Position numbers and translations under genes: made by a program
Part shown: in pieces, positions 1-64,000 of the stretch
Position numbering within the stretch: position 1 is the first letter of the stretch
Layout: every line of letters begins with the position of its first letter
Assembly (NCBI GenBank): GCA_012519315.1
Contig: JAAYQM010000058.1
Location: 3,062 to 67,061 of the forward strand
Direction: 5' to 3'
Source of the DNA: Clostridiales bacterium
GTDB lineage: Bacteria > Bacillota > Clostridia > Oscillospirales > CAG-272
Length of the DNA stretch: 64,000 nucleotides
The notes under the pieces: model-generated
What the model was told of the DNA's origin: nothing
Seen by the model: only the letters and a program-made list of their open reading frames with translations
Database searches by the model: none

Positions 1-1
1 C

Positions 2-310
2 GACTTTTACGACTATGATACCAAATATGTAAAAAATATCTCCAGCTACTACATCCCGGCACGGATCGACGAGATTACCAGTGAAAAAATTCGCAGCTAC
101 GCAAAAAAAATCTACCGTATTCTCGGGTGCAAGGGGCTTTCCCGGGTAGACTTTTTTGTAAAGCATGATAACGGCGACATCATCTTCAACGAAATAAACA
201 CCCTACCCGGCTTTACATCGATCAGCATGTATCCAAAATTGTTAATGCATGCAGGTCTTACTCTGCCCGAGATCATCGACCGCCTTATACAGCTCGCCAA
301 AAACCATTAA
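2..310 (+). CDS. ddl: D-alanine--D-alanine ligase, C-terminal fragment (5' end lies upstream of the window)
   Basis: The frame is open from the window edge: ...KIYRILGCKGLSRVDFFVKHDNGDIIFNEINTLPGFTSISMYPKLLMHAGL..., with stop TAA at 308-310. NEINTxPGFT is the typical ATP-grasp C-terminus of Ddl. murI follows. Confidence 0.85.
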   Translation, partial: DFYDYDTKYVKNISSYYIPARIDEITSEKIRSYAKKIYRILGCKGLSRVDFFVKHDNGDIIFNEINTLPGFTSISMYPKLLMHAGLTLPEIIDRLIQLAKNH

Positions 311-326
311 AGAAAGGAACATTCAC

Positions 327-1115
327 TTGATTGGTATATTTGACAGCGGCCTCGGCGGACTTACTGCCGTTAAGGAAATACGCCGACTTTTTCCGAATGA
401 GGGAATGATCTATTTCGGGGATACCGGTCGCGTCCCCTACGGAACCCGTTCGAAGGAAATTATCCGCAAATACGCCCTGCAGGATATGCGTTTTTTAATA
501 TCAAAATCCAAGGAGCTGTCGGCGGTCCTTGTTGCCTGCGGAACGGTCAGCTCGGTAGCATTGGATGCTCTGAAAGATAACTTTTCCATACCTATCATCG
601 GAGTTGTCAATCCGACGGCCGAGACAGCGGTGAAAACGACCAAAAACGGTATCATCGGCATCATCGGCACCAGCGCAACCATTAAAAGCGGTGCCTACGA
701 AAAGCGAATTACCGAACTCGCCCCGGCTGCCAAAACAGTTGGCATCCCCTGCCCCTTGCTTGTTCCCCTTGTGGAAAACGGATTTATCGCCCCTGACAAC
801 GAGGTCACTCGCCTCGTGGTCAAGCAATATCTCGCCCCCATCAAAGCCGCCGGGGCGGACACTCTGATTTTAGGTTGCACTCACTATCCGATTATTGCCG
901 GGATAATCGCCGCCGAAATACCCGGGGTTGCTCTGATCAATTCCGGGCTTGAGGCCGCCAAGACTCTCGCCCCCTATGTAAAAAATGATTCAAAGTGCGG
1001 TGATGTTCGCTATTTTGTCAGCGACAATCCTGATAACTTCAGCCATATCGCCTCTATATTCTTAGAGGAAAAAGCCGATATTGTTGCCGAAAAGGTTGAT
1101 ATAGAAAACTACTGA
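327..1115 (+). CDS. murI: Glutamate racemase
   Basis: Contains IGIFDSGLGGLTAVKEI, LVACGTVSS and LILGCTHYP (the two catalytic Cys motifs). The ORF-track ATG at 249 overlaps ddl. TTG at 327 follows AAAGAAAGGAA, so the exact start is uncertain. Confidence 0.9.
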   Translation: MIGIFDSGLGGLTAVKEIRRLFPNEGMIYFGDTGRVPYGTRSKEIIRKYALQDMRFLISKSKELSAVLVACGTVSSVALDALKDNFSIPIIGVVNPTAETAVKTTKNGIIGIIGTSATIKSGAYEKRITELAPAAKTVGIPCPLLVPLVENGFIAPDNEVTRLVVKQYLAPIKAAGADTLILGCTHYPIIAGIIAAEIPGVALINSGLEAAKTLAPYVKNDSKCGDVRYFVSDNPDNFSHIASIFLEEKADIVAEKVDIENY

Positions 1116-1142
1116 TACCCGAACTCTCGAAAGGACGCTGCA

Positions 1143-2390
1143 ATGAAAAACAAAGGTCTTCATGATATCTATTACAGATTCCCATCCGATTTTCCGCTCC
1201 CCTTCATTCTTGACGGGGCCACCGGAACAGCTCTGATGAAATCAGGAATGCCAAAGGGTGTGTCTACCGAAGAATGGGTGCTGGAACATCCCGACTCTAT
1301 CAAAAAGATTCAGAGAGAGTACATTCGTGCCGGCTCGGATGCAATCTACTCCCCCACCTTTGGGGCAAATCGCGCCGTCCTTTCCCGCCACGATATAAAA
1401 AAAGACGTCTCCGAAATAAACCGCTCCCTTCTTTCCCTATCAAAAGCAGCAGTAAAAGCCCAAGGCGAAAACTCCGGCAGCCGCTGCCGCATTGGCGGAG
1501 ATATGTCCCCTACAGGCTGCATGCTGGAACCTTTCGGCGATACTACCTTTGACGAAGTGGCAGATATCTATGCCGAACAGGCAGCCGCCCTCGCCGACGC
1601 CGGCGCCGATTTTATCTGCATTGAAACGGGAATTTCCCTACAGGAAGCAAGAGCTGCCGTCATCGGCACAAAATCGGTCACCGCTCTCCCTGTTTTTGTC
1701 ACCCTCACCTTTGACGAGACAGGACGGACAATGTCGGGAGATACTCTGGCCGCCGCTATTGTTACCCTCGCCAATCTCGGTGTTTGCGCCGTAGGAGCCA
1801 ACTGCTCAAGCGGACCGGAGGATATGCTGACCCTCCTTGCCCAGGCCGCAAAATATGGGGCGGCCTATGGTATTCCGCTGATCGCAAAGCCAAACGCCGG
1901 TATGCCTCATACCGATGATGAAGGAAACACCTCCTTCGATCTGTCTCCCGATGAGTTCGCCCCCTATACCAAGAAGTTCCTTGAGGCCGGCATCTTTGTT
2001 TTAGGCGGTTGCTGCGGCACCGATCACCGTTACATCTCTCTGATACGCAAGACGGCCGATCAGTTTGCCCTGACAGAAGCACCCGATTATTTACGAGAAG
2101 CACAAAATATCTCACCTGAATTTTTGGCGGCAAACAATCGAATTGTCTGCGATATTCGCCATGCAAAGAAAAACAAATCACCGATTGCAACCGACGACAG
2201 TTTTTTCGATGCCGTCACAACAGCACAAGAGAACGGAATTGAGATTTTACACATCAATGTTACGCCCTCCGGCGCCGAAATCCTTATGGAAAACGAATTT
2301 TTTCTAAGTGTTCCGATAATGCTGTCCGGTGATGAGAAGGAGATTGCCATCATTTGCCGGAGATACAACGGACACCCCATAGTTTTATAA
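1143..2390 (+). CDS. Homocysteine S-methyltransferase family protein (MetH-N/YitJ-like domain plus about 110-aa C-terminal extension)
   Basis: Contains ILDGATGTALMKSGMP, GANCSSGPEDM and LGGCCGTDHRYI, the Zn/homocysteine-binding Cys motifs of the S-methyltransferase domain. Confidence 0.75.
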   Translation: MKNKGLHDIYYRFPSDFPLPFILDGATGTALMKSGMPKGVSTEEWVLEHPDSIKKIQREYIRAGSDAIYSPTFGANRAVLSRHDIKKDVSEINRSLLSLSKAAVKAQGENSGSRCRIGGDMSPTGCMLEPFGDTTFDEVADIYAEQAAALADAGADFICIETGISLQEARAAVIGTKSVTALPVFVTLTFDETGRTMSGDTLAAAIVTLANLGVCAVGANCSSGPEDMLTLLAQAAKYGAAYGIPLIAKPNAGMPHTDDEGNTSFDLSPDEFAPYTKKFLEAGIFVLGGCCGTDHRYISLIRKTADQFALTEAPDYLREAQNISPEFLAANNRIVCDIRHAKKNKSPIATDDSFFDAVTTAQENGIEILHINVTPSGAEILMENEFFLSVPIMLSGDEKEIAIICRRYNGHPIVL

Positions 2391-2491
2391 ACAAAACAGT
2401 TTTTTTCAAAACAGCAATAAAAAAAGACCGCACAAGCGATCACATCTCAATATAAACTTAAAGTAAAACAGTGCCTCCCGGGCACCCTCGA

Positions 2492-2525
2492 ACCTGCCCT
2501 GTGTACATACCATGTACGGGCAGGT
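2492..2525. terminator. Hairpin between convergent genes (possible bidirectional terminator, no clean U-tract)
   Basis: ACCTGCCC...GGGCAGGT with an inner TGTACA-type pairing, lying between the 3' ends of 1143..2390(+) and 2550..2975(-). Confidence 0.35.
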
Positions 2526-2549
2526 TTAACATTCATTCATTAATTTCGT

Positions 2550-2975
2550 TTAATGAATAACATTGTTGTTGCTCATTTCCATAAAACGCACGTACGCCTC
2601 TTCAGGACTGGAAACATTGTTTTCAATCGATTCGGCCATACAGAGATCATGTGCGCCGCAACCTGGAACATGCTGATGCTGAACGCCGAACTCATATTCG
2701 ATCCCGTACTGATCCAACACCTTTGCTGCCGCGGGACTTATACTTGATGCATAAACCTTTTGCACACCGCCAAATGCAAGTAAATAAGCATGGGCCAGTC
2801 CAAGGGATCGGTCTGCAACCGTTGCACCGTTGAAAAAGTCTCTATCCTTTTTCAACCAGTTAAGAATTGGGCAAATGCCTTTTTCGTAAGAAATATGCAC
2901 CGCCTCATCACACACGACTACAAACTCGGCATTCCGTTTGGAAAGCAGTTTTTTTGCATTCGTTAATGAATTCAT
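2550..2975 (-). CDS. DUF1893 (TM1506-like) domain protein
   Basis: 141 aa. The overall pattern (...FVVVCDEAVHISYEKGICPILNWL...VADRSLGLAHAYLLAFGGVQKVYASSIS...) is recalled as the DUF1893 family. This is recognition by memory only. Confidence 0.45.
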   Translation of the reverse strand: MNSLTNAKKLLSKRNAEFVVVCDEAVHISYEKGICPILNWLKKDRDFFNGATVADRSLGLAHAYLLAFGGVQKVYASSISPAAAKVLDQYGIEYEFGVQHQHVPGCGAHDLCMAESIENNVSSPEEAYVRFMEMSNNNVIH

Positions 2976-3186
2976 ACTTCCTCCGCGAAAAATGCTGTTG
3001 TTTATTATATAAACAGAGTCGTAAACAATACGCCTCCGGATATATTATAAGGCCCCGCCGCACCGGGTTAAGGTGTCGGCGGTTATTGATTTTATCGACT
3101 AATAGTAGTGTTTGCGTTTTTAAAAAGAATATTCCCCCAAGACTAAAACCCTCCAGAACTATTATATCAACATACCTGTCTGAAAA

Positions 3187-4404
3187 CTATAAGGAAATCA
3201 TATCAATAGGTCTGTCAGGGCGGATCTGAACCGTCTCAAGGGTTTGCATTGCCTCATCACACAACGCCTCAAAATCAAGCAGCTTTTCCTGGGCAAGAAC
3301 CTTTTTTAGTATAGGCTTTGTCCTGGGATGTTTGGGTGTAAAGACGGTACAACAATCCTCATAGGGAAGAATCGAAATGTCATATGTGTCAATCTGTCTC
3401 GAAATTCTTACAATTTCCTCCTTATCAAGACCGATACAAGGACGGAAAACAGGCATTGAAACTATGCTGTCCGTTACACTGATGGCCTCCATGGTCTGAC
3501 TGGCAACTTGTCCTAAGCTTTCGCCTGTAATAAGAGCGCCGCAACCAAGCTTCTCGGCCTGCCTTTCGGCCAGGGTCATCATAAACCTGCGAAGAATAAT
3601 CGTAAAATAGTCCTCCTCGCAGTTTCTCTTTATTTCCTCTTGTATTTTTGTCAGTGAAATTATGTGTACATATATACGCTCGCAATATTCGGACATCTTT
3701 TGCGCAAGGGAAAGAACCTTCAGTTTAGCTCGCTCGCTGGTGTAGGGGTAGCTTTCAAAATGAAGGGCATCAAGAACAACCCCTCTTTTCGCCATCATAA
3801 AGCCTGCGACAGGGCTGTCTATCCCCCCTGAAAGCAACAGAAGCCCCCGTCCTCCCGTCCCGACAGGAATACCGCCGGCGCCCCGCTGCTGTCCTGCGTG
3901 CACATAGGCAGAATCCTCCCGTATCTCGACTCTGACCACCACATCCGGGTTTGAAAGATCGACCTTAAGATGGGGCATGACTTCAAGCAAAACGCCGCCC
4001 ACCTCTGCCGATATCTCCGGCGAGATCATCGGAAATGTCTTGTCAGAGCGCTTCGCCTCAACCTTAAAGGTTTTCACCCTTGAAAGCTGCGCCGGCAAAT
4101 ACTTAGCGGCACAATCCTTGATCGACTCGATATTCTTTTCGGCGACCGCCGCACGGGCAACCCCCGCTATGCCAAAGACCTTCAAAACCGATTGATACAT
4201 TCCGTCGATATCCGGCTTATCATGACTGTCAGAGTCTTGATTTAAGGGTTTTATAAAGATCGTGCTTTGCGCACGGGAAATAGCAAAGTCGCCAAAGCGG
4301 CGCGCCCTGCGCTTAAGGGATTTTATAAGCATACCCTCAAAATTGGAACGATTTGCCCCCTTGAGAATAATTTCACCGTATTTGCAGAGTATAACTTCAT
4401 TCAT
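3187..4404 (-). CDS. thiI: tRNA 4-thiouridine(8) synthase ThiI
   Basis: N-terminal ferredoxin-like/THUMP pattern (LCKYGEIILKGANRSNFE) and PP-loop LLLLSGGIDSPVAG. Length is 405 aa. Confidence 0.9.
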   Translation of the reverse strand: MNEVILCKYGEIILKGANRSNFEGMLIKSLKRRARRFGDFAISRAQSTIFIKPLNQDSDSHDKPDIDGMYQSVLKVFGIAGVARAAVAEKNIESIKDCAAKYLPAQLSRVKTFKVEAKRSDKTFPMISPEISAEVGGVLLEVMPHLKVDLSNPDVVVRVEIREDSAYVHAGQQRGAGGIPVGTGGRGLLLLSGGIDSPVAGFMMAKRGVVLDALHFESYPYTSERAKLKVLSLAQKMSEYCERIYVHIISLTKIQEEIKRNCEEDYFTIILRRFMMTLAERQAEKLGCGALITGESLGQVASQTMEAISVTDSIVSMPVFRPCIGLDKEEIVRISRQIDTYDISILPYEDCCTVFTPKHPRTKPILKKVLAQEKLLDFEALCDEAMQTLETVQIRPDRPIDMISL

Positions 4405-4425
4405 AATAACAAGGTATGCCTTTCT

Positions 4426-5772
4426 TTATCTGATCTGACCGGAGCCGTCGATCAGATACTTCTCGGTAGTCAACGCCCTAAGCCCCATCGGCCCTCTTGC
4501 ATGAAGCTTTTGAGTGGATATGCCGATTTCCGCGCCAAATCCGAACTCGCCGCCGTCGGTAAAGCGCGTCGAGGCATTGACATAAACAGCGGCCGCATCA
4601 ACCTCCTGCTTAAACTTTTGTGCATTGTCAAGGGAGGCGGTAATGATGCCATCGCTATGTTTTGTATTATATTTGTTGATATGCGAAATTGCTTCGTCAA
4701 TAGAATCCACAATCCGCACAGCAAGGATATAGTCATTGTATTCGGTAGCATAGTCGGTCTCATCAGCCGTTTTTGCCTCCGGAATAATGGCACATGTGCG
4801 CCGGCAGCCGCGTATTTCTACATTATAGGGCGCAACAGAATCAGCAAACTTCGGCAAAAACGCATCGGCAGCCGCACTATGAACCAGCAGGGTTTCAATA
4901 GCATTGCAAACGGAGGGGCGGGAGACCTTAGCATTCTGAGCAACCCGAACTGCCATCTCTATATCAGCAAATTCATCAACATAAAGATGACAATTGCCGG
5001 CGCCCGTCTCAATAACAGGCATTTTCGCATTTTCAACAACAGCCCGTATAAGACCGGCTCCGCCACGGGGAATCAATACGTCAATGTGTTGCCGCATCGA
5101 CATTAAAATATTCGCCCCCTCCCGCTCGGTACGATCAATAAAGGAGAGGACATCGGGATTTATTCCCTCGGCGGCCAATGCCTCCCTCATCACCGAGACA
5201 AGAACGGTGTTCGTATTAAGCGCCTCTTTGCCCCCACGCAAAACAACGGCATTCCCTGTTTTAATGCAGAGTGCCGCCGCATCAACGGTCACATTGGGGC
5301 GGGCTTCATAAATAATGGCAATGACCCCTATAGGAACACGAACGCAGGATATTCCAAGTCCGTTCGGACGTACCCACCGTTCTCCCGAACCTATCGGATC
5401 GGGCAACCCGCACAGCTCCACAAGGGAGGCGGATATGGCGGCAAGTCTCTCCTCATTTAGTCTCAGGCGGTCGATCATAGTAACGGGCACTCCGTTTTGA
5501 CCGGCATTCTGTATATCCTTCTCGTTAGCTTCAAGGATGTCGGCGGTTTTATCAATAATCAATTGAGCAATACGCTTAAGAACAGCATTTTTGCGCTGAG
5601 TTCCCGCCTGAGCAATAGAAAATGCCGCAGCCTTTGTAGCCGCACAGATACCCTCGACATAGTTATAAAGCTCGCTTCTGTCTTTACTGTTCATATGACT
5701 AATAATCGGCATTGTCAGTCGCCAACCTATCCTTTCATGTTTTTCGCTGTCCTGAGATGACCCGTCCGCCAT
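4426..5772 (-). CDS. proA: Glutamate-5-semialdehyde dehydrogenase (gamma-glutamyl phosphate reductase)
   Basis: Aldehyde dehydrogenase-type motifs (IYEARPNVTVDA, VLRGGKEA, CNAIETLLVH). It lies 2 nt downstream of proB. Alternative starts at 5712 (MPIIS) or 5694 are possible. Confidence 0.9.
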   Translation of the reverse strand: MADGSSQDSEKHERIGWRLTMPIISHMNSKDRSELYNYVEGICAATKAAAFSIAQAGTQRKNAVLKRIAQLIIDKTADILEANEKDIQNAGQNGVPVTMIDRLRLNEERLAAISASLVELCGLPDPIGSGERWVRPNGLGISCVRVPIGVIAIIYEARPNVTVDAAALCIKTGNAVVLRGGKEALNTNTVLVSVMREALAAEGINPDVLSFIDRTEREGANILMSMRQHIDVLIPRGGAGLIRAVVENAKMPVIETGAGNCHLYVDEFADIEMAVRVAQNAKVSRPSVCNAIETLLVHSAAADAFLPKFADSVAPYNVEIRGCRRTCAIIPEAKTADETDYATEYNDYILAVRIVDSIDEAISHINKYNTKHSDGIITASLDNAQKFKQEVDAAAVYVNASTRFTDGGEFGFGAEIGISTQKLHARGPMGLRALTTEKYLIDGSGQIR

Positions 5773-5774
5773 AC

Positions 5775-6596
5775 TCAGACAGCTTTTGAGGAATTGCCTT
5801 TAGACAGCGCACAAAAATATGTGCCGGGGCATTTTCCCTCAATTATATCATAGAGAATCTCCGGGTCGGTTCCGTTCACGATAACCATCGGGATGCCCTT
5901 TTCGGCAACAATGGCGGCCGCCTTAATTTTCGTCACCATTCCTCCCGTTCCCCGTTCGGTTCCGGCACCGCCAGCATAGGAATAAATCGTATCGTCAATC
6001 TTTTCAACCCGGTCAATCTTTTTTGCATTGGGATTCTTACGGGGATCGCTGTCATAAAGTCCGTCAATATCGCTGAGATTGACCAAAAGATCCGCATGTG
6101 TCACAAGTGCGACATATGCCGAAAGGGTGTCATTCCCGCCAAAATTCAATTCCTCGGAAGATACCGAGTCATTTTCATTGACAATCGGTATGCACCCCAT
6201 GCCGATTAGCTGTTCAAAGGTGTTTTGCGCGGCAGCACGCCGGGTAAGGTCATCGAGCACGTCCTTTGTCATAAGAATTTGCCCGACGCAATAACCGTAT
6301 GATCCGAAAATTTGTTCGTATATCTTCATAAGCTGGCTTTGTCCGACCGCCGCCAGCGCCTGTTTTTCTTCGGCAGAGCGGGGGCGATGGGTAAGACCAA
6401 GCCGGGCAATTCCGGCACTGACAGCACCGGAGCTGACCAAAACAACCTCATGTCCTCTGTTTTTCAAATCGGACAAGGTTCTTGCAAGAACCTCTATCCG
6501 GTGTAAATTCAACTTACCTGTAGGGTGAGTCAAGGTGGAAGAGCCAATTTTTACGACAATTCGATGTAGATTCTGTGAAATATGTGAATTTTCCAT
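5775..6596 (-). CDS. proB: Glutamate 5-kinase (short form without PUA domain)
   Basis: Contains IVVKIGSSTLTH...VVLVSSGAVSAG...IPIVNENDSV...GGNDTLSA, the amino-acid kinase fold. Forms a proB-proA operon. Confidence 0.9.
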   Translation of the reverse strand: MENSHISQNLHRIVVKIGSSTLTHPTGKLNLHRIEVLARTLSDLKNRGHEVVLVSSGAVSAGIARLGLTHRPRSAEEKQALAAVGQSQLMKIYEQIFGSYGYCVGQILMTKDVLDDLTRRAAAQNTFEQLIGMGCIPIVNENDSVSSEELNFGGNDTLSAYVALVTHADLLVNLSDIDGLYDSDPRKNPNAKKIDRVEKIDDTIYSYAGGAGTERGTGGMVTKIKAAAIVAEKGIPMVIVNGTDPEILYDIIEGKCPGTYFCALSKGNSSKAV

Positions 6597-6776
6597 GTAA
6601 ACCGTTTTCTTTCAATAATATTATTTAAATTTTTCATTAAAAGTATTTCAAAGTGCATAAAAATATATTATAATATAATATGACTACAAATAATTATAAC
6701 GTGCTATCTGCAAAATTGCAAGTATAAACGCGTTTTTAATCTATTCAATTTTTCATTCCGAAAGGTGGGCATTTTT

Positions 6777-7115
6777 ATGAAAAATAAATACTCCATTGAA
6801 CTTGCCGACATTGTCATCAATATTCTCACCGAGGAAAGCGACGAATATGTTAAGGAAATAACCGAAATTACCAACGAACGTATCAAAAACATCATAACAA
6901 ACGGCGATCACGTCTCAAAAATTGAGGCTGCTCTTTTTTGTGCCCTCGATTATTGCAGTGATAAACATAAATTGCAAAAAAAGCTGACAAGCGCAGAGGC
7001 GCAAATTGCCCTCTATCTTGCAAGCATCAACCGGCTCCAGGCCGAAAATGACGAGTTGCGCGCCCGCCTTGAAGCAACCGAACAAAAAAACGACCGCAAG
7101 GAACAACAAAATTGA
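6777..7115 (+). CDS. zapA: Cell division protein ZapA-like
   Basis: Small coiled-coil protein (KYSIELADIVINILTEESDEYVKEI...ALFCALDYCSDKHK...AENDELRARLEA). The ATG at 6777 follows GAAAGGTGGG. The family call is by resemblance only. Confidence 0.55.
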   Translation: MKNKYSIELADIVINILTEESDEYVKEITEITNERIKNIITNGDHVSKIEAALFCALDYCSDKHKLQKKLTSAEAQIALYLASINRLQAENDELRARLEATEQKNDRKEQQN

Positions 7116-9190
7116 AAACACAAAACATCCCTGAACTGCTTGTACCTGCAGGCTCCCGCGCCTCCCTCGAAGCGGCTATCGAAGCGGGCGCCGACGCAGT
7201 TTACCTAGGCGGCGCCTCCTTCAACGCGCGAGCAGGCGCACAAAACTTTGACGGCGAAGGGTTGGCGGAGGCTGTTGCCCTTTGTCATGCCTACGGCATC
7301 AAGGTTTATGCCGCCTTAAATACGCTTGTTTTTGACAGGGAGCTGTACTCCGTCCTCTCCTATGCCGAATTTCTTTATCGGTGCGGAGTGGACGCTCTGA
7401 TTGTTGCCGATCTCGGTCTTTCCTCTCTCATACGAAGGTATCTGCCCGATCTCCCTCTCCATGCCAGTACACAAATGTCTGCTCATAACAGCGATGCCGG
7501 TCACATTCTCAAAGAATACGGTTTTTCCCGGATGGTCTGCGCCCGTGAGCTTTCTTATGACAACATAAAAAGTATCGTACAAAGCTCCCCCATTGAGATT
7601 GAAATATTCGTACACGGCGCTCTTTGCGTCTCCCACTCGGGTCAATGCCTTGCCAGCGCCATGATCGGACAGCGCAGCGGGAACCGCGGAGAGTGCGCCC
7701 AGCCCTGTCGCCTTCCTTGGCAAGGCTCTGCCGCCAAAAGAACCGAAAGATATCCCCTTAGCTTGCGGGATCTCTGCCTTGCCGGTCAGATTGATAAGCT
7801 TCTTCAGATAGGTGTGACTTCTCTAAAAATCGAGGGGCGCATGAAATCCCCCGAATACGTCTATCACGTCGTATCCACCTACCGCCGCCTCCTTGACGAA
7901 AGACGAAACGCCTCCCCCGAGGAAATCGGGTGGCTTGCCCGGGTTTTTTCAAGGGATGGTTTTACCGATCGGTATTTTACCGCAAAGCCGGATATAACAA
8001 TGCTGGGGATCCGCACCGAGGAGAACAAGCAAAAAAGCCGGTCAATTCCTCCCTTTGAGGGATTGCGCCGCAAGATTCCGATTACCTTTGATGCAGTCCT
8101 GTCGGTCGGGGAGCCGGCGCGTCTGCGCGCCACCGTCCGCGATCGGTTTGTTGAGGTTTTCGGGGATACGGTGGAGACGGCCGTCAATGCTCCCCTCGCT
8201 AAGGAAACAGTTATTCGCTGTCTGTCAAAGCTCGGACAAACACCCTATTCGGTAAATAAAGACAATATCAATATTTCCCTCGACGGAGGATCGATGCTGC
8301 GCATTTCCAGCCTAAATGCGCTAAGGCGCGCTGCCATCGAACAGCTCATTAAAACCGACGAGAAGAGAACAAATTTTAAGCTTCCGCCTCTGTCGGAAAA
8401 GGAAATTTTATCACTAAGCAACAACCCCGTCAATGAGGGCAGGCAAGCATCTGTCAAAACCGCTCAATTCATGTCACCGGCGCAAATACCGCCGGAGGCT
8501 GTCAGCTATTTTGATATTATTTATCTTCCGCTGGAGACATATATTACCGCACCGGACAACCTATATAAAGGTGTCATTCTCCCTCCCGTTATCTTTAACG
8601 ATGAAATTCGGCAAGTATCAAAAATGCTGAAATCCGCCGTGCAAAAGGGGGCGACCCATGCCCTTGTGGGCAATCTCGGTCACCTTTCTCTCGCACGTTG
8701 CCATAAGCTTATCTGCCATGGGGATTTTCGGCTCAACATTACCAACAGCTTGTCGGCGAAAGAAGCCGTTGAGGCAGGATTTACCGATGTAACCCTATCA
8801 CCTGAGCTTTCCCTGCCCCAAATCAGAGATATCCCGTTTCCGAAATCAACCATTATCTACGGGCGGGTTCCGCTTATGCTCCTCGAAAAATGCGTCATCA
8901 AGGACAATGCCTCCTGCACACTTTGCGCCGACGGCAGCTTTGAGCTGACAGACCGGCGGGGGATTAAGTTTCCGGTTGTGCGCTCCTTCAAGCATCGAAA
9001 TGTTTTGCTGAACAGCGTTCCTGTCTATATGGCGGACAGGGTAGAACTGCTTATAAAATACAATATCGGCGCCCATCATTTTATTTTTACCACAGAAACG
9101 AATGCCGAATGTCAGGAGATTATCCGAGCCTATAAGAAAGGGCTCCCGCCCAAGGCCGGCACTCATAACATAAGGCGACTTCACACCTAA
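7112..9190 (+). CDS. Peptidase U32 family protein (long form with C-terminal extension)
   Basis: Contains PELLVPAGSRASLEAAIEAGADAVYLGG, EIFVHGALCVSHSGQCLAS and RSGNRGECAQPCR, the U32 signature. The TTG start overlaps the zapA stop. Confidence 0.85.
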   Translation: MKTQNIPELLVPAGSRASLEAAIEAGADAVYLGGASFNARAGAQNFDGEGLAEAVALCHAYGIKVYAALNTLVFDRELYSVLSYAEFLYRCGVDALIVADLGLSSLIRRYLPDLPLHASTQMSAHNSDAGHILKEYGFSRMVCARELSYDNIKSIVQSSPIEIEIFVHGALCVSHSGQCLASAMIGQRSGNRGECAQPCRLPWQGSAAKRTERYPLSLRDLCLAGQIDKLLQIGVTSLKIEGRMKSPEYVYHVVSTYRRLLDERRNASPEEIGWLARVFSRDGFTDRYFTAKPDITMLGIRTEENKQKSRSIPPFEGLRRKIPITFDAVLSVGEPARLRATVRDRFVEVFGDTVETAVNAPLAKETVIRCLSKLGQTPYSVNKDNINISLDGGSMLRISSLNALRRAAIEQLIKTDEKRTNFKLPPLSEKEILSLSNNPVNEGRQASVKTAQFMSPAQIPPEAVSYFDIIYLPLETYITAPDNLYKGVILPPVIFNDEIRQVSKMLKSAVQKGATHALVGNLGHLSLARCHKLICHGDFRLNITNSLSAKEAVEAGFTDVTLSPELSLPQIRDIPFPKSTIIYGRVPLMLLEKCVIKDNASCTLCADGSFELTDRRGIKFPVVRSFKHRNVLLNSVPVYMADRVELLIKYNIGAHHFIFTTETNAECQEIIRAYKKGLPPKAGTHNIRRLHT

Positions 9191-9213
9191 TTCACTTCAT
9201 CGAAAGGAACACC

Positions 9214-9663
9214 ATGCACCCAATAAGAATCAAAATAAAGCGTCTCAGAAAGACGGCCATCATACCCGAATATGCTACAGAAGGGTCTGCCGCTCTCGAT
9301 CTTCACGCTGACGTCGATAAACCCATAACCATAAGCCCCGGCGAACGCGCTCTGATACCCACCGGCATTGCCATGGAACCGGAGAACCGCGGCGTGGTTG
9401 CTCTTCTTTGCGCCCGGAGCGGTCTTTCTACCAAACACGGTCTGGCTCTTGCCAACAGTGTCGGCGTCATCGACAGCGACTATCGCGGTGAAATCCTTGT
9501 CTCAATGATCAACAACGGAAGTCTGCCCTATTCGATAGAACCCGGTGAGCGAATTGCTCAGCTCTTGTTTATGCCGGTATTCCACGCCGAAATAATCAAG
9601 ACAGAAGCACTGAAGGAAACCCTTCGCGGTTCGGGCGGATTCGGGTCAACAGGCACAAAATAA
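9214..9663 (+). CDS. dut: dUTP diphosphatase
   Basis: Contains GSAALDLHA, GVIDSDYRGEI and RGSGGFGSTG, the Dut motifs. RBS is GAAAGGAA. Confidence 0.9.
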   Translation: MHPIRIKIKRLRKTAIIPEYATEGSAALDLHADVDKPITISPGERALIPTGIAMEPENRGVVALLCARSGLSTKHGLALANSVGVIDSDYRGEILVSMINNGSLPYSIEPGERIAQLLFMPVFHAEIIKTEALKETLRGSGGFGSTGTK

Positions 9664-9846
9664 ATTCATATCCATTTGCAATTAACAATATAGCAGAGCC
9701 TCTTATACTTTTAATGTCTTGTATAATAGAATTGCGCACTTTTCGGTCCAATTGTGAAATACAACACATTCTCTAGCAAAGATTAGACTATAAACATAGA
9801 TATTGTCCGGGTCAAGGCGACTCGGGAAGGGTAGGTATCACAGAAA

Positions 9847-10854
9847 ATGTCAAAACATATCGGAATAGATTTGGGAACGGCAAATACCCTCGTTTATATG
9901 AAAGGAAAGGGCATCGTCTTAAGAGAGCCCTCTGTCGTTGCCATTGACTCACGGGGATCAAAGGTATTGGCTGTCGGAGGAGAAGCAAAGCTCATGCTCG
10001 GAAAAACGCCGGGCGCCATCTCCGCATTGCGCCCTCTTAAAAACGGTGTTATTGCCGACTTTGACTATACAGCCACCATGCTTCACTATTTTTTCAAAAA
10101 GGTTGTGGGGAGCACTCTTTTCAGCCGACCGAAGGTTATTGTCTGCATTCCCTACGGAGTGACCGGCGTTGAGCGTCGTGCCGTCGAGGACGCAACGCTT
10201 GAGGCCGGCGCGAAAAGCGTGGCACTTATCGAAGAGCCCATCGCCGCAGCCATAGGTGCCGGACTGCGTGTCGGAGATGCCCGGGGCAGTATGATTGTTG
10301 ATATCGGCGGAGGCACTACCGAGGTAGCCGTCATCAGCCTCGGCGGCATCGTAATATCCAACTCCTTGCGTATTGCGGGCGACGAGCTGGATAATGCCAT
10401 CGTTTCTTATATCAAGCGAAAATATAATGTCTTAATCGGCGAAATAACCGCCGAAATGCTGAAAAAAACCATCGGCTCCGTTCATCCGTCAACCGATTCC
10501 GGTGTTATGGAAATACGCGGCCGCAACCTGCTCAGCGGTCTGCCTGCGATCATTCAGATAAACTCGGCAGAAATACGGGAAGCGATGGGTGAGCAGATAA
10601 GCCATATTGTTGACTGCATCCGTACCACTCTTGAAAAAACGCCGCCTGAGCTTTCATCGGATATTTACGATATGGGTATCGCTCTGTCGGGAGGCGGAGC
10701 ACTTTTGAATGGTTTAGATGTTCTGCTGGCACAGACAACAGGCATTCGAGCAACGATAGCCAAGCGTCCCCTCGACTGTGTAGCCTGCGGTATCGGTAAA
10801 GTAATCGAAAGTGCAACCAACAATCCAAACACTGTCATGTATCGCAATCGCTAA
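9847..10854 (+). CDS. mreB: Rod shape-determining protein MreB
   Basis: Contains IGIDLGTANTLVY, EPIAAAIGAG and DIGGGTTEVAVIS, the actin-fold phosphate motifs. Followed by mreC and mreD. Confidence 0.95.
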   Translation: MSKHIGIDLGTANTLVYMKGKGIVLREPSVVAIDSRGSKVLAVGGEAKLMLGKTPGAISALRPLKNGVIADFDYTATMLHYFFKKVVGSTLFSRPKVIVCIPYGVTGVERRAVEDATLEAGAKSVALIEEPIAAAIGAGLRVGDARGSMIVDIGGGTTEVAVISLGGIVISNSLRIAGDELDNAIVSYIKRKYNVLIGEITAEMLKKTIGSVHPSTDSGVMEIRGRNLLSGLPAIIQINSAEIREAMGEQISHIVDCIRTTLEKTPPELSSDIYDMGIALSGGGALLNGLDVLLAQTTGIRATIAKRPLDCVACGIGKVIESATNNPNTVMYRNR

Positions 10855-10903
10855 GTCTGTCCACAAAAACAAGCATTGTATTGTATAGAAAGAGATTGAG
10901 AAA

Positions 10904-11743
10904 ATGAAACGGTTTTTTGGCAGCAATTTTTTTATCGGTCTGCTCATTGTTGCAATCATATTGGTCACCGTTCCGTCGGTGCTTTCCTTTATGGGCTTTT
11001 CCGGCTATGTCAGAAACGCTTTCGGAGTAGTGCTAACCACCTTGCAACATCCCGTCACCTTTGTAGCAGACGCCATAGACGGCTACCGAATGTATTTTAG
11101 AGAGTTTGACCGGTTGCGGGATGAAAACATTCAGCTACGGGAAAAATTGCTAGCATTAGAAGATAAAATCTATAACGCCCAACTGTTAGAAGAGGAAAAC
11201 AATTGGCTTCGCACCTATCTCAGTCTTCAACGGGAGCATACCGACTATCAACTTGAGCCTGCCACTGTTGTCGGCAGAGAGGCAGGTAATTACATGACCG
11301 TTTTTACTATCAACCGCGGGTCCCTTCACAATATAAAGGTCAATATGCCTGTCATAACCCCTGAAGGAATTGTCGGTTATGTCGCCGAGGTCGGACTGAC
11401 TTGGTCCAAGGTATCAACATTAATCGATACCGCCACCGCAGTTGGCGCCTATATCGAACGTTCAGGCGCTCTCGGTCTTGTGGAGGGGGAATACTCCCTA
11501 AGAGACCAAGGTCTGTGCAAGCTGGACTATCTTGATCCTGAGGTCGATATCTCAGTGGGCGACCGCGTTCTCTCAAGCGGGCTTGGAAGCGTTTATCCGC
11601 GGGGTCTCCTTATTGGAAAGATTGTGGAAATTATACCAAATGCCTACAGCCGCAATCTTATAGCCATCATTAAAACAGAGGTTGACCTCGAATCCCTATC
11701 CCAGGTTATGATTATCAAGAGCTTTGATGTCTATGTCGAATAA
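10904..11743 (+). CDS. mreC: Rod shape-determining protein MreC
   Basis: N-terminal TM segment, a coiled coil (ENIQLREKLLALEDK) and beta-barrel-type motifs (PVITPEGIVGYV, GDRVLSSGLGSVYPRGLLIG). Position is between mreB and mreD. Confidence 0.85.
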   Translation: MKRFFGSNFFIGLLIVAIILVTVPSVLSFMGFSGYVRNAFGVVLTTLQHPVTFVADAIDGYRMYFREFDRLRDENIQLREKLLALEDKIYNAQLLEEENNWLRTYLSLQREHTDYQLEPATVVGREAGNYMTVFTINRGSLHNIKVNMPVITPEGIVGYVAEVGLTWSKVSTLIDTATAVGAYIERSGALGLVEGEYSLRDQGLCKLDYLDPEVDISVGDRVLSSGLGSVYPRGLLIGKIVEIIPNAYSRNLIAIIKTEVDLESLSQVMIIKSFDVYVE

Positions 11744-11803
11744 CGCAAACGGCTGAAAACATAAACTGGCTCTATAAATGAAAAGGCAGGAGGAAAAAGG
11801 GTC

Positions 11804-12340
11804 TTGAACTTAAACTTTGATATTAAGAAAACCACCGTTTTAAAAATGCTGACCTATTTAGGACTTCTCTGCTTTTTCGCCGTTCTTCAAACTGCCTTTT
11901 TCTCCCGCTTCGGTCTTTTCGACTCAACACCGGATCTCATGTTTGCCGGCGTTATCACCATCTCTATGTTTGAGGGGGAAAAAGGGGGCGGAATCGCCGG
12001 TATTGCGGCAGGCTTTCTGATTGAATCGATCGGTGGGGTGGGGCTTTCTCTTCTCCCCCTGCCTTATATGCTCTGCGGCTATATCTGCGGACTTTGCTTC
12101 AATTATATCTACAATCGAAACTTTGCCACCTGGGCTTTGTTCATTCTCATATCCTTTATTTTTCGTGAAGTCTTCACCCTTATGTACATCTCCATCATTC
12201 GACCCTCCACATCCTTTTTTTACGCATTTCGGTCGGTCCTTCTGCCCGAATATTTCAGTTCGGTCCTTGCAGCGCCCCTCCTGTATTTTTTGATTCGTCC
12301 CGTTGCCAAGCTTTTCCACAGAGGACGATCCCTCTCCTGA
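11804..12340 (+). CDS. mreD: Rod shape-determining protein MreD
   Basis: Polytopic 178-aa membrane protein directly after mreC. The TTG start lies 10 nt after AGGAGG. An alternative ATG is at 11846. Confidence 0.7.
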   Translation: MNLNFDIKKTTVLKMLTYLGLLCFFAVLQTAFFSRFGLFDSTPDLMFAGVITISMFEGEKGGGIAGIAAGFLIESIGGVGLSLLPLPYMLCGYICGLCFNYIYNRNFATWALFILISFIFREVFTLMYISIIRPSTSFFYAFRSVLLPEYFSSVLAAPLLYFLIRPVAKLFHRGRSLS

Positions 12341-12444
12341 TTGCAGATGCGAATATTTCATATGTTAAATATGCTTTAAATACATAAAGACCCGAATCTT
12401 TCAATCGAGAGCAAAATCCCGTTTGACTGAAAGGATTCTAAACT

Positions 12445-14514
12445 ATGAAAATTAAAAAGATCAGCTTGTCGCGCAACATTATGATGATAGGCTTCTTTGT
12501 CATCATCTGCCTTGTCTACTGCGCAAAGCTTATCAGCATACAAATTGCCGGGCGCGACTTTTATGAGTTGGTTTCAACCTACACATACACCCGCACCGAA
12601 ACGATCACTGCACAGCGCGGTGAAATTTTCGATCGCAACGGCACCCCCCTTGTTACAAACATCTATACTAGAAATATTGTTTTTGATTATGCCAGTATGC
12701 CGGTCTACAAGGATGAATTCAATGATGTTATCCTCCGAACCCTCGAAATATTCGAGAAAACCGGCAATCTTGATAAGATTTCTCAAAGTGCCCTCCCCCT
12801 TGAGGGAGTCTACCCAGATCTTAAATTCAGCGACGAATTCCTCGGACATTCGGGCAATCTTAGCAAATTTAAGCGAATGCTGAGCAGCTTTAATCTGTCC
12901 GAAAACACCGACAGCGCAAAGCTGACTAATTTTTTAGTTAGGCGATATGCCCTTGTAGACGGTAACGGGAAGGGACGTTATACCGACCGTCAAATTACCC
13001 GGCTGCTCCAAATCCGCTACGACATGGAATATAAAAAATTCAGCACACGCCAGCCCTATATTCTTGCCGAAGATGTCGACATTGCTTTAATCACACAACT
13101 AAAAGAGATTAACATTCGGGGCATCTCGGTTACCGAGACGGTACAGCGCCACTACAACTACCCCGGATATGCCTCGCACATTCTCGGTCGAGTGGGAAAA
13201 ATCCCCTCCGAAAATGTTGACTATTATAGGGAACTGGGCTATTCCCTTGACGCAACTGTGGGGATTCTTGGCGCCGAAAAGGTTTTTGAGAATTATCTCC
13301 GCGGCATTGACGGGCAGCGCACCATTATCGAGGATGCCTACGGAAATATTCTGGAGGAGAGGATAACCAAAGAGCCGGTCGCCGGTAAGGATGTATGGCT
13401 GACCATTGATATTAATATGCAAATTATCGCCGAGGATGCCCTTAAAAACAACATCAATCTGATCGTTGAAAATGCAAAAAACAAAAAGGGTGCCTTAAAC
13501 GGAGAGGACGCCTCGGCCGGTGGCATTACAGTGGTTTCTCCCAAAACGGGAGAGGTACTTGCCATGGGCTCTTATCCGACCTTTGACCTTGCAACTTATA
13601 ACTCGGACTACAGCACCCTTTCAACCGATCCTCTGCGCCCGCTTTTCAACCGTGCCCTCACCGGGCTCTACTCGCCCGGCTCCACCTTTAAGCTGGCAAC
13701 CGCTACCGCCGCCTTAACCGAAAATATCATCACCAAAGACACAAAAATTACCGACAAGGGCATTTACACCTACTACCCCGATTATCAGCCGAGATGCCAT
13801 ATCTATGTCAACTACGGGATAACCCACGGCACTATAAATGTAGTTCAGGCCATTCAGCACTCATGCAACTACTTTTTCTATGAAATCGGACGCCTATTAA
13901 CCATCGACCGTTTAAACAGCTTCTCCCGCCAGCTTGGACTGGGAGATCTTACGGGAATCGAGTTCCCGGAGCCGATCGGAATTCTTGCCGGACCGGAATA
14001 CCGCGAAAACAACGGTCTTGAGCCGTGGTCGCCCGGCGACACTCTCCAGGCATCCATCGGTCAGTCGGACAACGCCTTTTCTCCGTTGCAGCTCGGCGTA
14101 TATATGTCAACCCTCCTAAACGGCGGAACACGCTACCGTATCCACCTGTTACACAGCGTGCACGAGTATTCATCAAAAGCCGAGATTATGCTTGTTCCGC
14201 CCGAAATAAAAAGTTCGATCAATCTGTCACAGGAGCACGCACAGCTAATAAAATCCGCTATGAAAAGCGTTGTAGAAAGCGGATCGGCTGCCCGCCTCTT
14301 CAGAAACTACCCGATCGAAATGGGCGGAAAAACCGGAACGGCACAGGTCAGCAAAACAAAGAGCGCCAATGCAATATTTATTGCCTTTGCCCCCTTTGAC
14401 GATCCGGAAATCGTCGTTTCCTGCATCATTGAGCAGGGGGCAACAGGAATCGATGCGGGATATGCCATTCGAGACGTTTTCGATTATTACTTTGACATCG
14501 ATAGCAACTCCTAA
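12445..14514 (+). CDS. mrdA: Penicillin-binding protein 2 (elongasome transpeptidase)
   Basis: N-terminal TM anchor, SxxK (GSTFKLAT), SxN (HSCNYFF) and KTG (GGKTGTAQ). Follows mreBCD. Confidence 0.9.
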   Translation: MKIKKISLSRNIMMIGFFVIICLVYCAKLISIQIAGRDFYELVSTYTYTRTETITAQRGEIFDRNGTPLVTNIYTRNIVFDYASMPVYKDEFNDVILRTLEIFEKTGNLDKISQSALPLEGVYPDLKFSDEFLGHSGNLSKFKRMLSSFNLSENTDSAKLTNFLVRRYALVDGNGKGRYTDRQITRLLQIRYDMEYKKFSTRQPYILAEDVDIALITQLKEINIRGISVTETVQRHYNYPGYASHILGRVGKIPSENVDYYRELGYSLDATVGILGAEKVFENYLRGIDGQRTIIEDAYGNILEERITKEPVAGKDVWLTIDINMQIIAEDALKNNINLIVENAKNKKGALNGEDASAGGITVVSPKTGEVLAMGSYPTFDLATYNSDYSTLSTDPLRPLFNRALTGLYSPGSTFKLATATAALTENIITKDTKITDKGIYTYYPDYQPRCHIYVNYGITHGTINVVQAIQHSCNYFFYEIGRLLTIDRLNSFSRQLGLGDLTGIEFPEPIGILAGPEYRENNGLEPWSPGDTLQASIGQSDNAFSPLQLGVYMSTLLNGGTRYRIHLLHSVHEYSSKAEIMLVPPEIKSSINLSQEHAQLIKSAMKSVVESGSAARLFRNYPIEMGGKTGTAQVSKTKSANAIFIAFAPFDDPEIVVSCIIEQGATGIDAGYAIRDVFDYYFDIDSNS

Positions 14515-14556
14515 CGAAGAACAACAACAACAACACCCGAACAAGGATATAGAAAA

Positions 14557-15255
14557 TTGAACAAGAAACAGAAAAAAGCCCGTATCGCCCAAATCGTTGA
14601 GGCTCTGAAATCAATCTATCCCGACCCGAAGTGCGCCCTTGAATATAATGGAGATCCGTGGAAACTATTAGTGTTAGGTCGCCTTTCCGCACAATGCACC
14701 GATGCCAGAGTCAACCAAATAGCACCCGCCCTTTTCGCCCGTTATCCGACAGCAAAAGATATGGCGAAGGCCGAGCTGCCCGAGCTTGAAGCGTATATAA
14801 AATCCTGCGGCTTGTATAAAACTAAAGCAAAGAATCTCAAGGATGCCTCCGCCCTTCTTGTAGAAAAATACGATGGGGTCTTGCCCGACAATATTGAGGA
14901 GCTTCTCCTTTTCCCCGGGGTCGGAAGAAAAATTGCCAACCTGCTTCTGGGCGACATATTCAACAAGCCCGCTATTGTCACCGATACCCATTGCATTCGG
15001 ATATGCGGTCGGTTTGGTATGTATCCGACAACCGAAAAAAATCCCTACAAGATCGAGCGAATCCTGTCCGATTTGATAATTCCCGCGGAACAATCTGATT
15101 TTTGTCACAGAATTGTGCTCTTCGGACGTGAATACTGCATGGCACGTTCTCCGCGCTGCGGCGAATGCCCGATCCGTCAATTATGCAACTATTACGAATC
15201 GCAATTAAAAACAAAACAAACCCAAGCAAAGAAGGAAAAATATGAGTCAAATTAA
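14557..15255 (+). CDS. nth: Endonuclease III
   Basis: Contains LSAQCTDARVN, HhH-GPD (LLFPGVGRKIANLLL) and the 4Fe-4S cluster loop CMARSPRCGECPIRQLC. TTG start. Confidence 0.9.
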   Translation: MNKKQKKARIAQIVEALKSIYPDPKCALEYNGDPWKLLVLGRLSAQCTDARVNQIAPALFARYPTAKDMAKAELPELEAYIKSCGLYKTKAKNLKDASALLVEKYDGVLPDNIEELLLFPGVGRKIANLLLGDIFNKPAIVTDTHCIRICGRFGMYPTTEKNPYKIERILSDLIIPAEQSDFCHRIVLFGREYCMARSPRCGECPIRQLCNYYESQLKTKQTQAKKEKYESN

Positions 15256-16480
15256 AGATATCACCCTCGCTCCCGGCGGACATGCCAAAATCAACTGGGT
15301 TCGAGGCTATATGCCTGTTTTAAACGCCATACATGAACAATTCAAAATTCATCAGCCCTTCAAGGGCGAAAAGATCGCCATGTCCATTCATCTGGAGGCA
15401 AAAACCGCCTACCTTGCCATGGTGCTGCGCGACGGGGGCGCCGAGGTACGGGTTACCGGCTGCAATCCCCTGTCCACCCAGGATGACGTAGCCGCCGCTC
15501 TGGTAGATGCCGGCTTCGAGGTCAACGCATGGCGCGGAGTCAACGACGAGGAGTACCTCCGGCATCTCAAAGCCACCCTTGCCCTCTGCCCCGATGTTTT
15601 AATAGATGACGGAGGAGATCTTATCCAGCTTCTTCACGGCGAATGCAGAGAATACGGCAAAAACCTGATCGGCGGTTGCGAGGAAACAACAACAGGGATC
15701 TCTCGTCTCAAGGCTCGAGAGGCAAAGGGAATGCTGGATTATACCATGATCAATGTCAATGACGCCAACTGCAAGCATCTTTTTGACAATCGATACGGAA
15801 CCGGACAATCCACCTTGGACAGCATCATGCACAGCACCAACCTCATCATAGCCGGAAAGACAGTGGTCATCGCCGGCTACGGCTGGTGCGGCAAAGGGGT
15901 TGCAATGCGCGCTAAGGGAATGGGCGCCGTTGTTATTGTTACTGAAATTGATCCGGTTAAAGCAATCGAGGCCGTCATGGACGGATTTACCGTCATGCCA
16001 ATGGCGGATGCCGCCCCGCTGGGAGATTTGTTTATCACCCTGACAGGTTGCTGCGATGTCATCCGTGCCGAGCATTTTAAGCTGATGAAGGACGGCGTTC
16101 TTCTGGCTAACGCCGGTCACTTTGATGTTGAAATCGATAAAAATTCCCTTGCCGCCATGGCAACCGAGATTTTCGAACGCAAGTCCGACATTACCGGCTA
16201 CCGCATGCCCGACGGACGTATGCTGAACCTGCTTGCCGAAGGGCGATTGGTCAACCTTGCGGCAGGCAACGGACACCCGGCCGAAATTATGGATATGAGC
16301 TTTGCCATTCAGGCAAAAAGCCTTGAGTATTTGGTAAAAAACAAAGGAAAGCTTCAGCACAGGGTTTATAGCGTGCCTGAACAAATCGACAACGAGGTGG
16401 CTGCATTGAAGCTTGCCGCCATGGGTAAATCCATCGACACACTGCTGGAACATCAAATCAGCTATCTAAACCAAATTTAA
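15242..16480 (+). CDS. ahcY: Adenosylhomocysteinase
   Basis: Contains GCNPLSTQDDVAAAL, EETTTG and the NAD site IAGYGWCGKGVA. Length is 412 aa. Overlaps nth by 14 nt. Confidence 0.9.
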   Translation: MSQIKDITLAPGGHAKINWVRGYMPVLNAIHEQFKIHQPFKGEKIAMSIHLEAKTAYLAMVLRDGGAEVRVTGCNPLSTQDDVAAALVDAGFEVNAWRGVNDEEYLRHLKATLALCPDVLIDDGGDLIQLLHGECREYGKNLIGGCEETTTGISRLKAREAKGMLDYTMINVNDANCKHLFDNRYGTGQSTLDSIMHSTNLIIAGKTVVIAGYGWCGKGVAMRAKGMGAVVIVTEIDPVKAIEAVMDGFTVMPMADAAPLGDLFITLTGCCDVIRAEHFKLMKDGVLLANAGHFDVEIDKNSLAAMATEIFERKSDITGYRMPDGRMLNLLAEGRLVNLAAGNGHPAEIMDMSFAIQAKSLEYLVKNKGKLQHRVYSVPEQIDNEVAALKLAAMGKSIDTLLEHQISYLNQI

Positions 16481-16491
16481 CAGACCATCTT

Positions 16492-16529
16492 CACCGGCAT
16501 TGTCGATACTGTCATTGCCGGTGTTTTTC
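16492..16529 (+). terminator. Rho-independent terminator after ahcY
   Basis: CACCGGCA...TGCCGGTG stem followed by TTTTT. Confidence 0.55.
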
Positions 16530-16619
16530 TTTGCTTTAAAAAGCAGTGTATCACATCAAAAAGGTTGTTTTGCTACATTTTTGCTGCTTTTTTGCGAAAG
16601 CGAAGCCTATCGCTTTATT

Positions 16620-16662
16620 AAAAAACACAATCCCCTGAAGGAAAATTTCCTTCAGGGGATTT
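16620..16662 (-). terminator. Rho-independent terminator after PFOR
   Basis: Perfect 14-bp stem AATCCCCTGAAGGA/TCCTTCAGGGGATT. On the minus strand it is followed by GTGTTTTTT. Confidence 0.75.
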
Positions 16663-16703
16663 GTTTATGATGCTATTATCTTAAAATCAGAGGCAAAACT
16701 CAA

Positions 16704-19700
16704 TTAACTGTTATAGAATTCTGCCATTTTCACAAGGCGCTCATATTTCTCACGAGACTTTTTCTCAGCCTCGGCAAAGAGTTTTTCCGCTCTCTCCGGG
16801 AAGGAAAGGGCAAGACGGTTATAGCGCGTTTCATTCTTGATAAAGTCGATATAGCTGGCGCTAGGTGCCTTGCAATCAATGGTGAAGGGATTTTTGCCCT
16901 CAGCCTTCAGAGCCGGGTTATAGCGGAAGATCTGCCAATATCCGGCCTCGACAGCACGCTTCATCTCGCTCTGGCAATTTCCCATACCGCCTTTGAGACC
17001 GTGCATTTCGCAGGGAGAATAGCAGATAATGAGGGACGGGCCCGGATAAGCCTCCGCCTCGGTAATTGCCTTCAAGGTCTGATTCATATCTGCACCCATA
17101 GCAATCTGAGCCACATAGACATAGCCGTAAGAAATTGCGATCTGAGCAAGATCCTTCTTGACAATTTCCTTACCTGCGGCGGCAAACTGAGCAACCTGAC
17201 CTAGCTGAGTAGCCTTAGATGCCTGTCCGCCGGTATTTGAGTAAACCTCGGTGTCAAACACCATGATGTTTACATCCTCGCCGGAAGCTATGACATGGTC
17301 AAGACCTCCGAATCCGATATCATATGCCCAGCCATCTCCACCGAATATCCAAACCGACTTTTTAGCAAGATAGCTCTTATTCTCAAGTATCTTGCGACTC
17401 AAATCGTTGTCCACTCTCTCAAGCAGGGCAATCAATTCCTTTGTTGCCGGTGCATTTTCTTTGCTGTTTTCCTTTGTATCAAGGAATTTATCGATAATGG
17501 CGCGGTCCTCGTCCGAATCAAGGGAATCACGCAACTGCTCAACATAGCCGATCAAGCGGTTACGGATAGTCTTCTGACCGAGATAGATGCCGAGACCATG
17601 CTCTGCGTTGTCCTCAAAGAGACTGTTTGCCCAAGCCGGTCCGCATCCGCTATCCTTGTTAACAGTGTAAGGAGTTGAAGGTGCAGATCCGCCCCAGATG
17701 GAGGAACAACCGGTGGCGTTGGAAATATACATTCTTTCGCCAAAGAGCTGGGTAACAAGTCTTGCATAAGAAGTTTCAGCACAACCGGCGCAAGAACCGG
17801 AGAACTCAAGCAACGGCTGATTGAACTGGCTTCCCTTTATAGTTGTATCCGCAAAAGGAGTCTGCTTCTTTTTGACATTGGCTGTCATATAATTAAAGAC
17901 TTCCTGCTGTGCTCTCTGTGACTCCTGCGACTTCATAACAAGGGCCTTTGTCTTAGCGGGACAAACGTTTGCACAAAGGGCACATCCCATACAATCAAGG
18001 GGGCTGATGCTGATAGCAAACTTATATTGGTCAACGCCCTTGCCCCTCATCGGCAGCAGTTTTGTATCTGAAGGAGCATTGGCAACCTCCTCCTCATCAA
18101 GCGCAAAGGCGCGGATAGTTGCATGGGGGCAGACAAATGCACACTGATTACACTGAATGCAGTTTTCGGGCAGCCACTCAGGAACGTCAACCGCTACGCC
18201 ACGCTTTTCATAAGCGGCGGAGCCTTGAGGGAAGGTGCCGTCCACATGGTCAACGAAGGCTGATACAGGCAGTGAATCACCCTGCATTTTTGCCGCTGGC
18301 ATAACGACTGTATTCACAAATTTAACAAGATCTTCTCTGCTACCGATAGAGAGCTGCTCGACAGAATCATCTTTAAGATCAGCCCATGATGCCGGAACAT
18401 CAATCTTCACAACGGCAGAAACACCTGCATCAATTGCGTCATAATTCATCTTAACAATGGCTTCGCCCTTCTTCGAATAGGATTTGTAAGCCGCCTTTTT
18501 CATGTATTCAACGGCTTTTTCCATCGGAAGAATATTAGCCAGAGCAAAGAATGCCGACTGCAAGATTGTGTTGGTACGCTTGCCCATGCCGATCTCACGG
18601 GCCTTGTCAATTGCATTTACAATATAGAAATTAATGTTGTTCTGTGCAATATATCTCAGAGCATCTGCGGGGAGATGATCGGCAAGCTCCTCGGGTGACC
18701 ACTGACAGTTAAGCAGGAAGGTTCCGTTAGGCTTAACATCCTGAACAATCTTGAACCCCTTGAGCATATATGAGGGATTGTGGCAGGCAACAAAATCGGC
18801 CTTGCTGACATAATAGGTGGATTTTATCGGCTTGTCGCCAAAGCGCAAGTGGGAAATCGTTACGCCGCCTGTTTTCTTTGAGTCATACTGGAAATAGGCT
18901 TGTACATACTTATCGGTATGGTCGCCAATAATCTTAATGGAGTTCTTGTTAGCACCGACAGTTCCGTCGCCGCCAAGACCCCAGAACTTGCAGCTGATAG
19001 TTCCCTCAGGAGAGGTGTCGGGCGCCGGCTTCTCTTCAAGAGACATATGAGTCACATCATCCACGATGCCTATGGTGAAGTTATTCTTCGGCTGATCGGC
19101 CTTCAGATTCTCATAAACAGCAAAAATGCTCTGAGGCGGAGTATCCTTCGAACCGAGACCGTAACGACCGCCGACAATCTTTGCAGAGATGCTGCTGGAG
19201 GCAAGAGCGGTTACAACATCAAGGTATAAAGGCTCGCCAAGTGCGCCGGGCTCCTTGGTACGATCAAGAACGGCAATCTTTTTAACCGTTTCGGGAATAG
19301 CTTCAATCAGCTTGGAAGCCACAAAGGGGCGATAGAGACGCACCTTGACAAGACCGACCTTTTCGCCGGCTGCCAGCATATAGTCAATTACTTCCTCAAT
19401 CGTGTCGCAGACAGAACCCATAGCAATGATAATACGCTCGGCGTCGGGAGCGCCATAGTAGTTAAAGAGCTTGTAATCAGTGCCGATCTCGGCATTGACC
19501 TTATCCATATATTCTTCTACAATGGCAGGAAGGCGGTCGTAATAAACATTACATGCCTCACGATGCTGGAAGAAAATATCTCCGTTTTCAGCACTACCGC
19601 GAAGAACTGGTTTTTCAGGATTAAGGGAACGCGCACGGAAATCTGCGATAGCTTCTTTGTCAACTAAGCGATCAAGATCTTCATAATCCCAAACCTCGAC

Positions 19701-20246
19701 TTTTTGAATCTCGTGGGATGTGCGGAACCCGTCAAAGAAGTTAATAAAGGGAACGCGACCCTTGATGGTTGCAAGGTGCGCAACAGCTCCAAGGTCCATA
19801 ACTTCTTGGGGATTGGTATTTGCAAGCATGGCAAATCCGGTCTGACGACATGCATAAACGTCGGAATGATCCCCGAAGATATTAAGCGCGTGGGATGCTA
19901 CCGTACGCGCCGACACATGTATAACACAGGGCAGTAGCTCTCCTGCTATTTTATACATATTCGGAATCATCAATAACAGACCTTGAGATGCGGTATATGT
20001 GGTAGTAAGGGCGCCTGCAGCAAGGCTGCCGTGAACGGTACCGGCGGCACCTGCCTCAGACTGCATTTCTATAACCGTTACCTTATCTCCAAAAATATTA
20101 TTCAGTCCATTGGTGGACCAAACATCGGTCAATTCGGCCATAACACTTGAGGGTGTGATGGGATAGATTGCTGCAACCTCGGTAAACGCATAGCTCACAT
20201 GCGCCGCCGCCGTATTGCCATCCATAGATAACTTTCTTCTTGCCAT
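16704..20246 (-). CDS. nifJ: Pyruvate:ferredoxin (flavodoxin) oxidoreductase, single-chain
   Basis: 1180 aa with two ferredoxin CxxCxxCxxxCP motifs (CIQCNQCAFVCP, CMGCALCANVCP) and a TPP-binding GGDGWAYDIG motif. Confidence 0.95.
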   Translation of the reverse strand: MARRKLSMDGNTAAAHVSYAFTEVAAIYPITPSSVMAELTDVWSTNGLNNIFGDKVTVIEMQSEAGAAGTVHGSLAAGALTTTYTASQGLLLMIPNMYKIAGELLPCVIHVSARTVASHALNIFGDHSDVYACRQTGFAMLANTNPQEVMDLGAVAHLATIKGRVPFINFFDGFRTSHEIQKVEVWDYEDLDRLVDKEAIADFRARSLNPEKPVLRGSAENGDIFFQHREACNVYYDRLPAIVEEYMDKVNAEIGTDYKLFNYYGAPDAERIIIAMGSVCDTIEEVIDYMLAAGEKVGLVKVRLYRPFVASKLIEAIPETVKKIAVLDRTKEPGALGEPLYLDVVTALASSSISAKIVGGRYGLGSKDTPPQSIFAVYENLKADQPKNNFTIGIVDDVTHMSLEEKPAPDTSPEGTISCKFWGLGGDGTVGANKNSIKIIGDHTDKYVQAYFQYDSKKTGGVTISHLRFGDKPIKSTYYVSKADFVACHNPSYMLKGFKIVQDVKPNGTFLLNCQWSPEELADHLPADALRYIAQNNINFYIVNAIDKAREIGMGKRTNTILQSAFFALANILPMEKAVEYMKKAAYKSYSKKGEAIVKMNYDAIDAGVSAVVKIDVPASWADLKDDSVEQLSIGSREDLVKFVNTVVMPAAKMQGDSLPVSAFVDHVDGTFPQGSAAYEKRGVAVDVPEWLPENCIQCNQCAFVCPHATIRAFALDEEEVANAPSDTKLLPMRGKGVDQYKFAISISPLDCMGCALCANVCPAKTKALVMKSQESQRAQQEVFNYMTANVKKKQTPFADTTIKGSQFNQPLLEFSGSCAGCAETSYARLVTQLFGERMYISNATGCSSIWGGSAPSTPYTVNKDSGCGPAWANSLFEDNAEHGLGIYLGQKTIRNRLIGYVEQLRDSLDSDEDRAIIDKFLDTKENSKENAPATKELIALLERVDNDLSRKILENKSYLAKKSVWIFGGDGWAYDIGFGGLDHVIASGEDVNIMVFDTEVYSNTGGQASKATQLGQVAQFAAAGKEIVKKDLAQIAISYGYVYVAQIAMGADMNQTLKAITEAEAYPGPSLIICYSPCEMHGLKGGMGNCQSEMKRAVEAGYWQIFRYNPALKAEGKNPFTIDCKAPSASYIDFIKNETRYNRLALSFPERAEKLFAEAEKKSREKYERLVKMAEFYNS

Positions 20247-20461
20247 TATAGTCCTCCTGATAAATTAAGTTAAACATATATTAATATCATATCACTTTTT
20301 GGTTTCAAAGTAAATATCTAATTGCTTATTTGTTTTTATTTTGTCAATTATGTCAAAAAAGCTACTTTCACTGCATTTTATCTTATTGTTTATGATTGAT
20401 TTGCCGGCATCGACGCGATAAAGAGATTCGCCGCAAATAGCGCCATAAATAATATCGGCAT

Positions 20462-20490
20462 TTGACAAACAACCTGCAAATGTGTATGAT
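20462..20490 (+). promoter_or_regulatory. Candidate sigma-A promoter for the response-regulator-like gene
   Basis: TTGACA, a 17-nt spacer, then TATGAT, about 95 nt upstream of the ATG at 20585. Confidence 0.4.
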
Positions 20491-20584
20491 AAAGATAAAA
20501 ATACAGACTGTCTGCCCGAAGGAAACCCCTCCGAAACAGGGACACCCTCGCCCCTACACCAATTCTCAAAACTGAGGAAACAAT

Positions 20585-21226
20585 ATGAAATTTGATGTAT
20601 GCATATATTCCGATGATGAAATATTTTCCCATATGCTCGCATGGGAGCTTCAATTTGCCGGTTTTAAGGCAATAACCGCGTACGCCCCTCAAAATCAGCC
20701 AGAGCCTGTCCGTCTTTATTTAATAGATGCCGATATGGCAAATCCTCCGATAACTCCGCCAAATACACCGGTTATCAGATTTTCTTCGGTTAAAAACCGT
20801 ACTGACGATTCGGTAGAGTTTATCCGTCCTTTTCAAACAAGCAGTCTGATCACAACGATTGCAGAGCTGCTCAAGCCCGCAAAATCAACTAAAAAAACAA
20901 AAAATGCGAAATCTGCGTCAAGAGCGCAATCGATTTTTTCGTTCTCGGACAGCAGCCATTCGGTAACAATCGGTGGAAAAACCTTAATCCTCAGCCCCCG
21001 GGAATATCTGCTGCTTAAGCATCTGTATCAAAAAAAGGGGCATCCGGTGTCAAGAGATGAGGCGGCCTCCGTCGTTTGGGAAAAGGAGGGCAACAACACA
21101 AATGTTGTAGACGTTTACATTTACTATTTGCGCAAAAAGCTGGAAAAGGCATTCGACGACAGAATGATCCACACAGTGCGAAACAAGGGGTACCTGCTAA
21201 AGCCGAAAAAGAACAGCCTTAGCTAA
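20585..21226 (+). CDS. OmpR/PhoB-type winged-helix regulator with shortened, atypical receiver domain (orphan)
   Basis: C-terminal Trans_reg_C pattern (LSPREYLLLKHLYQKKGHPVSRDEAASVVW...VVDVYIYYLRKKLE...IHTVRNKGYLL). The N-terminal ~95 aa carry SDDE and LIDAD but RPF in place of KPF. No kinase gene is nearby. Confidence 0.7.
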   Translation: MKFDVCIYSDDEIFSHMLAWELQFAGFKAITAYAPQNQPEPVRLYLIDADMANPPITPPNTPVIRFSSVKNRTDDSVEFIRPFQTSSLITTIAELLKPAKSTKKTKNAKSASRAQSIFSFSDSSHSVTIGGKTLILSPREYLLLKHLYQKKGHPVSRDEAASVVWEKEGNNTNVVDVYIYYLRKKLEKAFDDRMIHTVRNKGYLLKPKKNSLS

Positions 21227-21292
21227 CGTCAAAGGCAACCGCCCCCAACCATAATTATTCTATCAACATTGAATAAGTCTATTCAGCAAATG

Positions 21293-22804
21293 TTATTTTA
21301 CCGGAAAAGCGGCATTAATCTGACTGACAGCCGCATTGGCATAGCTGTTATAAAAAGTGCGATATGAGGCTTTAGAATTGATTGATGAAAAGAGCGCATC
21401 ATAGGTGGCTTTTCCCAACGCGGAATACCCGGACCCAAACATTAAGGCAAAATCAAAGCTCGCCGAGTTGGCAATGATATCGATCATATTAAGAGTATCA
21501 TTATCACGCACAACATAATTCATAGCATAGGTAATATACTCATCTGTCAAATATCCGTAGGACGCCGCATTTAGAGATTGCAAAACCAGCCCGGTTTCAC
21601 TTAGCCTGCTGTTGTTGGCAGGAACGGCAAAGACCGGCATTTCCTTTGTCACCGGGGAACGGTAGCCACTTTGAGCTTGGTCAATCTTTGGCAGCGGAAG
21701 TATCCCCCACCTGGCAGCACTGTCCGATAACGTATGCATCGTCAGTAGCGGTCCGGTATAGAAAAGCAAGCCCTTATTTGCAAATGCCTCAAGGTGCGTC
21801 TCCCTTTTATAAAGGGTTTTATCCTCATATAAAAGGGAATAGAGAAGAGCGGAGATCCTCTCGTGCTGCTCCCCCGGCTCATTGAGCACAGGCATCTGCC
21901 CCCAACCGGTACTCAGGTATTTTATACCTGTCGACCCTAAAACCATGTCCGAATAACTTCTGTCCACACTCTGCGCGCCATGTCCGCCGATACCGGTAGC
22001 AATACCATTTAAATCATAGGCAATCGCCTTTGCCATGGCACGATAGACATCCCATGTCCACTCACCCTTGTAAACCAGCTCATAAGGATTACCCATATCA
22101 AGCCTTGCCGCAAGATCAAAGTTGAAAAATACGCCATATATATAATCAGGATTTAGAACAGCATCCCCCGAAACCGCATAAACATTATATCCCGCGGTGC
22201 TTTGCAAAACCGATTCTTCATTAAAATAGGGCTCGTCAAGAAAGACATATGGTAAGCTCATAATATTAAGAAGATAGTTGCCGGCATAGAAGCTCCCCAC
22301 GCTTTCGGACGGCAGCATCAAAAGATCGGCATAATACATTCCCGAAGCAATTGAATCCTTCAGCTCTTGGAAAATCGTATCAACATCATTTGATGTAACA
22401 ATAATATTGACCCCATATTTCTTCTCAAGCATGGAATATCGCCGGTGTCTGGCCTTACTCAAGCTGTTATCCTCATCGTCTATGATAAGGGTCTTTTTAT
22501 CGACAGCGGAGATGAGAATCGACATATTTTTCATATCATAATCGGGCAGGTTATCAACATAATACTGCGCCATTTTCTTTTTATCTTCGGTACTTTTAGG
22601 GACTTTTGTAGTCACCGTTGTGCCATCGGTGGTCTGCTCCCCCGTCGACCAATCGCCCGTATCCGACTGCTCATCCGGTCTATTGATTATAATAATCCCG
22701 CATGACGAAAGGAGAAAAGCAAGTATTATAACAGCAATATATGAGCGCAGTAACACCGATATCGAGGGCCTTTGATTGGTCATATTGAAGTTGCTCCCTT
22801 TCAT
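21293..22804 (-). CDS. Lipoprotein, extracellular solute-binding-protein-like (paralog family of 50628..52088)
   Basis: Lipobox LLSSCG. It shares a pattern with the 50628 gene (YLxxxxxPxxxxxxxxxxxxxxDGxxYxxSGD...KGEWTWD / DNKWTLD). No transporter genes are adjacent. Confidence 0.5.
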   Translation of the reverse strand: MKGSNFNMTNQRPSISVLLRSYIAVIILAFLLSSCGIIIINRPDEQSDTGDWSTGEQTTDGTTVTTKVPKSTEDKKKMAQYYVDNLPDYDMKNMSILISAVDKKTLIIDDEDNSLSKARHRRYSMLEKKYGVNIIVTSNDVDTIFQELKDSIASGMYYADLLMLPSESVGSFYAGNYLLNIMSLPYVFLDEPYFNEESVLQSTAGYNVYAVSGDAVLNPDYIYGVFFNFDLAARLDMGNPYELVYKGEWTWDVYRAMAKAIAYDLNGIATGIGGHGAQSVDRSYSDMVLGSTGIKYLSTGWGQMPVLNEPGEQHERISALLYSLLYEDKTLYKRETHLEAFANKGLLFYTGPLLTMHTLSDSAARWGILPLPKIDQAQSGYRSPVTKEMPVFAVPANNSRLSETGLVLQSLNAASYGYLTDEYITYAMNYVVRDNDTLNMIDIIANSASFDFALMFGSGYSALGKATYDALFSSINSKASYRTFYNSYANAAVSQINAAFPVK

Positions 22805-23019
22805 CCCCTTGATTAAATAAAAAGATCACCAATTTATAATATACCTAATAATACTATAGTATAACTGGAGATTATAATTCAATTCAAATTTGTGAATGCG
22901 GTGTATCTATTTAATGTCGAAAAATGCTTCAATCGGTCCGGTTTGCTATCTATCCTTTTGTCTACAACAGCCGTCCAGCATGTTTGGACGGCTGTCTGCC
23001 TTTATATACCGCATTGTCC

Positions 23020-24345
23020 TCACCGATAACGACCCAGTTTTTTGTTCTTTTTCTGCCGATAGATCGATTTTATAAAAACATACAGAATAGTAAAGCACAC
23101 CCCGGATATCAGCGTTGCTCTAAAAAATCGGCTGTGTGAAAACTCATCAATTTTATTCATCACATACAAAAAGTCGCTGCGTTCCACACTGTTCTTTGTC
23201 ACCAGCGGAACACTGCCGATCATCCTGTCGCCATAAGATATCGTCACATATCCCGCCTCCTGTCCCTCATATACCGGGGCATCCAGCTTTGAATAGGTTA
23301 CCGTCCAAGTATATTCAAGATCGCTGTTCGGATCAATGTCAAGGGGGAGGAAAACGGTTAATGTCTCTTTAGGAACAAGGGTGACATAGTCGGCCTCAGT
23401 TGAAAGCTCGACCGGAATCTCACAGATCCGCTTTGAAGGATCTATCACATCCAGATAGCCAAAGCCGTTAAATGCCCAGGATAACAGAGCCTTTCCCGTA
23501 GTGTATGAATAAATATTGTTGTCGTCACCGGCGCCCCCCATAACAACACAAAGATAGGTCAGCCCATCCTTTTGCGCAGTAGAGACGAGGCAATGACCAG
23601 CCTCCTGCGTTGAGCCGACGTTTATCCCCCGGGCAGAGGGCATATAGTATTTGATTTCTTCATTTTTTGCAATCAGATAGTTCCGATTAAAAAGTGTGCG
23701 CTGCTCCGAAATATTAGTGGCAGGTATAACATGCTTTACTGTTGATGATACCTCCATGATAAATGCCGATTGATAAGCGGCAAGAGCAATTTTGGCAGTG
23801 TCGGCAGCAGTGGTATGCATTTCGTCGTGATGCAAGCCGGACGGATTTTTATATACGGTATTTGCCGCTCCCAACGCTGATGCCTTTTCATTCATCATCT
23901 CCACAAAACCGGCAATACTCCCCCCGCTTATAAAGGCAAGGGCATGGGCAGCATCATTGGCGCCCCGCATCAAAAGCCCGTAAAAAAGATTTCTGACAGA
24001 AATTTGCTCCCCGTTTTTCAGCCCGATATGGTTGCCCGTAACTCCGTTTAACATTTGAGCGGTTATCGTGACCGTCTCATCAAGGCGATGGGAAAGCTTT
24101 TCCTCCGCAACAAGAGCGGTCATAATCTTAACCGTTGAAGCGGGGTATATTTTATGGTGAATATTAAGCTCATAAAGAATTTGATTGTTTTCTATGTTAT
24201 ATAGATACGCACTTTGAACCTTTTCTACAACCGGATCATCAAGGGCGCGGACGTAGGGGGAGGGCAGCAAGCAGGCGAGTATCATCGCCGTCAGAAAAAA
24301 AGACAAAATGCGTCTCATATATTGATTAAACACCGATAAACACAT
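23020..24345 (-). CDS. D-alanyl-D-alanine carboxypeptidase (peptidase S11 family), C-terminal TM anchor
   Basis: SxxK is present (PASTVKIMTALVA), as is NPSGLHH. RBS AAAGGAGAGG precedes the ATG at 24345. The third motif reads GINVGST rather than KTG (see findings). Confidence 0.75.
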   Translation of the reverse strand: MCLSVFNQYMRRILSFFLTAMILACLLPSPYVRALDDPVVEKVQSAYLYNIENNQILYELNIHHKIYPASTVKIMTALVAEEKLSHRLDETVTITAQMLNGVTGNHIGLKNGEQISVRNLFYGLLMRGANDAAHALAFISGGSIAGFVEMMNEKASALGAANTVYKNPSGLHHDEMHTTAADTAKIALAAYQSAFIMEVSSTVKHVIPATNISEQRTLFNRNYLIAKNEEIKYYMPSARGINVGSTQEAGHCLVSTAQKDGLTYLCVVMGGAGDDNNIYSYTTGKALLSWAFNGFGYLDVIDPSKRICEIPVELSTEADYVTLVPKETLTVFLPLDIDPNSDLEYTWTVTYSKLDAPVYEGQEAGYVTISYGDRMIGSVPLVTKNSVERSDFLYVMNKIDEFSHSRFFRATLISGVCFTILYVFIKSIYRQKKNKKLGRYR

Positions 24346-24394
24346 GACCTCTCCTTTCCCACGCCATTATGCCATTGACAGAAAACGACATCGC

Positions 24395-25345
24395 CTATTT
24401 ATCAGAAAAATATACAATTGTATCTTCAATATCCTTTTTTACCGCGGTCCGCAACGCCTCAATATCCGAGAATCTTTTCTCATCACGCAGACGATGATAA
24501 AAGGTTACCTTGATTTTTTTCCCGTAAAGCAACCCGGAATAATTGATAATATGTGTTTCGCAATTAGGCACTAAACTTTCATTGTTAACGGTAGGACGTA
24601 TGCCGATATTGGCAACGCCCAAAAAGATGCTGCCCTCTATATTGCAGGTACAGCAGTAAACTCCGGGGCGAGGAATAATATGATTGGGCGGGAAATTTTG
24701 ATTGATCGTAGGAATACCGATCTTCCTTCCCAGCATATTGCCCCGAACGACAGGAAAATAAATAGAAAAAGGGCGACCCAAGAATTCGGCGGCACTTTCC
24801 ATCTCTCCGTTTTCGATGAATCCCCGAATCACCGAGGAGCTGACAATACGCTTACCCCTGGTAACAGGAGGAACAACCTTCGCATAACCGCCAACATTCC
24901 GCATTAATGACACAAGCTGCTCAGCATCACCCGAGGCACCTGCGCCAAACCGGAAATTAAAGCCGCAGACCGCAAGCTCGCATCGGCAGCGCTTATGAAG
25001 CATAAAGTAAACGAAATTCTCAGGCGACAGGTTCCGCACCGAATTAAAATCGACAAAAATCGCATAATCGAGTCCAAATTCCTTAAAAATAGCCAGCTTT
25101 TCCTCTGCCGTTGTCAAAAGCGGACCCTTTTTAACAAAGGAAACGGTGTTGGTCAGAGGCTGAGCAAAGGTCCAAACCGCCGTTTTGAGAGCTTTTTTTT
25201 CGGCTTCCTGTTTCATTACAGATATTAATTCCACATGTCCAAGATGGACACCGTCAAAATATCCGAGTGCGATTGCTAGGGGTGCGTCAGGCTCGGATAC
25301 CTGTTTTTTTGTTTTCAGATCTATAAAAATCACATTTATCTCCAT
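24395..25345 (-). CDS. ribF: Bifunctional riboflavin kinase / FMN adenylyltransferase
   Basis: Contains ALGYFDGVHLGH, the nucleotidyltransferase motif, and PTINQ...GVYCC...GVANIGIRPT, the riboflavin kinase motif. Start chosen at MEINV (25345); the ORF-track TTG at 25402 has no support. Confidence 0.9.
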   Translation of the reverse strand: MEINVIFIDLKTKKQVSEPDAPLAIALGYFDGVHLGHVELISVMKQEAEKKALKTAVWTFAQPLTNTVSFVKKGPLLTTAEEKLAIFKEFGLDYAIFVDFNSVRNLSPENFVYFMLHKRCRCELAVCGFNFRFGAGASGDAEQLVSLMRNVGGYAKVVPPVTRGKRIVSSSVIRGFIENGEMESAAEFLGRPFSIYFPVVRGNMLGRKIGIPTINQNFPPNHIIPRPGVYCCTCNIEGSIFLGVANIGIRPTVNNESLVPNCETHIINYSGLLYGKKIKVTFYHRLRDEKRFSDIEALRTAVKKDIEDTIVYFSDK

Positions 25346-25425
25346 AGAATCAACAATTTTAAGACAAATCGAATAAGGGCGCACATATAGGATGGCGCCC
25401 AAATCACATTTTAAGACATATCTTA

Positions 25426-25684
25426 TTAGAGGCCCAAATAATTTTTAACAAGTGCATTTAAAAGATCATCACGATCAAGTTTGCGTATCAAGGCACGGGC
25501 ATTTGTTATGATTAGTAATATATGTGGGATCTTCTGAAAGAATATAACCCACAATTTGATTAATCGGATTGTAGCCCTTCTCGTTCAACGCCTCATAAAC
25601 CGTCATAAGAATTCTTCTCAATTCTTCTTCCTTTTCATTCTGCAATGAAAAGGTGATCGTCTTATCGTTTTCACGCTTTTGCAT
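25426..25684 (-). pseudogene. ireB: IreB-family (UPF0297) regulatory phosphoprotein, interrupted by a 1-nt insertion
   Basis: [34 protein letters not shown] matches the IreB core. The rest, [25 protein letters not shown], is readable one frame over, as far as the stop at 25426-25428. The break lies in the AAA run at 25502-25504. Confidence 0.7.
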
Positions 25685-26022
25685 CGTATATTCCTTTCAC
25701 AAGACATTAGGCGCACATTCTATGACGTACACTTTTTACTGCTATGATTATCTTGATCCTTACTTATATTATATACTAACATCACCGCACTTTCAAGGGC
25801 GTTTTGCAAATAAATGTAATGTTTTATCTGTTTTTCAGGCTCCTTGGTGCAAAAATTAAAGCCCCTCTTTCACACAAGCATTAATATCCTCTCACATCCC
25901 GGACAAAAGGGATACAACAAGCAACAAAACTGCTGTACCGCCTTAATATGCAATTTACCAACAAATTTTATGCTCATACGATCCCTTTTCAGCAACTCCT
26001 GTCAAAAAAGTTATAATTAATA

Positions 26023-26051
26023 TTCAAAATGGCAATATAATGTGATATAAT
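26023..26051 (+). promoter_or_regulatory. Candidate sigma-A promoter for fhs (extended -10)
   Basis: TTCAAA, a 17-nt spacer, then TGaTATAAT, about 105 nt upstream of the fhs ATG. Confidence 0.4.
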
Positions 26052-26156
26052 AAAAAGGACCGTAAGAGGGCTTTGTATGGACAGCCCCTCATACAGACAA
26101 AAAAGCGGCCTGCATAGGCCGGTTCCTGCAAAATTAATATTCCACGGAGAAAGTTT

Positions 26157-27845
26157 ATGAAATCAGACATTGAAATTGCTCAGAGCACAAAACTGTTACC
26201 TATCAGCGATATTGCAGCTCAATTTGACATTCTCCCCGAGGAGCTTGAGCTGTACGGGCAATACAAGGCAAAAATTAACCAATCCTTTTTCGATAGAACA
26301 AAAAACATTCCGGACGGCAAGCTGATTCTTGTCACCGCCATTAACCCAACCCCTGCAGGGGAAGGAAAAACCACCACAACCGTCGGTCTCGGCATGGCCA
26401 TGAACCGCCTCGGTAAAAGGGCGGTTATCGCTCTTCGAGAGCCCTCCCTCGGTCCTGTTTTCGGCATAAAGGGCGGAGCTGCCGGCGGCGGATATTCCCA
26501 GGTGCTGCCTATGGAGGATATTAACCTTCATTTTACCGGCGACTTTCACGCAATCACCGCTGCAAACAACCTTCTCTGCGCTATGGTTGACAACAGTCTG
26601 CAGCAAGGCAACCCACTATCCATCGACTGCCGCCGTATCCGCATAAAAAGAGTGACCGACACAAACGACCGCGCTCTCCGCAATGTCATTGTCGGACTTG
26701 GCGGACGCATTAACGGCATCCCCCGCGAGGATCATTTTATGATCACCGTTGCTAGCGAGGTTATGGCCATACTCTGTCTTGCCGATTCGATCTCCGATCT
26801 AAAGGAACGGCTTGGTAATATTCTTGTGGCCTTCTCCACCGACGGACAGCCGGTCTATTGCCGTGATCTCGGCGTTCACGGCGCCATGGCCGCACTATTG
26901 AAGGATGCCCTCAAGCCGAATCTGGTGCAAACTACCGAAAACACCCCCGCCCTGATACACGGCGGTCCTTTTGCCAACATCGCCCACGGCTGCAATTCGG
27001 TAGCGGCTACCAAGCTTGCCCTCAAGCTGGGAGACTACGCCATTACCGAGGCCGGATTCGGTGCCGATCTCGGTGCCGAAAAATTCTTTGATATTAAATG
27101 CCGCAAAGCCGGTCTCCGCCCCTCTGCCGTTGTACTGGTGGCAACCATTCGTTCTCTGAAGTACAACGGAGGAGTTAGCAAAGACAATTTAGCTGCAGAG
27201 AATCTTGAGGCTCTCCGGGCAGGCTCGGTCAATCTGAAGGCTCATATCGAAAACATCGAAAAATACAATCTCCCCGTTGTCGTTGCCCTCAACAGATTCG
27301 GAAGCGACACCGATAACGAAGTTAACCTTGTGCTAAACCTTTGCAAGGAGGCGGGCGTTGACGTTGCCCTGTCAGAGGTCTTTACAAAAGGAGGAGAGGG
27401 CGGCATTGAGCTTGCACACAAAGTTGTTGCGGCCTGCGAAAAAGAGAGCGATTTCCGATATCTCTACGAGGATTCCCTCTCTATCAAGGATAAAATACAC
27501 AAAATCGCCACTGAAATTTACGGAGCCGATAATGTCAAGTTTGACAGCGCCGCTGAAAAATCCCTTGCCGAGATACTTGCAATAAGTGATCCCGCTCTCG
27601 GGCGTGACTATTCAAAGCTGCCCGTCTGTATTGCAAAAACTCAATATTCCCTCTCCGATGATGCCACAAAGCTCGGCAGACCGCGCGGCTTTACCTTAAA
27701 TGTGCGAGATCTCAGCCTATCGGCAGGCGCCGGATTTATTGTAGTCCTCACCGGCGAGATCATGACGATGCCCGGTCTTCCGAAATTACCGGCAGCCTGT
27801 CGTATCGACATTGACGAGAATGGCATCATCAGCGGGCTATTTTAA
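26157..27845 (+). CDS. fhs: Formate--tetrahydrofolate ligase
   Basis: Contains [22 protein letters not shown] and the overall 562-aa FTHFS pattern ([13 protein letters not shown]). Confidence 0.95.
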
Positions 27846-27850
27846 TTGAC

Positions 27851-28336
27851 ATGGACAAAAATATACGTATGATGCTTAATAAGAAAACTCACCACACAAC
27901 CAAAAACGTCGAACAAACGGAGCAAATCGGCTATGCTTTAGCCGATTCCCTTTTATCTGACGGGAGGAAAAGAACCTTTGTCGCTCTGTTTGGGGATATG
28001 GGAGTCGGCAAAACAGCCTTTTCCCGCGGTTTTACAGCAAGAATATCCCCCGCAGCCGCAGTGCGCAGCCCGACCTACACTATTGTAAACGAATACCACG
28101 GTGGAATTTTCCCTGTATTTCACTTCGATATGTACCGAATCACCGATGAGGACGACCTCTATTCAACCGGTTATTGGGAATATCTTGCCAAGGATGGCTA
28201 CTGCCTTTGCGAATGGAGCGAAAATATCCCCTATGCCCTGCCCGAGGCTTATATAAAGGTTGTTATATCCAAATCTCCAGACAACACCGAGAACCGCATA
28301 ATAACAATCGAGCCGGTGCTGCACCAGGACAATTAA
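27851..28336 (+). CDS. tsaE: tRNA t6A37 biosynthesis ATPase TsaE
   Basis: Walker A GDMGVGKTAFSRGF, SPTYTIVNEY and HFDMYR. Followed by tsaB. Confidence 0.85.
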   Translation: MDKNIRMMLNKKTHHTTKNVEQTEQIGYALADSLLSDGRKRTFVALFGDMGVGKTAFSRGFTARISPAAAVRSPTYTIVNEYHGGIFPVFHFDMYRITDEDDLYSTGYWEYLAKDGYCLCEWSENIPYALPEAYIKVVISKSPDNTENRIITIEPVLHQDN

Positions 28337-28402
28337 CCAAATATATTAAATAATTTTCAAGGAGCGATTAAGGCAGTTGTTGCCAAAATCATAAAAATAA
28401 AA

Positions 28403-29155
28403 TTGACCGTCATGACAAAGGATAACAAAAATGCAGCCCCCCTAATACTTGCCATAGACAGCACAGCCACAGTTGCAACCGTTGCCGTCACAAGGGGGCG
28501 ACAGCTGATGTCGGTGTCCACCTCGGACACAGGACACACTCATAGCGAAACCCTGCTCCCGATGATTGAATCCATGCTGAGAAATCTGCATATAAGCATC
28601 GAGGATATTGGTCTGTTTGCCTGTGCCACAGGTCCCGGCTCTTTTACCGGTGTGCGTATCGGGGTGTCTATTATCAAGGGGTTGGCATTCGGGCGGGATA
28701 TTCCGTGCGTATCGGTATCCCCGCTGGAGGCTCTCGCCGAGAATCTTTCAGGGCTTGAGGGCATCTTCTGCCCTGCCATGGACGCGCGCCGCAATCAAGT
28801 GTACAACGCTCTTTTCCGCTGTCAAAACGGAAAAACAGAACGGTTTGTCCCCGACCGTGCAATCGCTATAGCAGATCTTGCCACAGAGCTTGCTGCTTTT
28901 TCTGAAATGCCGATTTACCTTTCGGGAGATGCCTACAATCTGCTAACCGATAACCTCCCGAATTATGGTATTAAACCGGAACTCACTCCCGAGCTGTTGC
29001 GGCGTCAATCGGCTTATTCGGTTGCCCTATGCGGCTATGACGCCTTTTTAAGCGGGAAAACGGTTACTGCCGCTGCCCTCTCTCCCGTCTATTTGCGACT
29101 ACCCCAAGCGGAACGCGAAAGATTAAAAAAACAAAATAACCGCTCCCCTTCCTGA
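28403..29155 (+). CDS. tsaB: tRNA t6A37 biosynthesis protein TsaB
   Basis: Contains ILAIDSTATVATVAV...HSETLLPMIE...ATGPGSFTGVRIG, the YeaZ pattern. Confidence 0.85.
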   Translation: MTVMTKDNKNAAPLILAIDSTATVATVAVTRGRQLMSVSTSDTGHTHSETLLPMIESMLRNLHISIEDIGLFACATGPGSFTGVRIGVSIIKGLAFGRDIPCVSVSPLEALAENLSGLEGIFCPAMDARRNQVYNALFRCQNGKTERFVPDRAIAIADLATELAAFSEMPIYLSGDAYNLLTDNLPNYGIKPELTPELLRRQSAYSVALCGYDAFLSGKTVTAAALSPVYLRLPQAERERLKKQNNRSPS

Positions 29156-29207
29156 AGGGGTTTCTAAACCTATTAAACACTTTTACACTATCAAAACGGA
29201 GGAACAA

Positions 29208-29684
29208 ATGGAAAAACTGTTTAGCAAAATCTATATTGGTGCCGATTCGGCCGGATTTCAGCTTAAGGAGCAACTGATCGCCCACCTCACCTCACAAGGA
29301 TACGAGGTTGCCGACTGCGGCGCATACAATGAAGAAAGCAGCCACTATCCCGAGTTTGCAAAGCTTGTCTGTCAATCTGTTAAAGACGATAAATCCGCCG
29401 TCGGAATTCTTGTCTGCGGCACCGGCATCGGTATGAGTATCGCCGCAAACAAACACAGGGGCATCCGTGCCGCCGTCTGCGGAGATACCTTCAGCGCACG
29501 CATGACCCGCCTGCATAATAACGCTAATATCCTTTGTATCGGCGCACGGGTTATCGGATTCGGTCTTGCCGCCGACATTGTCGATCTCTTTGTCTCCACC
29601 CCGTTTGAGTCCGGAGGACGCCATGCCCTGCGCGTCGGAATGATCGATGAAATCGAAGCAGGCGAATATAACTGCAAAGCATAA
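29208..29684 (+). CDS. rpiB: Ribose-5-phosphate isomerase B
   Basis: Contains IGADSAGFQLKE, ILVCGTGIGMSIAANK and RMTRLHNNANILC. Confidence 0.9.
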   Translation: MEKLFSKIYIGADSAGFQLKEQLIAHLTSQGYEVADCGAYNEESSHYPEFAKLVCQSVKDDKSAVGILVCGTGIGMSIAANKHRGIRAAVCGDTFSARMTRLHNNANILCIGARVIGFGLAADIVDLFVSTPFESGGRHALRVGMIDEIEAGEYNCKA

Positions 29685-29799
29685 TATCCCTCTTTTTTTA
29701 CATTCGGTCCTTGCCGGCTGTAACAATATCCGGCAAACTGAATATAAAATAATGTGACCAATTTGCAATTGCTAATTTTGGGCCACAGAATATATTTTA

Positions 29800-29828
29800 T
29801 TGACACCTTTATTTGGTTGTGATAAAAT
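29800..29828 (+). promoter_or_regulatory. Candidate sigma-A promoter for the LbH-glmM operon
   Basis: TTGACA, a 17-nt spacer, then TGaTAAAAT, 50 nt upstream of the ATG at 29878. Confidence 0.5.
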
Positions 29829-29877
29829 ATTTACGCGCATTTTTCCACCTGCGTAATCTAAAGAAAGGAGGAATATT

Positions 29878-30552
29878 ATGTTTAGAATCCCTAAAACATC
29901 CGGCCTGTTCGATTTATCCAAAACATCGGCGGCGAAGCTGTTCGAGACAGCGTTATACCCCTGGGAAGTTCTGGGTTCGATTGCCGACTTTATTCGACAC
30001 CTCGGCGAAAAGCTTGACCCTGAGCTGTATGACAAAGTAGGGGACTGCATTTATATCGCAAAGGATGCATCGGTCGCGCAAAGCGCCTCAATCAAAGGTC
30101 CTTGCATTATAGAAAGCGGCGCCGAGATTCGCCATTGCGCCTATATACGAGGAAGTGCCCTCATCGGCGCCGGTGCTGTTGTCGGCAACTCCTGCGAAAT
30201 AAAGAACGCTCTTCTTTTCAATCGCGTGCAGATTCCCCATTTTAACTATGTCGGCGATTCGATTCTCGGATTTGCAGCCCATATGGGGGCCGGCGCTATC
30301 ACTTCCAATGTAAAAAGCGACAAATCGAACATATGCATCAACACCCCCGATGGAAAAATCACCACCGGTCTGCGAAAATTCGGCGCTATTTTGGGTGATT
30401 TTGTCGAGGTCGGCTGCAACAGCGTACTGAATCCCGGCTCGATTATCGGTCGGCACACAATTATCTATCCCCTCTCACGGGTGCGTGGCATCGTGCCCGA
30501 TCACAGTATCTATAAAGATGCAGACAATATCGTTCCAAGACAGAATGTCTAA
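29878..30552 (+). CDS. Stand-alone left-handed beta-helix (hexapeptide-repeat) transferase, GlmU C-terminal-domain-like
   Basis: Hexapeptide periodicity (IESGAEIRHCAYIRGSALIGAGAVVGNSCEIKNALLFNRVQIPHFNYVGDSILG...). Sits directly upstream of glmM. Confidence 0.6.
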   Translation: MFRIPKTSGLFDLSKTSAAKLFETALYPWEVLGSIADFIRHLGEKLDPELYDKVGDCIYIAKDASVAQSASIKGPCIIESGAEIRHCAYIRGSALIGAGAVVGNSCEIKNALLFNRVQIPHFNYVGDSILGFAAHMGAGAITSNVKSDKSNICINTPDGKITTGLRKFGAILGDFVEVGCNSVLNPGSIIGRHTIIYPLSRVRGIVPDHSIYKDADNIVPRQNV

Positions 30553-30582
30553 AAAATTATTTATGAAAGGATATTTTACACC

Positions 30583-31941
30583 ATGGGTAGATTGTTTGGA
30601 ACAGATGGGGTCAGAGGTATAGCAAACGAATTTTTAACCTGCGAGCGAGCAATGCAGATTGGACGCGCAGCGGCAATGGTTCTCACCGGCGTGCGCCGTC
30701 GTCGTACACCGGTCGTGTTGATCGGTATGGACACCCGCATATCCTCGGGTATGCTTGCAAGTGCCATTGCGGCAGGACTGTGTTCTGTCGGTGCGGATGT
30801 CATCGATATAGGTGTTGTACCTACTCCCGCTGTTGCTTATCTTGTAGGCAAATATAAGGCTGATGCAGGCATTATGATTTCCGCCTCTCACAACCCGGCA
30901 CACTTCAACGGCATCAAGATTTTCAACGAAGACGGATATAAGCTCCCCGACGAGCTTGAGGAGCGTATCGAATCGATTGTCTTGGATAATCAGCCGATTC
31001 CCGCCCTTCAATTCGGCGATGGCATCGGTCAGATCACACGTTGCACCAACGCCGCAAAAGATTATATCGAGCGGTTGCGCAGCACCGTTCTTTATTCCCT
31101 TGACGGACTGAAAATCGCAGTAGACTGTGCAAACGGTTCGGCAAGCGTCACCGCCGAAAAGCTCTTTGAAGAGCTGGGGGCAGAATATCATATTCTGTTT
31201 AACAAGCCGGACGGTATCAATATTAACAAGAATTGCGGATCCACTCATATGGAATATCTCCGAAATTATGTGCTGGAACATCAGCTTGATGCCGGTGTTG
31301 CTTTTGATGGCGACGCGGATCGCTGCCTCTGCGTTGATGATAAGGGAAACATCATTGACGGAGACATGATTATGGCTATCACCGCCCTTGATATGCGTGC
31401 ACGGGGCAAGTTGATCAACAACACCGTTGTCGGAACCATTATGACCAATCTCGGCTTTACAAAATTCTGCGAAGATCAGGACATCCGCTTTGTCGCTACC
31501 AAGGTCGGAGACCGCTATGTGCTTGAGGAAATGCTCCTTGAGGACTATTATTTCGGCGGTGAGCAGTCGGGTCACATTATATTCCGTGAATTTAGCACCA
31601 CCGGCGACGGTCAGCTCACAGCCATCCAGTTGCTCTCCCATCTGCGCAGATCGGGCAAAAAACTGTCCGAGCTTGCATCGGTAATGGTACGTTATCCGCA
31701 AATTTCGGTCAATGTCAATGCTTCCTCCGAAGCAAAACTCGCCTACTATACCGACCCGGATATCAAGGATGCACTCGAGAAGGCCAAGACCACGCTGGGA
31801 AAATCGGGACGATTGGTCGTTCGCCCTTCAGGAACAGAGCCCTTGATTCGCGTCATGGTTGAAGGAGAGGATAATGCGCTGATCGAAAGCGTCGCAAACA
31901 ATATCGCAGAATTAATCAGGCAAAAACTTTCCGATTTATAA
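30583..31941 (+). CDS. glmM: Phosphoglucosamine mutase
   Basis: Contains LFGTDGVRG, the active-site loop SASHNPAHFNGIK, and FDGDADR. Confidence 0.95.
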   Translation: MGRLFGTDGVRGIANEFLTCERAMQIGRAAAMVLTGVRRRRTPVVLIGMDTRISSGMLASAIAAGLCSVGADVIDIGVVPTPAVAYLVGKYKADAGIMISASHNPAHFNGIKIFNEDGYKLPDELEERIESIVLDNQPIPALQFGDGIGQITRCTNAAKDYIERLRSTVLYSLDGLKIAVDCANGSASVTAEKLFEELGAEYHILFNKPDGININKNCGSTHMEYLRNYVLEHQLDAGVAFDGDADRCLCVDDKGNIIDGDMIMAITALDMRARGKLINNTVVGTIMTNLGFTKFCEDQDIRFVATKVGDRYVLEEMLLEDYYFGGEQSGHIIFREFSTTGDGQLTAIQLLSHLRRSGKKLSELASVMVRYPQISVNVNASSEAKLAYYTDPDIKDALEKAKTTLGKSGRLVVRPSGTEPLIRVMVEGEDNALIESVANNIAELIRQKLSDL

Positions 31942-32005
31942 ACTCATCGACCTTATCCTTTTTTACGTAAATAAAATACATAAAACGACAGGATAAAAGT
32001 CGTTA

Positions 32006-32177
32006 AGCGCCAGACCGCAATCGCGGTTAACGAGGTGGGAGGAGTATCGAGATTTTCGGCGGATGCCTCCCCGGTATTGGAATATTGGGCTTTGTTTATA
32101 CAAACGAACCTGTTATACAAGCAATATCGTCAGGCAGCATACAAAATCCCGGGCAACCGGGGAACAAAAATGCTGTC
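32006..32177 (+). ncRNA. glmS: glmS ribozyme (GlcN6P-dependent self-cleaving leader)
   Basis: A^GCGCCAGACCGCAAUCGCGGUUAACGAGGUGGGAGGAGUAUCGAGAUUUUCGGCGGAUGCCUCCCCGG matches the conserved core (AGCGCCAGA...ACGAGGUGGG...UAUCGA.AUUUCGGCGGAUGC.UCCCGG). Predicted cleavage is between 32006 and 32007. The 3' boundary is approximate. Confidence 0.85.
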
Positions 32178-32358
32178 AATATTACATACATAAATGAAGA
32201 TTGCGTCTGCAATTGACTTATATCCGTATTTGATGATAAATTTATTGCTAAGTAGTATAGTTATCTGAAGCTTTTAATAAATCTTTATACATTTTACAAT
32301 TGAATATAAAACCAATTGCCGGCCGCAACTTCTATTCTATTGCTACAGGAGTAATCTT

Positions 32359-34207
32359 ATGTGCGGAATAATAGGATATACAGGCGGCACAGGTACGGTT
32401 GACCGTCTGATTGAGGGGCTCCATGCTCTTGAATATAGAGGATATGACTCTGCTGGGGTCGCCATTGTTGATGAATGCGGGAATATTAATGTGGTAAAGG
32501 CCTCCGGACGACTCAAAAATATTGAGGAAAGGCTGCGTAACAGAATCGATCTGCGCACCTCGGGCTGCGGAATCGGGCATACCCGCTGGGCAACCCACGG
32601 AGCGCCCACCGACATCAATTCACACCCCCATGGGACGCCCTCCCTTCAGCTTGTGCATAACGGTATCATCGAGAACTATCTTCCTCTCAGGCAAAGGCTC
32701 ATTGACCTGGGCTATACATTTGAGTCGGAAACCGATACCGATGTTGCGGCAAAACTGTTGGACTACCACTATCGGTCCACCGGCAGCCACATGACTGCCA
32801 TCAGACGGACAATCTGCGAAATTATCGGCTCATATGCCCTCGGCATTATTTTTTCGGATGCGCCCTCCCGCATTTATGCGGTGAAAAAGGATAGCCCCCT
32901 GATTGTCGGTTGCGGTAACGGGGAAAACTACATCGCCTCTGACATTACAGCCATCCTTCGCTATACAAACAAATATTATCAGCTCGATTCCTATGAGATT
33001 GACGTTATCGAAAAGGAGCAAATTGTTATTACCGATCTTGACGGAAACCCGAAATCAAAGCAGCCCCATTGCGCAAACTGGGATATTCAGGCGGCGGAGC
33101 GGGGCGGATATCCCCACTTTATGATCAAAGAGATTCATGAAGAGCCCGATGCCCTCAAAAAAACTCTCAATCCCAGAATTAAAAACGGTATTCCCGATTT
33201 TTCAGTCGACCAGTCGAAGGATGAAATCCTAAGATCTGTCGCCCGCATCCATATTGTAGCCTGCGGAACGGCCATGCACGCCGGGCTGTACGGAAAATCC
33301 CTTTTTGAAAGCCTTGCGGGTATTCCGGCTGCCGTTGAAATCGCCTCCGAATTCAGATATAACAATCCCATCATCGGGGCGGGGGATCTCGTCGTTATCA
33401 TTTCCCAGTCAGGAGAGACTGCCGATTCGCTGGCAGCCCTTCGCCTTGCAAAGCAAAAGGGCGCTTACACCCTGGCTATTGTCAATGTCATCGGCTCCTC
33501 CATTGCCCGTGAAGCGGATCATGTTATTTTCACCTGGGCAGGTCCGGAAATTGCCGTTGCCAGCACAAAAGCATATACCGTCCAAGCGGCACTGATTGCC
33601 CTTCTTGCCATAAAAACCAACCGCATATCTGCGCGACAAAATCGATATAAATGAAACCCGTCGGCTCGTCGAAGAGCTTGTAAACAGAGTTCCGCAAGCA
33701 GTAGCGCAGGTAATCGCAAGAGATGGCGAAATCAAATCAATCGCAAAGGTATATAGCGACAGCGAACACCTTTTCTTCATCGGTCGGGGTAAAGATTATT
33801 ATGCCGCCCAGGAAGGGTCGCTGAAGCTTAAGGAGATTTCCTATATTCACAGTGAGGCGTATGCCGCTGGCGAATTAAAGCACGGCACAATTTCTCTTGT
33901 CACCGACGGCGTTCCGGTCATTGCGATTGCCACTATCAATGCCCTCTTTGAAAAAACGCTTAACAATGTCAAAGAGGTTAAGGCAAGGGGCGCTAATGTC
34001 TTTCTTCTATGCAGCGCTTCAATAGCTGCGACAAACGAAACCTTTACCGAATGTGATCGTCTCTTTATACTACCCGACATTCTTGAGCCTTTTGCATTGA
34101 TTCCGGCAGTCACCGCCTTACAGTTGCTCGCTTATTACTGCGCCGTTGAACGCGGCTGTGATGTGGATAAACCAAGAAATCTCGCCAAATCGGTTACGGT
34201 GGAATAA
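32359..34207 (+). pseudogene. glmS: Glutamine--fructose-6-phosphate aminotransferase, reading frame broken by one extra nt (or assembly error)
   Basis: N-terminal MCGIIGY, the Ntn-amidotransferase motif. The first frame stops at 33652-33654. The remainder (...FFIGRGKDYYAAQEGSLKLKEISYIHSEAYAAGELKHG...DKPRNLAKSVTVE*) continues in the +1 frame. Total span is 3n+1 nt. Confidence 0.85.
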
Positions 34208-34246
34208 GCGTATCTGTGAACAATTTGTAAACTTCATTGTTGATTC

Positions 34247-34275
34247 TTGACGACAAATCACAAGTTTGATATACT
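34247..34275 (+). promoter_or_regulatory. Candidate sigma-A promoter for the riboswitch-ATPase unit
   Basis: TTGACG, a 17-nt spacer, then TATACT, about 20 nt upstream of the riboswitch. Confidence 0.5.
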
Positions 34276-34296
34276 ATTAACAATATGAATATTATT

Positions 34297-34408
34297 CCAT
34301 GAGGGAGTAGTTCACGTATACCAAAGCAACGGCGAATGGGAATATGTGGGCAAATCAACATCATGGCTATTCTATAGCCTGGTTTGTCTGAAAGAACGAG
34401 ACTCATGC
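34297..34408 (+). promoter_or_regulatory. yybP-ykoY (Mn2+) riboswitch aptamer
   Basis: The 5' CAUGAG-GGAGUAG and 3' ACGAGAC-UCAUG halves match the GGGGAGUAG ... AAGAGACC signature, closed by a P1 helix (34298-34303 / 34402-34407). There is an internal ...AUCAACAU... element. The P1 3' strand overlaps the terminator 5' arm. Confidence 0.65.
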
Positions 34409-34436
34409 ACAGTTTTCTTTGTGCATGAGTCTTTTT
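34399..34436 (+). terminator. Riboswitch expression-platform terminator
   Basis: 12-bp stem AGACTCATGCAC/GTGCATGAGTCT, a 10-nt loop, then TTTTT. Confidence 0.75.
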
Positions 34437-34595
34437 AATTGTCTGTCCAATAATAAATCCTGTCTCCAAAAGCAATACTATCAATATCCCAAAGCACCTC
34501 AAGATCTCCGCAAGCCCGGCAATAGCAGAATTGCCCCCATGCCATATCAATGCTCTAAGATCACAATTTTATTTTGAAAGGATTTTACTACCGGA

Positions 34596-37274
34596 ATGAA
34601 GCATTATCTAACCGACATTGCCGAAGTTTTTTCTCACGTCTCCTCAAGCGAAAAGGGACTATCGCAAAAGGAGGCTGCTTTGCGCCTTGAAAAAAACGGC
34701 AAAAACAAGCTAAAGGAAGAAAAAAAGATTCCGATTTGGCGCCGCTTTTTATCGCAGCTTGGCGACCCGATGATTATCATACTCCTTGTCGCCGCCGCCA
34801 TCTCCGGAGTTGTCGAAATCGGCGAATCCCTGTACAGAGGTCATAACATATCAATTCCAACCGATTCAATCATTATTCTTGCTGTTGTTATTATCAACTC
34901 GATACTTGGCGTTTATCAGGAAAGTAAGGCGGAGGCAGCTATCGAAGCCCTTCAAAAGATGTCGGCTGCCACATCAAAGGTTTTACGTGACGGGCAGATT
35001 ATCTCGGTCAAGAGCGAGGATCTTGTAATAGGCGATATTGTTATACTTGAGGCCGGAGACGCCGTTCCCGCCGACTGTCGTATTTTCGAATCCGCCAGCC
35101 TGAAAATTGAGGAGGCGGCTCTTACAGGGGAATCGGTTCCTGTCAACAAATTTATCGATACCCTAACGCCCCATAAGGATGGGGACATCCCCCTCGGCGA
35201 CCGCAAAAACACGGCTTACATGGGAAGTATTGTAGTCTACGGTCGCGGCAAGGCTGTCGTCGTCGCCACCGGCATGGATACAGAAATGGGTAAAATCGCC
35301 GATGCCATTGCCATGGCGGCAGAGGGACAGACCCCTCTACAGAAAAAGCTGTCCCAGCTCAGCAAAGTCCTTAGCTTCCTTGTTATAGGTATCAGTGTCT
35401 TCATATTCGCCTTTAGTCTGATTCAACAGTTGGTGCTTGGCAATTCTATTGATTTCGAATTTGGGCTCGACGTCTTTATGATTGCCGTCAGTCTTGCGGT
35501 TGCCGCCATTCCTGAGGGGCTTGTCGCAGTTGTCACCATCGTGCTCTCCATCGGCGTTACCAATATGTCAAAAAAGAATGCAATTATCCGCAAGCTGACC
35601 GCCGTCGAAACCCTCGGTTGTGCGCAAATCATCTGTTCGGACAAAACAGGTACCCTTACTCAAAATAAAATGACCGTTGTGGACAGCTTTGGGGATGATA
35701 CCTCCTTGCTTGCCCGCGCAATGGCTCTATGCACCGATGCCGAAGTACAAGAACAAAACACCATTGTCGGCGAACCGACCGAGGCCGCCCTTGTCAGCTA
35801 TGCACTCTCCCTCGGAATGAATAAAAACGATCTTAAAATTAAATATCCCCGTGTTGGAGAAGCGCCTTTTGACTCGGTCCGTAAGATGATGTCCACCCTC
35901 CATAATGAGCCGGATACCGATAGAATCATTCAATACACAAAAGGTGCGCCCGATGAAGTGCTCAAGAAGTGTACCCATATATTAATAAACAACAAGCTTG
36001 TTCCATTAACCGATACCGAGAGGGAAAAGGTGATGGCCGACAACAAGCGCATGGCAAACAAGGCCCTCCGAGTGCTGGCCTGTGCCCTCCGTGAATACAA
36101 CGAAATTCCCGCCTCCTATGAACCCGATGCTCTGGAAAAGGACCTTATCTTTATCGGACTTGTGGGCATGATAGATCCGGTCCGTCCGGAAGTAAAGTCT
36201 GCAATTGAAGAATGTCGTTCGGCAGGAATCACACCTGTCATGATTACAGGTGACCACAAGGATACGGCTGTTGCCATTGCTATGGAGCTGGGCATTATCA
36301 CAGATCAGTCCCAAGCAATTACCGGCAGCGAGCTAAATGCAATCAGCGATGAAGAATTTAAAACGCGCGTAGCCGATATATTTGTCTATGCCCGGGTTCA
36401 GCCTGAGCATAAGGTGAGAATCGTTAATGCTTGGCGCGAGCGGGGCATGATTACCGCCATGACCGGAGACGGCGTCAATGACGCACCCTCAATAAAAAGC
36501 GCAGATATAGGTATCGGTATGGGTATCACCGGCACCGATGTCACAAAAAACGTGTCCGATATGGTCTTGTCCGACGACAATTTCGCCACTATTGTTTCGG
36601 CGGTGGCAGAAGGCAGAAGGATTTACGATAATATCCGCAAGGCCATTCAATTTCTGCTGGGCTCGAATCTCAGCGAGGTTATCGGCATCTTTGCAGCTAC
36701 CGTCATGAACTTCACCTTGCTGAAGCCGGTACATCTTCTTTGGATCAACCTTGTCACCGATTCGCTGCCGGCGCTGGCCCTCGGCATGGAAAAGCCGGAA
36801 GAGGATGTAATGCGCAAAAAGCCCCGCTCCTCAAAAGAGGGTATTTTCTCAGGCGGCATGGGATTTGACATTATCTATCAGGGTCTTCTTGTAGCGATTC
36901 TCACCCTTGCATCCTACTTTATCGGTGAACGTATCGAAAACGGCGCCTGGGCAATTGCAGACAGTCAGGACGGGATTACTATGGCCTTCCTAACCATGTC
37001 AATGTGTGAGATTTTCCACTCGTTTAATATGCGTTCACAGCGCGGTTCCTCTCTTAAAATGCTATTCAAGGGCAGACACAACCATTATCTGTTTGCCGCT
37101 ATGCTTGGATCTCTCCTGCTGACATCAGCTGTTATCTTCATTTCCTTCCTTGCCGATGCCTTCGGATTTGCCCCAATCAGCCTAATGGAATTCGGCATTG
37201 CAATGGGACTTGCCATCATAGTTATTCCTATTGTCGAAATAATTAAGGCTATCCAAAGAAAATTATCAAAATAA
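34596..37274 (+). CDS. P2-type (Ca2+/Mn2+-type) cation-transporting P-type ATPase
   Basis: Contains the TGES-like motif LTGESVPV, IPEGL in TM4, ICSDKTGTLT, MITGDH and TGDGVNDAPS. Length is 892 aa. Confidence 0.9.
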   Translation: MKHYLTDIAEVFSHVSSSEKGLSQKEAALRLEKNGKNKLKEEKKIPIWRRFLSQLGDPMIIILLVAAAISGVVEIGESLYRGHNISIPTDSIIILAVVIINSILGVYQESKAEAAIEALQKMSAATSKVLRDGQIISVKSEDLVIGDIVILEAGDAVPADCRIFESASLKIEEAALTGESVPVNKFIDTLTPHKDGDIPLGDRKNTAYMGSIVVYGRGKAVVVATGMDTEMGKIADAIAMAAEGQTPLQKKLSQLSKVLSFLVIGISVFIFAFSLIQQLVLGNSIDFEFGLDVFMIAVSLAVAAIPEGLVAVVTIVLSIGVTNMSKKNAIIRKLTAVETLGCAQIICSDKTGTLTQNKMTVVDSFGDDTSLLARAMALCTDAEVQEQNTIVGEPTEAALVSYALSLGMNKNDLKIKYPRVGEAPFDSVRKMMSTLHNEPDTDRIIQYTKGAPDEVLKKCTHILINNKLVPLTDTEREKVMADNKRMANKALRVLACALREYNEIPASYEPDALEKDLIFIGLVGMIDPVRPEVKSAIEECRSAGITPVMITGDHKDTAVAIAMELGIITDQSQAITGSELNAISDEEFKTRVADIFVYARVQPEHKVRIVNAWRERGMITAMTGDGVNDAPSIKSADIGIGMGITGTDVTKNVSDMVLSDDNFATIVSAVAEGRRIYDNIRKAIQFLLGSNLSEVIGIFAATVMNFTLLKPVHLLWINLVTDSLPALALGMEKPEEDVMRKKPRSSKEGIFSGGMGFDIIYQGLLVAILTLASYFIGERIENGAWAIADSQDGITMAFLTMSMCEIFHSFNMRSQRGSSLKMLFKGRHNHYLFAAMLGSLLLTSAVIFISFLADAFGFAPISLMEFGIAMGLAIIVIPIVEIIKAIQRKLSK

Positions 37275-37294
37275 ACAGCTGCTCAAGCAAATTC

Positions 37295-37332
37295 TCAGGC
37301 TGCAGACTACATTTTCTGCAGCCTGATTTATT
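37295..37332 (+). terminator. Rho-independent terminator after the ATPase
   Basis: TCAGGCTGCAG/CTGCAGCCTGA stem followed by TTTATT. Confidence 0.65.
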
Positions 37333-37407
37333 AAGGCAGGAAATCTTCAAAAACCCGCCGGTTGTGCATTTGATATTTTTACAATATTGTAAACTTTTAT
37401 ATTTTAT

Positions 37408-37435
37408 TTGCATTTAGCATTATTTGTGATATAAT
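37408..37435 (+). promoter_or_regulatory. Candidate sigma-A promoter for the TF-like lipoprotein gene
   Basis: TTGCAT, a 16-nt spacer, then TGaTATAAT. Confidence 0.4.
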
Positions 37436-37552
37436 ATACCGGAGAGGTTTATCAAATCAGTATTGCGATTATGTCAGCATGTTTGACTCCTCGTGATTTA
37501 AGATTTGATGGATATTGTGAAAATTTTAAGAACATAAAGGAAGTCGGCTCAT

Positions 37553-38659
37553 ATGAAAAAGAAGTTTATTATTTATTTTCTACTTGCTGCGATGATTACA
37601 TCATTGCTTCTTACCTCATGTGCAAAAAAAGAATTTGATTATTACAAAGAGGATTTATCAAAATATGTAACCCTTGGCCAATATAAGGGTATATCCGTCG
37701 ATGTTGAAAATGTTAAGGAAGTAACCGACGACGACGTTAAGGAACAGGTAGATGCTTTTCTTGAATCCCTTGGCGAGAAAATTGAAGTAACCGACCGTGC
37801 CGCAGTTGATGGAGATACTGTTAATATCGACTATGTCGGCAAGCTTGATGACGAAGAGTTTGACGGCGGCTCCGATGAGGATTATGACCTTGTTATTGGA
37901 TCCGAAAAGCTGTTTACAGCAGAATTCGAGGAGGGCATTATCGGCAAGGTTCCCAGCGAAACACCCTTTGACCTCACCCTAACCTTTCCCTCCGACTTTT
38001 CGGCCAACCCCGCCCTTGCAGGCAAAACCGTTGTTTTTACTATAACCCTTAATCATATTAAGGATATTAAGCTGCCGGAATATACCGATGAGCTTATTGA
38101 TGAAAAGACCGAGCACAATACTATTGAAGAATATGAAAAGGCAATCAAAGACGACCTTATTGCTAAACGTGAAGCTAAGCTGACGCAGAACAAGTTAAAC
38201 GCCGTTTGGCAAAAAATCGTTGAAAATGCCACTGTCTCAAGCATCCCTCAAAAGAGAATTGACGAATATGTTGACGGAGTCATCGATTATTATAAAGAGT
38301 GGGCTGTATATTACGATGTTGATTATTCGGAGTTTGTAAAAACCTACCTGCAGACCAACGAAACCGACCTCCTCGCAAGAACTACCGAGGAGGCCAAAGA
38401 GGCTATTGCCGAGGAGCTTGTCTTCTATGCAATTGTTAAGACCGAAAATTATTCAGTAACCGACGAGGAATATTCCGAAGGTCTGAAAAACTATGTTGTT
38501 CAGTACAACTTCGAGTCTGAGGAAGAGTTTGAAGAACGGTATGGCAAAGAAACCATACGCGATGCCCTCCTCTGGGACAAGGTTTTAAACCTGCTCGCCG
38601 ATGGTGCTGACATCAATTGGGTTGACCCTGTCGAAGAAGAAGAAACAGACAACGATTAA
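37553..38659 (+). CDS. Lipoprotein with trigger-factor-like FKBP PPIase and C-terminal chaperone domains
   Basis: Lipobox LLTSCA, then GDTVNIDYVGKLDDEEFDGGS...LVIGSEKLFTAEFEEGIIGK...FPSDF...LAGKTVVFTITLNHIK..LPE, the trigger-factor PPIase pattern. It has no ribosome-binding N-domain. Confidence 0.6.
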   Translation: MKKKFIIYFLLAAMITSLLLTSCAKKEFDYYKEDLSKYVTLGQYKGISVDVENVKEVTDDDVKEQVDAFLESLGEKIEVTDRAAVDGDTVNIDYVGKLDDEEFDGGSDEDYDLVIGSEKLFTAEFEEGIIGKVPSETPFDLTLTFPSDFSANPALAGKTVVFTITLNHIKDIKLPEYTDELIDEKTEHNTIEEYEKAIKDDLIAKREAKLTQNKLNAVWQKIVENATVSSIPQKRIDEYVDGVIDYYKEWAVYYDVDYSEFVKTYLQTNETDLLARTTEEAKEAIAEELVFYAIVKTENYSVTDEEYSEGLKNYVVQYNFESEEEFEERYGKETIRDALLWDKVLNLLADGADINWVDPVEEEETDND

Positions 38660-38672
38660 TTTTAATAAAGAT

Positions 38673-38707
38673 AAAAAAACAGCGACCCAGAACGGTCGCT
38701 GTTTTTT
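38673..38707. terminator. Bidirectional terminator between convergent genes
   Basis: AAAAAAACAGCGACC-loop-GGTCGCTGTTTTTT. Confidence 0.75.
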
Positions 38708-38722
38708 ATGTAATCTAAGACT

Positions 38723-39610
38723 TTATCTTTCAATTCTCCTTTTACTGCTGAACACAAAAACCAATGCCGCAGAGACACACAATATAGTAAAAATCACCTT
38801 TGGCAATTTGTCAAAAGTCGGAGCTGCGGTATTACTGTCTGTCGATCCGGCGCCAACATCAAACTCTAACTTTTGCGCCTCGGTAAGATAACCGGGGGTC
38901 GGTTCGATCCAAAAGGCGGTCATGTTCAATCGCCATTTTTCTTCCGCTTTAACCGGCTTTCCGTATACTACCGCAAGATCGGGCATCGAAGGCTGAATTT
39001 TTCCATAATCAAGGGTTGCCATGGAAATGACATCATCATATCCCGAATTAGGCGTAAAATTACTCTCAACAATGCAAATTCCTCTATAACCGGAATTTTG
39101 CAGATTAAAGCGATCCGGATTCCCGGTTGCCGCTGAATTATCAGCGTCAATCGCAACCACACGAACATCGTCGCTTAAATCATAATACGCTCTGAAATCA
39201 GATATCGTAGCCCTCGCCTCATATGAATCAAAGTTCCAAAACCAGATCAAAACAACATCGCCCGGCGAGAGCAAGAACTCCGAAGGATTGTCAAAGGCTC
39301 TTGAGCGATCGACAAGAGAGGTAGAAAAGTTTCCGGAAACGAGCTCCGTTTTTTTGTTCGGACCGTTATAACTGGCGCTGGTGAGATCAGCGACATAGGC
39401 AATGCTGTAGTCGTATAAATCAATCGTCCTTCCAGAAGCGTTAAATATCTCAATATATTCAAAAACATCAGACGAAGCGTTATCAGCAACTATTTCGGTA
39501 ATTATTAAATCAGGAAGTTCAGGTTCTGTAGCTGTTATGGTGATCCCAGAGAATGCCAGTAACAAAACCATGCCAATAATTGTTATTTTCTTCAGCATTG
39601 CCTCCTCCAA
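38723..39610 (-). CDS. Secreted lamin-tail-domain (LTD) protein with C-terminal TM anchor
   Basis: Signal peptide, then LIITEIVADNASSDVFEYIEIFNASGRTIDLYDY, the LTD signature. The C-terminus has a hydrophobic stretch plus KRRIER. Confidence 0.55.
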   Translation of the reverse strand: MEEAMLKKITIIGMVLLLAFSGITITATEPELPDLIITEIVADNASSDVFEYIEIFNASGRTIDLYDYSIAYVADLTSASYNGPNKKTELVSGNFSTSLVDRSRAFDNPSEFLLSPGDVVLIWFWNFDSYEARATISDFRAYYDLSDDVRVVAIDADNSAATGNPDRFNLQNSGYRGICIVESNFTPNSGYDDVISMATLDYGKIQPSMPDLAVVYGKPVKAEEKWRLNMTAFWIEPTPGYLTEAQKLEFDVGAGSTDSNTAAPTFDKLPKVIFTILCVSAALVFVFSSKRRIER

Positions 39611-39782
39611 CCGTCAATATTTTTTACAAAATCTTATTATTATTATACAAACAAAGAGTACTATTGTCAACTTATACTTAGTATAAAAGCGCATTTGTTG
39701 CAGATATGTAAAAATAATAATTGCATATTTCATCAAAATATTTTATAATTAACTTATTAATTCTTTGGAAAGGAAGTTGAAT

Positions 39783-41648
39783 ATGGAAAAATTGGCAATT
39801 CTCGATTGCGGAGGACAATATACAAAGGTTATCGACCGCAAAGTCAGAGAGCTCGGTGTTTATTCGGACATTTTTCCCCTCGGAGTCGACTTTGACAAAA
39901 TAAAGGATTATCAGGCGCTTATATTAAGCGGGGGGCCCGCAAATGTATGGGGAGAAAATGCCCCGTCATACGATCATAGAATCTTTGAGCTCGGCGTACC
40001 TGTCTTAGGAATCTGCTACGGTATGCAGTTGATTAACGAACATTTCGGCGGCAAGGTTGAATCGGATGTTGCAGCCGAGTACGGCCCTGTCGATATCGAC
40101 GTAAATGAGGACTGTCCCCTTTTTGACGGTCTCGGAAAAAGGGAAACGGTTCTTATGAATCACTGCGACACTGTCATTAGAGTTGCTGACGGTTTTGAAT
40201 CTGTTGCCGCAGCGGGCAAGGTTGTTGCCGGTATATACAATCCTGAAAAGAGAATCATCGGCGTACAATTTCATCCTGAAGTTGACCTGACTGAAAACGG
40301 CAGACAAATGCTTAACAACCTTTTGCGCAAAATTTGCGGGTTGAAGGAAGTTTATGCCCTTGAGGACCGTATTCAAAACTCGATTAACATGATTCGTTCA
40401 CGAGTTGGAAATAATAAGGTTATGGTGCTTGTAAGCGGAGGTGTCGATTCAGCGGTTACAGCAGCACTTCTACTAAAGGCTCTTCCCGCCGAGAATATCT
40501 ATGGCATCCATGTAGACCATGGACTTATGCGCAAGGATGAAAGCGATATCATCTGCGAAAATCTGAAATCCCTCGGATTTAAAAACTTATTGCGCATTAA
40601 CGGTGAGACGCAGTTCTTTTATGAAAAAATCGATACCGGAGACAATAAACTTTCCGGGCCGTTGAGCGAGGTCTGCGATCCCGAGGTTAAGCGTAAAATT
40701 ATTGGGAGTATGTTTATCAAGGTCACCCGAGAGGCGGCTGAAAGCCTCGGACTTGATTTTGATACAACCTTTTTGGCACAGGGCACACTTCGACCCGATC
40801 TTATCGAAAGCGGAAATCCGGACATCAGCGGATATGCCAACACCATCAAAACCCATCATAATGACGTAGATATCGTCCGCCGTGCCCGTGAGCGCGGATT
40901 AATCATCGAAACCAACTGGGACTGGCACAAAGACGAAGTTCGCCAGGTAGCAAGAATGCTCGGTCTTGGCGAGGCTGTAGCCTCACGCCAACCCTTCCCC
41001 GGTCCGGGACTCGGCGTTCGTATAATCTGCAGCGATAAGGCTGCCACAGCGAGCCGGGAACAGAACTCGCGACTTCGCGCTCTAATAGATACCCTGACGA
41101 CCGGAAAATATGATACTCAAGTAGCGCCTATACGCAGCGTCGGCGTACAGGGAGATAACCGCAGCTATAAGAGCCTTGCGATAATGGCAGGAGGGTGCCT
41201 CGATGCCGACTTTGATGAGATTTTTTCTCTTGCCAGAACCATTCCAAACACCCTCGGCTTCATCAATCGCGTAGCCTTCCGATTAGATCATGACTCTTTT
41301 GACGGTACGCTTTTCAGCTCGCCCATGTTTATCTCTCCGGAGACCGCTTCACTTTTGCGGGAGATTGATCATATTACCACAAGCGAGCTGATGAATCCCA
41401 CCATCAGCCAATGCTTTGCTGTATTAATTCCGGTCTCTTCGACAAAGGGCAAAAAATATTCCGCCGTCCTGCGCGCCGTTGTCACCAACGATTTTATGAC
41501 CGCCCGCTCTGCCATCCCCGGACAGGATTTTTCGCTTGAAGCACTCCGTTATGCCGTCGAAAAAATCAAGACCGCATTCGGCGATAAAATTGATATGATC
41601 CTCTACGATGTCACCGGCAAACCACCGGCCACCATCGAGTGGGAATAA
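39783..41648 (+). CDS. guaA: GMP synthase (glutamine-hydrolyzing), long eukaryote-like form
   Basis: GATase motifs GICYGMQ and FHPEV, PP-loop SGGVDSAV, FLAQGTLRPDLIES, IKTHHND, and C-terminal GKPPATIEWE. The ATG at 39783 follows GGAAAGGAAG. Confidence 0.9.
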   Translation: MEKLAILDCGGQYTKVIDRKVRELGVYSDIFPLGVDFDKIKDYQALILSGGPANVWGENAPSYDHRIFELGVPVLGICYGMQLINEHFGGKVESDVAAEYGPVDIDVNEDCPLFDGLGKRETVLMNHCDTVIRVADGFESVAAAGKVVAGIYNPEKRIIGVQFHPEVDLTENGRQMLNNLLRKICGLKEVYALEDRIQNSINMIRSRVGNNKVMVLVSGGVDSAVTAALLLKALPAENIYGIHVDHGLMRKDESDIICENLKSLGFKNLLRINGETQFFYEKIDTGDNKLSGPLSEVCDPEVKRKIIGSMFIKVTREAAESLGLDFDTTFLAQGTLRPDLIESGNPDISGYANTIKTHHNDVDIVRRARERGLIIETNWDWHKDEVRQVARMLGLGEAVASRQPFPGPGLGVRIICSDKAATASREQNSRLRALIDTLTTGKYDTQVAPIRSVGVQGDNRSYKSLAIMAGGCLDADFDEIFSLARTIPNTLGFINRVAFRLDHDSFDGTLFSSPMFISPETASLLREIDHITTSELMNPTISQCFAVLIPVSSTKGKKYSAVLRAVVTNDFMTARSAIPGQDFSLEALRYAVEKIKTAFGDKIDMILYDVTGKPPATIEWE

Positions 41649-41765
41649 GCGCGAAAAGCCAAAGAATCCTTTATTCATGCGGCTTTTCGGGGCGTCACCC
41701 CCGCAAATGATAACAAAATGATAACCAACATTACTCCCGTGTGTGTTTTATAAAACCATAAATTA

Positions 41766-41801
41766 AGACCTTGCCGATTCCTTCGGCAAGGTCTGTTTTT
41801 T
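41766..41801 (+). terminator. Rho-independent terminator downstream of guaA
   Basis: AGACCTTGCCG/CGGCAAGGTCT stem followed by GTTTTTT. Confidence 0.75.
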
Positions 41802-41883
41802 ACGCGCCCGTTGATTAATCTTATATTATTCCCATTAGGTCGGGCTTTTATGCAAAAAATGCCTAAAATTTTTTCAAAACCTC

Positions 41884-41912
41884 TTGACATCTAAGAAAGT
41901 ATCCAGTATAAT
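41884..41912 (+). promoter_or_regulatory. Consensus sigma-A promoter for the xis-int operon
   Basis: TTGACA, a 17-nt spacer, then TATAAT (perfect hexamers). Confidence 0.65.
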
Positions 41913-42035
41913 AATCGGTGCTAATTTTACCATAAATGGAATACAGAGGTTTTGATACATATTTTTAGGCATCCTCAGTCCGTACATAGCCCGAATTTAT
42001 TCGGGCTAGAAATATTTTCAAGGAGGATTCTGTCT

Positions 42036-42236
42036 ATGTCTAAACCTCTGTTTATCAAGGTCGATGAGATCGCAAAGGAGCTGGGCGTTTCCAAATCATT
42101 CGCGTACCGGCTAAGCAAACAGCTGAACGAAGAATTAAGCGCCAAGGGGTATATCACCATCGCCGGCAGAGTTAGCCGCCAGTATTTCGAAGAAAAGCTC
42201 TATGGCGCCACCCTCCCTCAAAAGAAGGAGGGATAA
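42036..42236 (+). CDS. Excisionase-family / HTH DNA-binding protein
   Basis: 66 aa, MSKPLFIKVDEIAKELGVSKSFAYRLSKQLNEEL..., an HTH. RBS AAGGAGG. The stop is 2 nt before the int ATG. Confidence 0.65.
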   Translation: MSKPLFIKVDEIAKELGVSKSFAYRLSKQLNEELSAKGYITIAGRVSRQYFEEKLYGATLPQKKEG

Positions 42237-42238
42237 GT

Positions 42239-43315
42239 ATGGCTGCTTATAAAGACAAAAACGGAACCTGGTTTATTTCCTGCCGGTACAACAACTGGAA
42301 AGGCGAGAGAAAGCAAAAGCTCAAACGGGGCTTCTCTACCAAAAGAGAAGCCTTGGAATGGGAACGTAACTTTTTGCAGAAGCAAAAAGCGGATTTGGAC
42401 ATGCCTTTTGAAAGCTTTGTTGAGCTTTACCAGGAGGATCTGAAAAACAAAATCCGCCATCATACCTGGAAAATCAAAAACAACATGATCGCCTACAAAC
42501 TGGTTCCCTACTTTAAAAACAAAAAGCTTTGCGAAATCACGCCGCGGGATATCATCGCCTGGCAAAATGAGTTGATCGCGCAAGGCTACTCCGCAACCTA
42601 CCTTAAAAGCATCCACAATCAGTTGTCGGCGATATTTAATCACGCAGTCCAATTTTACGATTTAAAGTCCAATCCGGCCGCAAAAGTCGGCCCCATGGGC
42701 AAAAAGGAAAGCACGAAAGAAATGCTCTTCTGGACAAAGGAAGAGTATTTGAAGTTTGCTGACAGCGTCATGGACAAGCCCATGTCCTTTTACGCTTTTG
42801 AGATGCTTTACTGGTGCGGCCTGCGTGTCGGCGAGCTGCTGGCCTTAACCCCGGCCGACTTTGATTTCTCCAAAGGAACCGTATCTATCACAAAATCCTA
42901 CCAACGACTGAGCGGAAAGGATATCATAACCGACCCGAAAACGCCAAAGAGCAAGCGCGTCATTTCGATGCCGGATTTTTTGTGCGAAGAAATACAGGAA
43001 TATATCGCATCCCTCTATGGAATCCAACCATCAGACCGCATTTTCCCGATTACCAAAAGCTACTTGCACCATGAAATGACCCGAGGCGCTACGGCCGCCG
43101 GGGTCAAGCGTATTCGAATTCACGATCTGCGCCATTCCCATGTATCCCTGCTGATCGATATGGGCTTCACCGCCTTAGCGATTGCAGACCGATTGGGGCA
43201 TGAAAGTATCGATATCACCTACCGATACGCCCACCTGTTCCCGTCCAAGCAGGTTGAAATTGCCCAAAAACTGAGCATCGAAAGGAATGAGCCGAATGTC
43301 GCAGAAAAAACGTGA
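42239..43315 (+). CDS. int: Tyrosine recombinase / site-specific integrase
   Basis: N-terminal arm-binding-type AYKDKNGTWFISCRY, WCGLRVGELLAL (Arg I), HDLRHSHVSLL (HxxR) and ITYRYAHL (catalytic Tyr). Confidence 0.9.
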   Translation: MAAYKDKNGTWFISCRYNNWKGERKQKLKRGFSTKREALEWERNFLQKQKADLDMPFESFVELYQEDLKNKIRHHTWKIKNNMIAYKLVPYFKNKKLCEITPRDIIAWQNELIAQGYSATYLKSIHNQLSAIFNHAVQFYDLKSNPAAKVGPMGKKESTKEMLFWTKEEYLKFADSVMDKPMSFYAFEMLYWCGLRVGELLALTPADFDFSKGTVSITKSYQRLSGKDIITDPKTPKSKRVISMPDFLCEEIQEYIASLYGIQPSDRIFPITKSYLHHEMTRGATAAGVKRIRIHDLRHSHVSLLIDMGFTALAIADRLGHESIDITYRYAHLFPSKQVEIAQKLSIERNEPNVAEKT

Positions 43316-43619
43316 TAAGAAAAACCGCTGGCGCAACAAAATCGTTGCCTTCCGAATGTCGCCGGAAGAAGCCGCGCAATTGGACGTCTTTGTGAGGCTT
43401 TCCGGTCTGACCAAGCAGGACTACCTGATCGGCCGGGTCTTGCAAAGAGACATTGTGGTGCATGGTAATTCCAGAATCTATAAGGCTTTGCGAGATCAGT
43501 TGAGGGAGGTGCTGACGCAGCTGAAACGTATCGAAGCCTACTCGGCCGAAAACGAGGAGCTTTTGGAGCAAATTCAATTCATCACGCAAATTCTCCATGG
43601 ATTCAAGGAGGGTGTATGA
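43287..43619 (+). CDS. MobC-like / ribbon-helix-helix small protein
   Basis: KKNRWRNKIVAFRMSPEEAAQLDVFVRLSGLTKQDYLI resembles mobilization-accessory RHH proteins. A likely alternative start is at 43296, after AAAGGA. Overlaps the int 3' end. Confidence 0.45.
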   Translation: MSRMSQKKRDKKNRWRNKIVAFRMSPEEAAQLDVFVRLSGLTKQDYLIGRVLQRDIVVHGNSRIYKALRDQLREVLTQLKRIEAYSAENEELLEQIQFITQILHGFKEGV

Positions 43620-44701
43620 TTGTATATAAAGAGAAAAAGACTGTCCCCTATTCATCTGTTGGCCCAGATGAGGGACAGCCCTATTTCAAACATTCTGCTT
43701 ATACTATACCCCAAAACTCCATAAAAATCAATACTACGTATGAAATTCATAAAGAACAATTACAAACCGTCTCCTTAACTGAGTTGTACGATACCGTCTA
43801 TCATCCGAAAACGCAGATCATCACTAATCTGCTCTATTCGGGTGTCTATCTCTTCGCCGGCGCCCCAAAGGTGGGCAAATCCTTTTTCATGGCGCAACTG
43901 GGCTATCATGTCAGTAATCATAAATGCACCGTTCTTTATCTTGCCTTGGAAGACGATTACGCAAGACTGCAAAAACGGCTGGCTAAGATGTTCGGAACCG
44001 ACAGCACCGACAACTTCCACTTCGCTACCCAGGCCAAAAGCCTTAATCAAGGACTGGAACAGCAACTTTTAAACTTCCTTGCCGAGCATCCGGACACACG
44101 GTTGATCATCATTGACACCCTTCAAAAAATTCGTGAAAGTGGTGGTGACCGGTTCAGCTATGCCAGCGATTATGAAATTATTGCAAAGCTGAAAGCTTTT
44201 GCGGACAAGTATCATGTCTGCCTTTTGGTTGTTCACCACACACGAAAACAGCTGGCCGATGACAGCTTTGACACCATCTCCGGCACGAACGGATTGCTGG
44301 GCGCTGCGGACGGCGCTTTTATACTCCGCAAGCCCAAGCGGACCGACAACGTGGCAATTTTGGACGTTGTCGGCCGTGATCAGCAGGATCTGCGGCTGCA
44401 TCTGGAATTTGACCGTGAACGCTGCATCTGGCAGCTTACCAAAGCAGAGACGGCGCTTTGGCAGGAACCGCCCGATCCTCTGATTCAACGTATTCCCGGC
44501 TTAGTATCACAGAACTCTCCGGTATGGATCGGAAGTGCCACCGAACTTGTGAAACAGCTGGGACTTGATATGCAGCCCAATGTTCTAACCCGCCGGCTTA
44601 ACGTCAGCGCAGACCGGCTTTGGAACGACTATGGCATTCGTTATGAATGTTCCCGCCATCATACCGGCCGGCAAATCAAATTCACTTTGACCACCGGGTA
44701 G
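43616..44701 (+). CDS. RecA-fold AAA_25/RepA-like ATPase (replication/primase-helicase-associated family)
   Basis: Walker A FAGAPKVGKSFF, LYLALEDD, Walker B LIIIDTLQKI and LLVVHHTRKQ. It has an ATGA start/stop overlap with the preceding gene and RBS AAGGAGGG. Confidence 0.7.
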   Translation: MIVYKEKKTVPYSSVGPDEGQPYFKHSAYTIPQNSIKINTTYEIHKEQLQTVSLTELYDTVYHPKTQIITNLLYSGVYLFAGAPKVGKSFFMAQLGYHVSNHKCTVLYLALEDDYARLQKRLAKMFGTDSTDNFHFATQAKSLNQGLEQQLLNFLAEHPDTRLIIIDTLQKIRESGGDRFSYASDYEIIAKLKAFADKYHVCLLVVHHTRKQLADDSFDTISGTNGLLGAADGAFILRKPKRTDNVAILDVVGRDQQDLRLHLEFDRERCIWQLTKAETALWQEPPDPLIQRIPGLVSQNSPVWIGSATELVKQLGLDMQPNVLTRRLNVSADRLWNDYGIRYECSRHHTGRQIKFTLTTG

Positions 44702-44775
44702 CGTGACGGTCGTGACGGTCGTGACGATATTTTTGTGTACGATATTGGTATCTAAATATCGTCACATCGTCACGG
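44700..44775. repeat. Palindromic GTGACG iteron unit, copy 1
   Basis: Three direct CGTGACG(G/A)T units, a spacer, then TATCGTCACATCGTCACG (inverted). Overlaps the repA-like stop codon. Confidence 0.8.
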
Positions 44776-44828
44776 GCATTTAGTAAAACAAAAAACAATT
44801 TACCAAGCCGATAAAGGGTAGAAAAGGC

Positions 44829-44856
44829 TTATCACAGCTGGATTGTCTGTTATAAT
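44829..44856 (+). promoter_or_regulatory. Candidate promoter between the two repeat copies (extended -10)
   Basis: TTATCA, a 16-nt spacer, then TGtTATAAT, pointing into repeat copy 2 and the terminator at 45003. Confidence 0.35.
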
Positions 44857-44908
44857 AGCACCTTTTTCCGTAATTAACTGCATATATTATACGCTCTTGA
44901 AAATGGGC

Positions 44909-44975
44909 AGCGTGACGGTCGTGACGATATTTTGTGTACGATACTGCTATCTAAAATATCGTCACATCGTCACGG
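44909..44975. repeat. Palindromic GTGACG iteron unit, copy 2
   Basis: Near-identical to copy 1 but with two direct CGTGACG units. Lies 134 nt after copy 1. Confidence 0.8.
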
Positions 44976-45002
44976 CTAAGTCGCTGGACTTATACAAAAC
45001 CG

Positions 45003-45050
45003 AAAAGCAACATTGATAGATTTTCCGTCTATCAATGTTGCTTTTCTATT
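45003..45050 (+). terminator. Long-stem terminator closing the element's repeat region
   Basis: Perfect 18-bp stem AAAAGCAACATTGATAGA/TCTATCAATGTTGCTTTT followed by a CTATT tail. Confidence 0.6.
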
Positions 45051-45055
45051 CGCTT

Positions 45056-45425
45056 GGGGTCTTAGGGTCTCCCTAAAATCGAATTTGCGCCCGCAAATTC
45101 AGTGCTTGTTATAACAATATTTCGACCGGTATGTATCCGGGAAACGTTGAAGCTGAACAGATAAAAAGGCCACATAGCGACTGCAAAATTAGCAGTTGTT
45201 ATGTGGCTGGGTTACGATAGTATGTATAATATTGGGTTATGTGGGGAAAGCTAGACAGTTAAGTAACAGTAAGATATTACCATATTTGTTGTGTCATTGT
45301 CAAGAGGGATACGGGAAAAATATTCAACAGGAATTGACCCGCCGAAAAGAGAAAGCTTTGCTTTGTTGTAGCAAGTACTGAATTTGGCATGCCAAATTCC
45401 ATTTTTAGGGGAACCCTAAGACCCC
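45056..45425. mobile_element. Non-autonomous MITE with Tn3-family-like terminal inverted repeats
   Basis: Left end is GGGGTCTTAGGGTCTCCCTAAAATCGAATTTGCGCCCGCAAATTC. The reverse complement of the right end is GGGGTCTTAGGGTTCCCCTAAAAATGGAATTTGGCATGCCAAATTC. The interior of about 280 bp has no credible ORF. Confidence 0.65.
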
Positions 45426-45566
45426 GGGAAAGGGCCAGCGCCGCATATAGCGGCGCTTTATTGAACTTTGATGAATCTCCTAAATCAATCATCAATAAAT
45501 TTTATAACAAATTTCCATATAAGTTCAACAGTTTCGACAACGGCTGTCATAAGATTAGATTAAGAA

Positions 45567-48110
45567 TCAGCCCAAAGTGTTGCCTGCATTCCAAGTGAAT
45601 ATATATTTACCTGAACCAAATTCATCGATAGTGCCATCGGGATAAACGAGAGTCACGGAAGTATTTGGAGGTATCATCACATTAAATACTACGCTGTCGC
45701 CTTCACTTTTCCACCCTGATTCAATACGCCCATACATTGAATCAACAGAGGCAAAAACATAGGACAAGTGCTTTGTCAAAATGGGCTTAATTAAAATTTT
45801 TTTGTATCCCGGTTCATCGGTCGAATAGTTTATACCGGCTATTTTTGTGTACATCCAGTCAGCGACAGCGCCATACGCATAATGATTGAACGAGTTCATG
45901 GTTTCACTCCATAATGTACCGTCTGACCTTATTCCGTCCCAATGCTCCCAAATTGTTGTCGCGCCCTGCTTTACTGAGAAAAGCCAAGAAGGATATTCCG
46001 TGCGCAAAAACAATGTGTATGCAAGCTCTTCATAGCCGTTGTCTGAAAGCGCATGAAGCAAATAAGGTGTACCAATAAAACCTGTTGTAAGGTGGTTGCC
46101 GGTTTTAATTATCATTTCTGCAAGCGCATCGGCAACAGCTTTCTTATTATCGGTTAGATTAAAAAACAGTGCAAGTGCACATGCTGTCTGCGTTTTTTGA
46201 TATGGCACACCGTCTTTATCCAAATATGTCTTTTTGAATCTATTTACAATTCCTTTGTTTAAGTGTGAGTATTCAGCACTCTCCCTCTGGTGACCTAGCA
46301 ATGCCGCAGCACGCGAAACCAAAGAAGTCGAGTGCGCATAGTAAGCATCCGCTATATAATTATCATCAGTGCTGCCCTTATTTGACCCGGGCGGCGAATC
46401 CAAGCCAAGCCAATCGCCGTAATGATAACCGCCTTCCCAATGGTATGGATTATCACCTTGCGCCTTTATATATTCAACCCATTGCTTCATACTGTCATAT
46501 TGCCGCGCAAGAAGCCGTTTATCCGCATATGCATGATAAATCTCAAATGGGCAGATTGTGGCTGCATCTCCCCAGCCTGCTGAGATTCGAGTCTTGGTAA
46601 TACCGGGCACAATGCCTGCAACTGCACCGCCAAGTTTCTTTTGATCAATAGCTAAATCCTTTAGCCATTTTGTGAAAAAGAGCGCTACATTCATATTCAT
46701 TGCTGCTGTTTTGATGAACACTTGGGCGTCTCCCGTCCATCCGAGCCGTTCATCTCGTTGCGGACAGTCAGTCGGAATATCGACATAGTTGCCTCTTTGG
46801 CCCCACAATATGTTTTGGTATAATCTATTTACATCGTCGTTAGAGCACTCAAAAGAACCGGTTGATTTTAGGCTTGAATATATAACCTTACCGAAAAAAT
46901 TATCAAGTTTTATTTCACCGGGATATTCGTCTATGCGTACATACCTAAAACCTTGAAACGTAAAATGAGGGTGGTAAAATTCTTCCCCCTTCCCGGATAG
47001 GATGTATTCTTCTTTGTTTTCGGCAGTTCTAAGATTGTCAGTATAAAAGTTCCCGTCTTTATCGAGTATTTCAGCGTGCGAGAGACACACCCTATCCCCC
47101 GGTTTTCCACAAACCTTGAAGGCTACCCAGCCGACCATGTTTTGACCGAAATCGATAACCGTTTCACCTTTCGGAGTTTTAACAATCGAAACCGGCTTTA
47201 TCTCATGCATTATTTTAACTGGTTCGTTTATTTGAGAATTTATATGCTTTTTAGGATAATCAAGTGAAATTGCGTTTTGCCAGGTTGAATCGTCAAAATC
47301 GAAATTCATTGATTCCTCTATTTTCTTTCGGGCATCGTAAGTTTCACCGTCATATATTTCGGATTTCAGAAATGCGCTTTCGTTATATTTCCAGCTTGTG
47401 TCACTTGGTACAAGTTGAATCTTACCATCAGGCATTTCGATTCTCAGCATCAAAAGGATGCCCGGCAAAGCATCAAATACATTGACACCACCTCGCCATC
47501 CCAGCCTACCCCTGCACCAACCTTTAGCTAAAGTAACCTCTATCGTATTTTCGCGCCGTAGCATATCTGTCACATCGTATGTTTGATATTGCAAATTTTC
47601 ATTGTACGATGTAAAGCCGGGGGTTAACCAATAATCCCCGACACGCTTACCGTTCAGCTCGATTTCATAAACCCCAAGTGCTGTTGCATAAATACGTGCA
47701 GATTTTACGGGCAATTCGCATTTAAATGTCTTCCTGAATACAGGGCAAACCTGAGTGTTACCTTCTGAAGTCGTTATCCAATCGGCGTTGAAGTTTTCGG
47801 GTATTTGTATTCCGGTTTCAAAGAATGCCCGGCTCCACTCTGATTCGTTGCCATCGCAATCCCAAATCCTTATGGAATAATCATATCTTGTAAAGGGCAA
47901 CAAGGGCTTGCCCCCGTATTGTATATGTATATTCTCGCCACTTTTGACAATACCGCTCTGCCACATACCGTCAACATTTATCTCGTAGGCAGATTGCTTG
48001 ACATTTTGAAGCGAGCTTTCAATTCTCCAACTAAAGCGTGGGTACAAATCATCCATTCCTAAAGGATTTTTTTTATATTCACATAACAAGTCCTTGCATT
48101 CAATCAGCAC
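45567..48110 (-). CDS. Alpha-L-rhamnosidase (GH78)
   Basis: Contains PRFSWRIES, GVYEIELNGKRVGD and DCPQRDERLGWTGDAQVF, with the (alpha/alpha)6 C-terminal pattern. The GTG start lacks a clear RBS, so the start is uncertain. Confidence 0.85.
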   Translation of the reverse strand: MLIECKDLLCEYKKNPLGMDDLYPRFSWRIESSLQNVKQSAYEINVDGMWQSGIVKSGENIHIQYGGKPLLPFTRYDYSIRIWDCDGNESEWSRAFFETGIQIPENFNADWITTSEGNTQVCPVFRKTFKCELPVKSARIYATALGVYEIELNGKRVGDYWLTPGFTSYNENLQYQTYDVTDMLRRENTIEVTLAKGWCRGRLGWRGGVNVFDALPGILLMLRIEMPDGKIQLVPSDTSWKYNESAFLKSEIYDGETYDARKKIEESMNFDFDDSTWQNAISLDYPKKHINSQINEPVKIMHEIKPVSIVKTPKGETVIDFGQNMVGWVAFKVCGKPGDRVCLSHAEILDKDGNFYTDNLRTAENKEEYILSGKGEEFYHPHFTFQGFRYVRIDEYPGEIKLDNFFGKVIYSSLKSTGSFECSNDDVNRLYQNILWGQRGNYVDIPTDCPQRDERLGWTGDAQVFIKTAAMNMNVALFFTKWLKDLAIDQKKLGGAVAGIVPGITKTRISAGWGDAATICPFEIYHAYADKRLLARQYDSMKQWVEYIKAQGDNPYHWEGGYHYGDWLGLDSPPGSNKGSTDDNYIADAYYAHSTSLVSRAAALLGHQRESAEYSHLNKGIVNRFKKTYLDKDGVPYQKTQTACALALFFNLTDNKKAVADALAEMIIKTGNHLTTGFIGTPYLLHALSDNGYEELAYTLFLRTEYPSWLFSVKQGATTIWEHWDGIRSDGTLWSETMNSFNHYAYGAVADWMYTKIAGINYSTDEPGYKKILIKPILTKHLSYVFASVDSMYGRIESGWKSEGDSVVFNVMIPPNTSVTLVYPDGTIDEFGSGKYIFTWNAGNTLG

Positions 48111-48568
48111 TGATAATAAACTCGGTTCTAAAATCGGAAAAAGATGAACCGCCTTTCATAATATAAAATATTTATTGGTCGGGGAGTAGAGAGTTGTATA
48201 TATGAAATCCGTTCTTCTTTTATTATATATAGCAACGTTTTTATGATAAATGCTTCGTCGGCATTATTCATTTTGCATGGTGCAGAGCAAACGGATGTTT
48301 GGGCGTTTAATCGTCTACTCCCATCCACTGAATTCGAATTGCAGAAAACTGTCCCCAAGTTTTCATTTCATTCATCCGTTATTCTTGCTTTTTAAAGAAT
48401 TTAAGTGCCAGATGATTAATTGGGTGTAGGGAAAGCAAAGCGACAAGATAGAGCAAATGCTCTAAAACGCCCAGCTTCCCCTATCTCCCCAAAGGATCTC
48501 ACAGACCTTTCAAATTTCAGTCTCAAATCCTATAGATATAACTTTATATTATAACGAACTATCCTCAT

Positions 48569-50641
48569 TTAAGAAGGCATATACGGTAATTTCATTGTAT
48601 ATGTCCCTTGGTGCGAAATAATCACAGCTTTAACGTTTTTACCCTCGACCAAAGACTTATTGATAGTATGATCCTTATATTCATCATAATGCTCAACCGA
48701 AGTTGGCCACAGACAAATAGTTGGGTCAATCAATCTATAAACTTGAGTGGTACCACCGGATATTATGCCGTGATGTGACATCTGTACTAAGTCGCTTTTT
48801 AGATAATCATCATACATCTCCGCCATTACACCATTGCCTTTTGGCATAATGTCTCCAAGCCACATATGACGCTGACCTTCAATATCAACGGTAAACACCG
48901 CCGTGCTGTCATTATAATACTCATAGTAGCTGGGGAATAAGTCTGCATATGTATACAAAAACTCTATTTTTGCATTTGCAATATTGAACACCTGACCTGC
49001 ATAGGGTTTGACTAATTGGTCATCGCGGAAAAATATTTTTATTATATCGTAAAATTTAGGAACAATATTATCACTCATATTAGAATCTACGATTCTTGTC
49101 GATTCTAGAGAGGGAAAATTGAAAATAACCTTTTCAACCTTTACATCTTGATTGTGTTTAGGCATGAAATCCATAAATACATTGATATGGTCGGGGTGAG
49201 CATGTGTGAATATCCATGCGGCAATAACTATTTTATCGCCTTGGGGTGTTTGTTCGGACAAGACCCTATAAAGCTCAGCCACCTCCTTACCGCCACCATC
49301 ACCGGGCCCTCCGTCTATCACTAAAAATCTGCCATCGCATAGTTTGTAAACTGCGGATAACCCGAGTGATTGCAGTTGCAACTGGGTAAGAGTGCTGTCA
49401 GTTGTTTTAGTGTATTGATTTTCTTCGGTAAGAAAATCAAAAGCCGATTTCCCGCCAGCAACAATTCGCACCGATTTCTGTTTGTCAATGTAATACACAT
49501 AAAGAGAAGAGTCGCTGTTCAAATATGCGGTATAGAGATTTTCGCCAATACTATTCTCATATACCTTTGTGTATCCTTTTTCTACAAGTGCGTCCTGGTA
49601 GGATATGAACTCAGTTTTGTTTGTGTTTCTAATAAGCCTCAGATATTGATTATCATTGCAATCGAATATCTTATCCTGCTCTCCGCCTTTGTATTCTGGG
49701 ATATCCGTTGTCCAACCTTCTATGCTGCCCACATCGTCAGCGTTTGGAATAATCAACATTGCCTCATTCTCCTTGTTGCGCGTCGCAAGTCTCTTTAGTT
49801 TTTCACAGAAAATGCCGACTGCCTTAGCGGTAAGTTCATCTCCCGTTCCGGCAATTACTACAACCCCATCCTTTATCTGAATGGCGTATTCATAATCTGC
49901 AAGTCCCTTTATCACGTTTTTGCTTTCGACGCGACCTGTTTCTCCGATTAGTATTTCGTTTTTTCTTTCTGTTTTTTGTGTTGCAGTGTCATATGTATAT
50001 TCAATATTAATCCCGGTTAAATCCCTTATCGTATTCAAAAGGGAAGCCAAGGCAGCCTCTATAATTGGGCTCGCCTTTTTGCTTATAATGATAATGCTGT
50101 TGCTTACTCCATTTTCCAGGATGCTGAAAGAGTTGCTTTCGTCGAAGACGATGTTTATTGAGGTTCCAAGCAATAAGAAAATGTTTTTGTTTTCCGATTT
50201 CATCTCCGAAACCAAACGCGCTACTGCTAGCTCAAGAAAATAATCGTTTGATGCAGCAATAATGACTTTGTTTTCAGTAACCTCGATAGAATACCCATAA
50301 ACGAGCTTTTCATAGGCGCTTTTTGATTCCTCTCGGTTGGTTTCGCCAACTAGAATCTCGTATGCAGACCTATCAATGTCCTCGACATTTTTCGCCCAGT
50401 CGTCAGATATCCCAATTGGGACACCTGACAAGCTATCAATAGCAGCTTTTAGATCAATTGCTGCCTTTATGCAGTTTTTTGATGCCTTAACGGGACGTAC
50501 TATGGTAAAAATCGCTGTTTCACCCTCTATAATATTTACGGGTGTGATAGGTGGGTCTGTCTCTTTACAGGATGGAAGCATAAAACTAAGCAATAACGAG
50601 ATTAGAAGAATACACGTGCTCGCTATTTTATTGATCCGCAT
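48569..50641 (-). CDS. Lipoprotein with duplicated N-terminal module and C-terminal MBL-fold metallo-hydrolase domain
   Basis: Lipobox MLPSCK, internal repeat ILVGETNREESK.../ILIGETGRVESK..., and HxHxDH in IAAWIFTHAHPDH (nt 49187-49207). Paralogous to the MBL region of 53648..57724. Confidence 0.6.
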   Translation of the reverse strand: MRINKIASTCILLISLLLSFMLPSCKETDPPITPVNIIEGETAIFTIVRPVKASKNCIKAAIDLKAAIDSLSGVPIGISDDWAKNVEDIDRSAYEILVGETNREESKSAYEKLVYGYSIEVTENKVIIAASNDYFLELAVARLVSEMKSENKNIFLLLGTSINIVFDESNSFSILENGVSNSIIIISKKASPIIEAALASLLNTIRDLTGINIEYTYDTATQKTERKNEILIGETGRVESKNVIKGLADYEYAIQIKDGVVVIAGTGDELTAKAVGIFCEKLKRLATRNKENEAMLIIPNADDVGSIEGWTTDIPEYKGGEQDKIFDCNDNQYLRLIRNTNKTEFISYQDALVEKGYTKVYENSIGENLYTAYLNSDSSLYVYYIDKQKSVRIVAGGKSAFDFLTEENQYTKTTDSTLTQLQLQSLGLSAVYKLCDGRFLVIDGGPGDGGGKEVAELYRVLSEQTPQGDKIVIAAWIFTHAHPDHINVFMDFMPKHNQDVKVEKVIFNFPSLESTRIVDSNMSDNIVPKFYDIIKIFFRDDQLVKPYAGQVFNIANAKIEFLYTYADLFPSYYEYYNDSTAVFTVDIEGQRHMWLGDIMPKGNGVMAEMYDDYLKSDLVQMSHHGIISGGTTQVYRLIDPTICLWPTSVEHYDEYKDHTINKSLVEGKNVKAVIISHQGTYTMKLPYMPS

Positions 50642-52088
50642 CTTTTAGTCCCTCTATTAATCTTCTGAGCATAGCTTCTGTCATAGGCTTAGCTGTTTGC
50701 CATGTCGAGGCCCAGTTGCGATCGTTATTTTGGAACTGATTGAAATACTTATCTGCAATGCCATTAAGCTGAACATGGAAGAGCCGTCCCAATTCGTATG
50801 TTATTGTGTCGCGCAAAAGGTCATACATCTGCGCGTCTTCATTAGCATCTGCGTACCTTGATTTAAAAGATACTTCAAACAAAGCAGGTGTTGTTGTCCT
50901 ATAAGCCTCGGACGCCATGCATTCAAGCACCGCCGCCGCCCGATGTGGATCATTCCCGTATGCGGATACAGAATATAAGGTATAGGGATTTGCAACCGAT
51001 GTTATGTAACCGCTCTGTTCCTCATCCCATTTAGGCAAGGGTAAAACACCATATTTTACCTCTGAGTCTGCCAGATGTTCTGTGGCAAGATATACGCGAT
51101 CTATGCAAAACAGGGATCTGCCAGCGGCAAATATCTCTTTATACACCATATCCTCATTACAATAAACATCTTTGCCTACATGTATCCAATCACATATCTT
51201 GTTAAGAAAATCCAAGGATTTTTCACCGTAAAATGAAGGGGAGATAGTAAGCCAATTTTCTTTATCAGGTTTAAGAACAGAAAGTTCGGAAGCATCAAAA
51301 AGCCCTTGTATATGCAATGCAAATGTTGTCATCCCATAACTGTCGCCCTGGTCCTTCTTGCCGTCGTTGTTCAAATCCTGGTATATACCGCGTGACATCT
51401 CAATCATTTTATCAAGTGTCCACTTATTGTCAGCAACAAGCTGATATGGATCATCAAGTTTGTAATCTTCTATCGTTTTCTTGTTAAAGAAAGCCGCAAC
51501 CATCATATATAAAATATTAGTAGAAATATCACCCGACGCAAAATATAATTTGCCGTCTATCGTGACATCATCCAGAAGTTTCTGCGACCACCAAGGTTTA
51601 TCAAAATTGAGATAGCGAAGATCCAGTAAATTTTCAGAAAACCCATTTATAGCGCAGGTAGCCGCGGTCCTTGAATATGCGGCATAAATATCATAATCTT
51701 TTGTACCCGCCTCAATGCTTTTTTTCGCTTTGTCAATAAATGTGTTTACATTAGTTGAATTGCCTTTGACACCTATGAATTCAAGCTCGACGTCTAGGCG
51801 GTTTTGAACATTATCATTTCGATAATATATAGCGTTTTCGACTTTATCACCGGTGAGGTCTTCAATAAAGAATTCTGGTTTCTGTACGTCTTCCCAGTAT
51901 AAAATTGTTACCTTCTCGCCATCGAATTTAAGGTCTTCCGGCAAGTCGTCATCAACGAATCTACCCGTTGTTTGCTCGTCGGTCTGGGATGAAGCCCCAG
52001 TTGTAGTTTTGTCATCACGTTCGGTGCAAGATACAAGTGCTATCGATAGCATAACGCAGACCAACAGTAATGAAATAATGCGTTTCAT
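50628..52088 (-). CDS. Lipoprotein, extracellular solute-binding-protein-like
   Basis: MKRIISLLLVCVMLSIALVSCT lipobox after RBS GAGAGGGAA. Family resemblance to 21293..22804. Its 14-nt 3' overlap with the next gene implies an operon. Confidence 0.55.
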   Translation of the reverse strand: MKRIISLLLVCVMLSIALVSCTERDDKTTTGASSQTDEQTTGRFVDDDLPEDLKFDGEKVTILYWEDVQKPEFFIEDLTGDKVENAIYYRNDNVQNRLDVELEFIGVKGNSTNVNTFIDKAKKSIEAGTKDYDIYAAYSRTAATCAINGFSENLLDLRYLNFDKPWWSQKLLDDVTIDGKLYFASGDISTNILYMMVAAFFNKKTIEDYKLDDPYQLVADNKWTLDKMIEMSRGIYQDLNNDGKKDQGDSYGMTTFALHIQGLFDASELSVLKPDKENWLTISPSFYGEKSLDFLNKICDWIHVGKDVYCNEDMVYKEIFAAGRSLFCIDRVYLATEHLADSEVKYGVLPLPKWDEEQSGYITSVANPYTLYSVSAYGNDPHRAAAVLECMASEAYRTTTPALFEVSFKSRYADANEDAQMYDLLRDTITYELGRLFHVQLNGIADKYFNQFQNNDRNWASTWQTAKPMTEAMLRRLIEGLKDADQ

Positions 52089-52167
52089 AGTATTCCCTCT
52101 CAAAAATAGTTGAAAATCGCATTTGCAAGGGAAAGCATATCCCTTGCCGATGCGTTCTCAAGTTAAT

Positions 52168-53448
52168 TTATGCTCTTCTTTTTTTGAAAATAGCAACTGA
52201 GGCAAGCGCCGCTAAGGTCAGTATAATAACGCCGAATACAACATCTCCTGTCGGAGGGGTCGTCGTTGTACCGCCACCCGTACTAGTAGTATTGGCCGGT
52301 GGGTCTGTTACAACCGGACTCTCACCCGATGCTGTCATGTATAACAACCCTTTCGGAACTGCATAACCATCAGCAACTGTTGCCCATTTGTTTGTAAAAT
52401 CAAGATCCGTCATGTTTGTTTTTGCCGCTTCACCCTTCATCTTAGCTGTGGCAAGACCGGTTGCACCAGAGCCTTCAATAACCGCGTTGGCATCATATGA
52501 GTTATGCGTTTTTTTAGTTGGTGTAGCATTATCAAAGTAGCACTTTTCAATTGTCATTTTAAAGCCTGTGCCACCAACTTTATACATACCAACAATATCT
52601 GCAAGAGATGTACCTGTAGCGTTGGTTGTGATAGAGCCTGCATTAACACAGTTCGTTATTGAGGTGCCATTACCGCCTTGGCGGCCAATGATTCCGCCCG
52701 CCTCGTCAGAAGCTGAGATTGCGCCGGTGTTAAGGCAATCCCTGATTGTCACTGATATGCTGTTTCCGTTGCCGAGAATTCCACCAACGTACTTTGACTT
52801 GCCGTCAACAGTGCCGTCAAACCAACAACCTTTGATTTCAGAGTTCTCCGCTCCTGGATTCAGTTTGCCGATTATACCGCCAACATGGAATCCGGGGTCG
52901 CCTGCTGTGCCGTCCATCCCATTGACAATAGCGTCAGAATAAACGTTTTCTACTGTTCCCGGTAGAGTTGTTATTTCAGCAACAACGCTCGCCACGGTGT
53001 TATTTCCAGCAAAAAACGAATTAACAATAGCGACATTTTTAATTGTTCCGCCGGTAACACGGGCGAATAGAGCTATATTATTCGATGTCAAGCTGCTGTT
53101 ATACAACCCGCTTATTGTATGGTTCTGTCCGTCAAAAGTGCCCATGAAGTTGGCTATCGGCACCCATTTGTTCGTCGGAGGCGTTGTTTTCCAAGTATCC
53201 GCACTTCCGGCGTTCATAACGATATCCGCACCGAGCTTAATTGTTTTTCCGTCAAAAATTTCGCCCCCTGCAGCAAGTTTTGAAAGTCCTGCAAGCTCCT
53301 GGGGAGTGCTAATGGTAAACTCGGTCTGAGCGGTGTTAAACCATGATGTATCTTCTGTGCCGTCCCAGACAGTTGCAGCGAAAGTGTTTACCGAGAGAAG
53401 GGAAAACAATAGTGTTGCTGCAATTAAAAATAATAGACTTTTCTTCAT
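52168..53448 (-). CDS. GLUG-motif beta-helix surface protein, signal peptide and C-terminal TM anchor
   Basis: Signal peptide ...VNTFAATVW, then DTSWF...FTISTPQELAGL...GKTIKLGADI...GTFDGQNHTISGLY, followed by repeated GG(I/L)(I/L)G turns. The C-terminal VIILTLAALASVAIFKKRRA is the anchor. Confidence 0.6.
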   Translation of the reverse strand: MKKSLLFLIAATLLFSLLSVNTFAATVWDGTEDTSWFNTAQTEFTISTPQELAGLSKLAAGGEIFDGKTIKLGADIVMNAGSADTWKTTPPTNKWVPIANFMGTFDGQNHTISGLYNSSLTSNNIALFARVTGGTIKNVAIVNSFFAGNNTVASVVAEITTLPGTVENVYSDAIVNGMDGTAGDPGFHVGGIIGKLNPGAENSEIKGCWFDGTVDGKSKYVGGILGNGNSISVTIRDCLNTGAISASDEAGGIIGRQGGNGTSITNCVNAGSITTNATGTSLADIVGMYKVGGTGFKMTIEKCYFDNATPTKKTHNSYDANAVIEGSGATGLATAKMKGEAAKTNMTDLDFTNKWATVADGYAVPKGLLYMTASGESPVVTDPPANTTSTGGGTTTTPPTGDVVFGVIILTLAALASVAIFKKRRA

Positions 53449-53508
53449 TTGCGTCTTCTCCTTATTAATAAATAAATTTTTAGTAGTGCTTTTTTTAAAT
53501 AGTTATCT

Positions 53509-53631
53509 TTATAAATATTTAACATCCAAGTCGAATCCATCGAGGCCATCGCTTGTTGTAATATTCGAAAGACTTCCGCCAGCGAAATATATAACCTGCA
53601 AATCTGGTTCTGTGTAATCTTTTTTCATCAT
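53509..53631 (-). CDS. Unannotated 40-aa ORF (MMKKDYTEPDLQVIYFAGGSLSNITTSDGLDGFDLDVKYL)
   Basis: AGGAGG lies 5 nt upstream of the ATG, which is 16 nt after the stop of the upstream gene. It fills an otherwise empty 199-nt intergenic gap in the operon. It is below the 60-aa cutoff of the ORF track. Confidence 0.4.
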   Translation of the reverse strand: MMKKDYTEPDLQVIYFAGGSLSNITTSDGLDGFDLDVKYL

Positions 53632-53647
53632 TCCGCCTCCTGATATT

Positions 53648-56600
53648 TTATGGTTGATATTCAGCTACGCCGAGAACATAATCATAATCTGCACCGCTGA
53701 GTCCATGATTTGGATCAGCCAAAATCTGAACGGCGACACCGTGAATATTTTTTGTTACCGGGTTGCCATAAATAACATAACTGTCTACACCGTTGCTCAT
53801 AAGTGCGTAGCTGACAAATACATAATCTTTATAATACAGTGATTCGTCGAATCCAATCAGAACAGCAGTGTACATAATATCACCGTCTTTGTTCTCGAAT
53901 ACAAGATTGACATTGTCCGCTTCACTATATGCAACGCTTTTGCCGACTCTATTTTGATATGTTCCGGTGAAGTATGAAAGAGGTGCCGGATTGTCAGCGG
54001 CTTTTACGAGCGTTCCGTATTCAACGGGGAAATATCCATCCGATCCGTTTGTTTTCAGATCTTCAGAAATCCTCGATTTGAAACGCAAACCCTGACCAAG
54101 CGATTCATTTGTACGAATTGACGCTCCAACATAACCCAAGATGTTCTTCATGTTTTGCATTTGCGTTGTATTATACCCTGAAGCTGTTTTCTTAACAAAA
54201 TATACAAAGTTGTTAAAATCATTTGTGGCAGCGTTCACTGTTTCAATAATCTGAACGGTAGTGTTTGCTCCATTGCCCGGCACGCTTACAATGAAACCGG
54301 TGTCTGTGAATTCAGTGGCGTCGGTCACGTCAACACCGTTAGCCAATATCCGTACATCAGATGTTTTGTTTATTCCTGTCGGATAGGCAAATGTCAAAAG
54401 TGAGTTTGCGGTATAAGGCAATACAAGTGTAGTTGTCTTATTTGCAACTATGTTTTCTTCTACATTAAGACTATTCCGAAGATAATTGTTCGTTGTGCTG
54501 GTGCTGATCTTGTCTACCGGCCATAGCAGCACTGATGGATTGACCTTGGCATACAATGTGCGTATCGAACTGAAATCCTGATACCCATGATGAGACACTT
54601 GACAAATATCGGCTTTGACGGCGTTAATATACATTGAGTTTATCAAAGGAACGCTGCCTTCTTCTGTGTCTCCGAGAAAAAGAATCTTCTGCTCATCCAC
54701 CTCAATGGTGAAAATTAAGCTGCTGTCATTAACAGTTATCATTGAACCGGGGAATAAATCCTCGTATGTAAACAAAATGTCGATCTTCGCATTGCGGAAG
54801 TATAGGCTTTGCCCCGTATGAGGCTTTATCACGCTAAGAGTCGAGTCGGCATTTAGTGCGCTTGTTACCGCCGCGTTAAAGCGAGGCAGCATGTCAGGGT
54901 TCGTCACCATAGGGTTGTCAAGCAGCCCTAAAACAGAGGAGTCAGGAAAGCTGTAAATCAGATTTTCTAATGTAACATTTGCGCTATATGAATCCATAAA
55001 ATTAGCGAAGGTGCCTGTATGATCCAAATGTGCATGCGTGAAAATCCAAGCAGCGATTACAATAGGATCGCCTCCGGATTGTGCTTGCAGGATGGAATAA
55101 AGCTCTACTTCGTCAATACCCTTCACATACCCGCCGTCAATGATAATAAAGCTTCCGTCGGCAAGCCTAATAACATATGACATGGCTGTTCCATCCGTTA
55201 CCATCTGAGTAAGCAAAGTTGTCTTTGAAGCAACATACTTGGTGTCAGGCAGCAATGCGGATAACTGGGAGGATTTCTCAATTATGATCCTTATGCTTTG
55301 ATTTGATGGGGTATAGTAAATGAAAATTGTCGAGCCGTCTTTTGTGTAAGTAGCAGATTTGTTGCCATCAATATCTTTATCTGCATACTTTACATATCCA
55401 AGACTCTGTAAGTTTGATACAGCGGTATTGTATTGTGCGGCCCCGGTATCCCCTATAACCATAAGATAGTCGCCGTTATCTTGCGACTCGGCATAGTTAA
55501 GACTGCCGCTTATACCATAAGGAATGTTGAGTGTTTTAAGCATATCCATCGGATGTTCAATTTTATCTGCCGAATAAACATAATTTTCGCGTGAAAGGGA
55601 TAAAAACTTTTGAAGTCTCGGGGTTTCGCCCGTAACCGTCGCCCATGTGTTAGTGAAATCCAGTGCGCTCATATTTGTAGATGCAGCAGCACCGGTCATC
55701 TGTGCCATACTTTTGGCATATATAGTACCTGCAAGAGACGAAGTGCCCTCTAAGCCAACAGGGGTGCATCCCAGAGGATAGTAAGAGCCAATTACGGTTA
55801 AAGTTCCACCGTTTTTATAGTCGCCGAAAAGAGAGTTTGCAAACTTGTTATCCGTTGAGGCAATCGGCCCTGTTGAATAGCAATTTGTGAGTGATGCGCT
55901 AAGACCGCCGCTTCGGCCCACTATTCCACCAACCTCGTCCAAGCCATATATTGCACCCGTGTTCATGCAATCGCTAACGGAAATAGCTTGCCCGTTTCCG
56001 TTTCCAATAATGCCGCCGACGTATTTGCTTGCCGACTTAACTGAGCCGTCAAACCAGCATTTGCTGATCTGCACGCCTGCAGAAGCACATACGCCGACTA
56101 ATCCGCCGGTTGACGCTCCCCCGGTGGGTAAGCCCTCTGAAACTTTTACATATGCGTCACTGTATATACCTGAAATTGTCGCAGGATTTGAAATTATTGC
56201 ACCGGCAAGTCCGCCGATATTGCTGTTCCCTGCAATAAGCGAGTTTTTAAAGACAATATCTTTAACAGTCGCGCCATTCAGTCTGCCGAAAAATCCGACA
56301 TAGCTTTTGGTGCTATTGTCATAATATAAACCACTTATTGTATGGCCCTTCCCGTCAAAAGTACCCTGGAAGCCCGGATCGCCAAAGGATATAGGTAACC
56401 AACCGTATGTCGGTGGATTATAAATCCAGTCAAGGTGATTGCCGGTATTCATTGTGATATCCGCACCGAGGTTTACAGTTTTACCCTGAAGGGGTCTGCC
56501 TATGGTAGTAATAACAGCAAGCCCTGACAGCTGCGCCATTGTATTTATTGTGTAAGTTGATTCACTTGCCTTATACCACGAGGTATCGGGCAATCCGCTC

Positions 56601-57724
56601 CATTGCGCCGTCTTCGCGCTTGGTGTTATGTCTGAAAAGATGCGCAACTGCGGCGTAGACCCGCTGACAGTCATCCAAACAGTGTCGAAGTTAAACGCTG
56701 TCATATTAGATGAAGCATTGTTGCCGGTCATCTGAGCAAGGGTTAAAGCCACAGGTGTGCCGACATATGTTGGGGTGCCTGAAGACTGATATGCCGCCGC
56801 TCCTCCGGATAAGTAATAGCAGCCAGATACAGTTAATGTATTACCGGCAAAGTTTCCTATTATCTCGGAGATATAGCCCGACGCGTCTACTCTGCCAAGT
56901 GTGGCTACGCTTGAATAAAAGTTTGTTATATTGGTGTTAGCGCCGTTACGACCGGCGAAGGCGCCCGCTTGATTGTCACCTATAACAGTGCCTGTGTTCA
57001 TGCAATTTGAAGAGCTAATGGGCGTATTATTCGCGTTTCCGACTAGTCCTCCGGCATAGCTGCCTTTCGAATATGCAAAGCCATCAAACCATGTGCTGTT
57101 GATAGTAATCTTGCCGCTGCTGCCACTACCGCCAAGACCGACTACTCCGCCAATACTTGTGCCGGTTCCCGTGATATAGGCGTTGGTGTATATATTCTCG
57201 TAGGTGCTGTCTCCCGTTGAATTTCCAACTATGCTACCGCTGTTGCTGCCTGCCGAAATGTACGAGTTTACAAGTCTTACATTTCGAATAACAGCATTCG
57301 ACGCTTCGCTGAATAATCCTTGGACACCTGCTCCGCTGTCAATATACAAACCGTTGATTGTGTGATTCTGCCCATCAAATGTTCCCGAGAATTTCTTAAT
57401 GGGAGTCCATTTGTTCGCTTTGCCGGTAACCATCCACTGTGTAAAGTTACCCTCGTTTAAGTATATATCTGCGCCAAGGCGGACAGTTTTGCCGGCGAAG
57501 GTCTTATCTTGCGCTGCAAGAGCAGAAAACCCAGCAAATTCTTCCGGTGTGTTGATTGTGAATTGCGTCCCGCTATCACTGTACCAGCTTGTGTCTATTC
57601 CTCCGCTCCACATGGGCTCTCCCAGTGCAGTGACCATAGAGATCGGGATATTAGCCACAACAATCAAAAGCATAAGTAACAGAGCAGTTTTTCTTTGCAA
57701 TTTTTCAGACCATTTCATTTTCAT
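53648..57724 (-). CDS. Large secreted multidomain protein: two tandem GLUG beta-helix modules, an MBL-fold domain and a C-terminal region
   Basis: Start chosen at MKMKWSEKLQRKTALLLMLLIV (RBS GAAAGGAAG). The ORF-track extension to 57970 runs into the IS remnant. Modules begin WSGGIDTSWY and WSGLPDTSWY. HxHxDH is in IAAWIFTHAHLDH (nt 55019-55039). Confidence 0.65.
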   Translation of the reverse strand: MKMKWSEKLQRKTALLLMLLIVVANIPISMVTALGEPMWSGGIDTSWYSDSGTQFTINTPEEFAGFSALAAQDKTFAGKTVRLGADIYLNEGNFTQWMVTGKANKWTPIKKFSGTFDGQNHTINGLYIDSGAGVQGLFSEASNAVIRNVRLVNSYISAGSNSGSIVGNSTGDSTYENIYTNAYITGTGTSIGGVVGLGGSGSSGKITINSTWFDGFAYSKGSYAGGLVGNANNTPISSSNCMNTGTVIGDNQAGAFAGRNGANTNITNFYSSVATLGRVDASGYISEIIGNFAGNTLTVSGCYYLSGGAAAYQSSGTPTYVGTPVALTLAQMTGNNASSNMTAFNFDTVWMTVSGSTPQLRIFSDITPSAKTAQWSGLPDTSWYKASESTYTINTMAQLSGLAVITTIGRPLQGKTVNLGADITMNTGNHLDWIYNPPTYGWLPISFGDPGFQGTFDGKGHTISGLYYDNSTKSYVGFFGRLNGATVKDIVFKNSLIAGNSNIGGLAGAIISNPATISGIYSDAYVKVSEGLPTGGASTGGLVGVCASAGVQISKCWFDGSVKSASKYVGGIIGNGNGQAISVSDCMNTGAIYGLDEVGGIVGRSGGLSASLTNCYSTGPIASTDNKFANSLFGDYKNGGTLTVIGSYYPLGCTPVGLEGTSSLAGTIYAKSMAQMTGAAASTNMSALDFTNTWATVTGETPRLQKFLSLSRENYVYSADKIEHPMDMLKTLNIPYGISGSLNYAESQDNGDYLMVIGDTGAAQYNTAVSNLQSLGYVKYADKDIDGNKSATYTKDGSTIFIYYTPSNQSIRIIIEKSSQLSALLPDTKYVASKTTLLTQMVTDGTAMSYVIRLADGSFIIIDGGYVKGIDEVELYSILQAQSGGDPIVIAAWIFTHAHLDHTGTFANFMDSYSANVTLENLIYSFPDSSVLGLLDNPMVTNPDMLPRFNAAVTSALNADSTLSVIKPHTGQSLYFRNAKIDILFTYEDLFPGSMITVNDSSLIFTIEVDEQKILFLGDTEEGSVPLINSMYINAVKADICQVSHHGYQDFSSIRTLYAKVNPSVLLWPVDKISTSTTNNYLRNSLNVEENIVANKTTTLVLPYTANSLLTFAYPTGINKTSDVRILANGVDVTDATEFTDTGFIVSVPGNGANTTVQIIETVNAATNDFNNFVYFVKKTASGYNTTQMQNMKNILGYVGASIRTNESLGQGLRFKSRISEDLKTNGSDGYFPVEYGTLVKAADNPAPLSYFTGTYQNRVGKSVAYSEADNVNLVFENKDGDIMYTAVLIGFDESLYYKDYVFVSYALMSNGVDSYVIYGNPVTKNIHGVAVQILADPNHGLSGADYDYVLGVAEYQP

Positions 57725-57846
57725 GCTTCCTTTCAAAATATTTAAGGATTCGGGATAGCGCATTTCCATTAGCGTTTTCAAACCACCTCCTATAAATAAC
57801 TGTCTAACGTATACCATTAACACATCTTCATTATGGAGTGTTATCA

Positions 57847-58667
57847 TGTAAGTAGAGACGACAGAAACCCAAAAATCTGATATAATAAAATTATCAGGAA
57901 GGTGTATGAGAAAGTACAGTAAGGAATTCAAAGAAGAAGCATTAAAACTGTCGGATGAAATTGGAGTCAAGAGTGCGGCAAGCCAACTCGGGATACAGTA
58001 TTATACCCTTGCGGAATGGCGCAAGAACCGCAAAGCGGAAACAAAGTTACCCGATCCGGCAAATGAAGCAGCGTGCGCGTATCCGAGAGCTGGAGCGGGA
58101 ATGCAGCGAACTGCGTCAAGCCAATGACATTTTAAAGGACGCATTAGGTTTTTTCGCAAAAGACCGGAAGAAGTAAAAACAAGTGAGAGACATCTGTTCA
58201 TCGTTGAGTATCGGAACCGCTATCCGGTAAATCTGATGACGGTACAGATTGGCTGAAGTCGTTATCTTGCACAGCGATCGCGGCTGTCAGTATACAAGTG
58301 ATGTGTTTAAAGCAGAACTCGTCAAACATGGTATTACTCAAAGTCTCAGCGGAACCGGACATTGCTTTGACAACGCCAGGATGGAAAGTTTCTTCGCAAC
58401 GCTGAAAAAGGAAAAGCTTTGTTGAATTCCGACTTACCGTATGACGCGGGAAGTTAGGAATGTCATTTTCAGATATGTCTTTGCTTATTACAATAATGCC
58501 CGGATTTACACCGGAAATCCGTTCGGACTATCTCCGGTGAAATACCGTGAGTGGCTCAAAGTGTCAATCAACAGTCCGACAGCATAACCGGCGGTCGGCG
58601 ATCCCCATTTTTTCTCCGTTCCGCTACGCTACACTCCGTAAAAATGGGCTTGTGCGTATCCATTACA
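57847..58667 (+). mobile_element. Decayed IS3-family insertion sequence (frameshifted orfA, internally deleted orfB)
   Basis: OrfA is split over two frames: MRKYSKEFKEEALKL...GIQYYTLAEWRKNRK in one and ...RIRELERECSELRQANDILKDALGFFAKDRKK in the other. OrfB survives as FIVEYRNRYPVNLM and ...[10 protein letters not shown]...[21 protein letters not shown] pieces. The ends are TGTAA...TTACA. At about 0.8 kb it is well short of a full IS3 element. Confidence 0.7.
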
Positions 58668-58861
58668 GATATCGGATTTGGGGTCTAATTTCGATTGCTC
58701 ATTTATTGACAATTCCATTATAACAAATAAAATTACCAATTAATATGGATTTGTTTTACATTATTATGTACATTTTTTACTTAGCGCAAGCGTTTATATT
58801 AACAAAGATATCAAATATGTTCACAATGATGCAAAATATCGCTATATGAAACAAGATAAAT

Positions 58862-58917
58862 AACCCTTATAATATATAATGATAGATTTTATTTCTATAA
58901 TTTATATTATAAGGGTT
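58862..58917. repeat. Perfect 15-bp inverted repeat upstream of GH38 (candidate operator)
   Basis: AACCCTTATAATATA, a 26-nt spacer, then TATATTATAAGGGTT. Confidence 0.6.
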
Positions 58918-59060
58918 GTAAAATCAATAAAATAACAAGGGGGTAAAGAATCAAAGCAATTAAAAGGACAGCGCCGCTTTAAAATATCGCTAATGACGGC
59001 AATTGACCTTTAATACGGACCTGAAAATAAACGAAAATAATATATAATAGAGGTTTAACA

Positions 59061-61475
59061 ATGAAAAAACTTCATTTGATTTGCAACGCACATATTGACC
59101 CGATCTGGCAATGGGGGTGGGACGAGGGTATCGCCGCCGCTATTGCTACCTTTGCCTCCGCCGTACGCCTTGCCGAGAAATTCGACTATGTTTTCTGCCA
59201 CAACGAATCGGTCCTATATCAATATATCGAGGAATACGCCCCTGAGTTGTTTGTGCAGATACAGAATCTTGTTCGTGAAGGAAAGTGGCATATCGCAGGT
59301 GGCTGGTTTCTTCAGCCTGATTGTAATATGCCTTCCGGAGAAAGTATCGCTCGTCAAATTTTAGTCGGGAAAGCATATTTCATGGAAAAGTTCGGCGTGT
59401 TCCCAACGACAGCAATAAATTACGATTCCTTTGGGCACAGCCGCGGTCTTGTTCAGATACTGAAAAAATGCGGACAAGACAGCTACATCATCACTCGTCC
59501 GTCTCCATCACAGTGCGCCTTGCCCAAAGATCGCTTTATCTGGAAGGGGTTTGACGGAAGCACGGTCAAGGTGTCCAGAGCATGCAGCTATAACACACCC
59601 TTAGGCAGAGCGGCTGAAATAATTATGAAGCGTGCAAAGCTGCAAAATGAAGAGAACGTCGGCATGTTGCTTTGGGGGGTGGGCAACCACGGCGGCGGTC
59701 CTTCCAGAAAGGATCTGTCGGATATTGAAGTCATTCAGAGCACGTCGCCATTTGAAATTTTGCACAGCACACCAGAAGATTTTTTCCAGGAATTTGATTC
59801 AAATGCAGAGCATGCATCCTCCCTTGTGCACTGTATGCCCGGATGCTATACTTCAATGATTAAAGTAAAGCAAAAGCATATAGAGCTTGAAAACCTATTG
59901 TATTATACCGAAAAATTATGCGTCTGCGCTTCTCTATCCGGACGCTCACCTTATCCGGCTAAGCGTTTGGCACTGGCGCAGGAAGACTTGCTCGTTAGCG
60001 AGTTTCACGATATTCTTCCGGGAACCTGCATAATGAGCGCGGAGGCAGCAGTACTTGATATGCTTGGGCACGGGCTGCACACTCTTCGTCAGGAATTCGA
60101 TAAGGCATTCTTTTCTCTTGTCGGATCCGAACATGTTGCCGATGAGGACGAATATCCTATATTTGTTTTTAATCCGCACCCATATCCGATATCGACTGAG
60201 GTCGAATGTGAGCTTACGCTGGCTGATCAGAACTGGGATCTGGAAGAATGGAATCAGGTGAAAGTTTACGATGGCAATCTCTTGCTGCCATCGCAAGTTG
60301 TGAAAGAGTCATCAACTATCCCTCTCGATTGGCGCAAGAAAGTCGTTTTTAAAGCGGATTTAAAGCCCTTTGGAATCTCGAGATTCTGCGCGCGCATGGT
60401 GAAAGAAAAGAAATATGTTGTGCGCCATGGTGTTGACGGCGATATAGTACTTCTCGGTGCGGATTGGGAAGTTATAATTGGCGGCAAAAGCGGGTTAATC
60501 GAAAAATATCGCGTCGGTGACCGCGTATATATGGGAAGCGGTGCTTTTATGCCTGTAATGTACGACGACAACGAGGATCCGTGGGCAATGTCAGATGCAC
60601 AGCTTAAGCGACTGGGCACAGATCCGCGCGACTTCAAGCTGATGGCGCCCACCGATGGTATCTTCGCAGGTCTTGACAGCGTTGAAATTATTGAGGACGG
60701 CGAGGTATATCTGGGCATCGAAAGCTTCTTCTCCCTTGATGAGACAAAAATTCGTATCGCATATAAGATCTACAAAGATAGCCCTTACATTGATATCAAT
60801 GTTAATGTTTTCTGGAACGAAAAAAACAAAATCCTCAAACTCAGATTACCCGTACAACATGAAGGCACGTTTATAGGTCAAACCTTGTACGGAACAGATA
60901 TTTTGCACACTGACGGACGTGAATGCGTAGCGCAACGATATTGCGGCATAGACGATGGCACAAACACTTTAGGTGTGCTCAACAACTGTATTTATGGCTG
61001 TAGTTTTGATGAGGGGAGCTTGTACCTGACATTGGTAAGGGGGGCATCCTACTGTGCTCATCCGATTCACGACAGGCAGATTCTCCCCTCGAAAAAGTTC
61101 GTTCACCTTATAGATCAGGGACAGCTTAATTACAGTTTTAGAGTGATTGCGTGCAAATCATACTAACTGGAAAAGAAAGCACTTGAATTCAATCAAAAAC
61201 CCTATGCCCTGAATCTGTTTCCGATTGGCACCGGAAACCTTTCGGCTCCCGTGCCGCTTATCGTTGAAAACGAAAACATTATCCTCTCGGCCGCAAAGAA
61301 GCGTGATGATGCCGACGGATATGTTTTTCGACTATTCAACGGGAGTTCCGGACGGGCAAAAACTCGCCTATCTCTCGGCGGGGTCAGCATCTCGCTCTCC
61401 TTTGAAAGCTTTGAGGTAAAAACCGTTTGCTATGATGACGGAGCTTTGATGGAAAAGGACGAATTGATTATTTAA
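59061..61475 (+). pseudogene. GH38 alpha-mannosidase interrupted by an in-frame TAA at 61164-61166
   Basis: N-terminal LICNAHIDPIWQWGWDEG and GVGNHGGGP. After the stop the same frame continues LEKKALEFNQKP...IILSAAKKRDDADGYVFRLFNGSS..., the typical GH38 C-terminal beta-sandwich end. Confidence 0.8.
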
Positions 61476-61546
61476 GACAAAATTTAGAATTGGATTTTGC
61501 AGTTCAGACGGCTATTTTGAATCAAGCCATAATAACACAAAACAAC

Positions 61547-61593
61547 AAACGACCATCCGTCACAAGCGGGCTGCTTGAAAGGGATGGTCGTTT
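61547..61593. terminator. Hairpin between convergent GH38 and ARH genes
   Basis: 12-bp stem AAACGACCATCC/GGATGGTCGTTT with a 23-nt loop. Confidence 0.45.
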
Positions 61594-61606
61594 AACGTTG
61601 AATTGT

Positions 61607-63388
61607 TTATATTCCGATCTCTACGTCCAGCATACGGTATCTTGCCCCCTCGGCATAGGTAGCAGTGTAGTCAACCGGCGCAAAAATTATTGTGGGCGGG
61701 CAATCACTTTGCATCCGTATTGCAAGCGTATGAGTACCGGCAGACAGTGTGCTACTATAAACTCGGTCTTTTTCGCACCTGTGATAAGCGGGGACAACCG
61801 ATGTTATCTGCGGTGCAGACAATACCTCTTTCCCGTCAAGTGTGACAGTAAGTGCCGCAGTAGTCGCAAACATCAAACGTACCGGCAGTTCTTTTGTTAG
61901 TGTCAATGTTGTTTCCGCAAGATATATCCCGTTCGGCATCGGTTTGTCAAAGGTGATTTTAGTACCATCGATATAGTGCGTCTGCCCCGAAAGTTTCCAT
62001 CGTGCCGCGCGTAGCACCGATATCCCGATTGGGTATTCATTCCAGAGCGTCCCGTCTGCCAGACGTCGACAAACTATCAGTTGTAAGGTATTTTGATGGG
62101 GGATGTTCCCCTTAGAAATAATGGTAATCTCTCCGCTGCGCTTACCGGTGAGCAGAAGGGGGGAATCAAAACCGGTCAAGTCGCCGCTAATACCATCCGG
62201 GCATACGAGTCTCGCGCTAACTATCCATGTTCCATCCGACGGTGGCGTTAGAGTGATCGGTATGCGCAGGGGTTGCGCGGGGGAGACAGAGGCTCCGTTG
62301 GGATATCCGATGTAGACAGTCAGCCCTTCACCCTGCGGCACTCCGGTTGGGATGGTTTCAATTGAGTAATTGTAGTCGAAATTTTCCGGGTACTTCAGTG
62401 TGTACAGCGACGAATCCTCCAGTGCAAACTTTTGCTGCAGTACCATGGTGCGCTCGGTCAATTCTTTTAGGTTTTTGGGCGCACGCAAGCCCTTTATAGG
62501 GGCTGATACAACTATACGTTCGCCAATCGGATCGCTCCACTTTTGGGGAATATATGCACTGCCATATAAAATTCCATACAGCGCGCCGAGAGTAGCGACG
62601 GTGCAGTCGGTATCATAACCAAGGTTTACCGTCTTGAGCAACCCGTCCTCAAAATCCGCCCCGCTAAGCAGTCCCAGCACAGTAAAGGCGATGTTTTGCG
62701 GCGCATCGGTGAAATTGTCCCGCCCGTGCTCATCTAGAATTTTTTGACGTATGCACGTGTATGTTTTTCCCTCTTGGTGCCAACGCAGCGTGTCAGCAAC
62801 TGCGCGATAAGTGCGGCTGCTGCTTGGAATGTATTCCAGTGCTTGCTTAATTAATTGTACTTTATCGTCACAAATAAAGGCAAGGCTCTGTAATGCCGCC
62901 TGAAATATTTCGCCGTACATTCCTTCACCGCCCGCATGATCAACCACCGCATCTTGATATGCAAGATAGGCGGCAAGTCCGGGATTACCCGGCGCGATGC
63001 ACGCCCATAGCTCTGATCGAATGGGGGAACCCATACAATCAATAAATGGGTTGTCATAGCAACCGGAAAAGGGCGGGGTCAGGCCGCTGCGCAATGCAGT
63101 TAAGGCATAGCCATACTCGTCATACGGGAAAAAGACATGCTCTAAAAAGCCACGGGCAAGGTGGGTCGAGGACAGGCGTGTGCCATATCGCTCGGCTGCC
63201 TGTAAATTACATAGTTGTAAATCCAAATCGTCATTTTCAACCGCCCCGGTCTCATAGGTTTTGGGGTACCAGGTTAGTTGCATTGGTTCCTTTACGCCTT
63301 CGACCGGCGCCCCCAGTGTACCGCCGATATTTTTACCCAGCCAACAGGCATATATTTTGTCGAATAACACATCTCTAGAAAGTGTCAT
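61607..63388 (-). CDS. ADP-ribosylglycohydrolase-family domain fused to a ~270-aa C-terminal beta-rich region
   Basis: Contains WLGKNIGGTLGAPVEG, DDLDLQL and GYDTDCTVATLGALYG, the ARH metal-site motifs. Start chosen at MTLSRD (63388) after AAAGGATGG. Confidence 0.7.
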   Translation of the reverse strand: MTLSRDVLFDKIYACWLGKNIGGTLGAPVEGVKEPMQLTWYPKTYETGAVENDDLDLQLCNLQAAERYGTRLSSTHLARGFLEHVFFPYDEYGYALTALRSGLTPPFSGCYDNPFIDCMGSPIRSELWACIAPGNPGLAAYLAYQDAVVDHAGGEGMYGEIFQAALQSLAFICDDKVQLIKQALEYIPSSSRTYRAVADTLRWHQEGKTYTCIRQKILDEHGRDNFTDAPQNIAFTVLGLLSGADFEDGLLKTVNLGYDTDCTVATLGALYGILYGSAYIPQKWSDPIGERIVVSAPIKGLRAPKNLKELTERTMVLQQKFALEDSSLYTLKYPENFDYNYSIETIPTGVPQGEGLTVYIGYPNGASVSPAQPLRIPITLTPPSDGTWIVSARLVCPDGISGDLTGFDSPLLLTGKRSGEITIISKGNIPHQNTLQLIVCRRLADGTLWNEYPIGISVLRAARWKLSGQTHYIDGTKITFDKPMPNGIYLAETTLTLTKELPVRLMFATTAALTVTLDGKEVLSAPQITSVVPAYHRCEKDRVYSSTLSAGTHTLAIRMQSDCPPTIIFAPVDYTATYAEGARYRMLDVEIGI

Positions 63389-63677
63389 TTTTATCCATCC
63401 TTTTTGATTGGCGAATAGCAACGCCGATTTCTATTGATTATATCAAACGGAAATGGTATAGTCAATAGTGTTATTTGTGTAGCGTTTTGTATTTGTGTGT
63501 TAAAGCGTTGCTCATCATTGACACTCTAAAACAAACAATTTCGCTTGTTGTATAGTCCGTTTCTTTTCTGTTTATATATGCCTGAATTGCAAATCAAGCA
63601 TAAATTAACCGCCTATATATATCTTCCGGAAATGTTATATATAAAGGCGGTATTAGATTATATAGCGCCTTTTTACA

Positions 63678-64000
63678 TTATAATAGTCGTTTTTTAGATG
63701 ATATTGAGGCTTTTCTATATTCATATGGAGTCATTCCCATAATTCGCTTAAAGGTCGTGTAGAAACTTTTTGGATTATCATATCCGATTTTTTTGCATAT
63801 CTGATCAACATTAAGATTGGTATCCTTAAGAAGCTCAACAGCCTTTTCAATTCGTTTTTTTTGAATATAAGTGCTAAAATTCACTCCATACGTACTTTTA
63901 AAAATACGGCTGAAATACGACGGGTTATAAGAATATCTCCTTCCTACGTCGGACATCGATATTTTTTCGCAGAAATTATCATTGACATATTCAATAACCG
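63678..64000 (-). CDS. AraC-family transcriptional regulator, C-terminal HTH part (5' end beyond the window)
   Basis: The frame is open to the window edge: ...VIEYVNDNFCEKISMSDVGRRYSYNPSYFSRIFKSTYGVNFSTYIQKKRIEKAVELL...IGYDNPKSFYTTFKRIMGMTPYEYR. Confidence 0.8.
   Translation of the reverse strand, partial: VIEYVNDNFCEKISMSDVGRRYSYNPSYFSRIFKSTYGVNFSTYIQKKRIEKAVELLKDTNLNVDQICKKIGYDNPKSFYTTFKRIMGMTPYEYRKASISSKKRLL

Follow-up and report, generated by a model that had tools for sequence, protein, structure and literature searches.

Do the five tightly packed genes at positions 48569-57724 of the window (the whole 64,000-nt stretch of DNA analysed) encode an undescribed cell-surface system, as the earlier note on this sequence had proposed, and on what would its enzymes act? 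The genes are co-directional on the minus strand, in the order A, micro-ORF m, B, C and D, with gaps of 16, 60 and 79 nt and a 14-nt overlap between C and D. The cluster and its flanking glycosidase genes are as follows.

53648..57724, minus strand: gene A, a secreted protein of 1358 aa counted from its ATG (ORF list)
53509..53631, minus strand: micro-ORF m, which encodes 40 aa (MMKKDYTEPDLQVIYFAGGSLSNITTSDGLDGFDLDVKYL) and belongs to a conserved micro-protein family
52168..53448, minus strand: gene B, 426 aa (ORF list and alignment to A)
50628..52088, minus strand: gene C, a 486-aa lipoprotein with a carbohydrate-type family-1 solute-binding fold
48569..50641, minus strand: gene D, a 690-aa lipoprotein with two GH-type accessory domains, a pre-domain and an MBL domain
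45567..48110, minus strand: GH78 alpha-L-rhamnosidase, in which Pfam recognises five rhamnosidase domains (best E 1e-116)
59061..61166, plus strand: GH38 alpha-mannosidase (Pfam Glyco_hydro_38N, 38C and Alpha-mann_mid)

The overall anatomy of the cluster had been described correctly, and the number and direction of the genes, the gaps and the overlap were borne out exactly by the ORF list. The five genes are probably co-transcribed, as judged solely from their spacing and from a lack of strong terminators. Contig L006, from an independent metagenome, represents a second assembly of the locus; it encodes a protein identical to A, and an AraC regulator adjoins the cluster there. The GH78 gene, which lacks a signal peptide, is located 458 nt downstream of the cluster on the same strand and has a terminator-like hairpin on its 3' side (45346-45323). 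This enzyme recurs in 3 of 19 related SBP/GLUG loci and is likely a functional neighbour of the cluster. The GH38 gene is located upstream and is divergently transcribed, an arrangement repeated in L006. The cluster is thus flanked by GH78 and GH38 enzymes, contrary to the earlier statement that no enzyme with an obvious substrate was present. The accompanying statement that ABC permeases and ATPases are missing agrees with our survey, as none were found among the window ORFs scanned.

Protein A consists of a signal peptide, two GLUG beta-helix modules, an alpha/beta pre-domain, an MBL domain and a C-terminal tail. A second ATG at 57718, 6 nt downstream of the first, would yield 1356 aa and has a better Shine-Dalgarno spacing. 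The Pfam match of A to Lactamase_B (37.3 bits) was above the cut-off, while those to Glug and Peptidase_M26_N were below theirs. The modules and the tail were delimited as follows.

56630..57613, minus strand: GLUG beta-helix module 1 of A (aa 38-365), based on identity to module 2
55559..56608, minus strand: GLUG beta-helix module 2 of A (aa 373-722), based on identity to B
53651..54412, minus strand: C-terminal tail of A (aa 1105-1358), model pLDDT <50

The two modules share 38% identity over 339 aa (E 9e-60). Protein B aligns with A at 40% identity over 361 aa (module 2; E 4e-74) and at 35% over 367 aa (E 2e-58). The proposed paralogy of the GLUG modules in A and B is therefore far beyond chance (E 2e-58 to 4e-74). 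The profile built from 10 GLUG modules matched PDB entry 3N6Z, a 'putative IgA1 protease' (E 1.1e-19), and weak matches to Pfam Glug and Peptidase_M26_N and to ZmpC were obtained. A tail does follow the MBL domain of A, as noted earlier, with a length of ~254 aa rather than 330. It displayed no Pfam match, and its relatives in the fetched loci were confined to the same-species contig. No recognisable anchor was found in A.

Protein B was confirmed as the third GLUG copy with a signal peptide and a C-terminal transmembrane anchor. Its single module is followed by a Thr/Pro-rich linker and ends in TPPTG, a transmembrane helix and KKRRA. Since TPPTG, a hydrophobic helix and KKRRA are arranged like the three parts of a cell-wall sorting signal, the claim that the cluster carries no sortase signal is unsafe; a sortase gene is absent from the window. 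B also weakly matched the NCBIfam sorting domain GVDTG_CTERM (E 0.026, below cut-off). Comparable anchored single-module proteins are encoded in loci L021, L057 and L081.

Lipoprotein D carries the lipobox LPSC, and C carries LVSC; a Cys near position 21-23 is conserved throughout both families. The family of D comprised 2,744 representatives (50%-identity clusters, E <= 1e-30). The internal duplication reported for D was recovered, likewise far beyond chance, with 33% identity over 99 aa between residues 26-170 and 171-310 (E 6e-9).

49712..50566, minus strand: two accessory domains of D in tandem (aa 26-170 and aa 171-310), model pLDDT 90.2

Foldseek matched this module to domains found at the N-terminus of GH115, GH20, GH84 and GH67 enzymes (E 6e-7 to 3e-4). 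Pfam Glyco_hydro_67N gave a weak match (E 0.009), and the profile reached the N-domain of NagJ (E 0.007). The duplicated unit is an N-terminal accessory domain of glycoside-hydrolase type.

The Pfam score of C against SBP_bac_8 was 26.5 bits, compared with a cut-off of 27. Homologs of C numbered 745, some with PF01547 or PF13416 on record, and the family profile matched PDB structures of MalE and arabino-oligosaccharide SBPs (E 2e-5). C is a divergent carbohydrate-type SBP and an 'orphan', its cognate permease and ATPase being absent nearby. No BPD_transp genes were found beside C homologs. As no ABC permease or ATPase is encoded nearby, a role of C in uptake is hypothetical.

The MBL domain was present in both A and D, and the ~120 aa preceding it were also alignable, as had been stated (32% identity over 383 aa between A 731-1104 and D 311-687, E 2e-55).

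54413..55534, minus strand: pre-domain and MBL domain of A (aa 731-1104), AlphaFold pLDDT ~90
48572..49711, minus strand: pre-domain and MBL domain of D (aa 311-690), based on similarity to the unit in A

Both metal-binding motifs were detected, IAAWIFTHAHLDH at nt 55019-55057 and IAAWIFTHAHPDH at nt 49187-49225; the end coordinates given previously cover only the first 21 nt of each. The metal ligands of A include HxHxDH (HAHLDH), the motif-III Asn, a bridging Asp and HH. Those of D (HAHPDH, N577, D597 and H623/H624) occupy invariant alignment columns. All of these positions show no or almost no variation across 40-44 family members, A and D included. The best Foldseek match of the A model was Pce/CbpE (1WRA; E 9e-13, TM 0.67 on the target), followed by the MBL domain of ComEC (9IC4; E 4.7e-12, TM 0.72); nearly all further matches were phosphodiesterases or nucleases. 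The sequence profile of the family reached ComEC (E 1e-11) and CbpE (E 7e-9), at identities of only ~15-17%. The MBL domains of A and D thus belong to the Pce/ComEC phosphodiesterase-nuclease branch and retain all metal ligands. This placement narrows the range of substrates, which had been left open. Profile and structure searches gave known folds for all large parts of the proteins, so the modules are not new folds.

An extracellular nuclease, with the ComEC-like domain degrading environmental DNA or RNA for scavenging of nucleotides and phosphate or for biofilm remodelling, would agree with ComEC chains being the top sequence-profile match (E 1e-11), with TIGR00361 ComEC_Rec2 as the best NCBIfam match (E 2.8e-7, below cut-off) and with the presence of RNase J, RNase Z and CPSF73 among the structural matches. 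The ComEC domain has proven nuclease as well as phosphodiesterase activity, and among solved structures its nearest homologue is Pce (PMC8579336). We nevertheless consider this reading unlikely: the accessory domains are of glycosidase type, the partner SBP resembles carbohydrate rather than nucleoside or phosphate binders, and the neighbours are glycosidases and AraC regulators. Furthermore, neither an OB-fold nor any other module for DNA binding was detected, and Pce, which is not a nuclease, scores structurally at least as high as ComEC.

Linkage of the genes was surveyed in 77 MBL-anchored loci of other uncultured Clostridia, 19 of which were of the SBP/GLUG type. A C-type SBP was located directly beside an MBL gene in 13 of the 77 loci; GLUG proteins were encoded in 8, and all four parts occurred in 5. 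Fifteen of 22 C-type SBP genes adjoined an MBL gene, as compared to 9.1 ± 2.1 expected from within-locus shuffling; 24 of 5000 shuffles reached 15 adjacencies. The paired genes share the strand; of the 15 pairs first listed, 14 are separated by -4 to 61 nt and the other by 187 nt. The SBP gene precedes the MBL gene in 13 pairs and follows it in 4. Widely conserved are sub-modules only, namely the SBP-then-MBL pair and a GLUG protein with the micro-ORF next in order. In the related loci, genes for a permease or an ATPase were not found.

The neighbourhoods of the 19 SBP/GLUG-type loci were enriched in AraC regulators (11 of 92 neighbours), GH78 (3) and GH127 (3) as well as in GH2, GH16, GH43, GH31, GDPD and Exo_endo_phos. 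GLUG modules were fused not only to MBL domains, but also to GDPD (P0116) and Exo_endo_phos (P0159); the accessory module of D was fused to alkaline phosphatase (P0052-56). In locus L007, a GDPD gene immediately precedes that of the MBL protein. Sulfatases, lactonases, esterases and nucleases also occur among MBL-fold enzymes, and the hydrolase could be a sulfatase, carboxyl-esterase or lactonase stripping decorations from dietary or host glycans. The glycosidase-type N-domains, the GH-rich context and the GDSL esterases beside some relatives fit such an activity, and the MBL-fold arylsulfatase 8GYG was among the structural matches (Foldseek E 4e-7; E 0.014 by profile). It is made improbable by the closest relatives in both structure and sequence profile, which are phosphodiesterases or nucleases, and by the fusion partners of the modules, which are phosphoesterases (GDPD, Exo_endo_phos, alkaline phosphatase).

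In the remaining 58 loci, the MBL genes form stand-alone tandem arrays in housekeeping contexts, with no SBP, GH or AraC genes; the glycan context is therefore restricted to a subset of the MBL family. Arrays of 2-7 stand-alone lipoprotein paralogs in such contexts would suit a constitutive envelope function or surface variation. Together with the surface anchoring of the proteins and with Pce as the best structural match, they could point to enzymes that, like Pce, remove substituents held by phosphodiester links on the wall polymers of the cell itself, with GLUG proteins as adhesins and no role in feeding. For the present cluster this has a low probability: choline-binding or other wall-binding repeats are absent, and the subset to which it belongs, with AraC regulators, sugar-type SBPs and cytoplasmic glycosidases, is typical of inducible catabolic loci.

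Micro-ORF m is preceded by AGGAGG 5-8 nt upstream of its ATG. Members of its family occur in ~12 loci (HMM E 1e-21 to 1e-5), possess Shine-Dalgarno sites and share the pattern MKKxYxxP...D(I/V)(I/L)TxS, followed by a variable tail. All adjoin GLUG, SBP or MBL genes co-directionally. The family was present in 9 of 19 partner-containing loci versus 1 of 58 others (Fisher p 5e-6), and no Pfam or NCBIfam family matched m. The micro-ORF is a real conserved gene, and its micro-protein family had not been filed before. The mostly partnerless MBL family and the occurrence of the full set in only 5 of 77 loci might suggest that unrelated genes for surface proteins lie together by chance beside a spurious micro-ORF. 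This reading is contradicted, and made highly improbable, by SBP-MBL adjacency above that in the shuffles, by the consistent gene order with junctions that overlap or span a few nt, and by the enrichment and Shine-Dalgarno sites of the micro-ORF family. The chance adjacency that the earlier note had named as its own refutation fails, because the combination recurs in other genomes.

The conserved MKKxYxxPx(hydrophobic)...D(I/V)(I/L)TxS segment with its variable tail resembles the leader and core of a RiPP-type precursor, whose YxxP leader would be read by an RRE in a locus built to make or handle a peptide. Published leader motifs carry YxxP-type patterns, i.e. YxxPxVLxHQxIxFETxxS in LPP precursors of Bacillota and [Y/W]xxPx[L/V/I/F/A] in lasso leaders (PMC13381572). 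One family member weakly matched the NCBIfam lasso_cyano leader (E 0.017); the NCBIfam lasso model scored 15 bits against a cut-off of 33. This origin appears very unlikely. Neither the window nor the frequent neighbours displayed an RRE, lasso cyclase or peptidase, SipW-type peptidase, HprK-type kinase or MsbA-type exporter; Asp or Glu occupies core positions 7-9 in only 8 of 12 members, near chance for acidic tails; and the micro-ORF loci are tightly packed with exported proteins.

The reading that we tentatively favour, at a probability of about 0.4, is that an uncultured gut Clostridium uses the cluster as a surface capture-and-cleave module for phosphodiester-containing extracellular glycopolymers. 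Beyond the observed domain identities, export and anchoring signals, metal ligands and gene linkage, it includes phosphodiesterase chemistry, a glycopolymer substrate and functional coupling of C and D, all of which we infer. A and D would be two exported, surface-displayed binuclear-metal hydrolases of the Pce/ComEC branch, D lipid-anchored behind its two glycosidase-type accessory domains and A borne by a double GLUG beta-helix stalk. They would cut phosphodiester bonds of an extracellular polymer, most likely a glycopolymer such as teichoic-acid-like or phosphoglycan material of walls or capsules. The translationally coupled C may bind the substrate or a released oligosaccharide and then present it to the enzyme or hand it to an importer encoded elsewhere. 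B would serve as an anchored beta-helix partner, the cytoplasmic GH78 and GH38 enzymes could complete the breakdown, and m would be a genuine conserved fifth component. Surface location is suggested by the lipoboxes of C and D, their conserved Cys and the signal peptides of A and B; a link to glycans by the accessory domains of D, the SBP relatives of C and the AraC- and GH-rich neighbourhoods; and the phosphoester theme by the fusions to GDPD, Exo_endo_phos and alkaline phosphatase and by the GDPD gene in L007.

A limited literature search revealed no curated family or paper describing such a locus type, in line with the earlier failure to map the combination to a described system. The cluster is conserved and uncharacterised. 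Surrounded by glycoside hydrolases and, in the second assembly, adjoined by an AraC regulator, it looks more like a Gram-positive nutrient-acquisition locus than a free-standing new 'cell-surface system'.

[quoted passage not shown] Its HxHxDH, N-x-S, GD and HH motifs align with the MBL domains of A and D, at ~16% identity. Choline-binding repeats target Pce, whereas GH-type domains or GLUG helices take this place here, and Pce has no 120-aa pre-domain, SBP partner or micro-ORF. Its substrate, phosphorylcholine on the cell's own teichoic acid, is not implied for A and D. The C-terminal MBL nuclease domain of ComEC (9IC4, 9VC6), the best sequence-profile relative and second-best structural match, is also extracytoplasmic and has the motif-III Asn. 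ComEC is, however, a DNA-uptake channel that spans the membrane as a polytopic protein, and its OB-fold and competence domains are missing from A and D, which are soluble lipoprotein or secreted proteins; ComEC_Rec2 of NCBIfam scored 29 bits against a cut-off of 190.

The GLUG modules share their repeat fold with 3N6Z and with the GLUG/beta-helix segment at the N-terminus of M26 zinc metalloproteases (IgA1 protease, ZmpB/C). The catalytic domain of these proteases is absent here; in A the helix bears an MBL domain, in B an anchor alone. The module of D has the fold of the Glyco_hydro_20b/67N-type accessory domains of GH20, GH67, GH84 and GH115 enzymes; in those, a TIM-barrel glycosidase follows, whereas in D tandem copies precede the MBL domain. 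Lasso and LPP leaders have in common with the micro-proteins a small precursor-sized ORF, a [Y/W]xxPx[hydrophobic] motif at the N-terminus, another conserved motif with T/S ~10 residues further on and a hypervariable C-terminus. The motif spacing of the LPP consensus differs by one residue, and the RRE, cyclase, peptidase, kinase and exporter genes of these systems were not found near micro-protein genes. Gram-positive glycan-utilisation loci with ABC importers share with this locus a lipoprotein SBP of the carbohydrate class, surface enzymes, cytoplasmic GHs and a regulator, which is of AraC or LacI type in such loci and of AraC type on L006. They also contain permease and ATPase genes, absent from the window and the related loci, and where they encode a surface GH or lyase, the locus described here encodes an MBL hydrolase and a conserved micro-protein.

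The cluster consists of five genes read in the order A, micro-ORF, B, C and D.

Genes of the cluster and their neighbours (window coordinates for the cluster genes from the ORF list)
upstream of the cluster: genes for a GH38 protein and an ADP-ribosylglycohydrolase
53648-57724, minus strand: A, secreted protein with two GLUG modules, a pre-domain, a metallo-beta-lactamase (MBL) fold domain and a 254-aa tail
53509-53631, minus strand: micro-ORF (m), 40 aa
52168-53448, minus strand: B, anchored 426-aa protein with a single GLUG module
50628-52088, minus strand: C, lipoprotein of the solute-binding protein (SBP) type
48569-50641, minus strand: D, 690-aa MBL lipoprotein
downstream of the cluster: GH78 gene

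The intergenic distances of 16, 60 and 79 nt and the 14-nt overlap of C and D agree with the packing described in the earlier note, whose observation was confirmed as a whole with regard to gene layout, spacing and paralogy. Signal peptides (A and B) and lipoboxes (C and D) were recognized by sequence reading. An independent metagenome contig of the same species, L006, carries an identical A together with the micro-ORF, B and the start of C in unchanged order; an AraC gene is located further out on this contig. Each cluster gene possesses its own Shine-Dalgarno sequence, the best being AGGAGG of the micro-ORF. A strong terminator-like site was absent within the cluster and present after the downstream GH78 gene, while Rfam and tRNA scans of the locus revealed no RNA element.

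The two GLUG modules of A share 38% identity (E 9e-60) in pairwise BLAST comparison, and B represents a third copy with identities of 40% (E 4e-74) and 35% (E 2e-58) to A. The MBL unit occurs twice (A 731-1104 versus D 311-687; 32% over 383 aa, E 2e-55), and the N-terminus of D is itself duplicated, with 33% identity between its halves over 99 aa (E 6e-9). Judged from these alignments, paralogy among the cluster modules far exceeds chance.

The MBL domain of A scored 37.3 bits with Pfam PF00753 (cut-off 22.7), while that of D alone remained slightly under the cut-off with 20.5 bits and was counted as a member of the superfamily because of its 32% identity to A across the whole domain and the PF00753 records of its relatives. 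The HxHxDH motif is located at nt 55019-55057 in A and 49187-49225 in D. Across 40 sequences, residues H480, H482, D484, H485, N577, D597, H623 and H624 (numbered as in D) are either invariant or conserved to at least 90%. Protein A shows conservation of these metal-ligand columns as well, and HxHxDH, the Asn, the bridging Asp and HH are also found in about 40 relatives. The shared 380-aa unit, composed of an alpha/beta pre-domain and the MBL domain, was modelled at pLDDT ~90. Foldseek placed Pce/CbpE, the pneumococcal phosphorylcholine esterase for teichoic acid (E 9e-13), and the MBL domain of the DNA-uptake channel ComEC (E 4.7e-12) together at ranks 1-4, followed by many phosphodiesterases and nucleases. 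With the family profile, ComEC (E 1e-11) and CbpE (E 7e-9) occupied ranks 1-9 among PDB sequences; single-sequence PDB searches with A, C and D gave nothing useful, so that profile searches were needed. Among solved homologues of the ComEC domain, Pce is the closest; the domain itself has Asn at motif III and acts as a phosphodiesterase and nuclease that depends on metal (PMC8579336). By profile and model, the MBL domains of A and D thus fall into the Pce/ComEC phosphodiesterase-nuclease branch, and their activity is predicted accordingly. The earlier note had left the substrate open between glycan ester, nucleic acid or other; this choice can now be narrowed to the probable chemistry of that branch.

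Tyr in D, where the family consensus reads KAHxGQ, raised the possibility of a degenerate enzyme. This was rejected since the His concerned is not a ligand position in the CbpE alignment and D keeps the invariant motif III Asn, as in ComEC. Assignment of A and D to ComEC/Rec2 proper (TIGR00361) was also rejected: the score of 29.1 bits stayed below the cut-off (190), and the alignment covered the MBL part only. Neither protein contains a channel domain; each has a single N-terminal signal or lipoprotein signal. The pre-domain and A's tail gave no significant match to Pfam and NCBIfam, and the 254-aa tail was modelled at pLDDT <50.

The duplicated module of D, modelled at pLDDT 90, resembled the N-terminal accessory domains of GH115, GH20, GH84 and GH67 enzymes in Foldseek searches (E 6e-7 to 3e-4). 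Its PDB matches with E <= 0.001 numbered 72, and every one of the 50 listed was a glycosidase of family GH20, GH67, GH84 or GH115. A weak Pfam GH67N match and a profile match to the NagJ N-domain are consistent with this result, and the module is predicted to be an accessory domain of the GH20b/GH67N type. The ComEC relationship and the nucleases among the structural matches would accommodate an extracellular nuclease; next to these glycosidase-type domains, we regard such a function as unlikely. The same module is also fused to an alkaline-phosphatase/metalloenzyme domain in ~640-aa proteins of related bacteria (P0052-P0056; L092, 8001-9929). As a context clue these fusions were discarded, the P0052 locus being of housekeeping character and uninformative.

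Lipoprotein C was borderline with SBP_bac_8 (26.5 bits, cut-off 27). Some of its 745 homologs are annotated with PF01547 or PF13416, and the family profile matched MalE and an arabino-oligosaccharide SBP in the PDB (E 2e-5). These profile matches indicate that C is probably a divergent carbohydrate-type (family-1) SBP. A complete ABC importer was considered and rejected: no permease (BPD_transp_1) or ATPase was found among the scanned window ORFs or beside C-family homologs, and no ABC permease occurs among the frequent neighbour families of 19 loci with SBP or GLUG genes. The independently anchored SBPs of the C family are 'orphans' with no permease nearby, often paired, and adjoin phosphoesterases and esterases. 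That an SBP is translationally coupled to an MBL protein with no transporter beside them hints at a role of the binding protein beyond import. The adjoining esterases would be in keeping with a glycan sulfatase or esterase, a reading that we consider improbable beside the phosphodiesterase assignment of the MBL domains. A second 'orphan' SBP-like lipoprotein of 503 aa is encoded at 21293-22804 (minus strand). It shares 23% identity with C (tblastn E 5e-21), has no Pfam match, adjoins a PBP5-type D-Ala-D-Ala carboxypeptidase and is distant from any permease gene.

The profile of 10 GLUG modules matched the solved beta-helix 3N6Z ('putative IgA1 protease') with E 1.1e-19 over 273 profile positions, while a single Pfam Glug repeat (PF07581) reached 18.1 bits against a cut-off of 20.5. 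On the strength of the profile match, the modules appear homologous to this GLUG-containing beta-helix. They were not assigned to the IgA1-specific M26 metalloproteases, for which only the model of the N-terminal region matched (21.6, cut-off 27.7) and Peptidase_M26_C did not. More than 800 homologs were found, mostly multi-module proteins of ~2000 aa from Oscillospiraceae and Lachnospiraceae. Their C-terminal cargo varies (MBL, GDPD, Exo_endo_phos, heparinase, dockerin), which suggests that the GLUG module acts as a general display or binding stalk.

As regards possible sortase anchoring through an LPXTG-type signal, protein B ends with TPPTG-DVVFGVIILTLAALASVAIF-KKRRA, that is, TPPTG, a hydrophobic helix and KKRRA. 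No TLxTC sortase signature was present in any window ORF. B-like single-module proteins in other loci (L021, 8463-9980; L057, 8367-9860; L081, 3622-5406) differ from B in having G-(G/S)-C-x(2-4) in place of TPPTG before the transmembrane helix and KKK/KKRR. This Cys-containing three-part C-terminus may represent a so far unrecognised sorting signal.

The D-type family comprises 2,744 representatives of 50%-identity clusters at E <= 1e-30. At least 557 relatives were found among GTDB species representatives, all of them uncultured Clostridia from the guts of ruminants, humans and other hosts, with identity to D never exceeding 33% in the best aligned segment. The only annotation of these exported lipoproteins is 'MBL fold metallo-hydrolase'. 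Linkage was analysed in 77 retrieved MBL-anchored loci, in which ORFs were called and searched with the domains of the window. Two or more tandem MBL paralogs were present in 35 of these loci, with arrays of up to 6-7 copies. One-strand D-type arrays of this maximal size (L020, L023, L031, L033, L071 and L089, from several MAGs) are located in housekeeping neighbourhoods; their expansion may reflect diversification of substrates or variation of the surface. A C-type SBP occurred in 18 of the 77 loci and directly adjoined an MBL gene in 13. GLUG proteins were detected in eight loci by direct search, and several more large neighbours listed as 'unknown' are divergent GLUG proteins. All four component types occur together in L022, L042, L057, L068 and L082.

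Of 22 SBP genes, 15 lie immediately next to an MBL gene, compared with 9.1 ± 2.1 in within-locus shuffles; 15 was reached in 24 of 5000 shuffles. Both genes of a pair run in one direction, and the junction measures -4 to 61 nt in all but one of the 15 first-listed pairs, the exception being 187 nt. The SBP gene lies upstream in 13 cases, as in the window, where C overlaps D, and downstream in four. Chance adjacency, which the earlier note had named as the outcome that would overturn its idea, is contradicted by these data, since the gene combination recurs elsewhere and adjacency exceeds that in the shuffles.

The neighbours of the 19 SBP/GLUG loci are enriched in AraC regulators (11/92), GH78 (3), GH127 (3), sugar-isomerase-like TIM barrels, GH2, GH16, GH43, GH31, GDPD and Exo_endo_phos, while those of MBL-only arrays are heterogeneous housekeeping genes. 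The window locus falls in the SBP/GLUG, catabolic-looking subset. Remodelling of the cell's own wall might suit exported hydrolases in housekeeping surroundings; for a locus of the catabolic-looking subset we give it little credence. A different architecture was observed in L007 (9172-16792): the MBL unit of P0017 (1177 aa) is flanked on both sides by regions with no Pfam match, not by GLUG modules. A GDPD gene precedes P0017, and a 61-aa micro-ORF of the family described below and a 984-aa GDSL-esterase protein follow.

We infer that the locus encodes a surface capture-and-cleave module for a phosphodiester-containing glycopolymer, and assign this reading, which includes both chemistry and substrate, a probability of about 0.4. 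Lipid-anchored D and stalk-borne A would act as binuclear-metal phosphodiesterases of the Pce/ComEC type, C as a binding lipoprotein of the carbohydrate type in stoichiometric coupling with D, and B as an anchored beta-helix partner; cytoplasmic glycosidases would finish catabolism. Such a substrate is the most economical one because it reconciles the phosphodiesterase branch of the MBL domains with glycosidase-type accessory domains and a sugar-type SBP. It is also in line with the GH and AraC context and with the repeated fusion or adjacency of cluster modules to GDPD, Exo_endo_phos and alkaline phosphatase.

The micro-ORF belongs to a family of small ORFs that are squeezed in, co-directionally, next to GLUG, SBP or MBL genes. 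Their consensus begins with MKKxYxxP and a hydrophobic stretch, continues with D(I/V)(I/L)TxS and ends in a variable tail, 15-35 residues long, in which Asp, Gly and Trp are abundant. Members were identified in the window (and L006), L007, L021, L036, L042, L046, L054, L057, L068, L082 and L086, L022 being marginal. Eight members were used to build an HMM, which recovered three more (E 1e-5 to 8e-5); six-frame translation of 1.46 Mb gave nothing further below E 0.01. AAGGAG-type ribosome-binding sites precede nearly all members by 6-10 nt. Of the 19 SBP/GLUG loci, 9 contain the family, compared with 1 of the 58 loci with MBL genes alone (Fisher p 5e-6). In most cases the micro-ORF immediately follows the gene of a large secreted protein of the GLUG type and precedes an SBP, MBL or second GLUG gene. 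The micro-ORFs matched no Pfam or NCBIfam model, apart from a weak similarity of one member to the NCBIfam lasso_cyano leader (E 0.017; 15 bits, cut-off 33).

Most members contain a [Y/W]xxP motif. RiPP recognition elements (RREs) read leaders of the form [Y/W]xxPx[L/V/I/F/A], and the linear polyphosphorylated peptides (LPPs) recently described in Bacillota have the leader YxxPxVLxHQxIxFETxxS (PMC13381572). The N-terminal motif of the micro-proteins resembles both. Lasso or LPP core genes comprise an RRE with B/C, or SpI, HprK kinase, NTP transferase and MsbA (PMC13381572), and none of these was found in the window or among frequent neighbours; the likeness is therefore one of resemblance and not of membership. 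A lasso peptide was rejected for lack of B, C and RRE genes in these surroundings; moreover, Asp/Glu at core positions 7-9 in 8 of 12 members is close to chance level for acidic tails. A more far-reaching proposal, to which we accord a low probability, is that m forms the core of a new four-component Gram-positive surface system, being either a trans-processed YxxP-leader peptide or a strand-donating partner of the GLUG beta-helix encoded upstream, coupled to the transporter-less pair of orphan SBP and MBL phosphodiesterase. If true, a four-component module would have gone unrecognised in an MBL family of which uncultured gut Clostridia carry thousands of members. The micro-protein family is an example of conserved small genes that escape annotation.

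Several features were recorded in the remainder of the window. Directly after guaA (39765-41648), genes for a tyrosine integrase (42239-43315) and a RepA/DnaB-like AAA_25 ATPase (43616-44701) are followed by iteron-like direct repeats at 44702-44975, consisting of CGTGACGGTCGTGACG blocks and a ~75-nt unit repeated at 200-nt spacing. The region 42239-44975 looks like a small integrated mobile element. The G+C content falls to 38-43% across ~46-56 kb. In a check of the island hypothesis, no flanking direct repeats were detected around the cluster. Between the start of A and the GH38 gene, a 73-aa fragment of an IS3-type transposase OrfA is encoded (57906-58127, plus strand). It is also present in L006, where HTH_Tnp_1 is on record for the identical ORF. 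The GH38 alpha-mannosidase is a single 701-aa ORF in the window (59061-61166) versus two genes (302 and 374 aa) on L006 (3578-5683), which suggests that one of these versions contains a frameshift or was misassembled. A protein of 295 aa with a Lamin Tail Domain (LTD, E 3e-10) is encoded at 38723-39610 (minus strand) between guaA and a trigger-factor-like gene (37553-38659; Trigger_C and FKBP_C). An ordinary glmS ribozyme/riboswitch (31995-32187, plus strand; 72 bits) lies upstream of glmS (32359-33654), and a tRNA scan detected no tRNA genes in the 64 kb.

Glycan feeding by gut Firmicutes is at present described mainly in terms of glycoside hydrolases, lyases and esterases. If confirmed, phosphodiesterases that act at the surface to open glycopolymers with phosphodiester links (bacterial wall polymers, phosphomannans, capsules) would add an enzyme class to this picture. 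A literature survey on MBL-fold enzymes in glycan loci and on teichoic-acid scavenging in the gut found no description of this cluster. The interpretation in the earlier note holds insofar as the cluster is conserved and uncharacterised; it requires revision in that the cluster is built of known folds, lies in a glycan-catabolic context and permits its probable chemistry to be narrowed. Tests of the defining features separate the locus from ComEC systems, M26 proteases, complete ABC importers and lasso/LPP clusters, and all its large components belong to known fold families. Within the limits of curated libraries and the literature search, three features appear to be undescribed: an SBP-like orphan lipoprotein is paired in a conserved way with an exported MBL hydrolase of the Pce/ComEC type, this hydrolase has recruited GH-type N-domains and GLUG stalks, and a micro-protein family is associated with them. 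We classify the locus as one of the Gram-positive surface nutrient-acquisition type, marked by an unusual class of enzyme and a puzzling small component.
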